Part shown: positions 1 to 64,000 of the stretch, piece by piece
How positions within the stretch are numbered: position 1 is the first letter of the stretch
Layout: each line of letters starts with the position of its first letter
From: Azolla caroliniana
Taxonomy: Eukaryota > Plantae > Polypodiophyta
DNA length: 64,000 nucleotides
Direction: 5' to 3'
Assembly: GCA_043228905.1 (NCBI GenBank)
Contig: JBHGNT010000003.1
Span: 9,672,001 to 9,736,000 of the forward strand
Made by a program: the position numbers and the translations under genes
The notes under the pieces: model-generated
Told to the model about the DNA's origin: nothing
The model's input: the letters and a program-made list of their open reading frames with translations, nothing else
Database searches by the model: none

Positions 1-262
1 TAATTGGAAAGCAATGTCTTTTATGGGGAAAAAAAATATGGACGAAAATTGAGAATGTTAAGAAAAAAATGCATCACATGCAATAGAAGATTGTTCACGG
101 GGCATGCTTTAACACTCATTTTACATGTTAATATCCATAAATGCATTTCTCTTTTCATATATCTTTGGTTGTTTCTTGATCATTAGCAAATTATAATGAT
201 TATTCGAATTAATTTTCTTGATTTTCTTGCTCGGGATTTTAGTGCCATTTGTATACCTCAAG

Positions 263-686
263 TAGCAATGGGCCCGATTTCAGCTCAAAACGAACCGAAC
301 CGTTAAACCATGGCTTAACGGTTTATCGGTTCAAAGATAAATAAACCATTTGGTTTGGTTTCAAATGTTATGATCCGGTTTGGTTTCGGTTCGGTTCGGT
401 TTTGAATTTCATGGTTTAGCGGTTTTTCGGTTTCGGTTTATGTGGTTTGGTTTAAAGGTTTATAGGTTTATAGGTTTAAAAATATTCTTAAATTTTCATC
501 TCTAGGCTGTAACTTTCAACTTTTAATTTTAAATCTCTAGGCTCTAACTTATTAAATTTATCTCTAAAAATGGTCTGGTTTGGTTTTAATTTATGATAAA
601 CTGGTTTGGTTTGGTTCTAAATTTTTCCTAAACGGTTTGGTTTGGTTTCAAGGCCAAGAAACCGAACCGAACCGGGCCCATTGCTA
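263..686. mobile_element. hAT-type MITE (probably intronic in the lipase gene)
   Basis: 14-bp TIR TAGCAATGGGCCCG / CGGGCCCATTGCTA; 8-bp TSD ACCTCAAG (255-262) / ACCTCAAC (687-694); many subterminal AACCG/CGGTT motifs. Confidence 0.85.
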
Positions 687-951
687 ACCTCAACCAAATT
701 CTTGTTCATATATTTTGAAAGTACAAAATAGTGAGCTACCAAGATTTGCTTGTAGCTCCACTATCGTATTGATTCATTACATTAGGCACAAAGTCATGTG
801 CCATCTACACTCAAGATTATGAAACATTGTTTAGAATGTCTATGGTTGATTTTACTACATTCATGAGTATGTATAATAATGTATTCATGTTCTTAAACTA
901 ATATTACATTTTGTGGTAAATGTATGTATATTGAACAAAATCTTATTACAG

Positions 952-1092
952 GGTGGAGATGTATGGGTTCTAAATGGACCATCTGAGGCTTTGGGATTTA
1001 TTCTAGCAGATGTTGGCTATGATGTTTGGATTGGCAATACTAGAACCACAAGATTTAGTTTTGGGCACTCATCCTACCAAAAGAATGATCAT
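952..1092 (+). CDS. Lipase exon (GGDVWVLNGPSEALGFILADVGYDVWIGNTR...NDH)
   Basis: CAG acceptor 949-951, GTATGT donor 1093; family motif. Confidence 0.9.
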
Positions 1093-4000
1093 GTATGTAT
1101 GCTTCTTCAAACTAACCTATGTGTTGCTTGAAAGTAACTACATATTGCCCTTCCATTTGTACATGCTTTTTTCATAACACACTGGATTAACTCATAGTAG
1201 TATGTATATTAAAACTGCTCAATTATGCACAAATTTTCAACATATGGGTAGGACACGATTGTGCATGTAGAGTGTATAGCCACTATAGCATTTGAGTTAG
1301 TGCATGTGTGTCCACATGTGTTGGGGCACACTACATATTCGATGTGTGGGAGGTGAAAACTCATTGTATTCCCCATCACATACACATGAGATGTGGACCT
1401 AGGTGGGTATAGTGCCAATAATGTTGAGAACGGGATAATACAAATCTTTTATGTTATAATGGCAGGAATATTGGGATTGGAGTTTAGATGAAATGGCCGA
1501 GCAAGATCTTCCTGCAATGCTTGGATTTGTTTACCAAAATACAAATACAAAAATAAATTATATTGGATATTCTCAGGTTAGAAACACTTTGCTTAAAATT
1601 GTATTTGTTAACATATGCAATTTCTTATTAGTGACTCATAGATCAATGTCATATAACTACTTTTAAGTCATAACCGTACTTTTTTATTAATCTCAAATTT
1701 GTATGTGGATAGGATTCCACGCTTCATAGTTGGGAATTTGTTTTTGGTTAACATGTCATAAGATTTATTATATGTCAAAGGAAACCAATGTCCAAGAATA
1801 TACATAAAAACGTATGCTCTACATAATCCACACAATGTTCTTGGGTGAACCTTAGAATCAAACTTAATCATTTAATTAATCACTTACATTCCACTTAAAG
1901 CCATAATAATATCCGTCCATAGATTCCTTCATTTTGCAAACTTAATCTAACTAATTACATAATCACGATGATTTAATCTATATAGCCTTCCAAAGGTGAT
2001 TCCTAGAGATATATCTAATGAACTACATCGACCCCTAACTTCCTTCACATGAAACTTCATCCTTATGGCTTTTCATATAGGATGGAATCATACAATTAGA
2101 TCATTATTTATTGAGGTTCACATATCGAAAATTTAATACTAATACTAAACTATTGATATTTTTTGTTCATCCTATTTCTCATGGCTTTCATATAGGATGG
2201 AATCATACAATTAGATCATTATTTATTGAGGTTCCACATATCGAAAATTTAATACTAATACTAATTTCACTATTGATATTCTTTGTTCATCCTAGTCCTA
2301 TGTCAAGCACCTTGGCAAACTTAAGTGGCAATACGTTTAGAATAGACAACCACACAAACCATCTGTTCTTAAGTTTGAACTAAGACCAACTTCAAGTCTT
2401 TGGAAGGCTAACTCATAATATCATAAGTTAGTTTTAACCATTTTCTCAGTCAAGCCCCCCACTATCGTCGAATGTGGAGCATGCATTTTCTCATGTTTCA
2501 TCATATTTTGCCCTTAGCTTATCAATCAGATTCATGACAAAAAACATCAAATGAGTATCTTGGTCTTTTGTGAACTTAGTGAGCTCATATATCCAAAGAG
2601 AAAATATCATTTCCTATCTCATACATCTAATCTTCCTTGTATCGACAATGTTTTGTAAAGGGTGTTCCACTTTCTGAAAGGTTTGAAGCACAACTTTTGA
2701 TTACTTGGAATTGGCCTTCAACGTTCTTATTTTCTTAGACATAAGTTGAATGACTTGACCTAGTAGCTAGTTTCTTTTCTATTCCACTTTGTTCCATCTT
2801 GGTCTCATCATTGTACATATGATTAATGGTGGGCTCCCTCTTCCACCAAGTTTGAATTCACCTCTATTCTTTTGGGATGATTACAAATCATCCATCTATG
2901 GATTGCATGGCAGGCAACAATTTGAGTTGAAAACAAATAGGCCATAGTGATTGATGTTGTTTCTTAGCCACATTTGAATTTCCAATTACTTCCTTTGTTC
3001 CTAGGTTATATGGAAAATCTTGAAATGTCAAAACTATTAACCGTTCCATTCCCAAATTTGTTTAACAAGTATTTGCAATTGATAGCTTTTTCGATCAAAA
3101 TCAATAGTCCTATTACAAATGTTCAACAAGCATGTTGCTGCATAACAATGCAAAACATAATAGAAAGAAACTTCATTGGTAGGGATTGAACTCCTCTATT
3201 CCTAGTGGAACAATACAAGGAAAAAACTTGATCTTCTATAAATAACATAGGTATGTAGTTATATGGGCCTCCATTAGGAGATACCTATAAAGCTCATGGT
3301 GTACCCCAAGTTATGGACAAGGCTATGGTTTGGAACTAAAACCTATTTAACTTTCTTTCATGAAAGGCTAATTGTTACCCAACCATCTTGGTGTTTATAG
3401 ATAGGGAATTATCTTTCATCATAATGGATTCTATGTGTTAATTCTGATAATTTCTATATGCCAACTTGGGTATTTTCACTTTCGAAATTCACAACTAATA
3501 CTAAACAATAACTATCTCATCTTCTTCCTAAGCATGTGGCTAACACATAGCCCAATGGAGCTCAACTATGAGGATCACTATAGTATCCTTTGTTTGAAAT
3601 TGACTTGGTAAACTAATAGTAAATAACTCTTATGTTTGCTATAAGGAAATCTACTTAATATCGTAAAATCAAAATCCAAAACGCAAACGCAAAGTAGAGA
3701 CCATTAAGAAACTATTTGAATGATAGTTGCATAGGTTATGTTACCTCACCATATACCGATATGGATTTATACAAATTTATTTATGAGTTCAAGGTATAAT
3801 AAAGTCCTTGCTTAAGATAAAAAATCAACTGTATGAATTATGGCAATAAACACCGCCTTTTACCCACAAAATGAAAATTGTGAGAATGGAGGCTTCTTAA
3901 TGTTTATATAGTGCCACAACTTTGAGTTTATGTAGGGAGCTCAACAAGCATTTGCAGCTTTCTCTCAAGGGCAACTATTATCCTTTGTTGACAAAGTAAT

Positions 4001-6952
4001 CATGCTTGCACCAGTTGCATATGTTGATCATGGAACAGCTCCAGTTGAAACGGGCCTTTTTGTGTTACACATAGATCAGGTACTTGTTAGTTGAAATAAG
4101 AAGAAAAAAATCATGTAATTCCATCTATAAGCTTGAATTATTGTAGTTCAAGTTTTTGTCAAGTATATATTTTCCTAATATAAAATGGGTAATTCGACTA
4201 ATGTGCTTCTTATTGTCATAACTTGTAGATTCTACAACTAGCAAACGTCCACGAATTCAACACTCAAACGTATACCATCTTCACACATGTATATACTTCC
4301 ATCATAAAAAATGAAGATAATTATAATGCATCATTTGTAATCCTCATCATATGTTTGAAAATCCTCCATTTTTTTAATCAATTCTTTCTTAATTTAGTTG
4401 GCTTCCTGAAGCTTCTATCCCCCCAAGTTATTAGTCTATGATTCCATTCATTATACATCGTAAGTGTGCATCAATTTTTTAATCCATCTTGTCATTGAAT
4501 AGGTCAAGTGGAGCTCAAATGGTAGAGCTTATATGTAGAAGAAGTGTGACTTGTTATCAGGAGTGGGTCTTCCTTTTTGCAGGTATGCACACAAACCAAT
4601 CTTGCCTAATTTAAATTATCTCATGAGGAACCATGACATCTACTCCTGTTGATTTCAAGTTTCATCCAAACAAGTAGGAAATCTTCTCTTATGGTTTTTG
4701 ACATCGATAAGTTAAGTTTTTTTAAGGTAACAATTGTTGTCTCAACATGAGTAAGAGGCATTTGTTGGATCAATATGAAACCCAAGGAACATCTGTCAAG
4801 AACTTGGCCCACCTAGCGCAACGTAAGTTTCTTTATTTTATTTTTGTTAATGAGAACAAACACTGTCAACTATAATTTAAATGTTTGACTAAAAAATGTC
4901 TTAAGATTTTGCTTACTTTTTATATCAATTACCATAGATAGAATTCTCATGTTTCTTTGTCACTACATCATCCATATTGTATGTACATGTTTCTTACAAG
5001 TTCGAGAGTGACATCCAACAATGCCATATAGCTAGAGAAAGAACTTTGAACCCATATGTTTGATTGTTGTATGGTGCCATCATACCTTGCCTAATCTTCA
5101 TATAGGGTTTTGACATTGCAAATTCCCACTCTATTTCCACCTTGTGTTATTTTTACATTGCATGTGATGTTATTTGTGTTTTTTATTCTAAATAATTGGG
5201 TTCTTAAGTTTTCTTGTTTTACTAGAATTCTATCACCCAACCATTTCTTGTGTGAAGACTACCTACATTATCATTAAAGGAGGTCCAATATTTTCCAATC
5301 CAAATTAATGAGATTTCTTCAATGCCTCTCACAATTTCACCAACATTTTCATCATCATCAATGAATTTCTTGTGGTAGCATTGAGGTGGACTTGTTTGGA
5401 GCTACTTCTTTTTCATAATCATTCTACTTGGCCATCGTAGTGTTAGACCCAACAAGCACAATAAGAACAATACATTTAAGACCCCAGGATGTTGGTCTAG
5501 CCTTGCATGCGAAGGATTTAATGAAATATTGATTTAAGGAAACAAAATTTTGTTCTAATGTTTTGAATTTCAAAGCCAATATTCTTCATTTTTATCCAAT
5601 ATTCTCCATTTGTCATCAAAGCCATCTAGCATTAGATATCTATAGGATAAAGACCCACCACATGCGATGATTGTTTACTCTTCTTCGACATACTCAACTT
5701 CTCTTGTTCTATCATCTTCTTTTTAACGAGCAACACCAATATATCACCCACAACCTCTTCTATACATTCATGTATGCATGTAAAAGTACAAAGTGAAGTC
5801 TCTTGCAAGGGTGGTTTATCCATCTATATCATTCCCATTGCCTACACGCATAAAATATGTGAGGAACCATTTATACCCACATAGTTAAGTAAATTTGAAT
5901 GTGATGCAAATAGTAGGGATTGGGTATATTGAACATTAAATATTTCATATATGTATGTATCGAGCACCATGCATCAAATATTATTGATATGCCCACTTTA
6001 AAGAAATTTCAGCAACACCATATATTTAGTTATTAAACTAAACGTGATCAACTACTCATTCTTAGCAAAAACTGGAAATAAGGCAAACATCACACACTAA
6101 GTACACTATGAAAAAACTTTGTATTTATACATAATGTAAGAGCATTTAAAGATTATTGCTTACTCCAAAATTATATACTCGCATAACATTCCTAAGTTTT
6201 AATATGTCATATCTAAATAAATTTATGTTTTTACATATTAAAGGATGTGAGTTAAGTTTCAAGGAATGGGATTTTTATAAAACGTCGTCATATTCTGAGT
6301 TTGAGATCATGCACATCAATTAATTGTAAAGTTTTGAAAAACACACTTTTTTTCTAAACCCAAGGATTCAAGAGACGAATAGGTATCGCTCTCTTGTTAA
6401 TGATTTCGATGAACACAAACCACTCTCTATAGATTTTGACTCTTTGTAAATATATAACTAACTCACAAATAGAGAGATTTTATTGTCATCCTCGGAGGTC
6501 AATTATGAACTCTCGAAAGAGGGAGAGAGACAGGGTGATTGCTACACTAAAGAAGTTCCATATATTGTTAACAACCCCTTTCATGTTCATTCTTTCTTGT
6601 TTAGTTTTTATAAAAAGAGTTTTTAAATTTGGCATTCTTTATTTGTCTAGAGGGAAGAACATCTACCTTTGCAAAGTATGATTATGGGCCATTTGGAAAT
6701 ATGAGGCGATATGGGACTATGTTACCACCAGTTTATGCACTTTCTAATATCCCAACAAAGAAAATGCTCCTAATAAATAGTGTTCATGATGCACTCGCCG
6801 ATCCCGTTGATGTGGGCAGATTAGTTTTTGAGTTAGGAAGTGATGTGAATGTTCGTACCAACCCCAATTTTGGACATCTTGATTTTATCCTCGCAGACTC
6901 TGCCAACACTCAAATTTACTCCCAGATTGTCACTTTCTTGGCTATGCCTTAA
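952..6952 (+). CDS. Acid/triacylglycerol lipase (alpha/beta hydrolase, plant LIP1/LIP2-like, lysosomal/gastric lipase family); 5' exons upstream of window
   Basis: GT-AG exons in consistent phase: 952-1092, 1466-1576, 3936-4079, 4229-4269, 4503-4582, 4727-4822, 6651-6952. Motifs LGFILADxGYDVWIGNTR, YWDWSLDE..DLPA, nucleophile GYSQ|G, LAPVAY, TSVKNLAHLAQ, FAKYDYG, catalytic D (HDALAD) and H (FGHLDF). Confidence 0.92.
1466..1576 (+). CDS. Lipase exon (EYWDWSLDEMAEQDLPAML...YIGYSQ), catalytic Ser
   Basis: CAG acceptor, GTTAG donor; GxSxG split by the intron. Confidence 0.9.
2058..2290. repeat. Tandem duplication (~118-bp unit x2) in lipase intron
   Basis: ATGGCTTTCATATAGGATGGAATCATACAATTAGATCATTATTTATTGAGGTT..CATATCGAAAATTTAATACTAATACTAA occurs twice. 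Confidence 0.75.
3936..4079 (+). CDS. Lipase exon (GAQQAFAAFSQG...MLAPVAY...HIDQ)
   Basis: TAG acceptor, GT donor at 4080; LAPVAY motif. Confidence 0.9.
4229..4269 (+). CDS. Lipase short exon (ILQLANVHEFNTQ)
   Basis: TAG acceptor, GT donor, phase fits the next exon. Confidence 0.75.
4503..4582 (+). CDS. Lipase exon (SSGAQMVELICRRSVTCYQEWVFLFAG)
   Basis: AG/GT boundaries; Cys pair typical of the family. Confidence 0.8.
4727..4822 (+). CDS. Lipase exon (NNCCLNMS...TSVKNLAHLAQ)
   Basis: AAG acceptor, GTAAG donor; family motif. Confidence 0.88.
6651..6952 (+). CDS. Lipase last exon with catalytic Asp and His
   Basis: TAG acceptor; FAKYDYG..N..YG..PP.Y.L, DALAD, GHLDF; stop overlaps AATAAA. 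Confidence 0.92.
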
Positions 6953-7243
6953 TAAATCCATCATGAGAGGAATGCAAGTTTGTCGATCTTCATAAAGTTG
7001 TAAACCACCTATATAAATTGAAAATTTCAAGGTATAATTTCTACGTTATATTTAACATTAACCAGTGTTTCAATATGTTACTTTCAAATATACTATTGAA
7101 ATAAACATATCTTTGCATTAATATTGACATATGTATATACAAAATCAATTATGAAGAAGTTTAATAGTTCATATGCACATACATATAACATCTATTTATT
7201 GTCAATTTTTTATATGCAATCAATTGCAGAATGAGGTAGTGTA

Positions 7244-7696
7244 TAACAATCGGCAACAGTTTAGTTTGGTCTGAGAGTGTCCAAACCGAACCGTTTAAAA
7301 TTTTGAAACTTGAACCACGAAACCGTTAAATCGAAATGTTTAAAAAAATCCAATCCATTAAAATCGTGGTTTTTTGGTTCAATTTCAGTTTTCAACTTAG
7401 CTCAAATTTAAAATTTAAAATTTTATAAATTTTATATTTCATTATTTAAAATTTTAAAATTTTAAAATTTTAAAGATTTTCTTAAAATGTCAGAATAAGG
7501 CTTGAAAATGAAAAGATTGTTTTTAAAAAACAATTTAATTTAAAAAAAAACAGTTAACCGTTTAAACCGTGGTTTCTAATTGTTGAAACTGAACCGAACC
7601 GTTTAAAAAACCCAGAACTTAAACCGAACATTTTAAATAGTTAAGCTATGGTTTCGCCATTTGGTTTGGTTCAAACCGAACCATTGCCGACTGTTA
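7244..7696. mobile_element. hAT-type MITE, TAACAATCGGCAA family copy 1
   Basis: TIR TAACAATCGGCAA / TTGCCGACTGTTA; perfect 8-bp TSD GTAGTGTA; AACCG subterminal repeats. Confidence 0.9.
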
Positions 7697-8861
7697 GTAG
7701 TGTACATGCATAAATACCTCATTGTGCATTGAGATAGTAAAAAAGAAATCAATGTATGCTTGTGGTGCATGACATGCACATGTTCTATTAATATTCTTCA
7801 CTATGGATAATATGTATGACACTTGTAGTATTGACAACTACTAGCTCTGTAATAATATACTTTATTAAGACACTAAGACATTGACTTTCAACTTGTGCTT
7901 GTAGTGTTAGGATGAATGCCAAGAATGACGATACATGCGTCATGTATACATGATAAACTTGAGGAATAGGATTATACATCACATAACTAGTAAACATTAG
8001 TAATTTGATTCCCAAGAATTATTGCAAATAAATCTACTGCCACTTGCGTTGTATATGTGATACTCTCATGCAAATGTGTAGTACTCTATATAACTAATAA
8101 CTAAAGTGATATATTTGAAAGAATGAACTAAGCACATTCATGGTTCCTATTGTGTTAAAGCCTAGACAAGACTAATGATTATTGAAGGTAGAAATGAAAT
8201 AAAACAATTGGGCACCTACATTCGAATAGAAGAAACTTCTTAATTGGTTAAAATTTTGTTTCTTCGTATTGAAGATAACAAAAAGTATACTATTGAAGTG
8301 TTAAGAAGGGCTATGGTGATGATATTTCTTGATGTTGAGGTACAAATACACACCACAAAACGTGTGCATTTTGCATGATGATCAATGTGCAGAATTGAGC
8401 CCTTTAGCTATTTATTTTCAATCATAGTACGTAAAATTCGTGTTCTTCTAGCATAACATTCGTTTTCCTACCTTGGAAAATGAATGCGAATGTTATTCAA
8501 ACATTCTTGTGTTTTTTTTTGTTTTTTTAAAATTTTTAAAATTTTTTGAAATGTTTTTTTAAAATTTTTTAGGCTGATTTAACTCATAATAAATAGTTAA
8601 TCCAAAAGTATGGTATTTATCATTCTTTGAGGGTGTTTTTCTTTCGTGAATGTTTCAATCATTCACGAACGCGAATGCACGTATGGTACGTATGGTTCAT
8701 ACTATGTAAATTTCAATAGCCTTTTTATTAGTATATGCATTTAGATTATGTTTGAGTTATTACTTTGTTATATTGAGAGCCTCGATGGATATACGTGATT
8801 TATACTTTGGTGGATACATGCTTTAACGCTGTTTAGAATGAAGCACTACAAAACAATGCTT

Positions 8862-11065
8862 CTTTTTTTCTTTTTTCTTTTTTTTTCCAAAAAAAACTCC
8901 TTCCATTAGTTATACAATTTTACAGATGCGATTAGTATATACAAATCCCTGTAGGGACACGATAGGTCCATCTTATGTGGATGCCCACCGACTCAATAAA
9001 GGGGGAGGACGACCATTGTTGGATGAAGGCTAGTCGTTGTCTTTCGACTCCATTGGAGTGACCCTTGAGGCCATCATATTGGCTCTTTAGAGTGGCTACC
9101 ACTTCACTCTATATCTCTTGCATTAACACTATTGGCTACACGGTTTGGTTGGAGAAGACCCGCCTACACCGTTGTTTCCATAGAATCCAAAGAGTTATTG
9201 GGCTGACCAATTCCAACACAACTTGAGATTTGACATTGATAGGAGTTGAGTGGACATTGTTGATGGTGGAGAAAAAAACCTCTTGTGCTTTTATAACCAA
9301 AGTCATCCCCTCTTCCTGATTCTCATATCTGTGAATTGGGGCCTGCCATGATAGCCAACATACATTCCCCCACTTGATTGAGCCTTGCCCCTAGCATAAT
9401 TGCAATAAGCGGCCAACCCCCCGCCATATTCGATGAGACTCTGGGCAGTCCCATAGAGTGTGTCGTATTGATTCTACTACAGTTGGACACGCTACACAAT
9501 TACGAGAGCTGAGGTTCCCACGCTGCCATGCACCAACCGGTAGTGACTTATGTATTAACAGCCATTGGAAAGTGGTGATTCGCCTCGCGTGTTGTTGTTT
9601 CCAGAGTTCCTGCCAAAACTTGGTGATAATTGTGTTAGGAACATGATGTGTTTTCCAGACCTTTGCAGCAGTCGGATCTCGAGCAGATTGAGTGGCTATA
9701 ATATGGTGACCCAATCTAGTTGTGAATTGAAAGAAAGGGATAGATTTGCTTCCTTGCCCCACGTAAGGATCACACCATGTCCATTGCAAAGGGTCCCAAT
9801 TGACCTTACGTATCCATGTGTTTTCATGAGTACATATGTGCCAATCTGGTTGTACTTTGATCAGATCAGTATCTACAATCCATTTATGCCCAGTATATGC
9901 TAGTACTCGAAATGCCTTACGCTATGTTGATGCCTCGTTGTCCTGCAGTTCAGAGCCTTCGATCCTGTCCGGTGTGTCCCTACATCTTGGGAGCAAAGAG
10001 CCCTCCTCGTAGCCTATCCATTTCTCCATTTTCATCCTTTGATGAGTAGCTTCCCTAATCAGTAGAGCGTTAATGATTTCAGATCTCATAGCCCATCCGC
10101 CCCTGATTCCATGGAGGATGTTGGCCTAGTCTTGTATTGGCAATGACATAAACCGTCTCCAACATTCTATACTTTTTCCCGGACCTTCCGACATATATCC
10201 CCATGACATCCCCTTACTTGATCCAATTAGTTGATTAGATTCATCCCTAATACATGGGTTCCAAAGGATACGTTGATTGAGCCAGGCAGGTTCAGAATTG
10301 GGTTGATCACACTGAGTCCTCGTCTAATGTCACACCACACCTTCCACACGAATGCACTAAACCTATCCTCCAGTTGGCGGGAGAAACTAGGTTTGAGATC
10401 CATCTAGTTTTGGGGGCCCAATTGGTCCCTTTTCGTGGCCTAAAGTAAGTGAAGTGTAACCGCAATAACATTTTCCAGTAGTCATTCCCTGGTTGGAGTC
10501 CTCGCACCACAAAATTGGCAAGTAGGGCTTTTGATTGTGAGAGGGGATGAATAAGACCCAATCCTCCTCTCGACTTAGGTGATGTGAGTATAGGCCGCAC
10601 CACCTTGGCCCCAATTGCATGATCTTCCTTACCAGACCAAATCTAGTTGCGTACTAGTCGTTGAATTTGGTGTATACTTTCCTTGGAGATTGTCCAACAT
10701 AATAGGTTGTACCATGTTGTCGTGAGTAATACCTGGTTTGCCACTATGATGCGCCTCGCTAGTGAGAGTTTTTTCGAACTCCAATGTATTAACTTTTGTC
10801 ATATGGAGCGAATAACTGGTGTAATCATAGTCTCCGGGGGTATGTTGAAACCAATTTGGAAACCCAAATATTTGGTGCTCTCACCTTGATTGATCCACTT
10901 GAAAGCAAGATCTGGGTGCCACGCATGATGTGCATCATGAGAGAGCCATATTGTACAGGATTTGTGCCAATTGATCATGGCATTCAATCGCTTGCAAAAT
11001 ATGTCTAGACCACTTTCTAGCTTTTGTAAATTTTCCAAGTCGCCTTGCAAGTAGACCGCAGTTGT
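8862..11065 (-). mobile_element. 5'-truncated L1/Tx1-like LINE (decayed ORF2 C-terminus, poly-A tail)
   Basis: Minus ORF pieces AVYLQG..INWHKS..KYLG, GGLGLIHPLSQSKALL, zf-RVT FWQELW..FQWLLIH..CVAC..ESIRHTLWDC; T-run ~8862-8886 is the poly-A; TSD not found. Confidence 0.85.
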
Positions 11066-12340
11066 AAAAGTCTCTGTAATGACCCATTTGTTTAGATCAA
11101 AGTAGTAGATTCGAAAAAACAATTGCAAGTTTAAGCCCAGTGTGTTGGCTTGAGAAAGTTTATAGCTTAGGATATCTTGGAAATTTTAATCTCTAGTTTT
11201 GTTTTGGTTGGATTATGTCAAAAATGGTTTGGTTTGGTTTGGTTTGGTTGTAAATTTTTTGTATGTCAATCCCAAATTTCTACAATCTACATGGATTCTT
11301 AGTCTGTGGATTAGAGTGTCCATAATCATATTTTTCATTATCACAAAGACCTTTGCTAACTCCCTCACATTTTAGTGTGATTCTTGTAGAGAAAGACTGC
11401 ATAAGTCAAGAATAGTAGAGCAACATGGAGGATGCTTCTCAACCCATCTAACAAATCTTTGTTTCTCACACAATATACCAAACAATAAACATCACAAATT
11501 ATGACTAATTTTGTGGAACACGGAGTATACATTACTTATTACAATTGGATTAAGACCTCAATAAATTCCATCTATATATTTCGCTCACATCGCCTCTATT
11601 TCTTTTTGCATGTTTTTGTAAAGGTGTCTTAGAGCTATCTTTCTTTTCATGTTGCACTCATTTTCTCTGTTTAGGGTTTTTCTAACTGGATCAACAACAT
11701 TAAATTGTTTAATTTAGGGTTTTCTACCATCTCTTCCTCCTTTTCATTGTCAATAGTCATCTTCATCTCGATTCTCTTTGTATGGATTTCTACGAGGTGT
11801 AATAATTCCTTTCACTACTTTCTTTTCTTGTTGGTTTCCTTTATTGTACTCATTTTCTCTGTTTAGGGCTTTTTAATTGGATTAGCAATATTAGATAGTT
11901 TAATTTAGGGTTTTCTGCTAGGTTTAGAGTATTTAGGGTTATTTGTTATTTCTAGCAACATGAAGATCATTTGAGATGCAAGAAATTGAATGTCCAACAC
12001 ATATGCATAATGTTGTAGCTAGAGGTTTTGTCCTAATTAGAAATTTACTAGTGTTTGTTTATTACCAATGCAATTATTGATCTTGGGGAATCCCGAGGGT
12101 TCAAATAAAAAATATTCAAAAATTTCAAATGTTTCATTAGTAATGTATATTCTAGATTTTATTCATTTCATGTGTAAAAACCAATTTAGCTTGAAGGATT
12201 TCTCGTCTTTATTAACATTATAAGAACTCATCTAATTATACCACTTATTATGACTTCCTTTTCTGCAATGGAGTTTTCTAATTCCTCATATAACATGAAG
12301 TTAAGTGTGAACACACATTTATTGAACTCTCTATCATCCC

Positions 12341-12829
12341 TAACAATCGGCAATGGTTCGGTTCGGTTCAAGACCTGAACCGAACCGAACCACAAGACCG
12401 TTAAACTGAAACTGTTTAAACCGAACCATTAGGTAAAAATCCAAACCATTTTACCATTAAACCGCTAAAACCATGGTTTCGTGGTTCGGTTTCGGTTTTC
12501 AACTTATGTAAAAATTCAATTCAAAATTTTTCATTATTTCAAATTTTAATTTTTCAAAATTTTAAAGAATTTTCCTAAAATGTGAGAATTAGGCTTAAAA
12601 ATGAATAGGTTGTTTAATAATATTTTAAAAAAACATCAAGCCGTTAAACTGTTTAAACTGTGGTTTTGAATCGTTAAAACCGAATTGAACTGAACCGTTC
12701 ACCCCCCAAACCGAACCAAACCAAAACTGAATCGTTTAAAAAAACCTAAACCTTAACCAAACCATTAAACCGTTAGGTCGCAGTTGTCGTGGTTCGATTT
12801 GGTTCAAACCGAACCGTTGCCGATTGTTA
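12341..12829. mobile_element. hAT-type MITE, TAACAATCGGCAA family copy 2
   Basis: TIR TAACAATCGGCAA / TTGCCGATTGTTA; perfect TSD ATCATCCC. Confidence 0.92.
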
Positions 12830-13439
12830 ATCATCCCCGAACTCAATAGCCTCATCTTCTACAAGAAACACATCCAAAGTCAATGCAAAGACACATCGAG
12901 GTTCATGGACAGACAATACATATCATAAAGGTGTGCCCTGTTGTTGATGCTCACGTTGCTCTACTACTTTGTCAAACAATACACCCACAAGTACTCTTAC
13001 AAAACGTCTATTAGCAAAACATCATATTACTAACACATCTCAATCACATAGTTCCAATATTATGAATCCGGTGTTTGTGAACCAATACCATTTAGATACA
13101 TCTAAGCTATTAATATCTATTGCATTGGCACCAAAGCATTCCCAACCTCAATATTGTCTTCTAACAGCCTCTTACTCATGATTTCATTGTGACTGTCTAT
13201 GCCTATCAACCACTCCTACACTGCCACCTTGAAACTCAGAGATGTTTTGAGTTGTAGTACAACCAACTCTATTATTGTTGCAAATTTCATTGATGGTATG
13301 ATTATTATAGATGATTGGAACCACATACAAGCAATGGAACAATGGTTTGTTTCTACCTATTAGAATCATTGGTGATTTAAGTGGGTCAAACTACCCACTC
13401 TCTCAAAAGCTTACCTTGCTTGCAAAGTGTTGGTAACAC

Positions 13440-13978
13440 ATTGTACCAAGTATTTGGATATAGATGTGGGATCAATGGAATCCAACTCAACTAAGGAAAA
13501 TCTTCAAGTGCAAGAAAAAGCCAAGTTCCTACCTTGTAGAATTGCCATCTTTCTCGATCCACGATATGTTACTCCATTAATTGTTTTAACTTGTTTCATG
13601 TGATGAGTTCCGTTTACATTTCTTCTTTACTACAACATTCTCTTTCATACATAATGTCTTTCACCTTCATTTTGTTCCAAAGTTCCAATGCTCAATAACT
13701 CAATTGAGTGGAATTTGGATATTGATTTGGTTCATAAAGTATTAGAAGAAAATTATGATCTAGATGATGTTCCAAACTCTACAATTGACAAAACATGTCA
13801 AAGAAATAACACATAACATGATGATTTTTTGGAAACCTTAGGTGTTAGTGAGCACTCCCATGAATCAATGTCTTCTTCTAAATAAGAAATTGAACAATTT
13901 ATGAGATTTCCTCGACCAAAAACTAATACAAATCCACTTCAACGGTGGTTCAACAACATGTTTGCTTCACAATTCTTT
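13440..13978 (+). pseudogene. hAT transposase C-terminal remnant
   Basis: IAIFLDPRY (~13541-13567) and EIEQFMRFPRPKTNTNPLQRWFNN (~13886-13957) resemble the hAT LDPR motif and dimerisation domain. Confidence 0.5.
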
Positions 13979-14956
13979 ATTAGTGTTGAGATATCAAACT
14001 CAACTAAGTTTAGTCATTTAGTCAACCATGTACCTTAGTAGTTACATAAGTAGAATCTAGTTAGAATGTTGACTATAAAGTTGAAGAAATTACCGTACGG
14101 AGGCTACACATAGACCACAACCGCCTCAATCGGATAGCAACAGAAAATAGAAATGCAGGTTTAATGGAAATCTTGAGAACAATACGTGAGAGAGAGACAA
14201 AGAGAGAGCCAGACAATAGAACTTAGATTCAAAACAATACTCTATTCTGTACATCGAATGTGCTCTGAGAGCACTTTCATACAAGTCCTTAAAAGGATTG
14301 ACACAAGTACCACCAGTACTTGAATGCTGATAAAGAGCTCTCCTACACTGACTCCCAAATATATTCCTTCGCGGAATATCTTTCCAACAACCTTCAGGCT
14401 CCCACTGATCCGGCCTCGCCAATCGGTCTACGTCGGATCCGGCTCCTGGCTTGTTTAGCACTAAACACTCCTCCTCAAGCTCAACATGAGGCTCCATCTG
14501 CTCTGCCGGCTCAACCTTCTAGCTCCTCCTGGCGTCTTCACGCCTTGCCTGCGCTCCTCGTCCGGTTTGGTGTCGTCTTATTCTTCACACAATATGAAAA
14601 ATAATGAAATAATTATTTTAGATTTGTTTAATGGCTTGGTATGAAAAGATGGACATGTTCAAGAGCTTCCAAACACATTTTACTACATATGAAATAGACA
14701 ACTATGTATCAAGTTATGTGAGTATGAAGCTTGAGAAGATGGGGAAACAAAACTGTAAGATATCCTACATAGACAGGACAACATCGGATCTAGCCGTATA
14801 TAAGCAGACCTAGAACCCATTTCTTCATATATGTGTGTTTGGGGCACAAAATGGTCGTGGTGATTTGAGCCAAACTATCTAGACAAATGGATGTGGTCGG
14901 ACTACCTAGACGGACGGATGTGGATGAATTGCTTGAAATGATTTTGGAACGGTACG

Positions 14957-15472
14957 TAACAATCGGCAATGGTTCAGTTCGGTTCGAGAGGATCCAAACC
15001 AAACCGGTTTAGAACTGAACCGTTTAAATTTTTTGAAACCTGAACCGAACCGAACCGAACTGCGAAAGCGTTAAACCCAACCGTTAAACCATTAAACCAG
15101 AAAAACTGCGGTTTCGTGGTTCGGTTTCGATTTTCAACATAGGTCAAATTTTTTATTTTTTAAAATTTATAATATTTCATTATTTAGAATTTTTAGAATT
15201 TTTTAGATGATCCTAAAATGTGAGAATAAGGTGTAAAAATGAAAAGATTGTTTAAAAACAAATTTTAAAATTTTTTTATAAAAATTTTAAAAAATAAAAA
15301 ATAAAAACCGTTAAACCGTTTAAACTACGGTTCTTTACTATTGAAACCAAACCGAACCGTTTAAAAAAACCTAAACTTGAACTGAACTGAACCGAACCGT
15401 TGAAACTATTAAGCCGTTAAACCACGATTTCGCGGTTCGGTTCGGTTCAAACCGAACTGTTGCCGATTGTTA
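14957..15472. mobile_element. hAT-type MITE, TAACAATCGGCAA family copy 3
   Basis: TIRs as in copies 1-2; degenerate TSD ACGGTACG / ACAATACG. Confidence 0.88.
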
Positions 15473-15957
15473 ACAATACGGAACGTTCGGAACGGGACGC
15501 ACGGAACGGTCGGACACGCGGATCGGTGGGGATGGTCGAGACGTGCAAATCGGCCAAACTGTTCGGAATAGTCAGGCGATTTGTAGAACACGGGCCGTAA
15601 CTGGACATGGAGGCCATGCAACTAAAGTAAACGTTATGTGGGACGACCATACCGATCATGCACGGGCCGAATTGTACGGATGATAGGATCATGCGGCCGA
15701 ATTGTAAGGACAGTCATGTGTGGGACAAGTAAAGGTCATGTGGATGCATGCAACTCAACTGGAGAGACAAACTAGAGTTCCTTCATGCAAGTGCGAGTGG
15801 TAACATGCAATTGAAGTGGGAAAAAAGAAAGGCCCAAAATCTGAAGGGAGAGAGCAATTTTTTTTCTCATAGAGGGGAAGGAAAAATCTATCACGGAAAA
15901 CCCTAACCCTAACTTTTCTTATTGAAGGGTTATCACTCAAAAACCCTAATTTTTCTT

Positions 15958-17848
15958 ATGGAAGCCATATCTCTCGAAATATTGGACCTACATCAATGAC
16001 GCACTTGAAAACAAACCAGACATCACAAATGCCAACTACCGAACGTGGGAGCAAGGAGCAAGTCGGGTAATGTAGTGCTTGGCAACATGTGTCCATGACC
16101 ACATGCTTAGCCACATTCGAGACACCAAGATGCCTAAAGAAGCATGAGAGAACTCAAAGAAAATTTTTGCTGCCAACACGACCGCCCGCAAGCTTCAATT
16201 CCAACAAGAGTTGAACAATATTTGACAAAAGGACATGTTTGAGTAGGACTACACAGTCAAGATCAAGAGCATTTGTGATTCGCTTGGCTCCATCGACATA
16301 AACATCGACGAAGACGAGATGGTTCAAGTATGCCTGGGAGGGCTCGCACAACGATTTGACCCAATAAGGATGACAATTTTGGCAAGAGAAAAACTGCCTT
16401 CATTCTTTGATCTCCAATCTATGTTATTGGTCAAAGAGAATCATGTTGAACAAAGAGCAAGATTTCAGAAGGACATATGTTCTTCTCGAGTTCGGAAGGC
16501 ATCGAGGACGTAGTCGAGGTAGAAGAGTTCATTTCAGCAAAGGCAAAGGATGGTGAGTTGGCTGGAATCACGAAAGTAACTCAAACCTTTGGTAAGCAAA
16601 TGGAAACACTCAAGGAACCTTCTAGAGAAGGGGGAGCCTCCATGCCGAACAAGGTCGGAAAATCAGGCTCATTACTTGCAACTGTTGTAGTAAGATCGGC
16701 CACCGCGAAGAGGAGTGCTGAAAGAAAATAATCGAGTTGGCTTCCACAAATCGGCAAGTCACCAATTACCCCACTAAATCCAAATTCAAAGACTACGGAG
16801 GCATGTTCATCATGAGGAACAAAGTAAACACCATGTCGGCATTCGGTTCGGCCAAAACTCCTACATCATAAGAAGTACGGTTCATCAACTCCGGCGCCTG
16901 AAATCACATGACTTCCCACGAGGAGTGGTTCAACGACTTGCATACTCTCGATCGACTCGTCTATGTGGAAACAGGAAATGACACCACACATCCCATTCGG
17001 CACATCGTCAATGTTCCTACAATAACAAAGAATTTTCATCAAGAATGTCTTGCACATTCCTACAATAACGAAGATTTTGGTATCAAACGGCCAAATCGTG
17101 GAGCAAGGCATGCAAGTACATTTCAACAATAGAGATTGCTTTATAGAAAAGAATAGCGGACTCATAGCTAGAGGACGGAGAGAAGGCTGAATGTTTATTC
17201 TTGATTCGGACAAGGTAAAATTGGTCATGTATGCCAAAGGTCTCAAGGTTGAAATGATTATCGAGTTGTGGCACAAGAGAATTGGTCATATCAACCTCCA
17301 ACGGCTTCAATCTATGCAATCGAAAGGAGTCATCATCAGACTTCCGGCCTTTGAGTTGAAACAAGTCAACCAAGTGTGTGAAGCATGTCAACTTGGCAAA
17401 CAACATCGCCTCCCATTGCCAAAGGAGAGACACATAAGCAACAACATCCTTGACATAGTCCACTCGGATGTATGGGGACCGGCTCAAATGCCAACGATCG
17501 GCGGATGCCGATATTACATCACTTTCATCGAAGATTATTCTTGGTATAGTTGGATCTTCCCAATGAAGAAAAAGAGTGAAGTGCTCTCCCACTTCCAAGA
17601 GGCCAAGAACCAAGTCCGAAAGGAAACATGCCAAAATATTCGTTACCTATGATCAGATGGAGGGCAGGAGAATTTCTTTGACGAATTCATCTCCTATCTC
17701 CAAGGTGAAGGCATATGGAGAGAATTGTCATGCCGATACACACCCCAACAAAATGGTGTAGCTGAAAAAAAGAATCGGCACATACTCAAGGTAGCACGCA
17801 CCATGATAAACGAGAAGCACATGCCGAAATACAATTGGGCCGAAGCAG
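15958..17848 (+). pseudogene. Copia A gag-protease-integrase N-part (stops and frameshifts)
   Basis: MVQVCLGGL..REKLPSFFDLQSMLL gag; LWHKRIGH..CEACQLGK, VHSDVWGP, TPQQNGVAEKKNR integrase; interrupted at WAEA. Confidence 0.88.
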
Positions 17849-18657
17849 TGTCGTGGAAATCTGCGACTTGTGGTGTCGTGCCTTTCGGCACCAGATCATT
17901 GCGTGAGTTGGGAGGGAACCACCGAGGTTTTGGACTAGGAGAAGGAAGAATTTGAGACAGATCTAGTTATGAATAGATTATAAAAGAGAGATATGAAACT
18001 TGTGAATCCCATGAATATAATGCATTTTATCAATCAATATTTAGAGAAGAATATGAATTTAGAAGAGAATGAAAAACAAAGAATGAAGTGCGCTGTCGTG
18101 AAGAAAACCGTCCACAAGCGGAATCGGCGCACCGGAGCATAGGAGCCGGCTCTCCATACACGTACGCCTTATGTTGTACATAGAAGATCCTAGGTAGGTA
18201 GATTCGGTAGGTAGGAAGTTAATGGGAAACGGCTCCTTCCTTGCATATAAAAGGAGGGAGATGAGGAGGGGAGGGGGATCGCGGAAAACAGAGAGGACGA
18301 AGTGCTGTCGGGTTGTCGGTCGAAGGCTTCTCTCTCTTCCATACTCTCCGTAGCTTCTTCCTGTGCAGGTTTCGGGAGGCTCGCGCTGCTCTGAGGAATG
18401 CCCGAGTGCTTCCGGCAGCACCTCCAACCTACTCCTTTCCTTCTGAGCGTTTGCGAACAGGCATCGGCATCTGTTCGCCGGCCTGTTCGGTTGTAACCGA
18501 CTTCGTGCTTCTTGTTGTTTGTCTTTGTTAATATATACTTACATACCTTTGTGCCTCTCTGTGTTGGTTTCCCCCGCTCGCGTCTTCGTGTCGAAGGGCC
18601 GTGCCCCTGTGGATCTACGCTCGCACGTAGTGGGTCCCTTCCCTTCTCCTTTCCCTA

Positions 18658-20121
18658 TTGCTCTTTGGTACAAGACCCCCGAGGTCCCGCCTCATTCCAC
18701 GCATCCGCGAGGAATACCCCGATATCGTAGTGACGAATGTTGAACAGGCCGCAGATGGAGCAAACAACATTGCCACCGCGAGAGGATCGAACAACACGAA
18801 CAACAGGTCGACTACAGAACAACTGCATACACCATTCTCGGTTGGCATGTACACACGAGCAGGGGAGTCCAATGCACCCCCCCAAAAGTTGCCTCATCTA
18901 AGTGATAAGTCAGTCGACCTTCTGTTGTCAGAGGAGGATAAATACACCGTACTGGGAGAAGTTCATAGGCTGGAGACGATCTCCTTGGTAGTGCAAGTCT
19001 AGGGTTCGCGGCCAAATAGATCGGAACTCCGACATATCTTATATGCTACTTTTTGAGAGGAAATGACTAACATCCTCGACATTTAATTTTTGTCTAGAGG
19101 ATGTTATCATGTGGAATTTGCATATGAGGATTCGATTAGCAAACTAATAGCAATTAAGGAGGCAGGCATGTAAGGTGCGTGTATTTCTTTTCATAAATGG
19201 TCACATAATGTTAAGGTAGACGAGATTTTGCAGGATCAGAATTCTAGTATGATTTTTACGGCGATATTCCCTGGTTTGAGGAAAGAGTGGAGGAATGGTC
19301 TTCCTCGCATTGGGGCTTTGTTAGGAAAAGTCATTGCTACGCGTGATGGACAAGCTTCTAGGTCAGATAGAGTGGGCGGAGTTCCAATTGTTAGGGTGAT
19401 CGCCCCAAGAAGTGTTCGTTTGCCAACAACGATTTCTTTACCTAATTTGCTTACCAATAAACCTCCGGTTATGCAAAATGTGTATTATCAAGGTTTGCCT
19501 AACCAATGTTTTGTGTGTCATCAGTTTGGTCATTTAGGTCGAGAGTGTCAGAAGCGACGCCCAAATGTTGAATCCCATCCACCTCCTCAATCAGCTGCTA
19601 ATAATGATGGTTGGTCTTCAGTTTCTATAAAACATGTTTTCAAGCCGACGAATACATTGGTTAACCGATTGTTATTACTCAAAGCTAACCCTTATCATTC
19701 GATGTAGGAAGTGGAAAAGGATGTTAATAGTAAGAAAGTGGATGCTACAAAGGAACAACGGGTGGAACATAATTCGCAAGACATCCTTTTATAGGTACAA
19801 GATTCAGAACATGTTACAAAGGTTAATAAGCAATATAATAAGGGTAAACAAATTGTTTTCGGTCAAGTACAATAGATTGATATGTCCTTAGTTGTGAATG
19901 ATGTTAAACAAAATGAAGGGATCAAGGTAGATCTTGTAAATGTTGACATGGATAGTGAGAATATAGGTCATTTAACTTCTGTTGCTAGGTCTTCAGATAG
20001 GGTAGATAAGCACATGCCAATGCGTTCACATAAGGTGATTGGGAAAGACCTTTGGGCTAATAAGAGACAATTACGAGCCTCAGAGGATGGAAGGAAGGGT
20101 AGAGATGTCGCACTTGCTTAA
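18658..20121 (+). pseudogene. LINE ORF1 (DUF4283/RRM-like plus CCHC knuckle), several stops
   Basis: YQGLPNQCFVCHQFGHLGREC zinc knuckle; start codon uncertain. Confidence 0.78.
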
Positions 20122-20384
20122 AGGAGAATAGGGGGGAAAACTATGATTGATGGATAGGTTAAATATTATTTCATGGAATGTATGGGGCTTAGGAGGCAAA
20201 AATTGTCGTAAAGTAAGGAGTGTTTTCCGTCAATAGTTGAGAAAGTCTTTGGTAGGTAGTATTGATATTCTTCTTATTCAAGAGCATCATTTAAATGAGC
20301 AAAGGATTCAAAAATATGGAAATATGATGCTAGGCAAGTGGAGACAGTTCTAGGTGCCTACAGTTGGTGATAATTGTTTGAAAG

Positions 20385-22465
20385 AGTTACAGGCATGACC
20401 ATATAATATCCCATGGTGAGAATTTACCTTAGTATTCTATACACGTGGATAAGTGTGAGGTTTGTGTTCCCAAAATGGGAACATTATCTCCCAATTTTGG
20501 AGTTCGCTTATAACAGCTCCAAGCATACGTCGATGGGATATATAGTCCTTTTATGTTGATGTATGGTTTTCAGCCACGAGCCCCGATTGATGTTAATATA
20601 CATCATGATGAGTTGCGAAGTACACAAAACTTTCTTCGGGATATGCAAGATATGTTGCATATTGCACAAGATAATATAGGTTTGTGTTCCAGATTTACCC
20701 GAGGTCAAAAACAGGATTCTTTTTGAATGCCATGATGCACCCTCAGCAGGGCACCCTAGAATACATCGTACACTCGTTCTCATCTCCACTCAATTTTATT
20801 GGCCTAAGATGCATCCTGACATACATAGCTATGTGACTAAATGTCACCAGTGTCAGGTTAACAAAGCCGAGCAACTTAAAGCCGCAGGACTTTTACATCC
20901 CTTGGACATTCCCAATAATAAGTGGGAAAGTATATCCATGGATTTTATTGTTAGCCTTCCTCGCACCCAAAAAGGTCATGATGCCATCTGGGTTGTCGTT
21001 GATCGACTAACTAAAATGGCCAGATTTATTGCTACTAAAACCACGGTAACAGCTCCTGAATTGGCTTACCAATTCGTGGACGAATTGTTTCGTTTTTATG
21101 GGTTACCGATGGATATCGTGAGTGATCGAGATCCAAAGTTTACTAGTGACTTCTGGACACAAGTCTTTAAGAAGTTAGAAACTACGTTGAGCATGAGCTC
21201 CACGGATCATCCTCAATCCGATGGACAGACAGAACGAGTAAATCAAATTATTGAGGACATGCTTCAAGCATACATTGGTGCAAAACCAACAAAATGGGAA
21301 CGTTATCTCCCAATTTTGGAGTTTGCTTATAACAGCTCCAAGCATACGTCGACGGGATATAGTCCTTTTATGTTGATGTATGGTTTTCAGCCACGAGCTC
21401 CGATTGATGTTAATATACATCATGATGAGTTGCGAAGTACGCAAAACTTTCTTCGGGATATGCAAGATATGTTGCATATTGCACGAGATAATATAAAAAC
21501 AGCTCAAGATAGAGCGCATTTTTATGCCGATCATCATAGGTAACCTCGTGTATTCAACCCTGGACAGAAGGTATTTTTACGTGTACCTCACAATTCTAAG
21601 ACATTGTCTACAGGTAAGTGCGTTAAGTTAGCCCCATGGTTTTGTGGACCTTTTACAATCCTCAAACGCATTGGGTCATTAGCCTATCGTCTCGCTCTTC
21701 CCAACAGTGTTGGAATTCATCCAATCTTTCATGTGAGTCGTCTAAAAGAACTTCTAGGTTCTGGCGACAATACAGTTACAACTGAAACTCTGGTTACTTC
21801 TGAAGAATTATCTTCTAAACCACATGTACTAGAAAGAATTCTCGATGTTAAAACAAAAAAATTACGTACTAAAGAAATCCGAGAATTTAAAATAAAATGG
21901 ATGGATAAATCAATAAAAGATGCCACATGGGAACGTGAAAATACTCTCAAAATTAACTTCCCTAACTTTCCATTGCAAGAGTGCAATGTTTTAGAGAGGG
22001 GGGGCAGTATGTTACGGTCATGACCATATAATATCCCATGGTGAGAATTTACCGTAGTATTCTATACACGTGGATAAGTGTGAGGGTTAAACGAGAGTGT
22101 AAAGAAGGGGAGGATTACTTTTAAATCCTCGGGATTGAGACAACACATTAGGCCAAGTGTGAACATGGCTGGGGGCCTTGGTTATCGCTATAAATAGAGG
22201 CCTAGCTACCCTCATTTTAGGAGGTTGTTGACTACGTTGAGACTTTGTCTTGTGGTGGGTCAACTCTTGTAGCGAGCGTGCCAGCACTAGGTACGACTCA
22301 ACGCCACGGCGATGGTATGGGACGCCGATCGAGGCTCGAGTCCATCTCGATCCCTTCGCTCGGGGGTGGTCAGGTGGATCGGCACCCTTCTTTCTCTCTC
22401 TCCATTCTTTCTATCTACCTAGATCTATCCTTATCTAATGCTTACTTTAGTACATGTCTCTAATA
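20385..22465 (+). mobile_element. Internally deleted chromovirus (same family as 37442-44461): integrase, chromodomain and 3' LTR ~22009-22465
   Basis: TSD GAAAG 20380-84 / 22466-70; 76 bp of 5' LTR left; ORFs 20809-21543 and 21604-22023 nearly identical to 42809-44020. Confidence 0.92.
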
Positions 22466-23302
22466 GAAAGCGGGACTTTGCATTGCATTAAATGATACTT
22501 GGTTGGGTTCCTTCTTGCATTATGGAGTCTTGACATGTGGTTGAGGTCAATATGTAATTTTTCAAATAGGATTGAAAAAGTGGGGTCTCATGAATATTTA
22601 TGCATCGAACCATGCAAGAGATTGAGAGATATTATAGAAAAACATACTTTCACAAGTACCTAGTGTGGACCATTGGGCGACTTCTAGGATTTCTTGTTTA
22701 AAATGTCAGGATGGCTCTTATACCACTTATCCTAGTCAGCGTCAAATAGCCTCGAGTTATTATGAAAATTTGTTGAAGGCTAGATCCTTTTCTAGAGATG
22801 ATTTGTTTAAACGGGATATTGTATGGTCAAGGATTCAAAGCCTCAAGAGACTCTGAAAGCGACAAAGACCTTAGCAAAGGATGTTTGTCCTGGATTGGAT
22901 GGGTTGGGGGTTCAATGGTATATAAAGTATTGGGATCTGATGTCAGGAGTAGTACTAAGACAGAGAAGTACTGTCAGGAACCGTACTAAAACAAAGAAGG
23001 AATTAGTACTAAAAGATGAGGATTGGTACTAAGGGAGGTGTAGAACTCTCGAGAGGAGAGAGAGAGAGAGAGCGAGAGAATGAGGATAACAAAAGATATA
23101 TTTTATGTTAAGGGAATATACTATAGTAGTTAGGAGGCTTAAGACTGGTGTTGAACCGATTTGGTTCGAAATAATGCCTTGTGCATCCTTTTATAGTGTT
23201 CTCAAGAGTACTCCTGAAGTTTCTAGAATATTCCAGAGAAATCTGGAATAGACATCAATTTTCTATAGTAAAACCTAAATGAAAATAATATTCTTAGTAT
23301 TA

Positions 23303-23379
23303 CAACATATGGTCTAATGGTCAAGAGTTCGACCCATGTAACATAAGGTCATGGGTTCGAGACTTGCCATATCATGACA
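23303..23379 (+). promoter_or_regulatory. tRNA-like Pol III A-box/B-box module at the U3 end of the LTR (also 27082-27158, 36295-36371)
   Basis: A box TGGTCTAATGG 23310-20, AGGTC variable-loop-like motif, B box GGTTCGAGAC 23354-63, tRNA-like spacing. Confidence 0.6.
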
Positions 23380-23399
23380 CTATCCCCCCTTTAAAACGA

Positions 23400-26300
23400 C
23401 GAGTGTCACGAGTCGTTTTGGATTGAGGACCCGGTTTGTCTGGATATTGACGATGGAAGTCTTCAAGAAGAGCACGAGAATTGGTCACATTCTCTATTGG
23501 TTCCCAAGTACGCTCGTTGGGACTATATCCTAGCCAATCGACTAAATAGTAGAGCTTGTTGGGAACAATCTTGGAATCGAGGATGGCGGCAACCTCATAC
23601 TCAGGTCCATCTTCAAGCTCGATCGGGGGTGGAGGTTGTTTAATACAACTTGGGATGGTGATGTCTTAATAGGGTTCGACGAGAGAACTATAAAACACCG
23701 GATGTATCCGAAGTTGTGGAGGTAGATCAAGACGAAAAGCGACATCATTAATTTTTCCAATAATATGGAAAGGACCTAATCACTGATAATCTAGCTTCTC
23801 GCATGGATGAGTAGTCTCGATGTGTCGTCGTAGTAGCCACACCCGATCTCCAATGTCACAGCTGGATGGAAGCCGATGACGATCCGCATAAACCTTGTAT
23901 GTTTGTAGAGCTTGTTGTAGATGAGTAGATAAATCCGTTTGTATCTTGTGTAGCCGCTCCAAACGATCCTCTGCACGAGGATTTGTGGGTAACTCTGGGG
24001 TTTCAAATACACACCACCGGTGGTAATAGCCTGTGTAAGCATAAAATGGTGTCACCTTTGTCGATGAGTGGACAGAGTTATTATATGAAAATTCGGCGAA
24101 GTGGAGAATATACGCCCAGTCATCTTGATGATAGCTTAAAAAGCACCGAAGATACTGCTCCACCGAACAAAATCTTCGACAAATTGTCGCATATGGGGCC
24201 ACCAGAAGGATCGTTGTACTAAATCTAGTGTTTTAGTACTACCAAAATGCCCAATTGTATATGTGTCATGATAGTTTTGGCGACAAGTACCATTAGGAAC
24301 ATACAAGTGTTTCTTAAAGAATAGTAATCCATCATGACATTCGAATTGTCGATAGTCCGTATCTGGTTGTTGCGAATGTGAACAAGATGCTCGAGAGGGA
24401 TCAATTTGTGCTAGAATTGCTTGAGCGAAAACATTTTTCTTCAAGTCCTCACGTATGCTATCGATAACGTGGGAATCCAAGGGCATACCGAAGACCTGCA
24501 TTGCTTGCAATCGTGCCGGTCCCAAGATTACTTGCTTTTGGTTATCGAAAGTTGGCTCGCCGGGACACGGTGCTAGATACGAACGTCGTGATAATGCATT
24601 TGCCTTCCCTTGTTGCTTTCCCGAACAATATGTAATTTTGAGGTTAAAACGAGTGAGGAATTGGGCCCATCGAGCTTGATGTCGATTTAACACACGAGCA
24701 TTTTGAAAGTAGGCAAGGTTTTTGTGATCACTGAATACGATGACTTGATGAGAAGACCCCTCTAGAAAATGCCTCGATTGCGTAAAAGAGTCCACTATTG
24801 CTAATAGCTCCTTATCATGAATTTCATAGTTGATTTCCGTGGCATCAAACTTGCGTGAATGGAAAGCCATAGGATGTAGCTTTTCATCATCGCATTGTTG
24901 AGACAGAATATTACCCAAGGCGAAATCCAACGCGTCTGCTTCAATGATGAATGGTTTTTCTGGATCGACATGAGCTAAAATAGGAGTTAATGTAAATGTC
25001 GTCTTAAGACTCTCAAAATCAATGTCCGCTTCTTCAGACCAAACGAATAATTTTCCCTTCCTGGTAAGTTGTGTGAGAGGCAGAACAAGCTTCGAGTAAT
25101 CCTGTATGAACTTGCGGTAAAAATTGGCAAAGCTTAAAAAGCATTGCACATCTCACAACGAACGCGGAGTTTGCCACTCTACCACCGTTTTGACCTTAGC
25201 TGGATCCATGGAGATGCCTTCCGAGGAAATCACATAGCCCAAAAATTCTACCTAGTTGCACCCGAAACTACATTTTTCCAGTTTTGCATAAAGACCATGT
25301 TCTCGAAGTCGTTTTAGTACTAACAATACATGAGAATCATGCTCTTCTTGGGTCTTCAAATAAACCAGTAGATCATCCAAATAGATGATCAAAAAATCAT
25401 CCAAGAGATCTCGGAATATATCATTTGCCATGTGTTGGAAGACTGTTGGCGCATTAGTGAGGCCAAATGGCATGATTGTATACTCAAAGTGCCCATATCT
25501 AGTGCAAAACACAATCTTCCATTTATCTCTTGGTCGGATCCGTACGAGGTTATATGCTCCTCGTAAGTCGATCTTTGTGAAGAACCTTGCACCATTGATC
25601 CGTTCTAAAAGACTTGAGATAAGAGGAAGTGCATACCTATTCCTGATGGTGACTTTATTCAACCCACGGTAATCTACAACGAGATGAAGTGATCCATCTT
25701 TTTTCTTGACAAAGAAAATGGGTGCACCATTTGGAGATTTCGAATGTCGAATGAAACCATTTGCCAAATTCTCCTCTATATAGGCTTGAAGGACTTCTAT
25801 CTCAGTTGGTGACAAATTGTAGATCGGTCCCCATGGTGGCTCTTTTCCCGGTTGTAAATCAATGGGGCAATCATACGGTCGATGGTGAGGAAGCGTATTA
25901 GCTCGTACTTTATCGAACACATCAACATAATGACGATACTTCTCTGGAAGTTGAACGATGGACTCCTCTTTATTGATACTAGAGGGGTTTATTGATATTG
26001 CGAAAAGAAACATTTCTTCCTTGTGTCCTTCCTCACGGAACTGATGTTGTTCTAACACCGAGGCTGGCCGCTCACCTTGGCGCAATCCTCAGATTTTGTT
26101 GATTGTTGTTCTAACACTGTCGGTATCTCCAAAACAAGCTTTAAACTCGGTAATAAACTCTTCGAAATTATTTAACAAGGGAGAGCTTTTTTCTAACAAG
26201 GAGGCAAACCATGCCAGCGTCGTGCCACTAAGTAGAGTGCCTACTAGTCCCACTCGTGATGCATCAATGGGATATCGACAAGGATGCATTTGAATGACTA

Positions 26301-26616
26301 ATCGTACCTGATTAAGGAATCCTCTGAACTGCGATCGTGTTCCATCGAATTTCATGGGAAGACCGATCTTGGGTTCTTTATGAATCCCTTGCATACTGGG
26401 TCCTTGTTGTTGCATCACTACTAAGGTTGCTTCGAGTTGTTGCACACGTACCACTAGTTCCCCATGTTGTTGTTGCGCCTGCTGCTTTTCTAAGGAGATT
26501 TGTTGAAGATCCCCCAACAACCGTTGATTTTCTTGTTCCAAAGCAAGGAACTTCTCTTTCAAGCATTGCAGCTCTGAGAAAACGGATTGATATTCTTGAG
26601 CGCTAACAATGGCCAT
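23400..26616 (-). pseudogene. gag-pol remnant of gypsy copy 1 (protease and integrase core deleted)
   Basis: ORFs 26089-26616, 25252-26085, 24136-25149, 23780-24202 align with the more complete copy 2. Confidence 0.9.
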
Positions 26617-29600
26617 AGTATGAGAGAAAAGAGGAATAAGATATTAGTATGAAGGGAGGGAGAAGTAAGAAGATAAAGGAAGAGAAGGAAGGAGAGACAA
26701 ATCGGTTCAAACTGTTAGGAGCAGTACTAAGACAGAGAAGTATTGTTAGGAACAGTACTAAAACAGAGAAGGAATTAGTACTAAAAGATGAGGATTAGTA
26801 CTAAGGGAGGTGTAGAACTCTCGAGAGAAGGAGAGAGAGAGTGAGAGAGAGTGAGAGAATGAAGATAACAAAAGATATATATTATGTTAAGGGAATATAC
26901 AATAGTAGCTAGGAGGCTTAAGACTGGCGTTGAACCGATTTGGTTCGAAATAATGCCTTGTGCCTCCTTTTATAGTGTTCTTCGGAGTACTCCTGAAGTT
27001 TCTAGAATGTTCCAGAGAAATCTAGAATATACATCAATTTTCTATAGTAAAACCTAAATGAAAATAATATCCTTCGTATTACAACATATAGTCTAATGGT
27101 CAAGAGCTTGGCCCATGTAACATAAGGTCATGGGTTCGAGTCTTGCCATATCATGACATTTGATAGGTGAGGGAGTGATCAAAGCTTATCAACAAATTTT
27201 AGATTCTGGAAATATGCCACAAGATTGGAATGAGGGGTTAATATATATGATTCCCAAATCAAGTGGCCAGTTAGAGGAGCTTCAAAATTGGAGACCAATT
27301 ACTCCGTTGAATGTTATCTATAAGATATTAGCAAAAACGGTAGCTAGACGTCTACAACCTTACCTTTCTGAGTTAATTCATGTTTCCCAAACTGGTTTTA
27401 TGCAAGAATGGAGTATTTTTTATAATATTATTCTTTTTTGGGAAATGGTTGCCTTCGCTGAACTACATAAGCAAGATTTGGCAGTGTTATTTCTTGAGTT
27501 TGAGAAAGCTTATGACAGAGTGGATTGAGATTTTATGGAGGGTACTTTGCTCAGGATGGGTTTTCCAAATCGATGGATCCGAGGAGTTTCAACACTATAT
27601 CGTAATGCACACAACTCTCTTCTATTTGCAGAGGATGTTGGTAGGCGTTTCTCTATTTCAAGATCTGTAAGATAGGGATGTCCACTTGCTGCTTTTCTGT
27701 TTCTACTAGTTTCTGAAGCGTTTTCTGTACATTTAAATTCTCATAATGTAAATATCAAAGGTTTAGCAATACCATTTGTAGATGTTGGCGTGGTTAGTGA
27801 GTTTGATGATGATACAACTCTCTATGTTCAAGCCTCACAAGTTAATTTGTTCCAGGTTCAAAAGGTTGTGGATGACTTCTCACATGCATCGGGTGCCTTG
27901 ATTAATTGGGATAAATCATCAAGTTTTTGGGTGGCTGAGGGAGATCCGCTAATTAATGTATTTAGTTCAGGATTTACGTGGATACAAACAGGTCATTCTA
28001 TTAGGTATCTAGGATGTAGAGTGGGTTTGGGATTAAATGCAGAAGATATGATAGCGCCTTTGTTGTTAAGATTAAGAAATAACTTAATATACTGGAATAA
28101 GGAAAAGTTGTCCTTAGCAGGACGTGTAGTTGCTGCAAATTCGATGCTTTTGTCCTCGATTTGGTATATTGCATCGACATGGTTGTTTTCTAGGTTAGTA
28201 ATGCTTAAAGTTCAACATCTAGTACGAAATTTTATTTGGGGGAATGCTAATTCACACACTCTTGTAGCAAAGGTCGCTTGGTCAGTTCTTATACAGTTTA
28301 AACAGAAAGGAGGTTTAGGTTTGATTGATCCCTTAATGCAAAGTAAGGCATTACTGTCTAAACATGTTGTTAGAAGTTTATTTCCTGGAGAGAAGTTATG
28401 GAAAAAGTTATGGATTCTTCATTTACATAAGTTTAAGCCATCGGTAGGTGGTCAATGGAGGGATAGTCTTAGATGGTTCTTCAATTCGTATTTTCCTTTA
28501 CCTAAGTCGTCTGTTGGGTCTTTACGGTTCTTTAATGGAATTAGTCATGCATGGGAAAGTATTGGTCAAGCATTTGTTTTCTTGCCACCAAAAACTCGTT
28601 CTCAATTCATGCGTCAACCATTGTTATGGAATCCTTTATTTACTGATGAAGTTGCATGTGTTTTGGGTTTACGGCCTAGGTTATCTTGGGCAACATTGGA
28701 TAGTGGCCCTGCCCGTACAGTTGTGGAGTGGCTAAATTTTTCGGAGACTTCAATGCAGGACCAGAGGAATAGGTTGTCTAATTTAAGAGGGGCAAATATT
28801 ATGTTCTCTCAAGTGACCACGGTATTTCAGGTAACAATGCCAACTATGCAGTTTGACCATTTTCAGAATTGGTATGGTATGTTTTCACTCTTAATATACT
28901 TATAGGAGCTCATTTACACCATCAAAATGGCAACCTTTATTTTTATGAAGTTCTGGATAATGGTAGACTGTTTTTTGTGGAGGAGGAGGCTCCAATTATG
29001 TCTTCTGCAAATCAGTTACCAGTGCGAGTAATTGCTCGATTAGATAAAAAGATCTTTATAGATCCTAATCCCTTAATTGCTAAATATTCATCTCATATTT
29101 GGGTTTTACAATCTAGGCCAATTGCTGATTTGCATTGGGATTTGTCTGATTATGGTTGGAAGTTGTCCAGATCTGACACTTCGCAAACGAAGGTCCTCCC
29201 ATTCTTCACATATTCTGTGGCGTTTGGAAGGAATTTTCTTTTGAATCAGAGTGAATCGGTACCTGCGGGGAAAAAATATTGGGAGGAAGGTAATGTGTCA
29301 TCCTCGCATATGTTGAAGTTCTGGAAACAATTTTGGTCACTTAAGTGTATGAATAAGGTATTACATTTTCGATGGTTCACGATTCATTATGCCTTGCCAA
29401 TAGGAGGTTTATTGAGGGGAACAATGCCTGATAGATCATGTGTTATGTGTGGGTTTGCAGTTGACACATTGCATCATGTTTTTTGGGAATGTGTTGCGGC
29501 CAAAAGTTTTTTGGTTTTGAATTCTTAGGTTATTAGGTCGTAAGTATAGGTCAGCCATTTTCACGTGAGGTGCAGTATTCTAGGGAATGTTGGATCAGCA

Positions 29601-30089
29601 AAAGGTTTTTTATCATTATCATAATTCTTCATTGACTTTACAGGTAAAAAGTTTTCAGGTGTACTCTATTTCAACCTCCGTACTGGGAATCAAGTTCTTC
29701 TCACGGTGTTATGTTTGGCAGATTGTTTCCTCTTTGGCCCTATGGGTTTTGTGGAAAGGGAGATGTTCCAAACTATACAATGATGAACAAATTCATGTTG
29801 TGGATCAGGTTAAGAACTTTTGGGAATTAGTGATACATATAGTAAAAGGCGAGTATGATAGTTATAAGGGTTATGGAAATAAAGCTAACCGGAAAAGAAG
29901 AAGAATTCACAGAGTTTGCGCAATTATTCCTATTTTGTTGGATGCAGGTGATGATGTTGAGTGGAATCATGTTCCACCTCATTGGTTGTTTCTGCCACCA
30001 GCACCGTTCTTAGTGTAGACAACATGGAATTTGGTGAAAATGGCGTTGTTGTGGAATTATTTTGAAGCATATTTAGTTATTGTAACTTT

Positions 30090-31140
30090 TAGAACGATGA
30101 ATGAAGATGGGGACGGAGGCAAATACAAATTTTCATGATGGTCTGAGGAGTGTGTATATACAGGAAAGTACTGAAAATGGAGAGGATTTTGATGGAAAAT
30201 GGTGAGATGCTTTGATGTGGAAGTTTTTTTAAAGCAGACTTATTTATTTTCAATTTTTAGAATGATGAGTGAAGATGGTGGTGGAGGCAGAAGCAAGGTT
30301 TCATGAGGGTTTGAGGAGAGTGGATTCATTTTGGTCTTCTTTTTGTAGGTACAGAACTCGGGCGATGAATGGCAAGATGGTTGTAGTGGAAAATGAAGCT
30401 GATTTATTTTGAAAGGATGAGTGAAGATGGTGGCGGAGGCGGAAGCAAGGTTTCATGAGGGTTTGAGGAGAGTGCATTCATTCTGGTTTTTGTAGGTACA
30501 GGAATCAGGCGATGAATGACAAGATGGTTGTAGTGGAAAATGAAGCTGATTTAATTTTGGAAGGATGAGTGAAGATGGTGGTGGAGGTAGAAGCAAGGTT
30601 TCATGAGGGTTTCAAGAGAGTGGATTCATTCTGGTTTTTGTAGGTACAGGACTCGAGTGATGAATGGCAAGAGGATCTGGATGCAAAATGGAGAGATAGT
30701 TGATGTGGAAGTTTTTGAAACAGTCTTATTTACTTTCAGTTTTCGGATTGATGAGTGAAGATGGTGGCGAAGGTAGAAGCATGGTTTTATGAGGGTGAGG
30801 AGAGTGGATTAATCCTGTTATGTGTATGTACAGGAAATTGTTGAAAATAGAAAGATGCAAGACTTGGGCAATGACTGGCAAGTTGGATGTTGTGGAAAAG
30901 GAAGCTGATTTATTTTTGAAAGGATGAGTGAGGATGTTGTCAAGGGTTGAAGCAAAATGTCATGAGTGGATGAGGACAACTAATTTTTTCTTTGTTATCT
31001 ATATAGGAATTTCATGGAAAATGGAGAGATGGCTTATGTGGAAATATTTTGAAGCACATTTATTTGTTTTTAGTTTATACAACGATGAGCGAAGACAGTG
31101 GCGGAGGCAAAAGCAAATTTGCATGAGGGTCTGAGGAGAT
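30090..31140 (+). repeat. Degenerate tandem array (~150-185-bp unit x ~7) in LINE 3'UTR
   Basis: Core GATGAGTGAAGATGGTGGCGGAGGCAGAAGCAAGGTTTCATGAGGGTTTGAGGAG at ~30096, 30263, 30417, 30564, 30750, 30922, 31085. Confidence 0.85.
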
Positions 31141-31559
31141 TGGATTGAGTAGAGAACCAATATTTTCATATGGTAGGTTCATCTGGATCATTTGGATATG
31201 ATGAACTCTTACACGTAGCAGCGATCAAGGAATCATTGTAAAAGAAGATATATCACTACTATCATGAACAATACTAAGACAGAGAAGGAATTAGTACTAA
31301 ACGAAGGATTAGTACTATGAGAGGTGTGGAACTTCTTCGAGAGAAGGAAGAAGTGAGCGAGAGAGAGAGAGAGAGTGATGATAAGAAAGATATGTACTAT
31401 ATGAAGAGAATATACAATGGTGGCTAAAAGGCTTAAGACTGGCGTTGAACCAATTTGGTTCAACATAATGCCTAGTGCCCTCTTTTATAGTGTTTTCAGG
31501 AGTAATCCTGAAAGCTTCTAGAATGTTCCAGAGAAATCTGGAATATACACTAATTTTCT

Positions 31560-34500
31560 ATAATAATACGGAAAGGACCTAATTGCCGATAATCTAACTT
31601 CTCACATGGACGAGTAGTCTTGATGTGTTGTCGTAGCAGCCACACCCGATCTCCAATATTAAAACTGGATGGAAGTCGATGACGATCCGCGTAGACCTTG
31701 TGTGTTTGTTGAGCTTGCTGGAGATGAGTAGATAAATCCGCTTGTATCTTGCGTAACTGCTCCAAACGATCCTCCGCGCACGGATTTGTGGACACCTCTA
31801 GGGTTTCAAGTACACTCCACCGGGGGTGACATCACGTATAAGCATAAAATGACGTAACTTTAGTGGATGCGTGGATAGAGTTGTTATAGGTAAATTCGGC
31901 GAAGTGGAGAATATCTGCCCAGTCATCTTGATGATAGCTAAGAAAGCACCGTAGGTATTGCTCCAACGTTTGATTTGTTCGTTCAGCTTGGCCGTCGGTT
32001 TGTGAGTGGTAGCCGGAGGAGAGGTTACAAGTGACCTTGAGCATGTTAAAAAGGTGCTTCCAGAATTTTGACACGAACTGGGGTCCACGATCATTGATGA
32101 TACTATCGGGAAGTCCATGATGCCGACATACTTCACGCATGACAATTTCGGCAGTGTCTTCACTAGAGATCTCTTTAGTACATGGCAAGAAATGAGCCAT
32201 CTTCGTATATCGATCAACCACCGTTAGAATCGCATTGAACCCCTTAGAGACTGGAAGATCTGTGATGAAGTCTAGAGCAATGGATTGCCACGGCTTGCTT
32301 GGAATTGGTAATGGTTCTAATAAACCATATGGATGATGCCTTGGCATTTTCGCTCTGCAACATGTATCACAAGTCCGAACAAAATCCTCGACAAATTGTC
32401 GCATACAGGGCCACCAGAATGTTCGTTGTACTAAATGTAATGTTTTAGTACTACCAAAATGCCCAGTTGTATATGTGTCATGACAGTTTTGTACTACTCG
32501 AAGGCGGCAAGAACCATTAGGAACATACAAAAGTTCTTTAAAGAAGAGTAATCCATCATGGTATTTGAATTGCCGATAGTCCGTACCTGGTGGTTGCGAC
32601 TGTGAACACGACACTCGAGAGGGATCAATTTGTGCTAGTATAGCTTGGGCGAACGCATCTATCTTCAAGTCTTCACGTATGGTATCGATAACGTGGGAAT
32701 CCATAGGCATGTCAAAGATCTGTGTTGCTTGTAGTCGTGCCAGTCCCAAGATGACTTGTTTTTGGTTATCGAAAGCTGGCTCGCCGAGACGGGGTGCTAG
32801 ATAAGAACGCCGTGATAATGCATCTGCCTTCCCTTGGTGCCTCCCCGGACGATATGTAATTTTGAAGTCGAAACGCGTGAGGAAGTGGGCCCACCGAGCT
32901 TGACATCGATTCAACACACCAGCATCCTAAAAGTAGGCAAGATTCTTGTGGTCACTAAATACGGTGACTGGATGAGAGGATCCCTCCAAAAAATGCCTCC
33001 ATTGCATAAAAGAATCCACTATTGCCAATAGCTCCTTATCATGAATTTCGTAGTTGATATCGGCGGCGTCAAACTTGTGTGAGTGAAAAGCCACGGGATG
33101 TAGCTTCTCATCATTCCCCTGTTGTGACAGAATGCTCCCCAATGCAAAATCCGATGCGTCAGCTTCGATAATGAATGGTTTTTCCGGATCGACATGAGCT
33201 AGAATTGGAGCCGATGTAAATGCCTTTTTAAGACTCTCGAAAGCCATGTCCGTTTCTTCAGACCAGATGAACGGTTGTCCCTTCCTGGTAAGTTGTGTGA
33301 GAGGTAGAACGATCTTTGAGTAATCTTGTATGAACTTCCGGTAAAAATTGGCAAAGCCTAAGAAGCATTGCACATCCCGCACCGAACGCGGAGTCTGCCA
33401 TTCTACCACCATTTTGACCTTAGCTGGGTCCATGGAGATGCCTTCTGACGAAATGATGTAGCCGAGAAATTCCACTTGGTTGCACCCGAAACTACATTTT
33501 TCCAGCTTTGCATACAGACCATGTTCTCGAAGTCGTTTTAGTACTAATAGTACATGAGAATCATGTTCTTCTTGGGTCTTTGAATAAACCAGTAGATCAT
33601 CCAAATAGATGATCAAACAATCATCCAATAGATCTCGGAATATATCATTAGCCATGTGCTGGAAGACTGTCGGCGCATTAGTGAGGCCGAACGGCATGAC
33701 CGTATACTCGAAGTGCCCATATCTGGTGCGAAACGCGGTCTTCCATTCGTCTCCTAGTCGGATCCGTACGAGGTTATATGCTCCCCGTAAGTCGATCTTC
33801 GTGAAGAACCTGGTACCATTGATCCGTTCTAAAAGACTTGAGATAAGGGGAAGAGCATACTTATTCCTGATTGTAACCTTATTCAAGCCACGATAATCTA
33901 CAACGAGACGAAGCGATCCATCTTTTTTTTTTGACGAAGAAAATGGGTGCGCCGGCTGGAGATTTCGAATGCCGAATGAAACCATTTTCCAAATTCTCCT
34001 CTATATAGGCCCGAAGGACTTCCAGCTCGGTTGGTGACAAATTGTAGATCGGTCCCCATGGCGGCTCTTTTCCCAGTTGTAAATCGATGGGGCAATCGTA
34101 CGGTCGATGATGAGGAAGTGTGTTGGCTTGTACTTTATCGAACACATAGGTGTAATGACGATACTTCTCGGGAAGTTGAACGGTGAATTCTTCTTTAGTG
34201 GTGCTGGAGGGGTTTACTAATATTGCAAAGAGGAACATTTCCTCCTTGCGCCCTTCTTTACGCAACTGACGTAGCGAAATGGTTGCCATCTTCTGAGTTG
34301 ACCCTTGGGTTTGTCGACACCGGATTTCTCTTGTTCTCCAATCTATGTTTGGGTTATGTAACTCGAACCACGGTAATCCTAAAACTATAGGATGTTCTGG
34401 GATACTAATAATATTAAATGATACTACACATGCTAAGTTATCTAGGACAATATTAATGGGCTCTGACTCTTCTATGATATTTCCGGAAGCAATGGGACGT

Positions 34501-34772
34501 CCATCAATGACTACTACAGAGGCTGGACACTGGAGTTTTCTTAGGGATATCTTATGAGCTTGAGCAAATTTCTTATCCATAAAGCAAGAATTAGCTCCGG
34601 AATCTAGGAGTGTTAGGACATGTACTGGAGGGGTACTTTTAGTACTAACTATTACTTGGGCTACGAACACATCACTAACTTGCTTAGAGGGAATGGAACC
34701 ACTAATGGGCTGCACAGATCTAGGGTTGTCCAACCAAACGGCTCCTATTTTGGCTGGACTTAGTCGTTTAAC
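31560..34772 (-). pseudogene. pol of gypsy copy 2 (PR-RT-RH-IN), -1 frame to gag
   Basis: LLDSGA protease, YLDDLL RT, EADASD RNase H, HHCC plus DFITDLP..DRGPQF..DGQAER integrase; frameshift in A-run near 33925 and stop at 32927. Confidence 0.92.
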
Positions 34773-35896
34773 TCTTCTTCTAACTGACTAAGGACATCAA
34801 ATTTATTTGCTAGATCTGGGATATTAGTACTATTAGGACTATCAGATATCCCTACTGAAATAGGTTCGGATTTAGTACAATTAGAAATAGCGACTATTTG
34901 GTTTACCTGTCTTCTTGGCCTATGGGAGCAATTTATTGCGATATGTCCCGGTCCACCTCAGTAAAGACATAGTCGATTTGTACGGCGTCGCTGCTTTTCT
35001 TCTTCGGATAATGGCCCTCGATGACGTATCGGAGTCGGAGTATTCACTGGAGGCGCATTATATGACTCCCTCGGAAAAGGTCTTGCTACCACTGAGACGT
35101 AGGTGGGCTCTGATCTTGCCCTCGGCATCTGTAGATGTCGTTTCGAATGTCGCTCAAAGAGGCGGTTGTCACATCTCACCGCGCGACTGATTGCTTCTGT
35201 TAAGGACTTTGGCTCTTCGGGGAAGGTCAATAGTAAATCCTTGACGTCGTTGCGTAAACCATAACGGAATTGCTCCACCAACGCTTGATCATCCCAAGGG
35301 ATATCAGCGGCGAGTAGGCGAAAATCTGCAGCGTATGCGGAGGCTGGACGGTCACCTTCGCGTAATCGCCGGATTTTGTTGATTGCGGTCCTGATGCTGT
35401 CAGTATCTCCGAAACATGCTTTAAACTCACCTAGAAACTCTTCAAAATTGTTGAGTAACGGAGATTCCTTTTCTAATAGTGGAGCGAACCATGACAACGC
35501 TGAGCCACTTAACAAAGTGCCTACTAAACCCACTCGTGATACATCGGTGGGATATCGGGAAGGATGCATTTGAATAACTAATCGTACCTGGTTAAGGAAC
35601 CCTCTAAACTGCGATCGCGTTCCATCGAACTTCGTGGGAAGGCCAATCTTGGGTTCTTTATGAATCCCTTGTGTTCCGGGCCCTTGTTGTTGCATCGCTA
35701 CGATGGTTGCTTCGAGTTGTTGCACGCGTAACGCAAGTTCCCCATGTTGTTGTTGCGTTTGCTGCTTTTCTAAGGAGATTTGCTGAAGATCCCCCAGCAA
35801 CCGTTGGTTTTCTTGTTCCAAAGCATGGAACTTCTCCTTCAAGCATTGAAATTCCGAGAAAACAGATTGATATTCTTCAGCGCTAACAATGGCCAT
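34760..35896 (-). pseudogene. gag of gypsy copy 2 (PEG10/sushi-like capsid; CCHC knuckle with Cys->TGA)
   Basis: PTKFDGTRSQFRGFLNQVRL, LREGDRPASAYAADF, CLY*GGPGHIAINC; natural stop TAA at 34762-34760. Confidence 0.88.
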
Positions 35897-36074
35897 GGGA
35901 TGAAAGAAAAGAGGAATAAAAGATTAGTAGGAAATGAGAGAGACAAAAGGTAGGGAAAATTGGTTCAAACTGTCATGAACAGTACTGAGACAGAGAAGGA
36001 ATTAGTACTAAACGAAGGATTAGTACTATGAGAGGTGTGGAACTTCTTCGAGAGAAGGAAGAAGTGAGCGAGAC

Positions 36075-36119
<45 letters not shown>

Positions 36120-36906
36120 GTGAGTGAGTGATGATAAGAAAGATATGTACTATATGAAGAGAATATACAATGGTGGCTAAAAGGCTTAAGACTGGCGTTG
36201 AACCAATTTGGTTCAACATAATGCCTAGTGCCCTCTTTTATAGTGTTTTCAGGAGTAATCCTGAAGCTTCTAGAATCCTGAATCTTACGTATTACAATAG
36301 ATGATCTAATGGTCAAGAGCTCGACCCATATAACCTAAGGTCATGGGTTCGAGTCTTGCCATATCATGACAACTACATGTTGAATACGATGGAATTGATG
36401 TTAGGGGCTTTGGCATGGCATCAACATTATTTGGTGATATGGAAGCTGGTACGGCAACAATATTACTTAGGGGTAAGTTCACCGATATTATCTTGTATCT
36501 TGCCTTTATCTTTATCTAGAAAGATTGGTTGCACAATATTCATTGTAATGTTGGATTGTCTTGTATCTTGCCTTTGGCTACTTTAATCTTAATACTAATG
36601 GAGGATAATTTTTATGGAAAAAAAAAGAATATGAATTTAGATTAAAAGAGAAGGATATCGAAACTCATGAATCCCACAAGTAGGGATCTGCAACATCTCG
36701 GCTCAAGCCTAAACTGTTAGGCTTAACCGGTTTTAAACGGCTTAAGGGCTCGGCTCGGCTCAACTCAGCTTAGGTTTGAGCATGACTAAACGGTTTGAGC
36801 TCGGTTCGTCTTGGCTTGAACCTTGCCAAACCGGCTCAAACCGGTTAAGTCGTTTAGAAAGTTTAGAGAGGGAGGGAGACAACACGCAAGTGGAGAGAGA
36901 GAGAGA

Positions 36907-37230
36907 TAGATTATATTATCATCTTCGGAGGTCAAATATGACCTATGAGACCAAAAATATTACATTTCACGTGATACATGTGAAAGTGAGTAGTGACTCT
37001 CTATGTTCAAGACCTTTACCAATGAATGTTGCAATCGAGAGTGCACATTGTGGTTGTGAGAGGAATTCATGCAAGGATTGGGCTCGGTCGAAGAGATGTG
37101 GAAAGCATGGTCGAATAGATCAAAGGCAGAGCATTGCATCAAAGTGTGATACTCAAACTCGCAAACTTCTTTAGGGCAAAGTGTGCATAGCCGACCACTC
37201 CCATCACTTGTGCCCCAAAGTGTACACAGA
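36907..37230 (-). mobile_element. 3' fragment of an RTE-like LINE flanked by (GA)n
   Basis: Near-identical to 54522-54840; RLCTLCPKEVCEFEYHTLMQC. Confidence 0.75.
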
Positions 37231-37231
37231 T

Positions 37232-37280
<49 letters not shown>

Positions 37281-38144
37281 GACTACACAGAGGAGAGAGA
37301 CAAAGGGAGACCACACAGACATGAGAGAGAGAGTGGGAGGGAGAGAGGGGGAGAGAGACAGAGACAGAGGGAGGGAGGGAGCTTGTACAATGTATACTAC
37401 ATAGTGGATCGTTTGAGAGAGGGGGGGGGGGGGGGGGGGGGTGTTATGGGTATGACCATTTAATATCCCGTGGTAAGAATTTACCGTAGTATTCTATACA
37501 CGTGGATAAGTGTGAGGGTTAAACGAGAGTGTAAAGAAGGGGAGGATTACTTTTAATCCTCGGGATTGAGATAACCCATTAGGTCAAGTGTGAACTTGCC
37601 TGGGGGCCTTGGGTATCGCTATAAATAAGAGGCCTAGCTACCCTCATTTCATCATCTTTTGACTACATCGAGACTCTGCTCGTGTGGTGGGTCAACTCTT
37701 GTAGCGAGCGCGCCAGCACCAGGTATGACTCGACGCCACGGCGGTGGTATGGGACGCCGATCGAGGCTCGAGTTCGTCTCGATCCCTTCGCTCGGGGGTG
37801 GTCGGGTGGATCGTCACCCTTCTTTCTCTTTCTCCTTTCTATCTATTATTACTTTATCCTTATCTTAAGCTTACTTTAGTACTTAGATCTATAATATTTG
37901 GTATCAGAGCTACGTACTAATGTTTCTTTGTTTTTCATTTGTCTTTTGATTGATGTTGATCGATCAATGTGCGGTCGGCCTTGATCCAGACAACGATCAA
38001 CAAAGAACTTCGGTAACTCTTTCCATAATTTTTCTTTCTATTCTCTCTTCTCCCATCTAATCATGTGTTTAGTTTATATGTAATTTTTTTCATTAAGTCA
38101 ATGATGCTGTAGTGGTCTTCAATTGATTATCTAAAACGTTTACA

Positions 38145-38407
38145 TATGTGCACGAGGTCAATACCTCGTTTGACATATTAATAATATGTGATGAGTGTCG
38201 TATGCGTACGAGGTTAATACCTCAATTACGTATTACGTTCACGAACATATGTTACGTTTGCGTATGGGTTTAATACCTTGATTTGTTGTAAACAATATGC
38301 GGTTGGTCTTGTATGCGTAAGAGGTCAATACCTCAATTGCATATTATGATGATCTCTTATTTGAGGATGTTTCGTGTGCGTAGTGGTATATACCTCGATT
38401 ACGTATC
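38145..38407 (+). repeat. Five-unit hairpin repeat array in the chromovirus 5' leader
   Basis: GAGGT-YAAT-ACCTC-type cores at 38152, 38208, 38264, 38319, 38381. Confidence 0.75.
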
Positions 38408-39586
38408 TCGATCATATCATTTGTGGCTATTTAATATAAACGATATGTTTAATATAGGCATATGTGGTCACATGTATATGTATTTGATCGTATATATGTG
38501 ATAAGTAAACATATGTGTATATTCGTTATTACGTGATTATATCGAAAGTTATCCTTGTCGGGAAAAGGATGTTGGTGGCCGTCCTCACATTTTTGTGAGA
38601 ATGGCGTTGTCACCATCCCTTTTTCAACATTTTTTTATTGTTGATAACCCCATTGACGACCTCGATTTCGTTACGTAAAGAAACGCCAATAGCCATAATG
38701 ATGTTGAGTACGTAGGGCTTGACCCGCTTCAAGTGAGGTCGCTCCAATGACGCACGTATCCAACATCCCTCCCTCGTTACATGGATACGATGCCACCATG
38801 AGCTCGTTCTTACGAGAGGCATTCGTAATGACGTGACCATGTGATGGCCCATGTGAGCCTACTACGAAACGAGGGCTCATTTGGCTTGACCATTAGGTTG
38901 CACTTTGGCGTATGCCATCGTAATTACGAGGCTTGAGGTTAGGTAACGTACCAACATAGTTTTGGTAGATGAGGGCGAAATAAGGACCCTCGACATATAT
39001 GTTCTTTTAAAAAAAACATATATGATCAATTGCCTCGCATATCTCTTATACGCATCAAACATTAAGCATTCGAGAAGAGCAACTTACTTGGTTGGCTCAA
39101 GTGTTTAATGTGTTTGTTCTCAAGGTCTCGAGTTCAAATATGACCAAGACCATACAACATCCTTGATACATATGAGTATAACACATGTTTAGACTTAAGG
39201 TCTAAGTGCACCTCAGGGTCCTCGTAATAGGACTTAAAGAGCCGAAACCACATGTGTGGGCACCAAAACATAGTTTATTATTAACATTTTTTTCGTGTAT
39301 AAACAATTCATGACGCGAACATACATGGTTGAGCCTTGGGGAGCCACCATGAAAAAATCGATATAGAGATCAGGGAAAGACATTTATTTGTCACCCCCAT
39401 GGTTTTTAAAACACCTTTGTGTTACCATAGTAACCTGATCTTGAACCTCATCTCATACGTCTAGAGGGGTATTGACGTGAGATAATGATATCGATTAATG
39501 CTCGCCCATGATATGTTTACATCACGACATGATGTTATGATTATATCTCTGACCTTGTCCTATTTCTTTTCCAGAAATAATCTTTA

Positions 39587-42500
39587 ATGGCTCAAATTAA
39601 CGACCCCATGTCATCCGCTCAAGCGGAACGAACTCAAGGGAATCCTCTTGGACAAATGTCCACTAAGATGTATTTGGCACAAATAACCCAATACCTTAGT
39701 TTCACCGCTCAACAGATGACCGAACTTCGGCAATCTCAGAGTGCTCTTGAGGCACGTGTCATTAGTCTACAACGTGAGACTAATAGACTTGATGAGCGAC
39801 AAGGTGAACCATCATTTGTCGTTAAACCATTTACGGGAGACAAAAAGGAAAGAACTGAAGAAGGAATCTACACATGGCTGGGACGATGGGAGTCTCATTT
39901 TGAGCTCTATCCCACGCCAGATAGTACGAAGATTGCATATGTCGGCCGAGAACTCGGGGGTAAGGCCGTCGCCTGGTGGCGTGGGCTCCGTACTATGGGG
40001 AAATTGCCCGATAACTGGACAGATTTTGTCACGGTTTTTAAGGGCCAATTTCTGCAACCTCCCTCTCGAACCGAGGCAGCACAAGCTTTAATGAACCTCT
40101 CTAGCAGGAAATTTTCCTATCTAGAAGACTATGTTCACCATGCTAGAACCCAAATCCAAAAATCGGGTCTAGAAGGGGACAATTGGTTGATAGCTTGTTT
40201 TGTCAATGGCATCCCCAATTCGAACTATCACTGGATAGTCCACGATAAGGATCCAAAATCCTTCGAAGAGGCCGTTGAAATAGTTCTTCGCTATCAACGC
40301 ACTTCGAAGAAGGACCATAACAAACCCAACGAAGCGCCCGGGACTAAGTAGTCGCAATTTGTTGGGAAACGCAAGACACCCAACGAATTCCTGGATCGCG
40401 ATTGTAAGCGACAACATCCTTTTTGCGTATTCTACAAAAAGAAGGGTCATACAAAAGATCAATGTCGAAAGCTCCAACGGAAAGAGCACGACAACAAAGC
40501 TAAAGCTGCAGACCATAAAGGTCAGATTCCTAATGTCCTTCAGGTCTATACACATCATTTAAGTAATTGTCAATGTTCTTTCCCTCACTATGTATTGGGT
40601 CCAAATGATTTACTACGTGCAAACGGGTATATCAATGGATCTCCCGTACAATTTTTATTTGATTCGGGAAGCTCACACAATTTTGTAAATGATCGTTTGG
40701 TTCAGATATGGGGAATCCAACCCACCGTAAGTGATCACACCTACACGGTGCACTTGGTTGATGGAAGAGTACAATACATCAACGGGGCGATTCATTCATT
40801 AGGAATTTCTATTGATACTTATATAGAGGAAGTAGACTTCCATGTAATGAATCTTTGTACCACCGATGTAATACTGGGTTATCTCTGGTTTTATAATAAA
40901 AACTCTTCTTTATTTATTGATTGGGTTCGCCATTCCATTTCTTTTGTACTGAACGATTGTACGCATTTTATTCAATGTGTAAAAAAACAATCCCTCTCGA
41001 TTGTTTCCTCGTGTCCATCAACATTCAAGTTGTCTTGTTCTATGTTATTTTATTGTGTACTTGATCCGGACATTCACGTTTACAATATCGATAATGTCCC
41101 GGTTCAATTAACATATTTTGAACAACAACAACTTGATGAAATCTTAAATGATTTTCATGATGTTTTTCCAAGTGAACTACCTGATGGGTTACCTCCTAAA
41201 CGTAATATAGACCATCGTATAGATATTGTACCTGGTGTTGCACCAATAAGTATACCTCCGTATCGCTTAAGTCAATCCGAAGAAGATGAGGTATCTAAGC
41301 AACTCAAGGACTATTTACGAATGGGTTATATACGTTATAGTAAATCTCCATGGGGTGCACCAGTTCTCTTGGTTAAAAAGAAAGAGGGCACATGAAGTAT
41401 GTGTATTAATTACCGACGCTTGAATAAAGTGACGATCAAGAATTCGTACCCATTGCCCCAGCCTGACGATCTAATTGACCGTCTCCAAGGAGCTCGGTAT
41501 TTTACGAAACTTGATCTCCCTACTGGCTACCATCAAATACGAATAAGTGAGGACGATGTTCCTAAAACGGCATTTCGTACGCGCTATGGCCATTACGAGT
41601 TTTTGGTTATGCCTTTTGGTTTGACCAATGCTCCGGCTACTTTTCAACAAGAAATGAATGACATTTTCCGAGAACAACTTGGAAAATTTGTCGTTATTTT
41701 CTTGGATGATATTTTAGTTTATAGCCGTACATTACAAGAACATGTTAGACATGTTCGCTTTGTTTTACAAATATTGCGTGACAAACAGTTTTATGCAAAG
41801 ATCTCAAAATGTGAGTTCTTCAAGAAATCAATTACTTATCTTGGACATCTCATAACCGAACGAGGAGTTGAAATTGATCCTTCTCGCATTGAGAAAATCA
41901 AGCTTTGGCCCACTCTTCGGAATATTCGAGAAGTTCGATCATTCCTTGGTTTTGTCGGGTTTTTGCGAAAGTCTCTTCGTAATTACTCCCAATTGACAAC
42001 GTTGTTTAATGATCTTTTAAAAGGTCAAACGTATAAGTCTACAAAACCTATTGTGTGGAATGGTACACTAGACCTCGCCTTTAAGGAACTCAAGGACCTG
42101 GTTTGCAAGGTTCCTTCACTTCTTTTACCTGATCCTTCAAAACCTTTTGAGGTTGAAACCGATGCAAGCGATTATGCTATAGGTGTTGTCTTATATCAAG
42201 ATGGTAAACCAATAGCGTTTGAGAGTAAGAAACTTGATTCTGCTCAATGTCGGTATACCGTTCAAGAAAAGGAATTATTTGCAGTTATACATGCGCTCAA
42301 AACATGGCGCCATTATCTTTATGGAAATCACTTTGTGGTAACTACGGACCACGAGTCCTTGAAATATTTTTGTGACCAACAAGACTTGAAAGGTCGTAAG
42401 GCACGATGGGCTGATCTCATCCAGGACTTTGATTTTTCCATACGATATCGTAAAGGTTCCATGAACATTGTCGTTGATGCACTAAGTCGCATCCGTGAAG

Positions 42501-44020
42501 TTAACACGCTTAGCTTCACTAAAATATCATCAAATCTTTATGATCACCTTCGAGGAAAGTATCCTGATGACAGTTATTTCGCAAAATACTGGGCAAGAGT
42601 TGAGTCTGGAACAGACACCACCACATCCTTGAAGGAATACTTCCACATTGCTAACGGTTTGCTCTACCGTAATGGGAAGGTTTGTGTTCCAGATTTACCC
42701 GAGGTCAAAAAGAGGATTCTTTTTGAATGCCATGATGCACCCTCAGCAGGGCACCCTAGAATACATCGTACACTCGTTCTCATCTCCACTCAATTTTATT
42801 GGCCTAAGATGCGTCCTGACATACATAGCTATGTGACTAAATGTCACCAGTGTCAGGTTAACAAAGCCGAGCAACTTAAAGCCGCAGGACTTTTACATCC
42901 CTTGGACATTCCCAATAATAAGTGGGAAAGTATATCCATGGATTTTATTGTTAGCCTTCCTCGCACCCAAAAAGGTCATGATGCCATCTGGGTTGTCGTT
43001 GATCGACTAACTAAAATGGCCAGATTTATTGCTACTAAAACCACGGAAACAGCTCCTGAATTGGCTTACCAATTCGTGGACGAATTGTTTCGTTTTTATG
43101 GGTTACCGATGGATATCGTGAGTGATCAAGATCCAAAGTTTACTAGTGACTTCTGGACACAAGTCTTTAAGAAGTTAGAAACTACGTTGAGCATGAGCTC
43201 CACAGATCATCCTCAATCCGATGGACAGACAGAACGAGTAAATCAAATTATTGAGGACATGCTTCGAGCATACGTTGGTGCAAAACCAACAAAATGGGAA
43301 CGTTATCTCCCAATTTTGGAGTTTGCTTATAACAGCTCCAAGCATACGTCGACGGGATATAGTCCTTTTATGTTGATGTATGGTTTTCAGCCACGAGCTC
43401 CGATTGATGTTAATATACATCATGATGAGTTGCGAAGTACGCAAAACTTTCTTCGGGATATGCAAGATATGTTGCATATTGCACGAGATAATATAAAAAC
43501 AGCTCAAGATAGAGCGCGTTTTTATGCCGATCATCATAGGCAACCTCGTGTATTCAACCCTAGACAGAAGGTATTTTTACGTGTACCTCACAATTCTAAG
43601 ACATTGTCTACGGGTAAGTGCGCTAAGTTAGCCCCACGGTTTTGTGGACCTTTTACAGTCCTCAAACGCATTGGGTCATCAGCCTATCGTCTCGCTCTTC
43701 CCGATGGTGTCGGAATTCATCCAGTCTTTCATGTGAGTCGTCTAAAAGAACTTCTAGGTTCTGGCGACAATACAATTACAACTGAAACTCTGGTTACTTC
43801 TGAAGAATTATCTTCTAAACCACATGTACCAGAAAGAATTCTCGATGTTAAAACAAAAAAATTACGTACTAAAGAAATCCGAGAATTTAAAATAAAATGG
43901 ATGGATAAATCAATAAAAGATGCCACATGGGAACGCGAAAATACTCTTAGAACTAACTTCCCTAACTTTCCATTGCAAGAGTGCAATGTTTTAAAGAGGG
44001 GGAGTATGTTACGGGCATGA
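39587..44020 (+). pseudogene. Single-frame gag-pol (Gag, knuckle, PR, RT, RH, IN, chromodomain) with two in-frame stops
   Basis: ORFs 39587, 40595 and 41399 share one frame; stops at 40349 (TAG) and 41393 (TGA, likely from TGG); LFDSGS, FLDDIL, ETDASD, GPF, chromodomain PERILD..FKIKW..ATWE; ORF ends inside the 3' LTR. Confidence 0.93.
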
Positions 44021-46221
44021 CCATATAATATCCCGTGGTAAGAATTTACCGTAGTATTCTATACACGTGGATAAGTGCGAGGGTTAAACGAGAGTGTAAA
44101 GAAGGGGAGGATTACTTTTAATCCTCGGGATTGAAACAACCCATTAGGTCAAGTGTGAACTTGCCTAGGGGCCTTGGGTATCGCTATAAATAAGAGGCCT
44201 AGCTACCCTCATTTGATCATCTTTTGACTACATCGAGACTCTGCTCGTGTGGTGGGTCAACTCTTGTAGCGAGCGCGCCAGCACCAGGTACGACTCGACG
44301 CCACGGCGGTGGTATGGGACGCCGATCGAGGCTCGAGTCCGTCTCGATCCCTTCGCTCGGGGGTGGTCGGGTGGATCGGCACCCTTCTTTCTCTTTCTCC
44401 TTTCTATCTATTATTACTTTATCCTTATCTTAAGCTTACTTTAGTACTTAGATCTATAATAGGGGGGGGGGGGGGGGGGGGAGGGAGGTTTCCAAACCGG
44501 TTTTCAAGCCGATTTGGAAACTGGTTTCTAAGTCGTTTATCAAACGGTTCACAAACCAGTTTAGGATCAGTTTGGTTCAGGTTTAAGAACCCCAAAACGG
44601 TTTAGGCTTAACCAGTTTGGCTTGGATAAGGCCAAACCAACTAAGCCTAAACTTAATCGTTGTCGATCCCTACCCACAAGCATAGTTTATTAGTTTTCTT
44701 AATATTTAAAACCCTAATAAATTAGAAATAGATTGGAAGAGAGAGATATAGAAAACTTATGAATACCACAAGTATAATGTATTTTATTAATCATTATTTT
44801 TGAACCCTAATGATTTTTTCACCCATAATTTTCTCCCCCAATTACATTGTGCTCCCCACCCTTATATAGTGATGGGAGAGGCTTAGCAATCCATGTTTTT
44901 TCTAACTATAAACTTTATGCTTTTTCTAACCTCATGCGTTTTTTTTATCAACTATAGCATGCTAGATGCGCATATGTAGTAGCTTTTTTTCTATCATGCG
45001 TTTTCTTCTAACTAACTTTTTCCTAGAAAATATGCATGAAATAACATTTCTATGTGGGACATCTACCTTTTTTAACACTCATAATGTGTTCGTGTAATGG
45101 TAAGGCTTTAAATTATTAACATGGTGGTATAGGATTTGAATATTACCCTATGCATGTAATGCATATTTTAATTTTTTCTTCTTTTTCTTCATATTTATTC
45201 AATCGGTTATTTTATACGTTTTTCACGTAGTTTAGGAACTACAATACGACAACAAGTTGGGTCAGCGAGACCACCGGGGTCTCGAACCAAGGAAAAAGGT
45301 GACAAGAGAACTAAGCTTTGTCGGTATCAACTACCACGACTGGGGCTTTGGCCTAGTCATCATCTCTTTGTGTCGGCTGCTTGTCAACTTCGTCTGCCTG
45401 GTCAATCGATCCAGATTGACTCTTGGGCATTCATATGGGCATGTAGTCCCCAACCAGCACCTTGTAACCATATTGGCTCCCTCTTGACTATGATGATGTG
45501 TTGAATACGAGGTCAAGGGAGAGAAGAGAACACACATTCACTAAATCCGATAAGAAGAGAAAGAACAACAACACATTTAACATAGATACAATGCATTATG
45601 TATAACTATATGTATATATAAACGACAGATTACATATGGGACATCGAGCTGAACCACAACGAACTAGGTACGACGAATATCCTTTGGCGAGCCTCTAGTC
45701 GAGGAGCTCTCTGACTCATGGCTACGAGTGGAGGCCTCGCTTAGCGGTCAGACCAGAAACTACCAAAATCTTGAGAGCGTTCAAGCTCTAAAAACCTAGA
45801 GAACAAAATCCTATCTTTCTCTCTCTTTTAGGTTTTAGTCCCCTCTAGGGGTTTAAAGGGGGGGGGGGGGTGTGGGTAAAAAGAGTTGCTTTATAGACCA
45901 ATGAGGGAGGACCATTACAAAAGGGGGGGCAAAAAATATTCCTTTCTTTTCAATGATATTTGCCTTGATTTTAGGAGTGATTGGAGTGGTACATTAAAAC
46001 CCCTCTCACTTTCACATTTACCCCACTACCCACTATATGTGCATGTGCACTAATGTACACATCACATTTACTCCTCAATAACTCTTTTGTCCATTTCAGC
46101 ACCCTTACATTTTCCCTTATTCTCTTTTATTCCTATGTACATTTTCTCATGTGCAAGTCGTTGCACATCCTCGTTTTATTCGCCATACCCGATTTTCTCA
46201 CCCTTGCCAGAAATCTTCACA

Positions 46222-48411
46222 ACGGCATCCATAGCCATCTACATTATGAATCGGTGCACAACTACTGGAGCACACGAACTAACTCCACATGAGGTGTATA
46301 CTAGAAAGAAACTGACTCTATCGCATCTACGAGTGTTCGGAAGCTTTGTGTATATTCACATCCCTGACAAAAAATGATAAAAGCTCGACCAGAAGTCAGA
46401 AAAATGCATTCTCTTGGGATATTCATCTAAACAAAAGGGATACAAGTGCTTCTACCCATTCAGTTCGGGTAAGTGGGGATGTTATCTTCGACGAATCGGC
46501 ATCCTAGTATGAACCCAATTCGGCTCCATCGGGACCAACTGAGGAAGAGTCGAATTGGGTTGAGACCTATACCTACTAGTCCAAGTTCAACCATGATGAG
46601 CGGACCATTGGAGCAGTTGAGCAACCAAAACACAACGCAACCATCGGCCAAATCGGACAAAGGTAAAGGTAAGATGCCCGAATATGAAGTCAACCACCCC
46701 TACAAAAGCAATTCAGACGAGTCGACTCACTCACTAGACAATGAATTTGGAGTGCCCATTATGCGAACCCTTGGTGTAAAGAAGGCAAGGAGATCGACGA
46801 ATGAAAAATTTTGATGCTCGTCTAGAGAGAAGAATCTGATCACTCGATTTGGCTACAATGAGTATATGGCACACCATTATGCCTTCATGATGAAAGTAGT
46901 AGCCGAACAAAAGCCTGAAAGCTTTACGGAAGCGGCTCATGACCCCCGATCGGTTGAAGCTATGGAAGAAGAAATGCAAGCGCTAGTCGACAACGATACA
47001 TGGGATCTTGCCATATCTCCACCACACAAGAAGGCGATCGGTTGCTGATGGATTTACAAGATCAAGTATAGCACTAGCAACTCCATCAACCGATCAAAGC
47101 CCGACTTGTCGCTAAGGGTTATGCTCAAACCCACGACATCAACTATGAAGAAACCTTTGCCCCAGTGACAAAAATTACCACAATCGAGATGGTCCTTACA
47201 CTCGGGGCAGCGAAAGGATGGCATCTCCACTAAATGGACGTCAAGAATGCATTTCTCCAAGGTGAACTAGAGGAGGAAGTCTACATGGTCCAACCACCCG
47301 GCTTCAAGTCAAAATCACATCCAACTATCGTATGCAAACTCAAGTAGCCCCTCTACAGCCTCAAGCAATCGCCATGGGCTTGGCATTCAAAGATAACGTA
47401 GTTCTTGCACTGAATTGGCTTTCGGATGTCTAAATCCGACAACACTGTGTTTATCCGAAGAAACTCCAATGGTCAGATCTTTATCATCAAATATATCGAC
47501 AACTTGGTGATTGGCGGAGGACACCTAGCCGACATCAACAAGGTCAAGATGCTCCTCAACGAGAAGTTTGAGATATAAGACATGCATGAACTTCATTACT
47601 TCTAGGAACCGAGGTTTTTCGAACCGGCAACGGCACCATGCTCTCCAACCACCACAAGCCAATTTCGACTCCCCTCAATTGCAACCTAAAATTACACGCG
47701 GACTCCGGCACACCATGTGAGCCGAGTTAGTATCGGCAAATCATTAGGAGTCTGACCTATCTAACTATCATGTGCCATGACCATAGCTATCCAATCGGCC
47801 TCCTTGGCTAGTTTATGCAAACACAGTGCAACACACATTTGCATTGTGCTCAGCAAGTCTTACGATACATTAGTCAGACCATGGATCGGGGAATATTCTA
47901 TAAGACAGGAGCAACTATTCGGCTGGAATGATACGCCGATGCCGATTGGGCCGGTAGTGTATCCGATCAACATTCGACATCCAACTTCGTCTTCTCACTC
48001 GAAAACGGAGTGATCTCATGGAGTAGCAAGAAGCAACCAAATGTTGCATTGTCCAGCACCGAAGCAGAATGCATGGGCGTGGCCATTGCCATCTGCGAAA
48101 CAATTTGGCTAAAGAGGCTACTAAAGGACTTCAATGAATCAGTTGACGAACCGATCCGTATCTATTGCGACAGTCGGAGTAGTATACAACTAGCCTAAAA
48201 CCTGGTCTTCCATGCCCAAACAAAACACATTGAGTTACACTATCACTATGTCCAGGAACGCATCATTGCTAGAGATATCGATCTTCTACACATCGGCCCT
48301 TACCTACAAACGACCGATATCTTCACCAAGGCCTTAGGGACAGACAAGCTTCAACAATTTTCACTAGCACTCGGCTTGCGACCACTTCACATGATAAGCC
48401 TTCGCACAAGC
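46222..48411 (+). pseudogene. Copia A integrase C-part, RT and RNase H (decayed)
   Basis: [71 protein letters not shown]. Confidence 0.88.
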
Positions 48412-48731
48412 TTGAGGGGGAGGAACCGAGACTGCCGATTGGAAAGGCCGAAGCAAGATGAAAGTCGACATCTGGACAGAAGCTAACATGAGTCAGAAAC
48501 CGATAACAAAAGCCGATAGGTCAGACAAGCCGAACAAACAAACAGAATAGCTGACCACCTACCGCCGACCATTGAACCTCACACTTGAGCTTCAGGGGAT
48601 GTGTTGAGATATCAAGCTCAACTAAGTTTCGTCATTTAGTCAACCACGTAACTTAGTAGCTGTTAGGAAACAGGTCCCTCCGGATGGGAAGTGAGAAGAA
48701 CAAAGTTGATGAGCAAACTCGGCCGAGCCCG

Positions 48732-48950
48732 AAACCGGATGTGGTGTACCCGGCAACGGAAAACCCGATGAGAACCGGATGTGGCGTACACGGCAACGGA
48801 AGACCCGGTGAGAACCGGATGTGGAGTACCCGGCTACGGAAGACCCGGTGAGAACCGGATGACGAGTACCCGGCAAGAGCCGGATGGTGAAGACTCGGTG
48901 AGAAGTGCTCACCGGATAGTGAAGGCCCGGTGAGAAGTGCTCACCGGATG
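48732..48950 (+). repeat. 40-bp tandem repeat x4 plus CCGGTGAG..CTCACCGG hairpin units in U3 (also ~53536-53722)
   Basis: AACCGGATGTGGAGTACCCGGCAACGGAAGACCCGGTGAG repeated; hairpin unit x2 in the 5' LTR, x1 in the 3' LTR. Confidence 0.88.
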
Positions 48951-49432
48951 AAGGGACATATTCGTAAATATATTTTCTAAGAGTCCATCGGGGCTATATT
49001 TGTAAATAGCCAAAAAGTCATATTAGTATAAATATGACTTAGGGTAAACTTAGTGAAAGCAAAGTCGTCATTCTTGTTGGTGCAAGATTTGAGTGTGTAA
49101 CTGTGTACAGAGAGAGAGAGAGAGAGAGAGGAAGAGGTCATTGCCTCTGTTGTAACCGCCGCCTATGGCGAAGATAGCAAGCTCGAGGTTGTTGCCTCGG
49201 TGCTTTACTATTGTACATTGTGATATAGTCATAGTTTGCAGTCTGTGGGCTGCCGTGGTTTTTCCCTAGTTTGGGTTTTCCACGTAAACATCCTGTGTAC
49301 TCTTCTCTTCACTGTGTCATGCGTACATTACCCGTTTTCTATGTTTGATTCTAGGCTGGGTTGTGGCCGAGCGTTGTTCATCGGGAGCGTGTATTCCTGA
49401 CAAACTAGTATCAAAGCAAAACGACACAGAAA

Positions 49433-52400
49433 ATGGACGAATCATTGGGAGGCATGTTCAAGCTCACCGGCTCCAACTATTCCGTGTGGAAGTTGAAGAT
49501 GAGGGACATGCTCGTGGTTAAAGATCTTTGGTTGCCGGTTCAGTTCGGGGACAAGAGACCGGACAAAATCGACGCCACGATATGGGAGGTGATGCACATG
49601 AAGACAACGGCGTACATACGGTGCTTTATCGACATGAGTCTATACAACAACTTCAATGAAGAGAGCAAGGCTCATGAGCTCTGGGAGAAGATCGGCATTA
49701 TGTTTCAGAATAAAAATGTTGTTAATCAGGTTTCGGTATTTCGGAAGCCAGTAAGACTCCGGTACCAAGATGGCTCCAGCATGGCGGAGCACATGAATGC
49801 CTTCCAGGGGCTGATCCACCAGGCAACATCATTGGAAGTACCTCTCGCCGATGAGGTACTAGCACTACTCCTGCTCGGTTCCCTCCCAGATAGCTGGGAG
49901 ACGTTGGTTGTCACTTTGGGCAACGTCGGGCCGGAAGGGAAACGGTTATCCTTGGCAAGAGTGAAGTTGAGCTTGCTAGATGAGGAGGCGCATCGGAAAG
50001 ACAAGGATACGAACTCCGACTCCAAAGCGCTCATTACCGAATCGGAACGCGGAAGACAAAGGAACCGTAGTCCCCAGAACCGGGAGAAGTCGGGGACACG
50101 ATCAAAGTCAAGGGGGAGGCCTACCTGCTTCTATTGCGGCAAGTCGGGACACTTCCAGAAAAATTGTTCGCACTTCCGAAAAGACAAGGAAACCGACGAC
50201 ACCGATTCGAAGCGGACACCAGACCGAAACGGTAAAGACCGGAGGGGAATGGACCGGAAGGGAACGACGACAATCCCGGCAAGTGAAGAAGAGTTGATGC
50301 TCATCACCAAGGAGAGTGAGCTAAACCTTGCCGGCGACGAGATGACCTGGGTGGTCGACTCCGGAGCGTCGTTCCACCTTACCCCGAACCGGAAATGCTT
50401 CTCATCCTACTCAATCGGTGATCACGGCTGTGTCCGGATGGGGAATGAAGGTACATGCCGAATTGTCGGCATAGGAGACGTGTGGTTGACAACACCAACC
50501 GGATGCAAGCTGCTGCTGAAGGATGTCCGACACGTTCCGGAGGTTCGTCTGAACCTGATATCAGCCGGTTGGCTAGATGATGAAGGCTACACGGGTAGCA
50601 TCCGGAACGGTGTTATGAAGTTCAGCAAAGGGAGCCTGATTGTGGCTCGGGCCCGGAAGGTAAACACGTTGTACCTGATGAATGCCCGGTTATGCCCGGA
50701 AGAAGTGAACATGGCTTCCGACACTGTCGGTGAGTTGTGGCACAAGAGGTTGTGTCACATGAGCGAGAAGGGGATGAAGAGGCTTGCAGATGACAACCTC
50801 ATTCCAGTGAAGAACGTGCACTTGGAGAAGTGCACTGATTGTCTGGCCGGTAAACAAAACCGGACCTCCTTCCGATCGAGGCCACCGATGAGACGTAATG
50901 CACCACTGGAGTTGGTGCATACTGATGTATGTCAAGTGGACAGGAAGTCACATGCCGGATCGCAGTACTTCGTGGCGTTCATAGATGACCACAGCCGGAA
51001 GGTGTGGGCCACACCACTGAAGACGAAGGATCAGGTGCTATCCATCTTCAAAGAGCTCCACGCGAGAGTGGAACGAGAAACCGGCCAGAAGCTGAAGGCG
51101 GTTCGAGCAGATAACGGAGGAGAATACCGGGGGCAGTTCGAGGAGTACTGTCGCTCGAAGGGAATCCGGCTCGAACTAAATGGGTTGGCCGAGAGGATGA
51201 ACCAGACCATAATGGAGAGGGTCCGGAGTATGCTGGCGCATGTAAAATTACCCCAGAAGTTTTGGGTTGAGGCGTTGTCGACAGCGACGTATGTGATAAA
51301 CAGATCACCCTCAGTGCCCTTGGATGGAGACACGCCGCAGAAGGTGTGGACCAGTAAGGAAGTGTCCTACTGGCATCTGAAGGTGTTCGGGTGTCTCGTG
51401 TACGTGCATGTTGCTAAGGACCGGAGAGGAAAGTTGGATGCAAAGACCCGACCATGCATATTCCTCGGATAAGGCGATGATGAGGTCAGCTACTGAGTGT
51501 GGGACCCGGTCGACAAGAAGGTATTCCGAAGTCAAGATATTATCTTCATGGAGGACAAGATGCTCGCCGACTGGGAGTCGGAGAAGAAGGTAATGAACCC
51601 CGAGTCGACCGGTAAGGATCGATTCTACGATGAGCAGACCCAACCGGCAAGAGACCGGCTAGCACTCGATGAACCTGCCGGTTACGGTGAGGATACCGAA
51701 CCGGTAGAAGAAGTAGTAGAGGAAGGTGAAACCGGAACCGGCCAAGACCCCGAATCGGATTCGGATGAAGATCAAATAGCGGAGCCGGTTGCCGAAGGCC
51801 AAAGACGGAGATATCCTCTCAGAGAGAGAAGGGCCCCCGGGAGATTTCCGGATGCAGAGCATGTGTTGCTGACCGATGAGGGAGAGCCGGAAAGCTTCGA
51901 AGAAGCGAAGGATGACACCCACAACCGCAAATGGTTAAGTGCCATGCAGGATGAGATGGATTCCCTGCATGAGAACCATACGTACGAATTGGTGGAGTTG
52001 CCGAAAGGAAAGCGGGCACTCCGAAACAAGTGGGTGTACAAGTTGAAACTGGGAGATGTCGGCAACCCCCCGAGATACAAAGCCAGGATCATGGTGAAGG
52101 GGTTCAAGCAGAAGAAGGTTGTGGACTTCGACGAGATATTTTCCCCGGTAGTAAAGATGACCTCCATCCAGACGGTGCTGAGTATAGCGGCCAGCATGGA
52201 CCTCGAGGTAGAGCAACTGGACGTGAAGACGGCATTCCTTCACGGTGACCTCGAAGAGGAGATCTACATGCAGCAACCGGAAGGATTCGTGGAGAAAGGG
52301 AAGGAGCACCTGGTTTGTCGGTTGAGGAAGAGCCTGTACGGACTAAAGTAGGCTCCCCAACAATGGTACCGGAAGTTCGACTCCTTCATGACCGATCAAG

Positions 52401-53454
52401 GGCACCACAAGACGCAGGCCAATCACTACGTGTTTGTGAAGAAGTTCGAAGGAGGCGACTTCCTGATACTCCTTCTGTACATGGATGACATGTTGATCGT
52501 CGGACGGGACCAAGCCAGAATACGGATGCTGAAGAAGGCTCTCAACCGAACTTTCACAATGAAAGACTTGGGTCCGGCAAGACAGATGTTGTGGATGCAC
52601 ATCATCCGGGACCGGTCAAAGAAGCAATTGTGGTTGTCACAGGAGAAATATGTGACAAAGGTGCTTCAGCGGTTCAACATGTTAGAAGCAAAACCGGTCG
52701 GATCGACACTCTCGGTAAACTGCAGACTATCCAGTAAGCAAAGCCCGAAGACGAAAGCAGAGAAGGCTGATATGATGAAGGTTCCATATTCCTCTACCGT
52801 CGGGAGCTTGATGTACGCAATGGTGTGTACTCGACCAGATATTGGATACCCAGTCGGAGTGGTAAGCCAGTTTATGAGCAATCCCGGCAAGGAGCACTGG
52901 AACGCGGTCAAATGGATACTCTGGTACTTGAAGGGCACTTCGAACATGTGTCTCCGATTCGGCTCCAGTAAACCTCAACTTGACGGTTTTACCGATTTGG
53001 ACATGTTGACTGATGTGGATACCAGTCAATCTATATCCGGGTATGTAATGACATATGCATGGGGAGTTGTTTCCTGGCAGTCGAGGCTGCAGAAGACGGT
53101 TGCGTTGTCAACCAGGAGGCGGAGTACATGGCAGTTGTGGAAGCCGGCAAGGAAATATTATGGATGAAGGACTTCATCGGAGAGCTCGGTATCCGGCAAG
53201 ATGAATACCGGCTCTATTGCGATAGTCAAAGTGCCATCCACCTTGCTAAGAACGCAGCGTACCATTCCAGGACGAAGCACATCCAGTGTAGGTATCACTG
53301 GATCCGGGAGCGACTAGAAGATCGAGAGTTCGCGCTAACGAAGATCCACTCGGCCGAGAACGGGTCAGATATGCTGACCAAAGTACTAATACCCGACAAA
53401 CTGGATGCATGTCGGAAGCGGATCGGACTAGTGCGACATCCTAAGCCGGAGTGA
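49433..53454 (+). pseudogene. Copia gag-pol polyprotein (few stops, one frameshift near 53110)
   Basis: CFYCGKSGHFQKNC, WVVDSGASFH, LWHKRLCH, VHTDVC, RADNGGEY, QLDVKTAFLHG, LYMDDML, RTKHIQ. Confidence 0.93.
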
Positions 53455-53881
53455 AGGGGGAGTTTGTTAGGAAACAGGTCCCTCCTGATGGGAAGTGAGA
53501 AGAACAAAGTTGATGAGCAAACTCGTTCGAGGCCGAAACCGCATGTGGTGTACCCGGCAACGGAAGACCCAATGAGAACCGGATGTGGAGTACCCGGCAA
53601 CGGAAGACCCGGTGAGAACCGAATGTGGAGTACCCGGCTACGGAAGACCCGGTGAGAACCGGATGACGAGTACCCGGCAAGAGCCGGATGGTGAAGGCCC
53701 GGTGAGAAGTGCTCACCGGATGAAGGGACATATTCGTAAATATGTTTTCTAAGAGTCCATCGGGGCTATATTTGTAAATAGCCGAAAAGTCATATTAGTA
53801 TAAATATGACTTAGGGTAAACTTAGTGAAAGCGAAGTCGTCATTCTTGTTGGTGCAAGATTTGAGTGCGTAACTCTGTACA

Positions 53882-53933
<52 letters not shown>

Positions 53934-54444
53934 GAGGTCGTTGCCTCTGTTGTAACCGCCGCCTATGGCGAAGATAGCAAGCTCGAGGTTGTTGCCTCGG
54001 TGCTTTACTATTGTACATTGTGATATAGTCATAGTTTGCAGTCTGTGGGCTGCCGTGGTTTTTCCCTAGTTTGGGTTTTCCACGTAAACATCCTATGTAC
54101 TCTTCTCTTCACTGTGTCGTGCGTACATTACCCGTTTTCTATGTTTGATTCTAGGCTCGGTTGTGGCCGAGCATTGTTCATCGGGAGCATGTATTCCTGA
54201 CAGTAGCTACATAAATAGAATCTAGTTAGAGTGTTGACTATAAAAGCTTAAATGAGATTTTGTTCCTTGTACTTAAGTGGGATACTTTCAAGATCACCCA
54301 CTACCAAGTTCATTTAATATAGGACTTACACCCTTGTATCTATGTTTTCCTCACACATGTGCATTGTGCACCCTTGCACATGAGATGTATATATAACTCA
54401 TTGTGGGTGTAAAGAATCGGTAGTGATTTTGTGTAACGGAAGAG

Positions 54445-54446
<2 letters not shown>

Positions 54447-54521
<75 letters not shown>
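54447..54521. repeat. Compound (GT)n(GA)n microsatellite in the LTR (shorter at 59540-59575)
   Basis: Seen directly. Confidence 0.9.
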
Positions 54522-54522
<1 letters not shown>

Positions 54523-55318
54523 TATAGATTATATTATCGTCTCCGGTGATCAAATATGACCTATGAGACCAAAAATATTACATTTCACGTGATACGTATG
54601 AAAGTGAGTAGCGACTCTCACTGTTCAAGAACTTAACTTATGAATGTTGCAATCGAGAGTGCACATTGTGGTTGTGAGATAAATTTGTGCAAGGATTGGG
54701 CTCGGTCGAAGAGATGTGGAAAGCATGGTCGAATATGATCAAAGGCAGTGCATTGTATCAAAGTGTGATACTTAGACTCTCGAACTTGTTTAGAGCAAAG
54801 TGTGCATAGTTGGTCACTCTCGTCACTTATGCTCCAATGCCCCATCTCACATCGCAATGCATGTGAGCTAAGTCGCATGGAAGCAATGGTTCGAATGGCA
54901 GATAACGAGATGGGCTCTAACATGTATCGATGTGTACGGTTTCCCCGTTCCGTGAAGAATATGGTTTTGTAGTTAGGTGCAACATGTGTAGTATAATGTG
55001 TGAAGAGTGAGCCTCCACATTTGTCCCATGTCATGATATATTGGCGTTGCAAAAAGGGCTCATTTACTGAGGAATCTAGTGATGCATCATGAAGCAAGCA
55101 ACTTGCATCCCATCTACCAAACCATTTTTCTATATCTTGCATCCAACCGGAACACAAAATTTTGCTTTTATGCATCTTTTGGATATTTTTGCTTGCTTCC
55201 CATGCAATTCTAGGAAGTCAATGTGAGGGACTTTTTTGAACCTTAAGCATGTATTCAACAACCCTTTCCATGGCCATGATCTCAATGGGAAGTAATCCCG
55301 TCTCAAGGAGGAGGGGGT
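54522..55318 (-). mobile_element. 5'-truncated RTE-like LINE inserted at the LTR microsatellite
   Basis: ORF 54633-55175: MRLSSHALRCEMGHW..LCTLC..ESKYHTLIQC; absent from the sister LTR. Confidence 0.78.
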
Positions 55319-57291
55319 ATTAACAAGAAGTAAAAATGAACCAACGATTACAAAAAGAAGGACAAGGTACTTATGTAGTCACCTTCTCTCTAAGCTCTAG
55401 AACCGCCTCTTCAGAAAGAGGTTGAATCTTAACTATTTATGAAATATGTGTCATGGGACTTAAAGTTCTACGACACACTAGTTACTATATACTAGGAGGT
55501 GGGTTGTTCACACGCTTGAGATACTAAGGTGTGTTCCCACACTAGGGAAGTTGATTTTGATTCTCAACACGCCCCCTCAAACACCACTTCTGGTCAGCGG
55601 ATAGTTGGTTCGAATTGGTCTGGTTTCGGCTTTGGTTGTGGATGGTCGGCTCACTCCTGTATTCGTTTTGCTCCATTCGACTTCGTGTGGGATGACTCCT
55701 TATCCTTACTCCCCCTCAAGCTCGGTTCGTTGTGAACTACTACAGCTTCTCAGCTCCCATGGCCTTCATGAAGATGTCGTCTATTTGCATATTCATACTG
55801 ACGTGTTGCAAGTCGACATCTCCGGCCATGACACGCACTCGGATGAAGTGATAATGCCCTCAATGTGGTTGGTCCGAGTGTGAAAGACTAGATTCCAAGC
55901 TAGATGAATGCTACTCATATTGTCGCAATAAAGGAGAATCGGATCCATGATGGGAGCGCCTAGATCCTTCATGATTCTTTTCAACCAAACAACTTCGTAT
56001 GTGGCAACTATCATGCCCTTGTATATTTGCTTCGGTGCTCGACAATGCGAATGTCGGCTGCTTCTTGCTGCTCCAAGATATGGCTCCGCTGCCGAGGGAG
56101 AAGACAAAGCCTGATGTGGATCATCTGGCGGCTTCGTGGCCAGCCCAGTTGGCATTGGTGTACCCTTCAAGTCGAATCGGTGTGGCTGATTTGTAGAGGA
56201 CGTTGTAATCCATGGTTCCACTCACATAGCGTAACACTCGCTTAGCACAGTCCATGTGAATGTTTTGTGGTGTTTGCATAAACTAGCTAAGGAGGCTGAC
56301 CGGGTAACTGAGGTTAGGTCAAGTAATGGTGAGGTAGATTAGGCTTCCAACTAGCTGACGATAAAAAGTTGGCTCACTCTCTTCTGTGCCAGAATCAACA
56401 TCTAGTTTTAGATTTTGATTGAGAGAGGTAGCAACATGCTTACACTCAGTCATCCAAACTTGTAAAGGAGGTCATGATGGCATCTAGAGTACAAATGACT
56501 TCTATTCCTGGGAAGTAATGGAGCTCCTTCATGTCTTTCATTTCGAGTCAGCCAAAGAGAAGCTTTTTGATGTTCTCATCTGCTAGGTGCTCTCCTCCAA
56601 CAACCAAGTCATCCACATATATTATGATAAATACCTATCCTCTAGAGTCGCTCCAAATGTACAGGGAATTGTCATACTTGGACATTTTGAAGCCCTTTCG
56701 ACTGCATTCCTTTGAGATTCTGGAGATTGATGTGGCCTATCCTTTTGTGCCACAACTCTATATCGATGTTGGCTCCATGGCCCTTGGTAAACATTGCCGA
56801 ATTTATCTCGTGATAATCGAGAATGAACATCCGCCCTTCTCTTCGACCGCGAGCAATAATTCGGCCTTCCTATTCTATGAAGCATCCTCCGTCGTTGAAC
56901 CAAACTTGCATGCCCTATTCCACAATCTGGTCGACAGAGACCACATCCTTCATTATTGTCGGAACATGCAAGACGTTCTTGATGTAGGTATGGTTGTCCT
57001 CTCTGCCGAATGGGACATTGTTGACATGCTGAATGGGGTGAATTGTGTCATCCCCAGTTTCCACATAGCTGGATCGTTCGGGCTTTCGTAGCTCTCAGAA
57101 CCAATCTTTATGGGACGCCATGTGATTGGATACACCCGAGTCGACAAACCATACATCTTCTGAGTTGGAGGTGTTGGTCGGGTTGGAGGCCATCACTGAG
57201 TTCGCTCTATGCCTCATTACAAACATTCTGCCACGATTGTTGCAGTCGGAGTTGAGGTGTAGTTGGTGAGTTGTCGGCTTGTGGAGGCCGA

Positions 57292-58179
57292 TGACTTCTT
57301 CTATTATGAGAGGGTAAATAGTTGAGGTTGACCCAAGACACGGCACAAACAGTAGCGCAAGTGAGAAACCCACGCGATCCCCACCAAGAAAGTGAGCGGT
57401 TGTGACCCCCACCGAAACTAGAAGGTGAGCGATCAAAATCGGTCCTCGCCTACAGAAAGTGGCGCGAGACTTGAACTATAACGAAAATGCAGTGCAAGCG
57501 AGCAATGATTCGATCCCCACCAGGAAAGTGAGCAACTGTAACCCCTACTGGAACTGGGAAGGTGAGTGATCGATAGCACTCCTCACCCAAACCGTGATGC
57601 GAAATGATACCTTAAAATGATGACAAGTAGTGTTGATGACGACGATGGTTGGGCGAAGAGGTGGTGCTCCCAATTGGAGGGGATTCAAACTGTCACAAAC
57701 ACACCAAGTGCGAACTAGGACGGAGCAAAGATGATGGGGCTACGAGCGACAGATGAACTTGGAGCTAGATGTGACGAGGCTAGGAACTCTAGATGTTGTG
57801 AGCAGTATGAAGACATAAATAAAGATCAAGGAGACAAAGATGAGGCGAAACGAGAATACTATATTGATGTGTCAATGACTAGTGTTGAATCCCCTAAAAG
57901 GGACCAAGGAGGTTACAAGTATTTATACAATTTTCGAGATTGAATATCTCTAGAATATACTCAATAAATATCTTGAGAATATGCCCATTTAGAATATACC
58001 AAAGAATAATTCTAGAATATACTAACGATTAGAATATTCTTGAATATACTATACTAGACTCTACTATATATACAAGTTCACAATCGAATATGGACAGTTC
58101 ACAAGAGTTTTCATATGGTTAACACAACACAATGTATTGCGTGTGTTAAAAGTCAGAGGTTCGAGTCTAGAATGTGACA
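57292..58179 (-). mobile_element. Truncated gypsy-like element, second self-priming family: LTR 57691-58179 plus leader
   Basis: TGTCACA..TGTGACA LTR; TSD GCCGA/ACCGA splitting copia B gag (KKSES|ASTSRQ); internal ~60-bp direct repeat at ~57376 and ~57512. Confidence 0.7.
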
Positions 58180-58392
58180 ACCGACTCACTCTTCTTCCTT
58201 TGACATTGTGCCTCGCAGTGACCAAATTTGCCACAATATCTGCACTGTGCAGAGTTGTTTTGACGGCTAGGTTCAGCATGATTGCTCCATCTTCTACCAT
58301 ACGCTCTGCCTCGCACGTTTGCAGCATCTTGCTAGTAGAAGAAGTTGTCCTCATGGGACTGCCTTTGGTTGTTTCGACCTTTGCGTGATTGG

Positions 58393-58705
58393 TGTCGAAT
58401 ACGGGTGTCTAATGCCCGTATACACACTATCCCTTGGATATTTCTGTAAATATGTCAAAGGGCAGTTGCCCTAGCCTAGTTAGTATATAACGGGCTTTGT
58501 AACCTAGCTCATAAGGTTGTTGCCTCCATTTGTTGTAACTCATATTTCGAATAATACAGTTACATCTTGTGTGCCTCTCTGTCTATCGATCTCTCTTGTT
58601 TCTCTCGCACGCTTTCTCTCTTATCTTGTTATATCTTGCTAACTTGGTGATCTTCATCTCAAGGTGTTGTTTATGTTTCCGCACTAATGGTCTCAGTCTC
58701 CAACA
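58393..58705 (+). mobile_element. Solo LTR (313 bp)
   Basis: TGTCG..CAACA; perfect TSD ATTGG; TATATAA near 58485. Confidence 0.85.
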
Positions 58706-59539
58706 ATTGGCCCCTTCTTCAATGGTCTTCCCCTCTTCCTCGTGTAGAGCATTTGTCCATCTGATTCGTTGTCTCTTGTTTGGACGTGGTTTTCTTCTAC
58801 CGGTAGTGTCGATTGGAGATCAAAGGAGGGAGGATTCTCCCTCGTGAGGACTGTCAATCGTATGGCGCTGAATCGAGGTCCTAGGCCTCCGAGGCATATC
58901 TGCACCATTTCTTCGTCATCAATGTTGACATTGATCGACCCAAGGGAGTCACACAACTCCTTGATCTTCAATGTGTAGCTATCAGTTGACATATCTCTCT
59001 ATTGTATGTTGTTCAACTCTTGTCGGAGTTGAAGCTTTCATGCGATTGTGTTGGCCATGAATATCATTCTGAGGCTCCCCCACACCTCTTTTGGCATTTT
59101 TGCCTCTCGGATGTAGCCGAGCATGTGATCATGGACGCATGATGCAAGGCAATACCGCATGCAATTTGCCGCTTGCTCCCAAGTTGGGTGATCAACATGG
59201 GTTGGGTTGGGTTGATGTTCTTGTGCTCCTTCGACATAACTCCAATAGCCTTGGCCGACAAGGTATTGGTGCATCTTGTACTCCCATGATGCAAAGTTGT
59301 TTCTGTCGAGTTTCTCTATAGGAACAACGCTTCCCATCAGGGTGTTCATGTTGAAAAGACTTGTTTGGAGCTAGTTTTCTTCTGTTGCTTCTCTTTGATA
59401 CGAAATGTGCAAGTTGCTGCTACAGCGGTCAACCAGTTTTCATGAACGTCGGCGTATACACAACACATGAGGATGGGCTTGGATCAAGCTACCAATCGCT
59501 CTGATACCATGTAAAGAATCATGTGTGCAACGGAAGAGA

Positions 59540-59574
<35 letters not shown>

Positions 59575-60279
59575 ACAAAATGTATACAAAAAACAAGAAA
59601 ATTGTATTAACAAGAAGTAAGAATGAACCAACGATTACAAAGAGAAAGAGAAGGTACTTATGTAGTCACCTTCTCTCTAAGTTCTCTCACTAGAACCGCC
59701 TCTTGGGAAAGAGGTGGAGTCTTAACTATTTATGAAATATGTGTCATAGGACTTAAAGTTCTATGAAACACTAGTTACTATATACTAAGAGGTTGGGTGT
59801 TCACACGCTAGAGATACTAAGGTGTGTTCCCACACTAGGGAAGTTGAGTTTGATTCTCAACCGTGGGTATTTTTGTAACTTGACTTGATGCTTATTAATA
59901 TAGAGAAAGGTCTTCTAGCTACACTCTTGCTAATCATCCCCCATTTGCTTTATTGTTCACAAGTATATTTCCTCTCTATCTCTTATTTCACTTCCTTACT
60001 CTCACACACATATATCACCTAGTTTTTCGTTGCTTAATCACATATGTGATTAACCACTCACATAATTAGATAGTAATTAACCCCTTAATTAATTACCTAA
60101 TTATTAACAATTAGAAATTTACCATTTTCTATATTTTTTGTACCAATTACAAACTTATTGTTTACACTTTAACATATATTTCCTTTATCTCTAATGTACA
60201 AGATGGCTTGACATGACTATCTAGCAATACCAACATCATTAGTACCTTCAAATGAAGCAAAATTTGAAGCAAATTTTAT

Positions 60280-60605
60280 AACTTTCAAGATAGAATTCCA
60301 ATGAAGCATATAATAATTTGGGTGTAGATATGGAAGATAATCATGCTATATTTGTTGTACACTCTCATGGTAATCCAATATCTATCACTCTTTCCAAATG
60401 TCACTCCATGGCAAAGTGTCAAAGGGTTTCTTGAAGTCCACAACGTTTTCCCATGAAATCGACTTTCTTCCATAATTACTCTTAATGTAACCAAATGGTT
60501 CACAAGTGAATGTTTAAGTCTAAAACTTGCATGACCAAGTGCTTGCCTGCGATGATGTTTAGCACATGAACTAATCTTTCATTCCTTGATAATGTTATAT
60601 AACTT
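60280..60605 (-). pseudogene. Non-LTR (RTE/CR1-like) reverse transcriptase fragment
   Basis: NYRMIMVSLIMTKLY..., HLVTLRVIMEES..VDFKKPFDT-like motifs. Confidence 0.6.
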
Positions 60606-60699
60606 GGTCATAATCAAGCTAACCATGATCATTCGATAGTTGGATATTAAAGTTGGATCCATCTGATCAACTCAACAATTCTCTCGACAATAATGTACT

Positions 60700-61200
60700 T
60701 GATGAATCATGAAATTGATAACAAAACCTAGCGATTGAGAACATGCTCGATGATTTGCTACATACAATGATGGAACATGGAACATTGTTCCAAAATTGCC
60801 ACATTTGCATTGATCACCGAACAAAAAATACCTTCACGAGACTATTACCCTTGGCCTAGATAAGGTTGTATATTTTTCAACACTCAACCTACATTTACTC
60901 AACTCGTGAGCTTGAGGGGGAGTGAAGTAAAACCAAGCTCGTTGTCCACTTAACGATTAAAAATAATTGTATCTAGTGTTGATTATCATTTATTTGTGCT
61001 TGATTTATATAGTTTATTAGTTTATTATCATTGTATAATTATCCCCTACTTTGCTTATACATTGTCTTTGTTAACCTACTGTATTGTCCATCTATGTCTA
61101 CTCTCAAACACATACACATAATCTACTTGTCTTTATTGCGTATACACTTGATCCTCTATAGAACTACTCTTATGTCCTCACAAGAATCAATAATATTCAC
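60700..61200 (+). mobile_element. Copia 3' remnant (RNase H end, PPT TTGAGGGGGAG, LTR from ~60923)
   Basis: PPT and preceding sequence resemble the 3' ends of copia A/B. Confidence 0.5.
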
Positions 61201-63969
61201 GTGTTAATAATAGAATATGTACTCAAACCACTTCCTTTAGAAAAGTAAGCCAAAATAAAAGATGTTTATAAAAGTTACGCTGATTATTGTTTTTTCTCTT
61301 TTTGAAGAAGCCTAAGGCCCTGCTCTCTTGGCCTTCAACTCTTTCTATGGTTGCAAATAGATAATGTGTTGCTACTTATATTTTAAAAGCATGAAGATGA
61401 TATGTGTACGATTTGGAATCTAGAACACAACTTTATCAAATTTCATTAAACTTATTGTCTCATTTAATTTCTTTTAGAATACGAAAGTATATGCTAATCA
61501 ATTGAACATGTGGATGATATAATAATTTGGCTCACAATATATGGTAATATTAACTTGATGTTATCTAAAGGTTTAATAAAATAATAAGATGCACGAAGTA
61601 GATCTCAATTAAAATTTATCTCATGTTTAATCATTTAAGTTTTCTTCTATTTTCATTGTGCACTTTGTCTTCTATTATCAGGCTAAGAAGAAATAATACA
61701 TTAAAAGGAAATATGATGAGATTTTACAAATTACGAAGGTAGATGGGTCGTATCTCAATCTAAAAACTTTCTCCATGTTGCATAGAGACATTCAACTTCA
61801 AACCTTTTTAGTGTGAATTTTTGTCATTTAGAAACATCAAGGCTTTACGTGGATCGAAATGTGAATAGCCTATCATCCTATGTTGTTGATAATTAGCCTT
61901 TCAACATTTTAGTAATAGTTCAATTGGTTGATTCTATTGTAAGAATGTGTGGCGGCACATTTTTGGTATTTGATGAGGTGCATTATGTCCTTTGAATATA
62001 CAAATGCTTGCATAAAGACGCCGAAAAATCTTGCACACTAGCTTTTTATCCGTTTGTTGCACACTAGCTTTTTTATTGTAATTGACAGGGGCGTTAAAGG
62101 AAAAAAGGGTGAAAGACAATGACTTCTGATTGAGGGATGTTGTGGGCTAAGGTTGTTATAGATAGAAGCCACGTGTCAATGACAAGACATGATTGTAGAA
62201 CATTCTTCTATTTGTAAGTGCATGTGATAAATGATATATAATTGAATCATTCCATGTTTAAATATAGTTATTTTATTGATGTGCTTAGAATCAATCGCAT
62301 GCCGATCAAATGGCTCGAATAATAGTATCATGCATGTGTCCCTCTTTGTTATAATATAATAAACTCAATGCACGATATCACTTTTTCACAATAGCTCAAT
62401 CAAAACTGGTTTAAAAGTGACCCCCTAAAAGGAGGAAGGAAATGCTTCGACATATTTTAAAGATTGTCGTGAACAAACTTTCACACATTGAACATTGAGT
62501 TCATAGTATATTTGTACATCTAAAGTTTCCCCTAAATATATCCATGATAATGGTTTTATGGTCAAAGTCTTGTTCATTCGATTATTTAATTTATATGTTT
62601 TCCTAGCAATGATTTGTTACGCCTCCTACATGATATTCTCACTTATCCTTTCTCCAAATTTCAATTTATGCTTAACATGGTGTACATGATAAAAGGACAT
62701 GAGCGTTGCATCCATAATCACACATGCCAAGGTATTTAATGTTATCTTTTGAATAGGATGACTAGTCACTCAATCAATATACACGTTTCCTTGGTCAATT
62801 GAGACAATTGTTTAATCTCATTTGGTTGGGTAATGATAATATCCATAATCATTTAGACATTGCAACTCTATACATCAGTTTTCGAGGTTGAAGCAATCAT
62901 GTGTACAAACGTTTCGACAACATATATTTCGTAAACTTTCAGATAGAACATGTAGTCTATCAAAAAAAATGAAGATAAAAATTTCTTATTATCGCAAAAT
63001 GAAAGAGAATGAATCATAAAAACCTCAAAGTAATCTTTGCGCATAATCATTACAAGGATGTTGGCAATATCGCAAACTTTATTGGCAATTAAACTTGTTG
63101 TGGAGCAAATTGGCAATTGTAACTGCCATATGTAATGCGGAATTCGTGGTCATCGATATTTTGAAATGAATAATCATGTGTGGTAAGTAAGTTTGATGAC
63201 CAGTCTATAAATGGAATTAAAGAAGAACTTCACAAGAAAAATCAAGAAATGTTATACATATTTCAACGAACAATGCAATGAGGAGCATATAAATGAGTTT
63301 GAAGAGATTGCACTAGTAGAACGATCCAATGACTAGTAATATGATGCTCTATAGAACACTCACATTCCAAGGTTTGTTGCTTAAACATGGCACGACCAAC
63401 ACCTACATTGCATTTTATAGTTGCAAATTTGCCCAAGGCTCTCTTAATCTAGTTTAACATTGATGTTAATATTAAACCTAACATTGAAACCACATGAAAC
63501 TAGATAAAAGTTCAACCCAAAGGCAATCCCATGTAGAAGAAAACCTTTGCGATGATGTTTGTTTCACACCCAATCATCCCCTAATAGCATATTGTCACAC
63601 ATCTCTCTTATGTGTTTTTACCTTCCTTTTTCAACACACTCTGAAGGTGTTTCTATGTAGGCAATCTTGTAAATCGTAATAAGAGATTGACGAGGACGAC
63701 ATTGCATATTGAAGAGTTCAAGAGTTCTTTCTAGTGGTAGATGCGTGCTCAAACTTGGAACTTGAAATCATTACATATCGAAAGGAGAGATTGCATACGA
63801 GAGCAAGAAACAGAAAGGAGAGGAGGGGGGAAGAGATAAAGAGGTAGTGATACTAATGAGAGGGGGAGAGTACATACATACATACATACATACATAGGAG
63901 TTGAAGGGTGATCAAGTGAATGGAAGAAAAGTGAAAGGGGGAGGAGAGAGAGTGTGTTTGGTAGCCTAG

Positions 63970-64000
63970 ATGGATGTAGCTCAGTTGGTAAGGTTGCCCA
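63970..64000 (+). other. Start of a tRNA-like/SINE sequence cut by the window end
   Basis: GGATGTAGCTCAGTTGGTAAGG contains an A box; any B box would lie outside the window. Confidence 0.3.

Follow-up and report, generated by a model that had tools for sequence, protein, structure and literature searches.

Sequence derived from tRNA has been described in both LTRs of Helenus (TRIMp3; Kojima, 2024; PMC10886601). According to the accessible parts of that paper, boxes A and B are where conservation is centred, a functional tRNA is absent and the use of Pol III was inferred. Helenus elements are non-autonomous, 311-1263 bp long and tRNA-primed; their tRNA part is thought to drive their own RNA, and in four LTRs from Selaginella and a wasp it lies in sense orientation in mid-LTR. 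The accessible text also states that a partial likeness to a tRNA is found in 'not a few LTRs' of Repbase, that only TRIMs were followed, and that autonomous counterparts must use Pol II (PMC10886601). The Cassandra TRIM likewise has a Pol III promoter inside a plant LTR; as far as the available sections of the two sources go, this promoter is 5S-derived, of type 1 and in sense, the terminator is conserved and the element is non-coding (PMC10886601, PMC12786077). Pol III units are also found in the U3 of an autonomous, Pol II-transcribed retroelement, simian foamy virus, whose cassettes are described in the accessible part of the source as having terminators and stem-loops and yielding miRNAs (PMC3993851). 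In yeasts, tRNA genes and B boxes act as TFIIIC-dependent heterochromatin barriers; these are host loci with tested function, and the ETC sites among them are described, in the parts available, as lacking TFIIIB and Pol III (PMC4502379, PMC12409998). Finally, Tcn1 chromoviruses such as SM-Tcn1 combine a group I chromodomain, self-priming, an LTR of ~440 bp and a non-seed plant host; they have been reported from mosses and clubmosses, and the accessible text mentions no tRNA-like LTR part (PMC2864245, PMC6317226, PMC3350952).

The window analyzed here, a DNA stretch of 64,000 nucleotides, is repeat-rich plant DNA with nested retrotransposons. It contains two copies, E1 and E2, of a Tcn1-like chromovirus family with an A box, AGGTC and a B box in the first ~75 bp of U3. 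Compared with Helenus, E1-type elements code for gag-pol and are self-priming, with a PBS complementary over 11-13 nt to their own R start and not to a tRNA; module-bearing chromoviruses keep a Pol II TATA box, and the module lies at the U3 edge, antisense in 28/28 LTRs (sense 0/35). Unlike the foamy virus cassettes it is tRNA-shaped and outward-facing, and neither a terminator nor a fold is conserved. As in the yeast barriers, TFIIIC-type boxes lie at a domain border and a similar mode of action is proposed, whereas in comparison with ETC sites the module retains an A box and an AT-rich patch and rides on a mobile element. The host is likely a fern and not, as assumed in the earlier note, a bryophyte, although the two matches of a lipase exon place it only weakly; a fern host would widen the range of Tcn1-like elements beyond mosses and clubmosses.

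The earlier note on this DNA knew of no description of such a feature. This was too broad, since tRNA-derived A/B boxes in LTRs (Helenus, PMC10886601) and retroviral U3 Pol III units (PMC3993851) have been published, as the accessible parts of these papers show. What stands is that a search of mostly open-access literature found no report of coding chromoviruses with a tRNA-type module lying antisense at the edge of U3; earlier annotation of such LTRs in Repbase may exist. The sequence profiles below point to a real, clade-wide selected feature, and to a Pol III-promoter-bearing LTR outside Helenus.

Two self-priming chromovirus copies and the module in their LTRs

E1 occupies 22941-27158 on the minus strand. 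Its 3' LTR (22941..23379, 439 bp, TG...CA) and 5' LTR (26713..27158, 446 bp), both on the minus strand, are 92% identical, and its flanks, TCTGA and TTTGA, form a near target-site duplication with 4/5 positions matching. The polypurine tract (PPT; 23380..23395, minus strand) is visible in the sequence and adjoins U3, a layout that is repeated in relatives; a Pol III transcript reading out of the 3' LTR would enter it antisense. The integrase ends in a C-terminal chromodomain (23375..23665, minus strand), which was recognized in translation (Pfam Chromo, E=5.7e-15), is of group I type with 3/3 aromatic-cage residues present, and has its stop codon inside the LTR start. The decayed gag-pol (gag, RT, RNase H and integrase; 24136..26643, minus strand; Pfam and ORF list) is damaged by stops, frameshifts and internal deletions. 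The self-priming PBS (26698..26710, minus strand) comprises 13 nt complementary to LTR nt 217-229. In the 5' LTR the Pol II TATA box lies at 26968-26974 and the predicted R start, which is the self-primer, at 26930-26942, 32 nt past the TATA box (both minus strand); the R-start motif is common to many families. An AT-rich patch at 27044..27073 on the plus strand, upstream of the A box, is the predicted seat of TFIIIB/TBP.

The second copy of the family, E2 (31257..36371, minus strand), has a truncated 3' LTR, and its PPT, chromodomain, U3 start and module there are all lost. Despite deletions the gag-pol-chromodomain elements span 4.2-5.1 kb. The family is present at very high depth in contigs from runs labelled with five organisms; an integrase query against viral and genome contigs gave no match. 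Named integrase homologues were fungal and vertebrate gypsy proteins (41-49%), as expected for the Tf1/Sushi group. The gypsy domain order, group I chromodomain and self-priming of E1 correspond to marks described for the Tcn1 clade (accessible parts of PMC6317226 and PMC3350952), and E1 is best described as Tcn1-like. As a separate observation, the R-start self-primer (26930-26950; homologues in L132-L169) is within a short inverted repeat and in many families contains a sense-strand match to the B-box consensus, a possible second TFIIIC site at the Pol II start.

The module described in the earlier note was present in all three LTRs, on the plus strand and thus antisense to the minus-strand elements. 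The A boxes are TGGTCTAATGG at 23310-23320 in the E1 3' LTR (0 mismatches to TRGYNNARYGG), TAGTCTAATGG at 27089-27099 in the E1 5' LTR and TGATCTAATGG at 36302-36312 in the E2 5' LTR. The corresponding B boxes lie at 23354-23363 (with AGGTC, 23346..23363), 27133-27142 (with AGGTC, 27125..27142) and 36346-36355 (AGGTC at 36338-36342), all on the plus strand. The reading of the B box as GGTTCGAGTC holds at 27133 and 36346, but the copy at 23303 has GGTTCGAGAC. The three LTRs had also been called intact, which is not the case for the one at 36295, where ~45 nt upstream of the A box are missing. In each of the three, the A box starts 44 nt before the B box, AGGTC starts 8 nt before the B box at the position of the tRNA variable loop, and the B box ends 16 nt from the LTR edge. 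This geometry would, within 1 nt, fit the copying of a primer tRNA right up to the end of the LTR; that origin was rejected, as the distance from the B box to the edge is 16-65 nt in other families.

Variation within the family was assessed on contigs of four runs, for 27052-27126 only, a range short of the B box, as the alignments stop at the LTR edge and differences near contig ends seem to be masked: a 61% variant at 27047 in one alignment is missing from the other. At least 6% variation was seen at 30 of the 75 assessable positions. Within the A box T8 and AATGG stayed below this level and the R, Y, N and N positions reached it, as did one fixed G (12% in one run).

Conservation of the module and its likeness to tRNA

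Relatives were fetched by the chromodomain that lies just before the 3' LTR, and the sample is therefore blind to the LTR itself. This gave 605 stretches with 508 relatives, the best 80 of which were used (47 from one assembly series with ERZ names, 33 from others). Those in which the start of the LTR could be located and was followed by at least 130 nt numbered 34 in the ERZ series and 24 among the others, and E1 was added to the former to give 35; the other 22 and four viral loci, which were short or had no clear LTR start, were dropped. A pair of A and B boxes was scored at three mismatches or fewer in all and a spacing of 42-46, within nt 1-130. Such a pair was found antisense in 28 of the 35 LTRs (34 of one assembly series and E1), as against 0/35 in sense, 0/33 on each strand of nt 131-260, 0/24 on each strand of the other relatives and 3/1050 shuffles. 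The positives come mostly from one assembly series; the 0/24 includes self-priming fungal and other chromodomain relatives, and the seven LTRs without the pair include that of L160, whose protein is almost identical to that of a positive.

The A-B spacing was 43-44 nt in 27/28. To remove the bias that the spacing limits introduce, LTRs were also anchored on the B box only, which was found in 30/35; the best A box over 25-70 nt then fell uniquely at 43-44 in 25/30 (chance ~0.09 per row), and AGGT was exact at B-8 in 25/30. While this spacing stays constant, the distance from the B box to the LTR edge ranges over 16-65 nt across families.

For comparison between families, 21 modules that were less than 80% alike were used (chromodomain identity to E1, 51-92%). 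Mean pairwise identity was 0.80 in the B box, 0.74 in the AGGT region, 0.63 in the A box and 0.52 just after it, and 0.33 in the spacer, 0.35-0.37 upstream and 0.34 downstream, with 0.28 for random sequence. The box values are inflated because the 21 families were picked by box match; AGGT and the bases after the A box are outside the consensus. A motif-blind alignment of 26 rows gave milder peaks, 0.45-0.56 around B and 0.40-0.46 around A, with values of mostly 0.13-0.43 further in. The four bases of AGGT before the B box occurred in 21, 19, 21 and 21 of 21 families, which is near invariance outside the textbook boxes. The CpG of the B box was kept as CG or as the consensus-allowed CA in 20/21 and was TG in one, in what are small numbers. 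The boxes are therefore far more conserved than the flanking U3 (21 families; 28/35 against controls), and the possibility that they are no more conserved than U3, which would have spoken against the feature, does not apply. The patch from A-45 to A-16 was 85% AT across the 21 families versus 62-73% in neighboring segments. As for the upstream elements typical of plant tRNA genes, a TATA-like sequence had no fixed position, and CAA occurred near +1 in only 9/21. A Pol II TATA box was found in 13 families, and in 11 of them it lay 114-212 nt further in.

Derivation of the outward-facing module at the U3 edge of these self-priming elements from a tRNA, as the earlier note had it, is supported by sequence profiles. 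The 18-mer AGGTCRTGGGTTCGAGTC, which comprises AGGTC and the B box, was found in at least 121 viral loci, and among the matches listed 100 are tRNAs according to ARAGORN. The 40 nt upstream of it, unused in the search, fit the profile of these tRNAs after a 1-nt shift (shuffle p of 0.011, 0.004 and 0.0002 for three copies that are not independent). With the same shift the E1/E2 family has TGT (Thr) in the anticodon slot; the spacer is not conserved across families. A sequence-only HMM profile was built from 22 unselected neighboring tRNAs without the 18-mer, and its top four matches in the 64 kb were at 36333 (E=0.00094), 27103 (0.0013), 23342 (0.12) and 58150 (0.27). Among the relatives it matched 18 of the 34 ERZ-series LTRs, all antisense within nt 11-90, and 0/24 of the others. 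Conversely, a matrix made from LTR modules scored 15 bits or more in 10 of 31 unselected tRNAs versus 0/310 shuffles, and it also found a true tRNA-Gln gene in L185.

A covariance-model match to tRNA was not obtained for the module. ARAGORN reported no tRNA at the modules at default or 85-95% threshold, nor in any of the 8 module-bearing loci tried, and Rfam gave no tRNA match at E<=10. An A/B module with 44-nt-type spacing, which is not an ARAGORN tRNA, was also seen outside the ERZ series at L173:2933 (minus strand); it is possibly a SINE or a Helenus-like piece.

In an integrase-end tree of 53 rows (6 were dropped for short coverage), 22 positives grouped in one starred clade with 26 members (98/94), and another 2 belonged to a separate clade, also starred, with 4 members (100/99). 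These two module-bearing clades were not joined with support, and at least seven changes are needed. The four negatives of the main clade are single tips amid positives, one of them near-identical in protein to a positive, a scatter that fits decay of dead copies; two further negatives belonged to the small clade of 4. One old gain followed by losses and a swap of the module between lineages are both possible histories: the module sits in two integrase clades that are not grouped with support, and may have moved between element lineages. It likely originated by antisense insertion of a tRNA or of the head of a tRNA-SINE just after the PPT.

Proposed function and rival explanations

The U3-edge module is very probably a selected, type-2 Pol III promoter-like element. 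The boxes and their spacing are kept, the fold and the 3' end are lost and an AT-rich seat lies inside, which is the pattern expected from selection for TFIIIC binding and TFIIIB loading. In plants, TFIIIB loading needs the A box and an AT-rich patch (PMC11346459, accessible part), and both are kept in the module. As it faces away from the element, the module cannot make genomic RNA. Its place at the outer border, about one nucleosome upstream of the Pol II TATA box, and a chromodomain of the H3K9me-binding type (group I chromodomains bind H3K9me2/3 according to the available text of PMC3350952) favor, as the most economical reading, a role as a barrier or in open chromatin. We give a probability of roughly 0.45 to the reading that the tRNA-derived, outward-facing A and B boxes bind TFIIIC, seat TFIIIB and act as a chromatin barrier for the Pol II promoter; the same figure applies to the barrier use as such, which is suggested by analogy with the yeast sites. 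The accessible literature on tDNA barriers yielded no barrier role of tDNA in plants.

According to the barrier model, TFIIIC would bind the B box and then the A box, and TFIIIB would take its seat on the AT-rich patch that lies between module and Pol II TATA box. The complex would keep nucleosomes sparse along the outer border of the 5' LTR. This could hold back H3K9me heterochromatin spreading in from the flank, where integration is predicted to be directed by the group I chromodomain. Any Pol III transcript at the 5' LTR would point away from the Pol II unit and be a by-product. Since both new LTRs receive a copy of the U3 from the 3' LTR, the module passes to each daughter element. Spacing this strict is expected only in part, as TFIIIC accepts 32-93 bp between A and B (PMC12409998, accessible part). 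The near-invariant AGGT is not explained by a pure TFIIIC model. In Alu, a similar pentamer precedes the B box at an identical offset, and this parallel, as a lead only, would place AGGT within an extended DNA site.

We tentatively suggest that an autonomous chromovirus clade of plants domesticated a tRNA gene as a portable insulator, with the chromodomain leading to heterochromatin and the outward TFIIIC/TFIIIB site keeping the Pol II promoter open. If true, a retrotransposon would carry its own site for the Pol III machinery and put it to a use other than RNA production. This would be the opposite of Ty1/Ty3, whose targets are host tRNA genes, and would provide an answer to how heterochromatin-targeting chromoviruses stay transcribed. 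Many extra TFIIIC sites that tRNA finders miss are predicted in such genomes. The elements would offer a natural, very high-copy and point-mutable test of plant tDNA/TFIIIC barriers, and if the insulator reading is true, thousands of LTRs would be ready-made TFIIIC sites shaping host chromatin.

The main rival to the barrier, which we consider rather unlikely, takes the module to be a true Pol III promoter that is useful for the antisense RNA it yields; made from 3' LTRs, this RNA would cover the PPT and chromodomain and could act as an siRNA seed or in copy-number damping. The promoter anatomy is complete (A box, B box and AT-rich patch), and foamy viruses produce Pol III small RNAs from U3 (PMC3993851, accessible part). 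Within the module body TTTT occurs in 1/21 families versus 4.5 expected, which is rarer than in shuffles (p=0.04), but this signal is weak because AAAA is about equally depleted (2 versus 5.4, p=0.06). In the E1/E2 family the module halves form one long hairpin, an imperfect inverted repeat with z of -2.9 to -4.6, which the earlier note did not record. A conserved hairpin was nevertheless rejected, as only 4/21 families fold with z < -2 and the median z is -0.4. A defined antisense small RNA is further weakened by the terminator, for which no conserved oligo-T was found: the first TTTT lies 1 to >800 nt after the B box across the 21 families, and a conserved terminator after the PPT was rejected, with T4 at edge+9/10 in 6/28. 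From 5' LTRs the transcript would enter unrelated host DNA.

In six of the 21 families (L132, L140, L144, L154, L156 and L163) the antisense strand is free of TTTT for 450 to ~900 nt after the B box, through the chromodomain, with a background median of 168 nt for a TTTT-free run; long antisense Pol III read-through is possible in these six.

The module could also be an integration aid, either as a self-made Pol III landing pad with Ty3-like targeting or as a TFIIIC tether of the cDNA end, which we hold to be improbable. Its distance from the U3 end is 16-65 nt, targeting of Pol III genes via TFIIIB/TFIIIC is described for several gypsy elements (PMC5911963, accessible part), and L175 carries insertions in the first nucleotides of a module-type LTR. 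A fixed landing pad is weakened by the heterogeneity of the LTR-edge flanks, whose agreement apart from the PPT is 0.38-0.49 among the matches listed from contigs of four runs. Moreover, E1, E2 and the insert of the second self-priming family do not lie beside a module in the window, and an intact integrase chromodomain is a targeting device of its own.

It is similarly doubtful that the module makes a tRNA-mimic RNA, in which elbow residues and the variable-loop AGGU would recruit tRNA-binding or tRNA-modifying enzymes without a classical cloverleaf. Such a role would be in line with the fixed A-B spacing and with AGGT being as conserved as the B box outside the consensus used. In addition, pairing is slightly better between cognate 5' and 3' halves than after permutation (p=0.005 overall; 0.07 for the D-arm 3' side with the B box), an excess that may stem from few families or from shared base composition. 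Against it, none of the four tRNA stems was kept, and a conserved cloverleaf was rejected: in the 21 families pairing was 0.57 versus 0.61 under column permutation for the T stem, 0.39 versus 0.35 for the acceptor, 0.43 versus 0.41 for the anticodon and 0.56 versus 0.55 for the D stem, while real tRNAs reached 0.79-0.97. The partial D-stem earlier noticed at the A box accordingly finds no support across families. The 3' end is not conserved either. As the stems are not paired above permutation, the constraint looks to be at the level of DNA.

A B-like motif unrelated to Pol III, as the arm of a palindrome or hairpin or as a mimic of the self-priming PBS, is very improbable. The self-primer often contains GGTTCAA, the R-start motif is B-box-like in many families and the module is an imperfect inverted repeat in the E1/E2 family; the hairpin, however, is family-specific, and the A box, AGGT and the 43-44 spacing are left unexplained. 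PBS mimicry in particular was rejected, since a full B box is present in families whose self-primer has no GGTTC (L142-L146 and the second family of the window). That the module is a neutral left-over from a SINE or tRNA inserted long ago, or matches by chance, would agree with its being missed by tRNA finders and lost in some copies, but is highly unlikely and largely refuted by boxes that persist where the identity of spacer and flanks has dropped nearly to the random level, and by the kept CpG (CG or CA in 20/21, small numbers).

Other sites in the window

The second self-priming family is represented by an LTR at 57690..58179 (minus strand), part of a truncated insert in a copia element and with an 11-nt PBS complement. 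The B box reported at the equivalent place was confirmed (58158-58167, 12 nt from the edge), but the A-like site is weak, with a spacing of 50 and not 44, and it adjoins an apparent short tandem duplication. The family has the R-start motif of E1 and self-priming, and probably represents a diverged relative rather than a separate origin. The truncated self-priming element as a whole covers 57293-58179 within the copia gag, with an apparent 5-bp duplication that has one mismatch. The copia element that holds it is also interrupted by a solo LTR near 58394-58708.

The A/B pair indicated at ~45089-45142 is real (45090..45142, plus strand, spacing 43), but decayed and 109 nt from the edge of its LTR. 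The pair, which ranked fourth among 127,876 window positions, lies in a TG...CA repeat (44660-45251) and has a better-kept homologue in L175 (72% over 120 nt). The repeat family (44660-45251, 17903-18064 and L175:1045-1775) combines a TATA box with an A/B pair 109-123 nt from the edge; no PPT, PBS or target-site duplication was seen in 44660-45251 and its homologues.

Two tRNA-Met-primed families of the window, a chromovirus and a copia, had no antisense A+B pair, the best candidates showing 5-6 mismatches; one tRNA-Met-primed LTR had a 3-mismatch match in sense deeper in. The tRNA-Met-primed chromovirus (37442-44461) has in its 5' UTR, at 39093-39140, a sense A-like/B-like pair with AGGTC and a spacing of 38, which may be due to chance or be a decayed SINE or LTR piece. 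Three related repeats of ~500 bp (7244-7696, 12341-12830 and 14957-15473) are rich in GGTTCGGTTC runs and are the source of many one-mismatch B-box matches. An array of about seven repeats of 150-185 bp occupies 30020-31150. Exons of a host lipase gene lie at 880-1131 and 6614-6952; the exon at 6680-6949 gave two matches among 55 candidates, both of them Adiantum fern proteins (68% and 49%).
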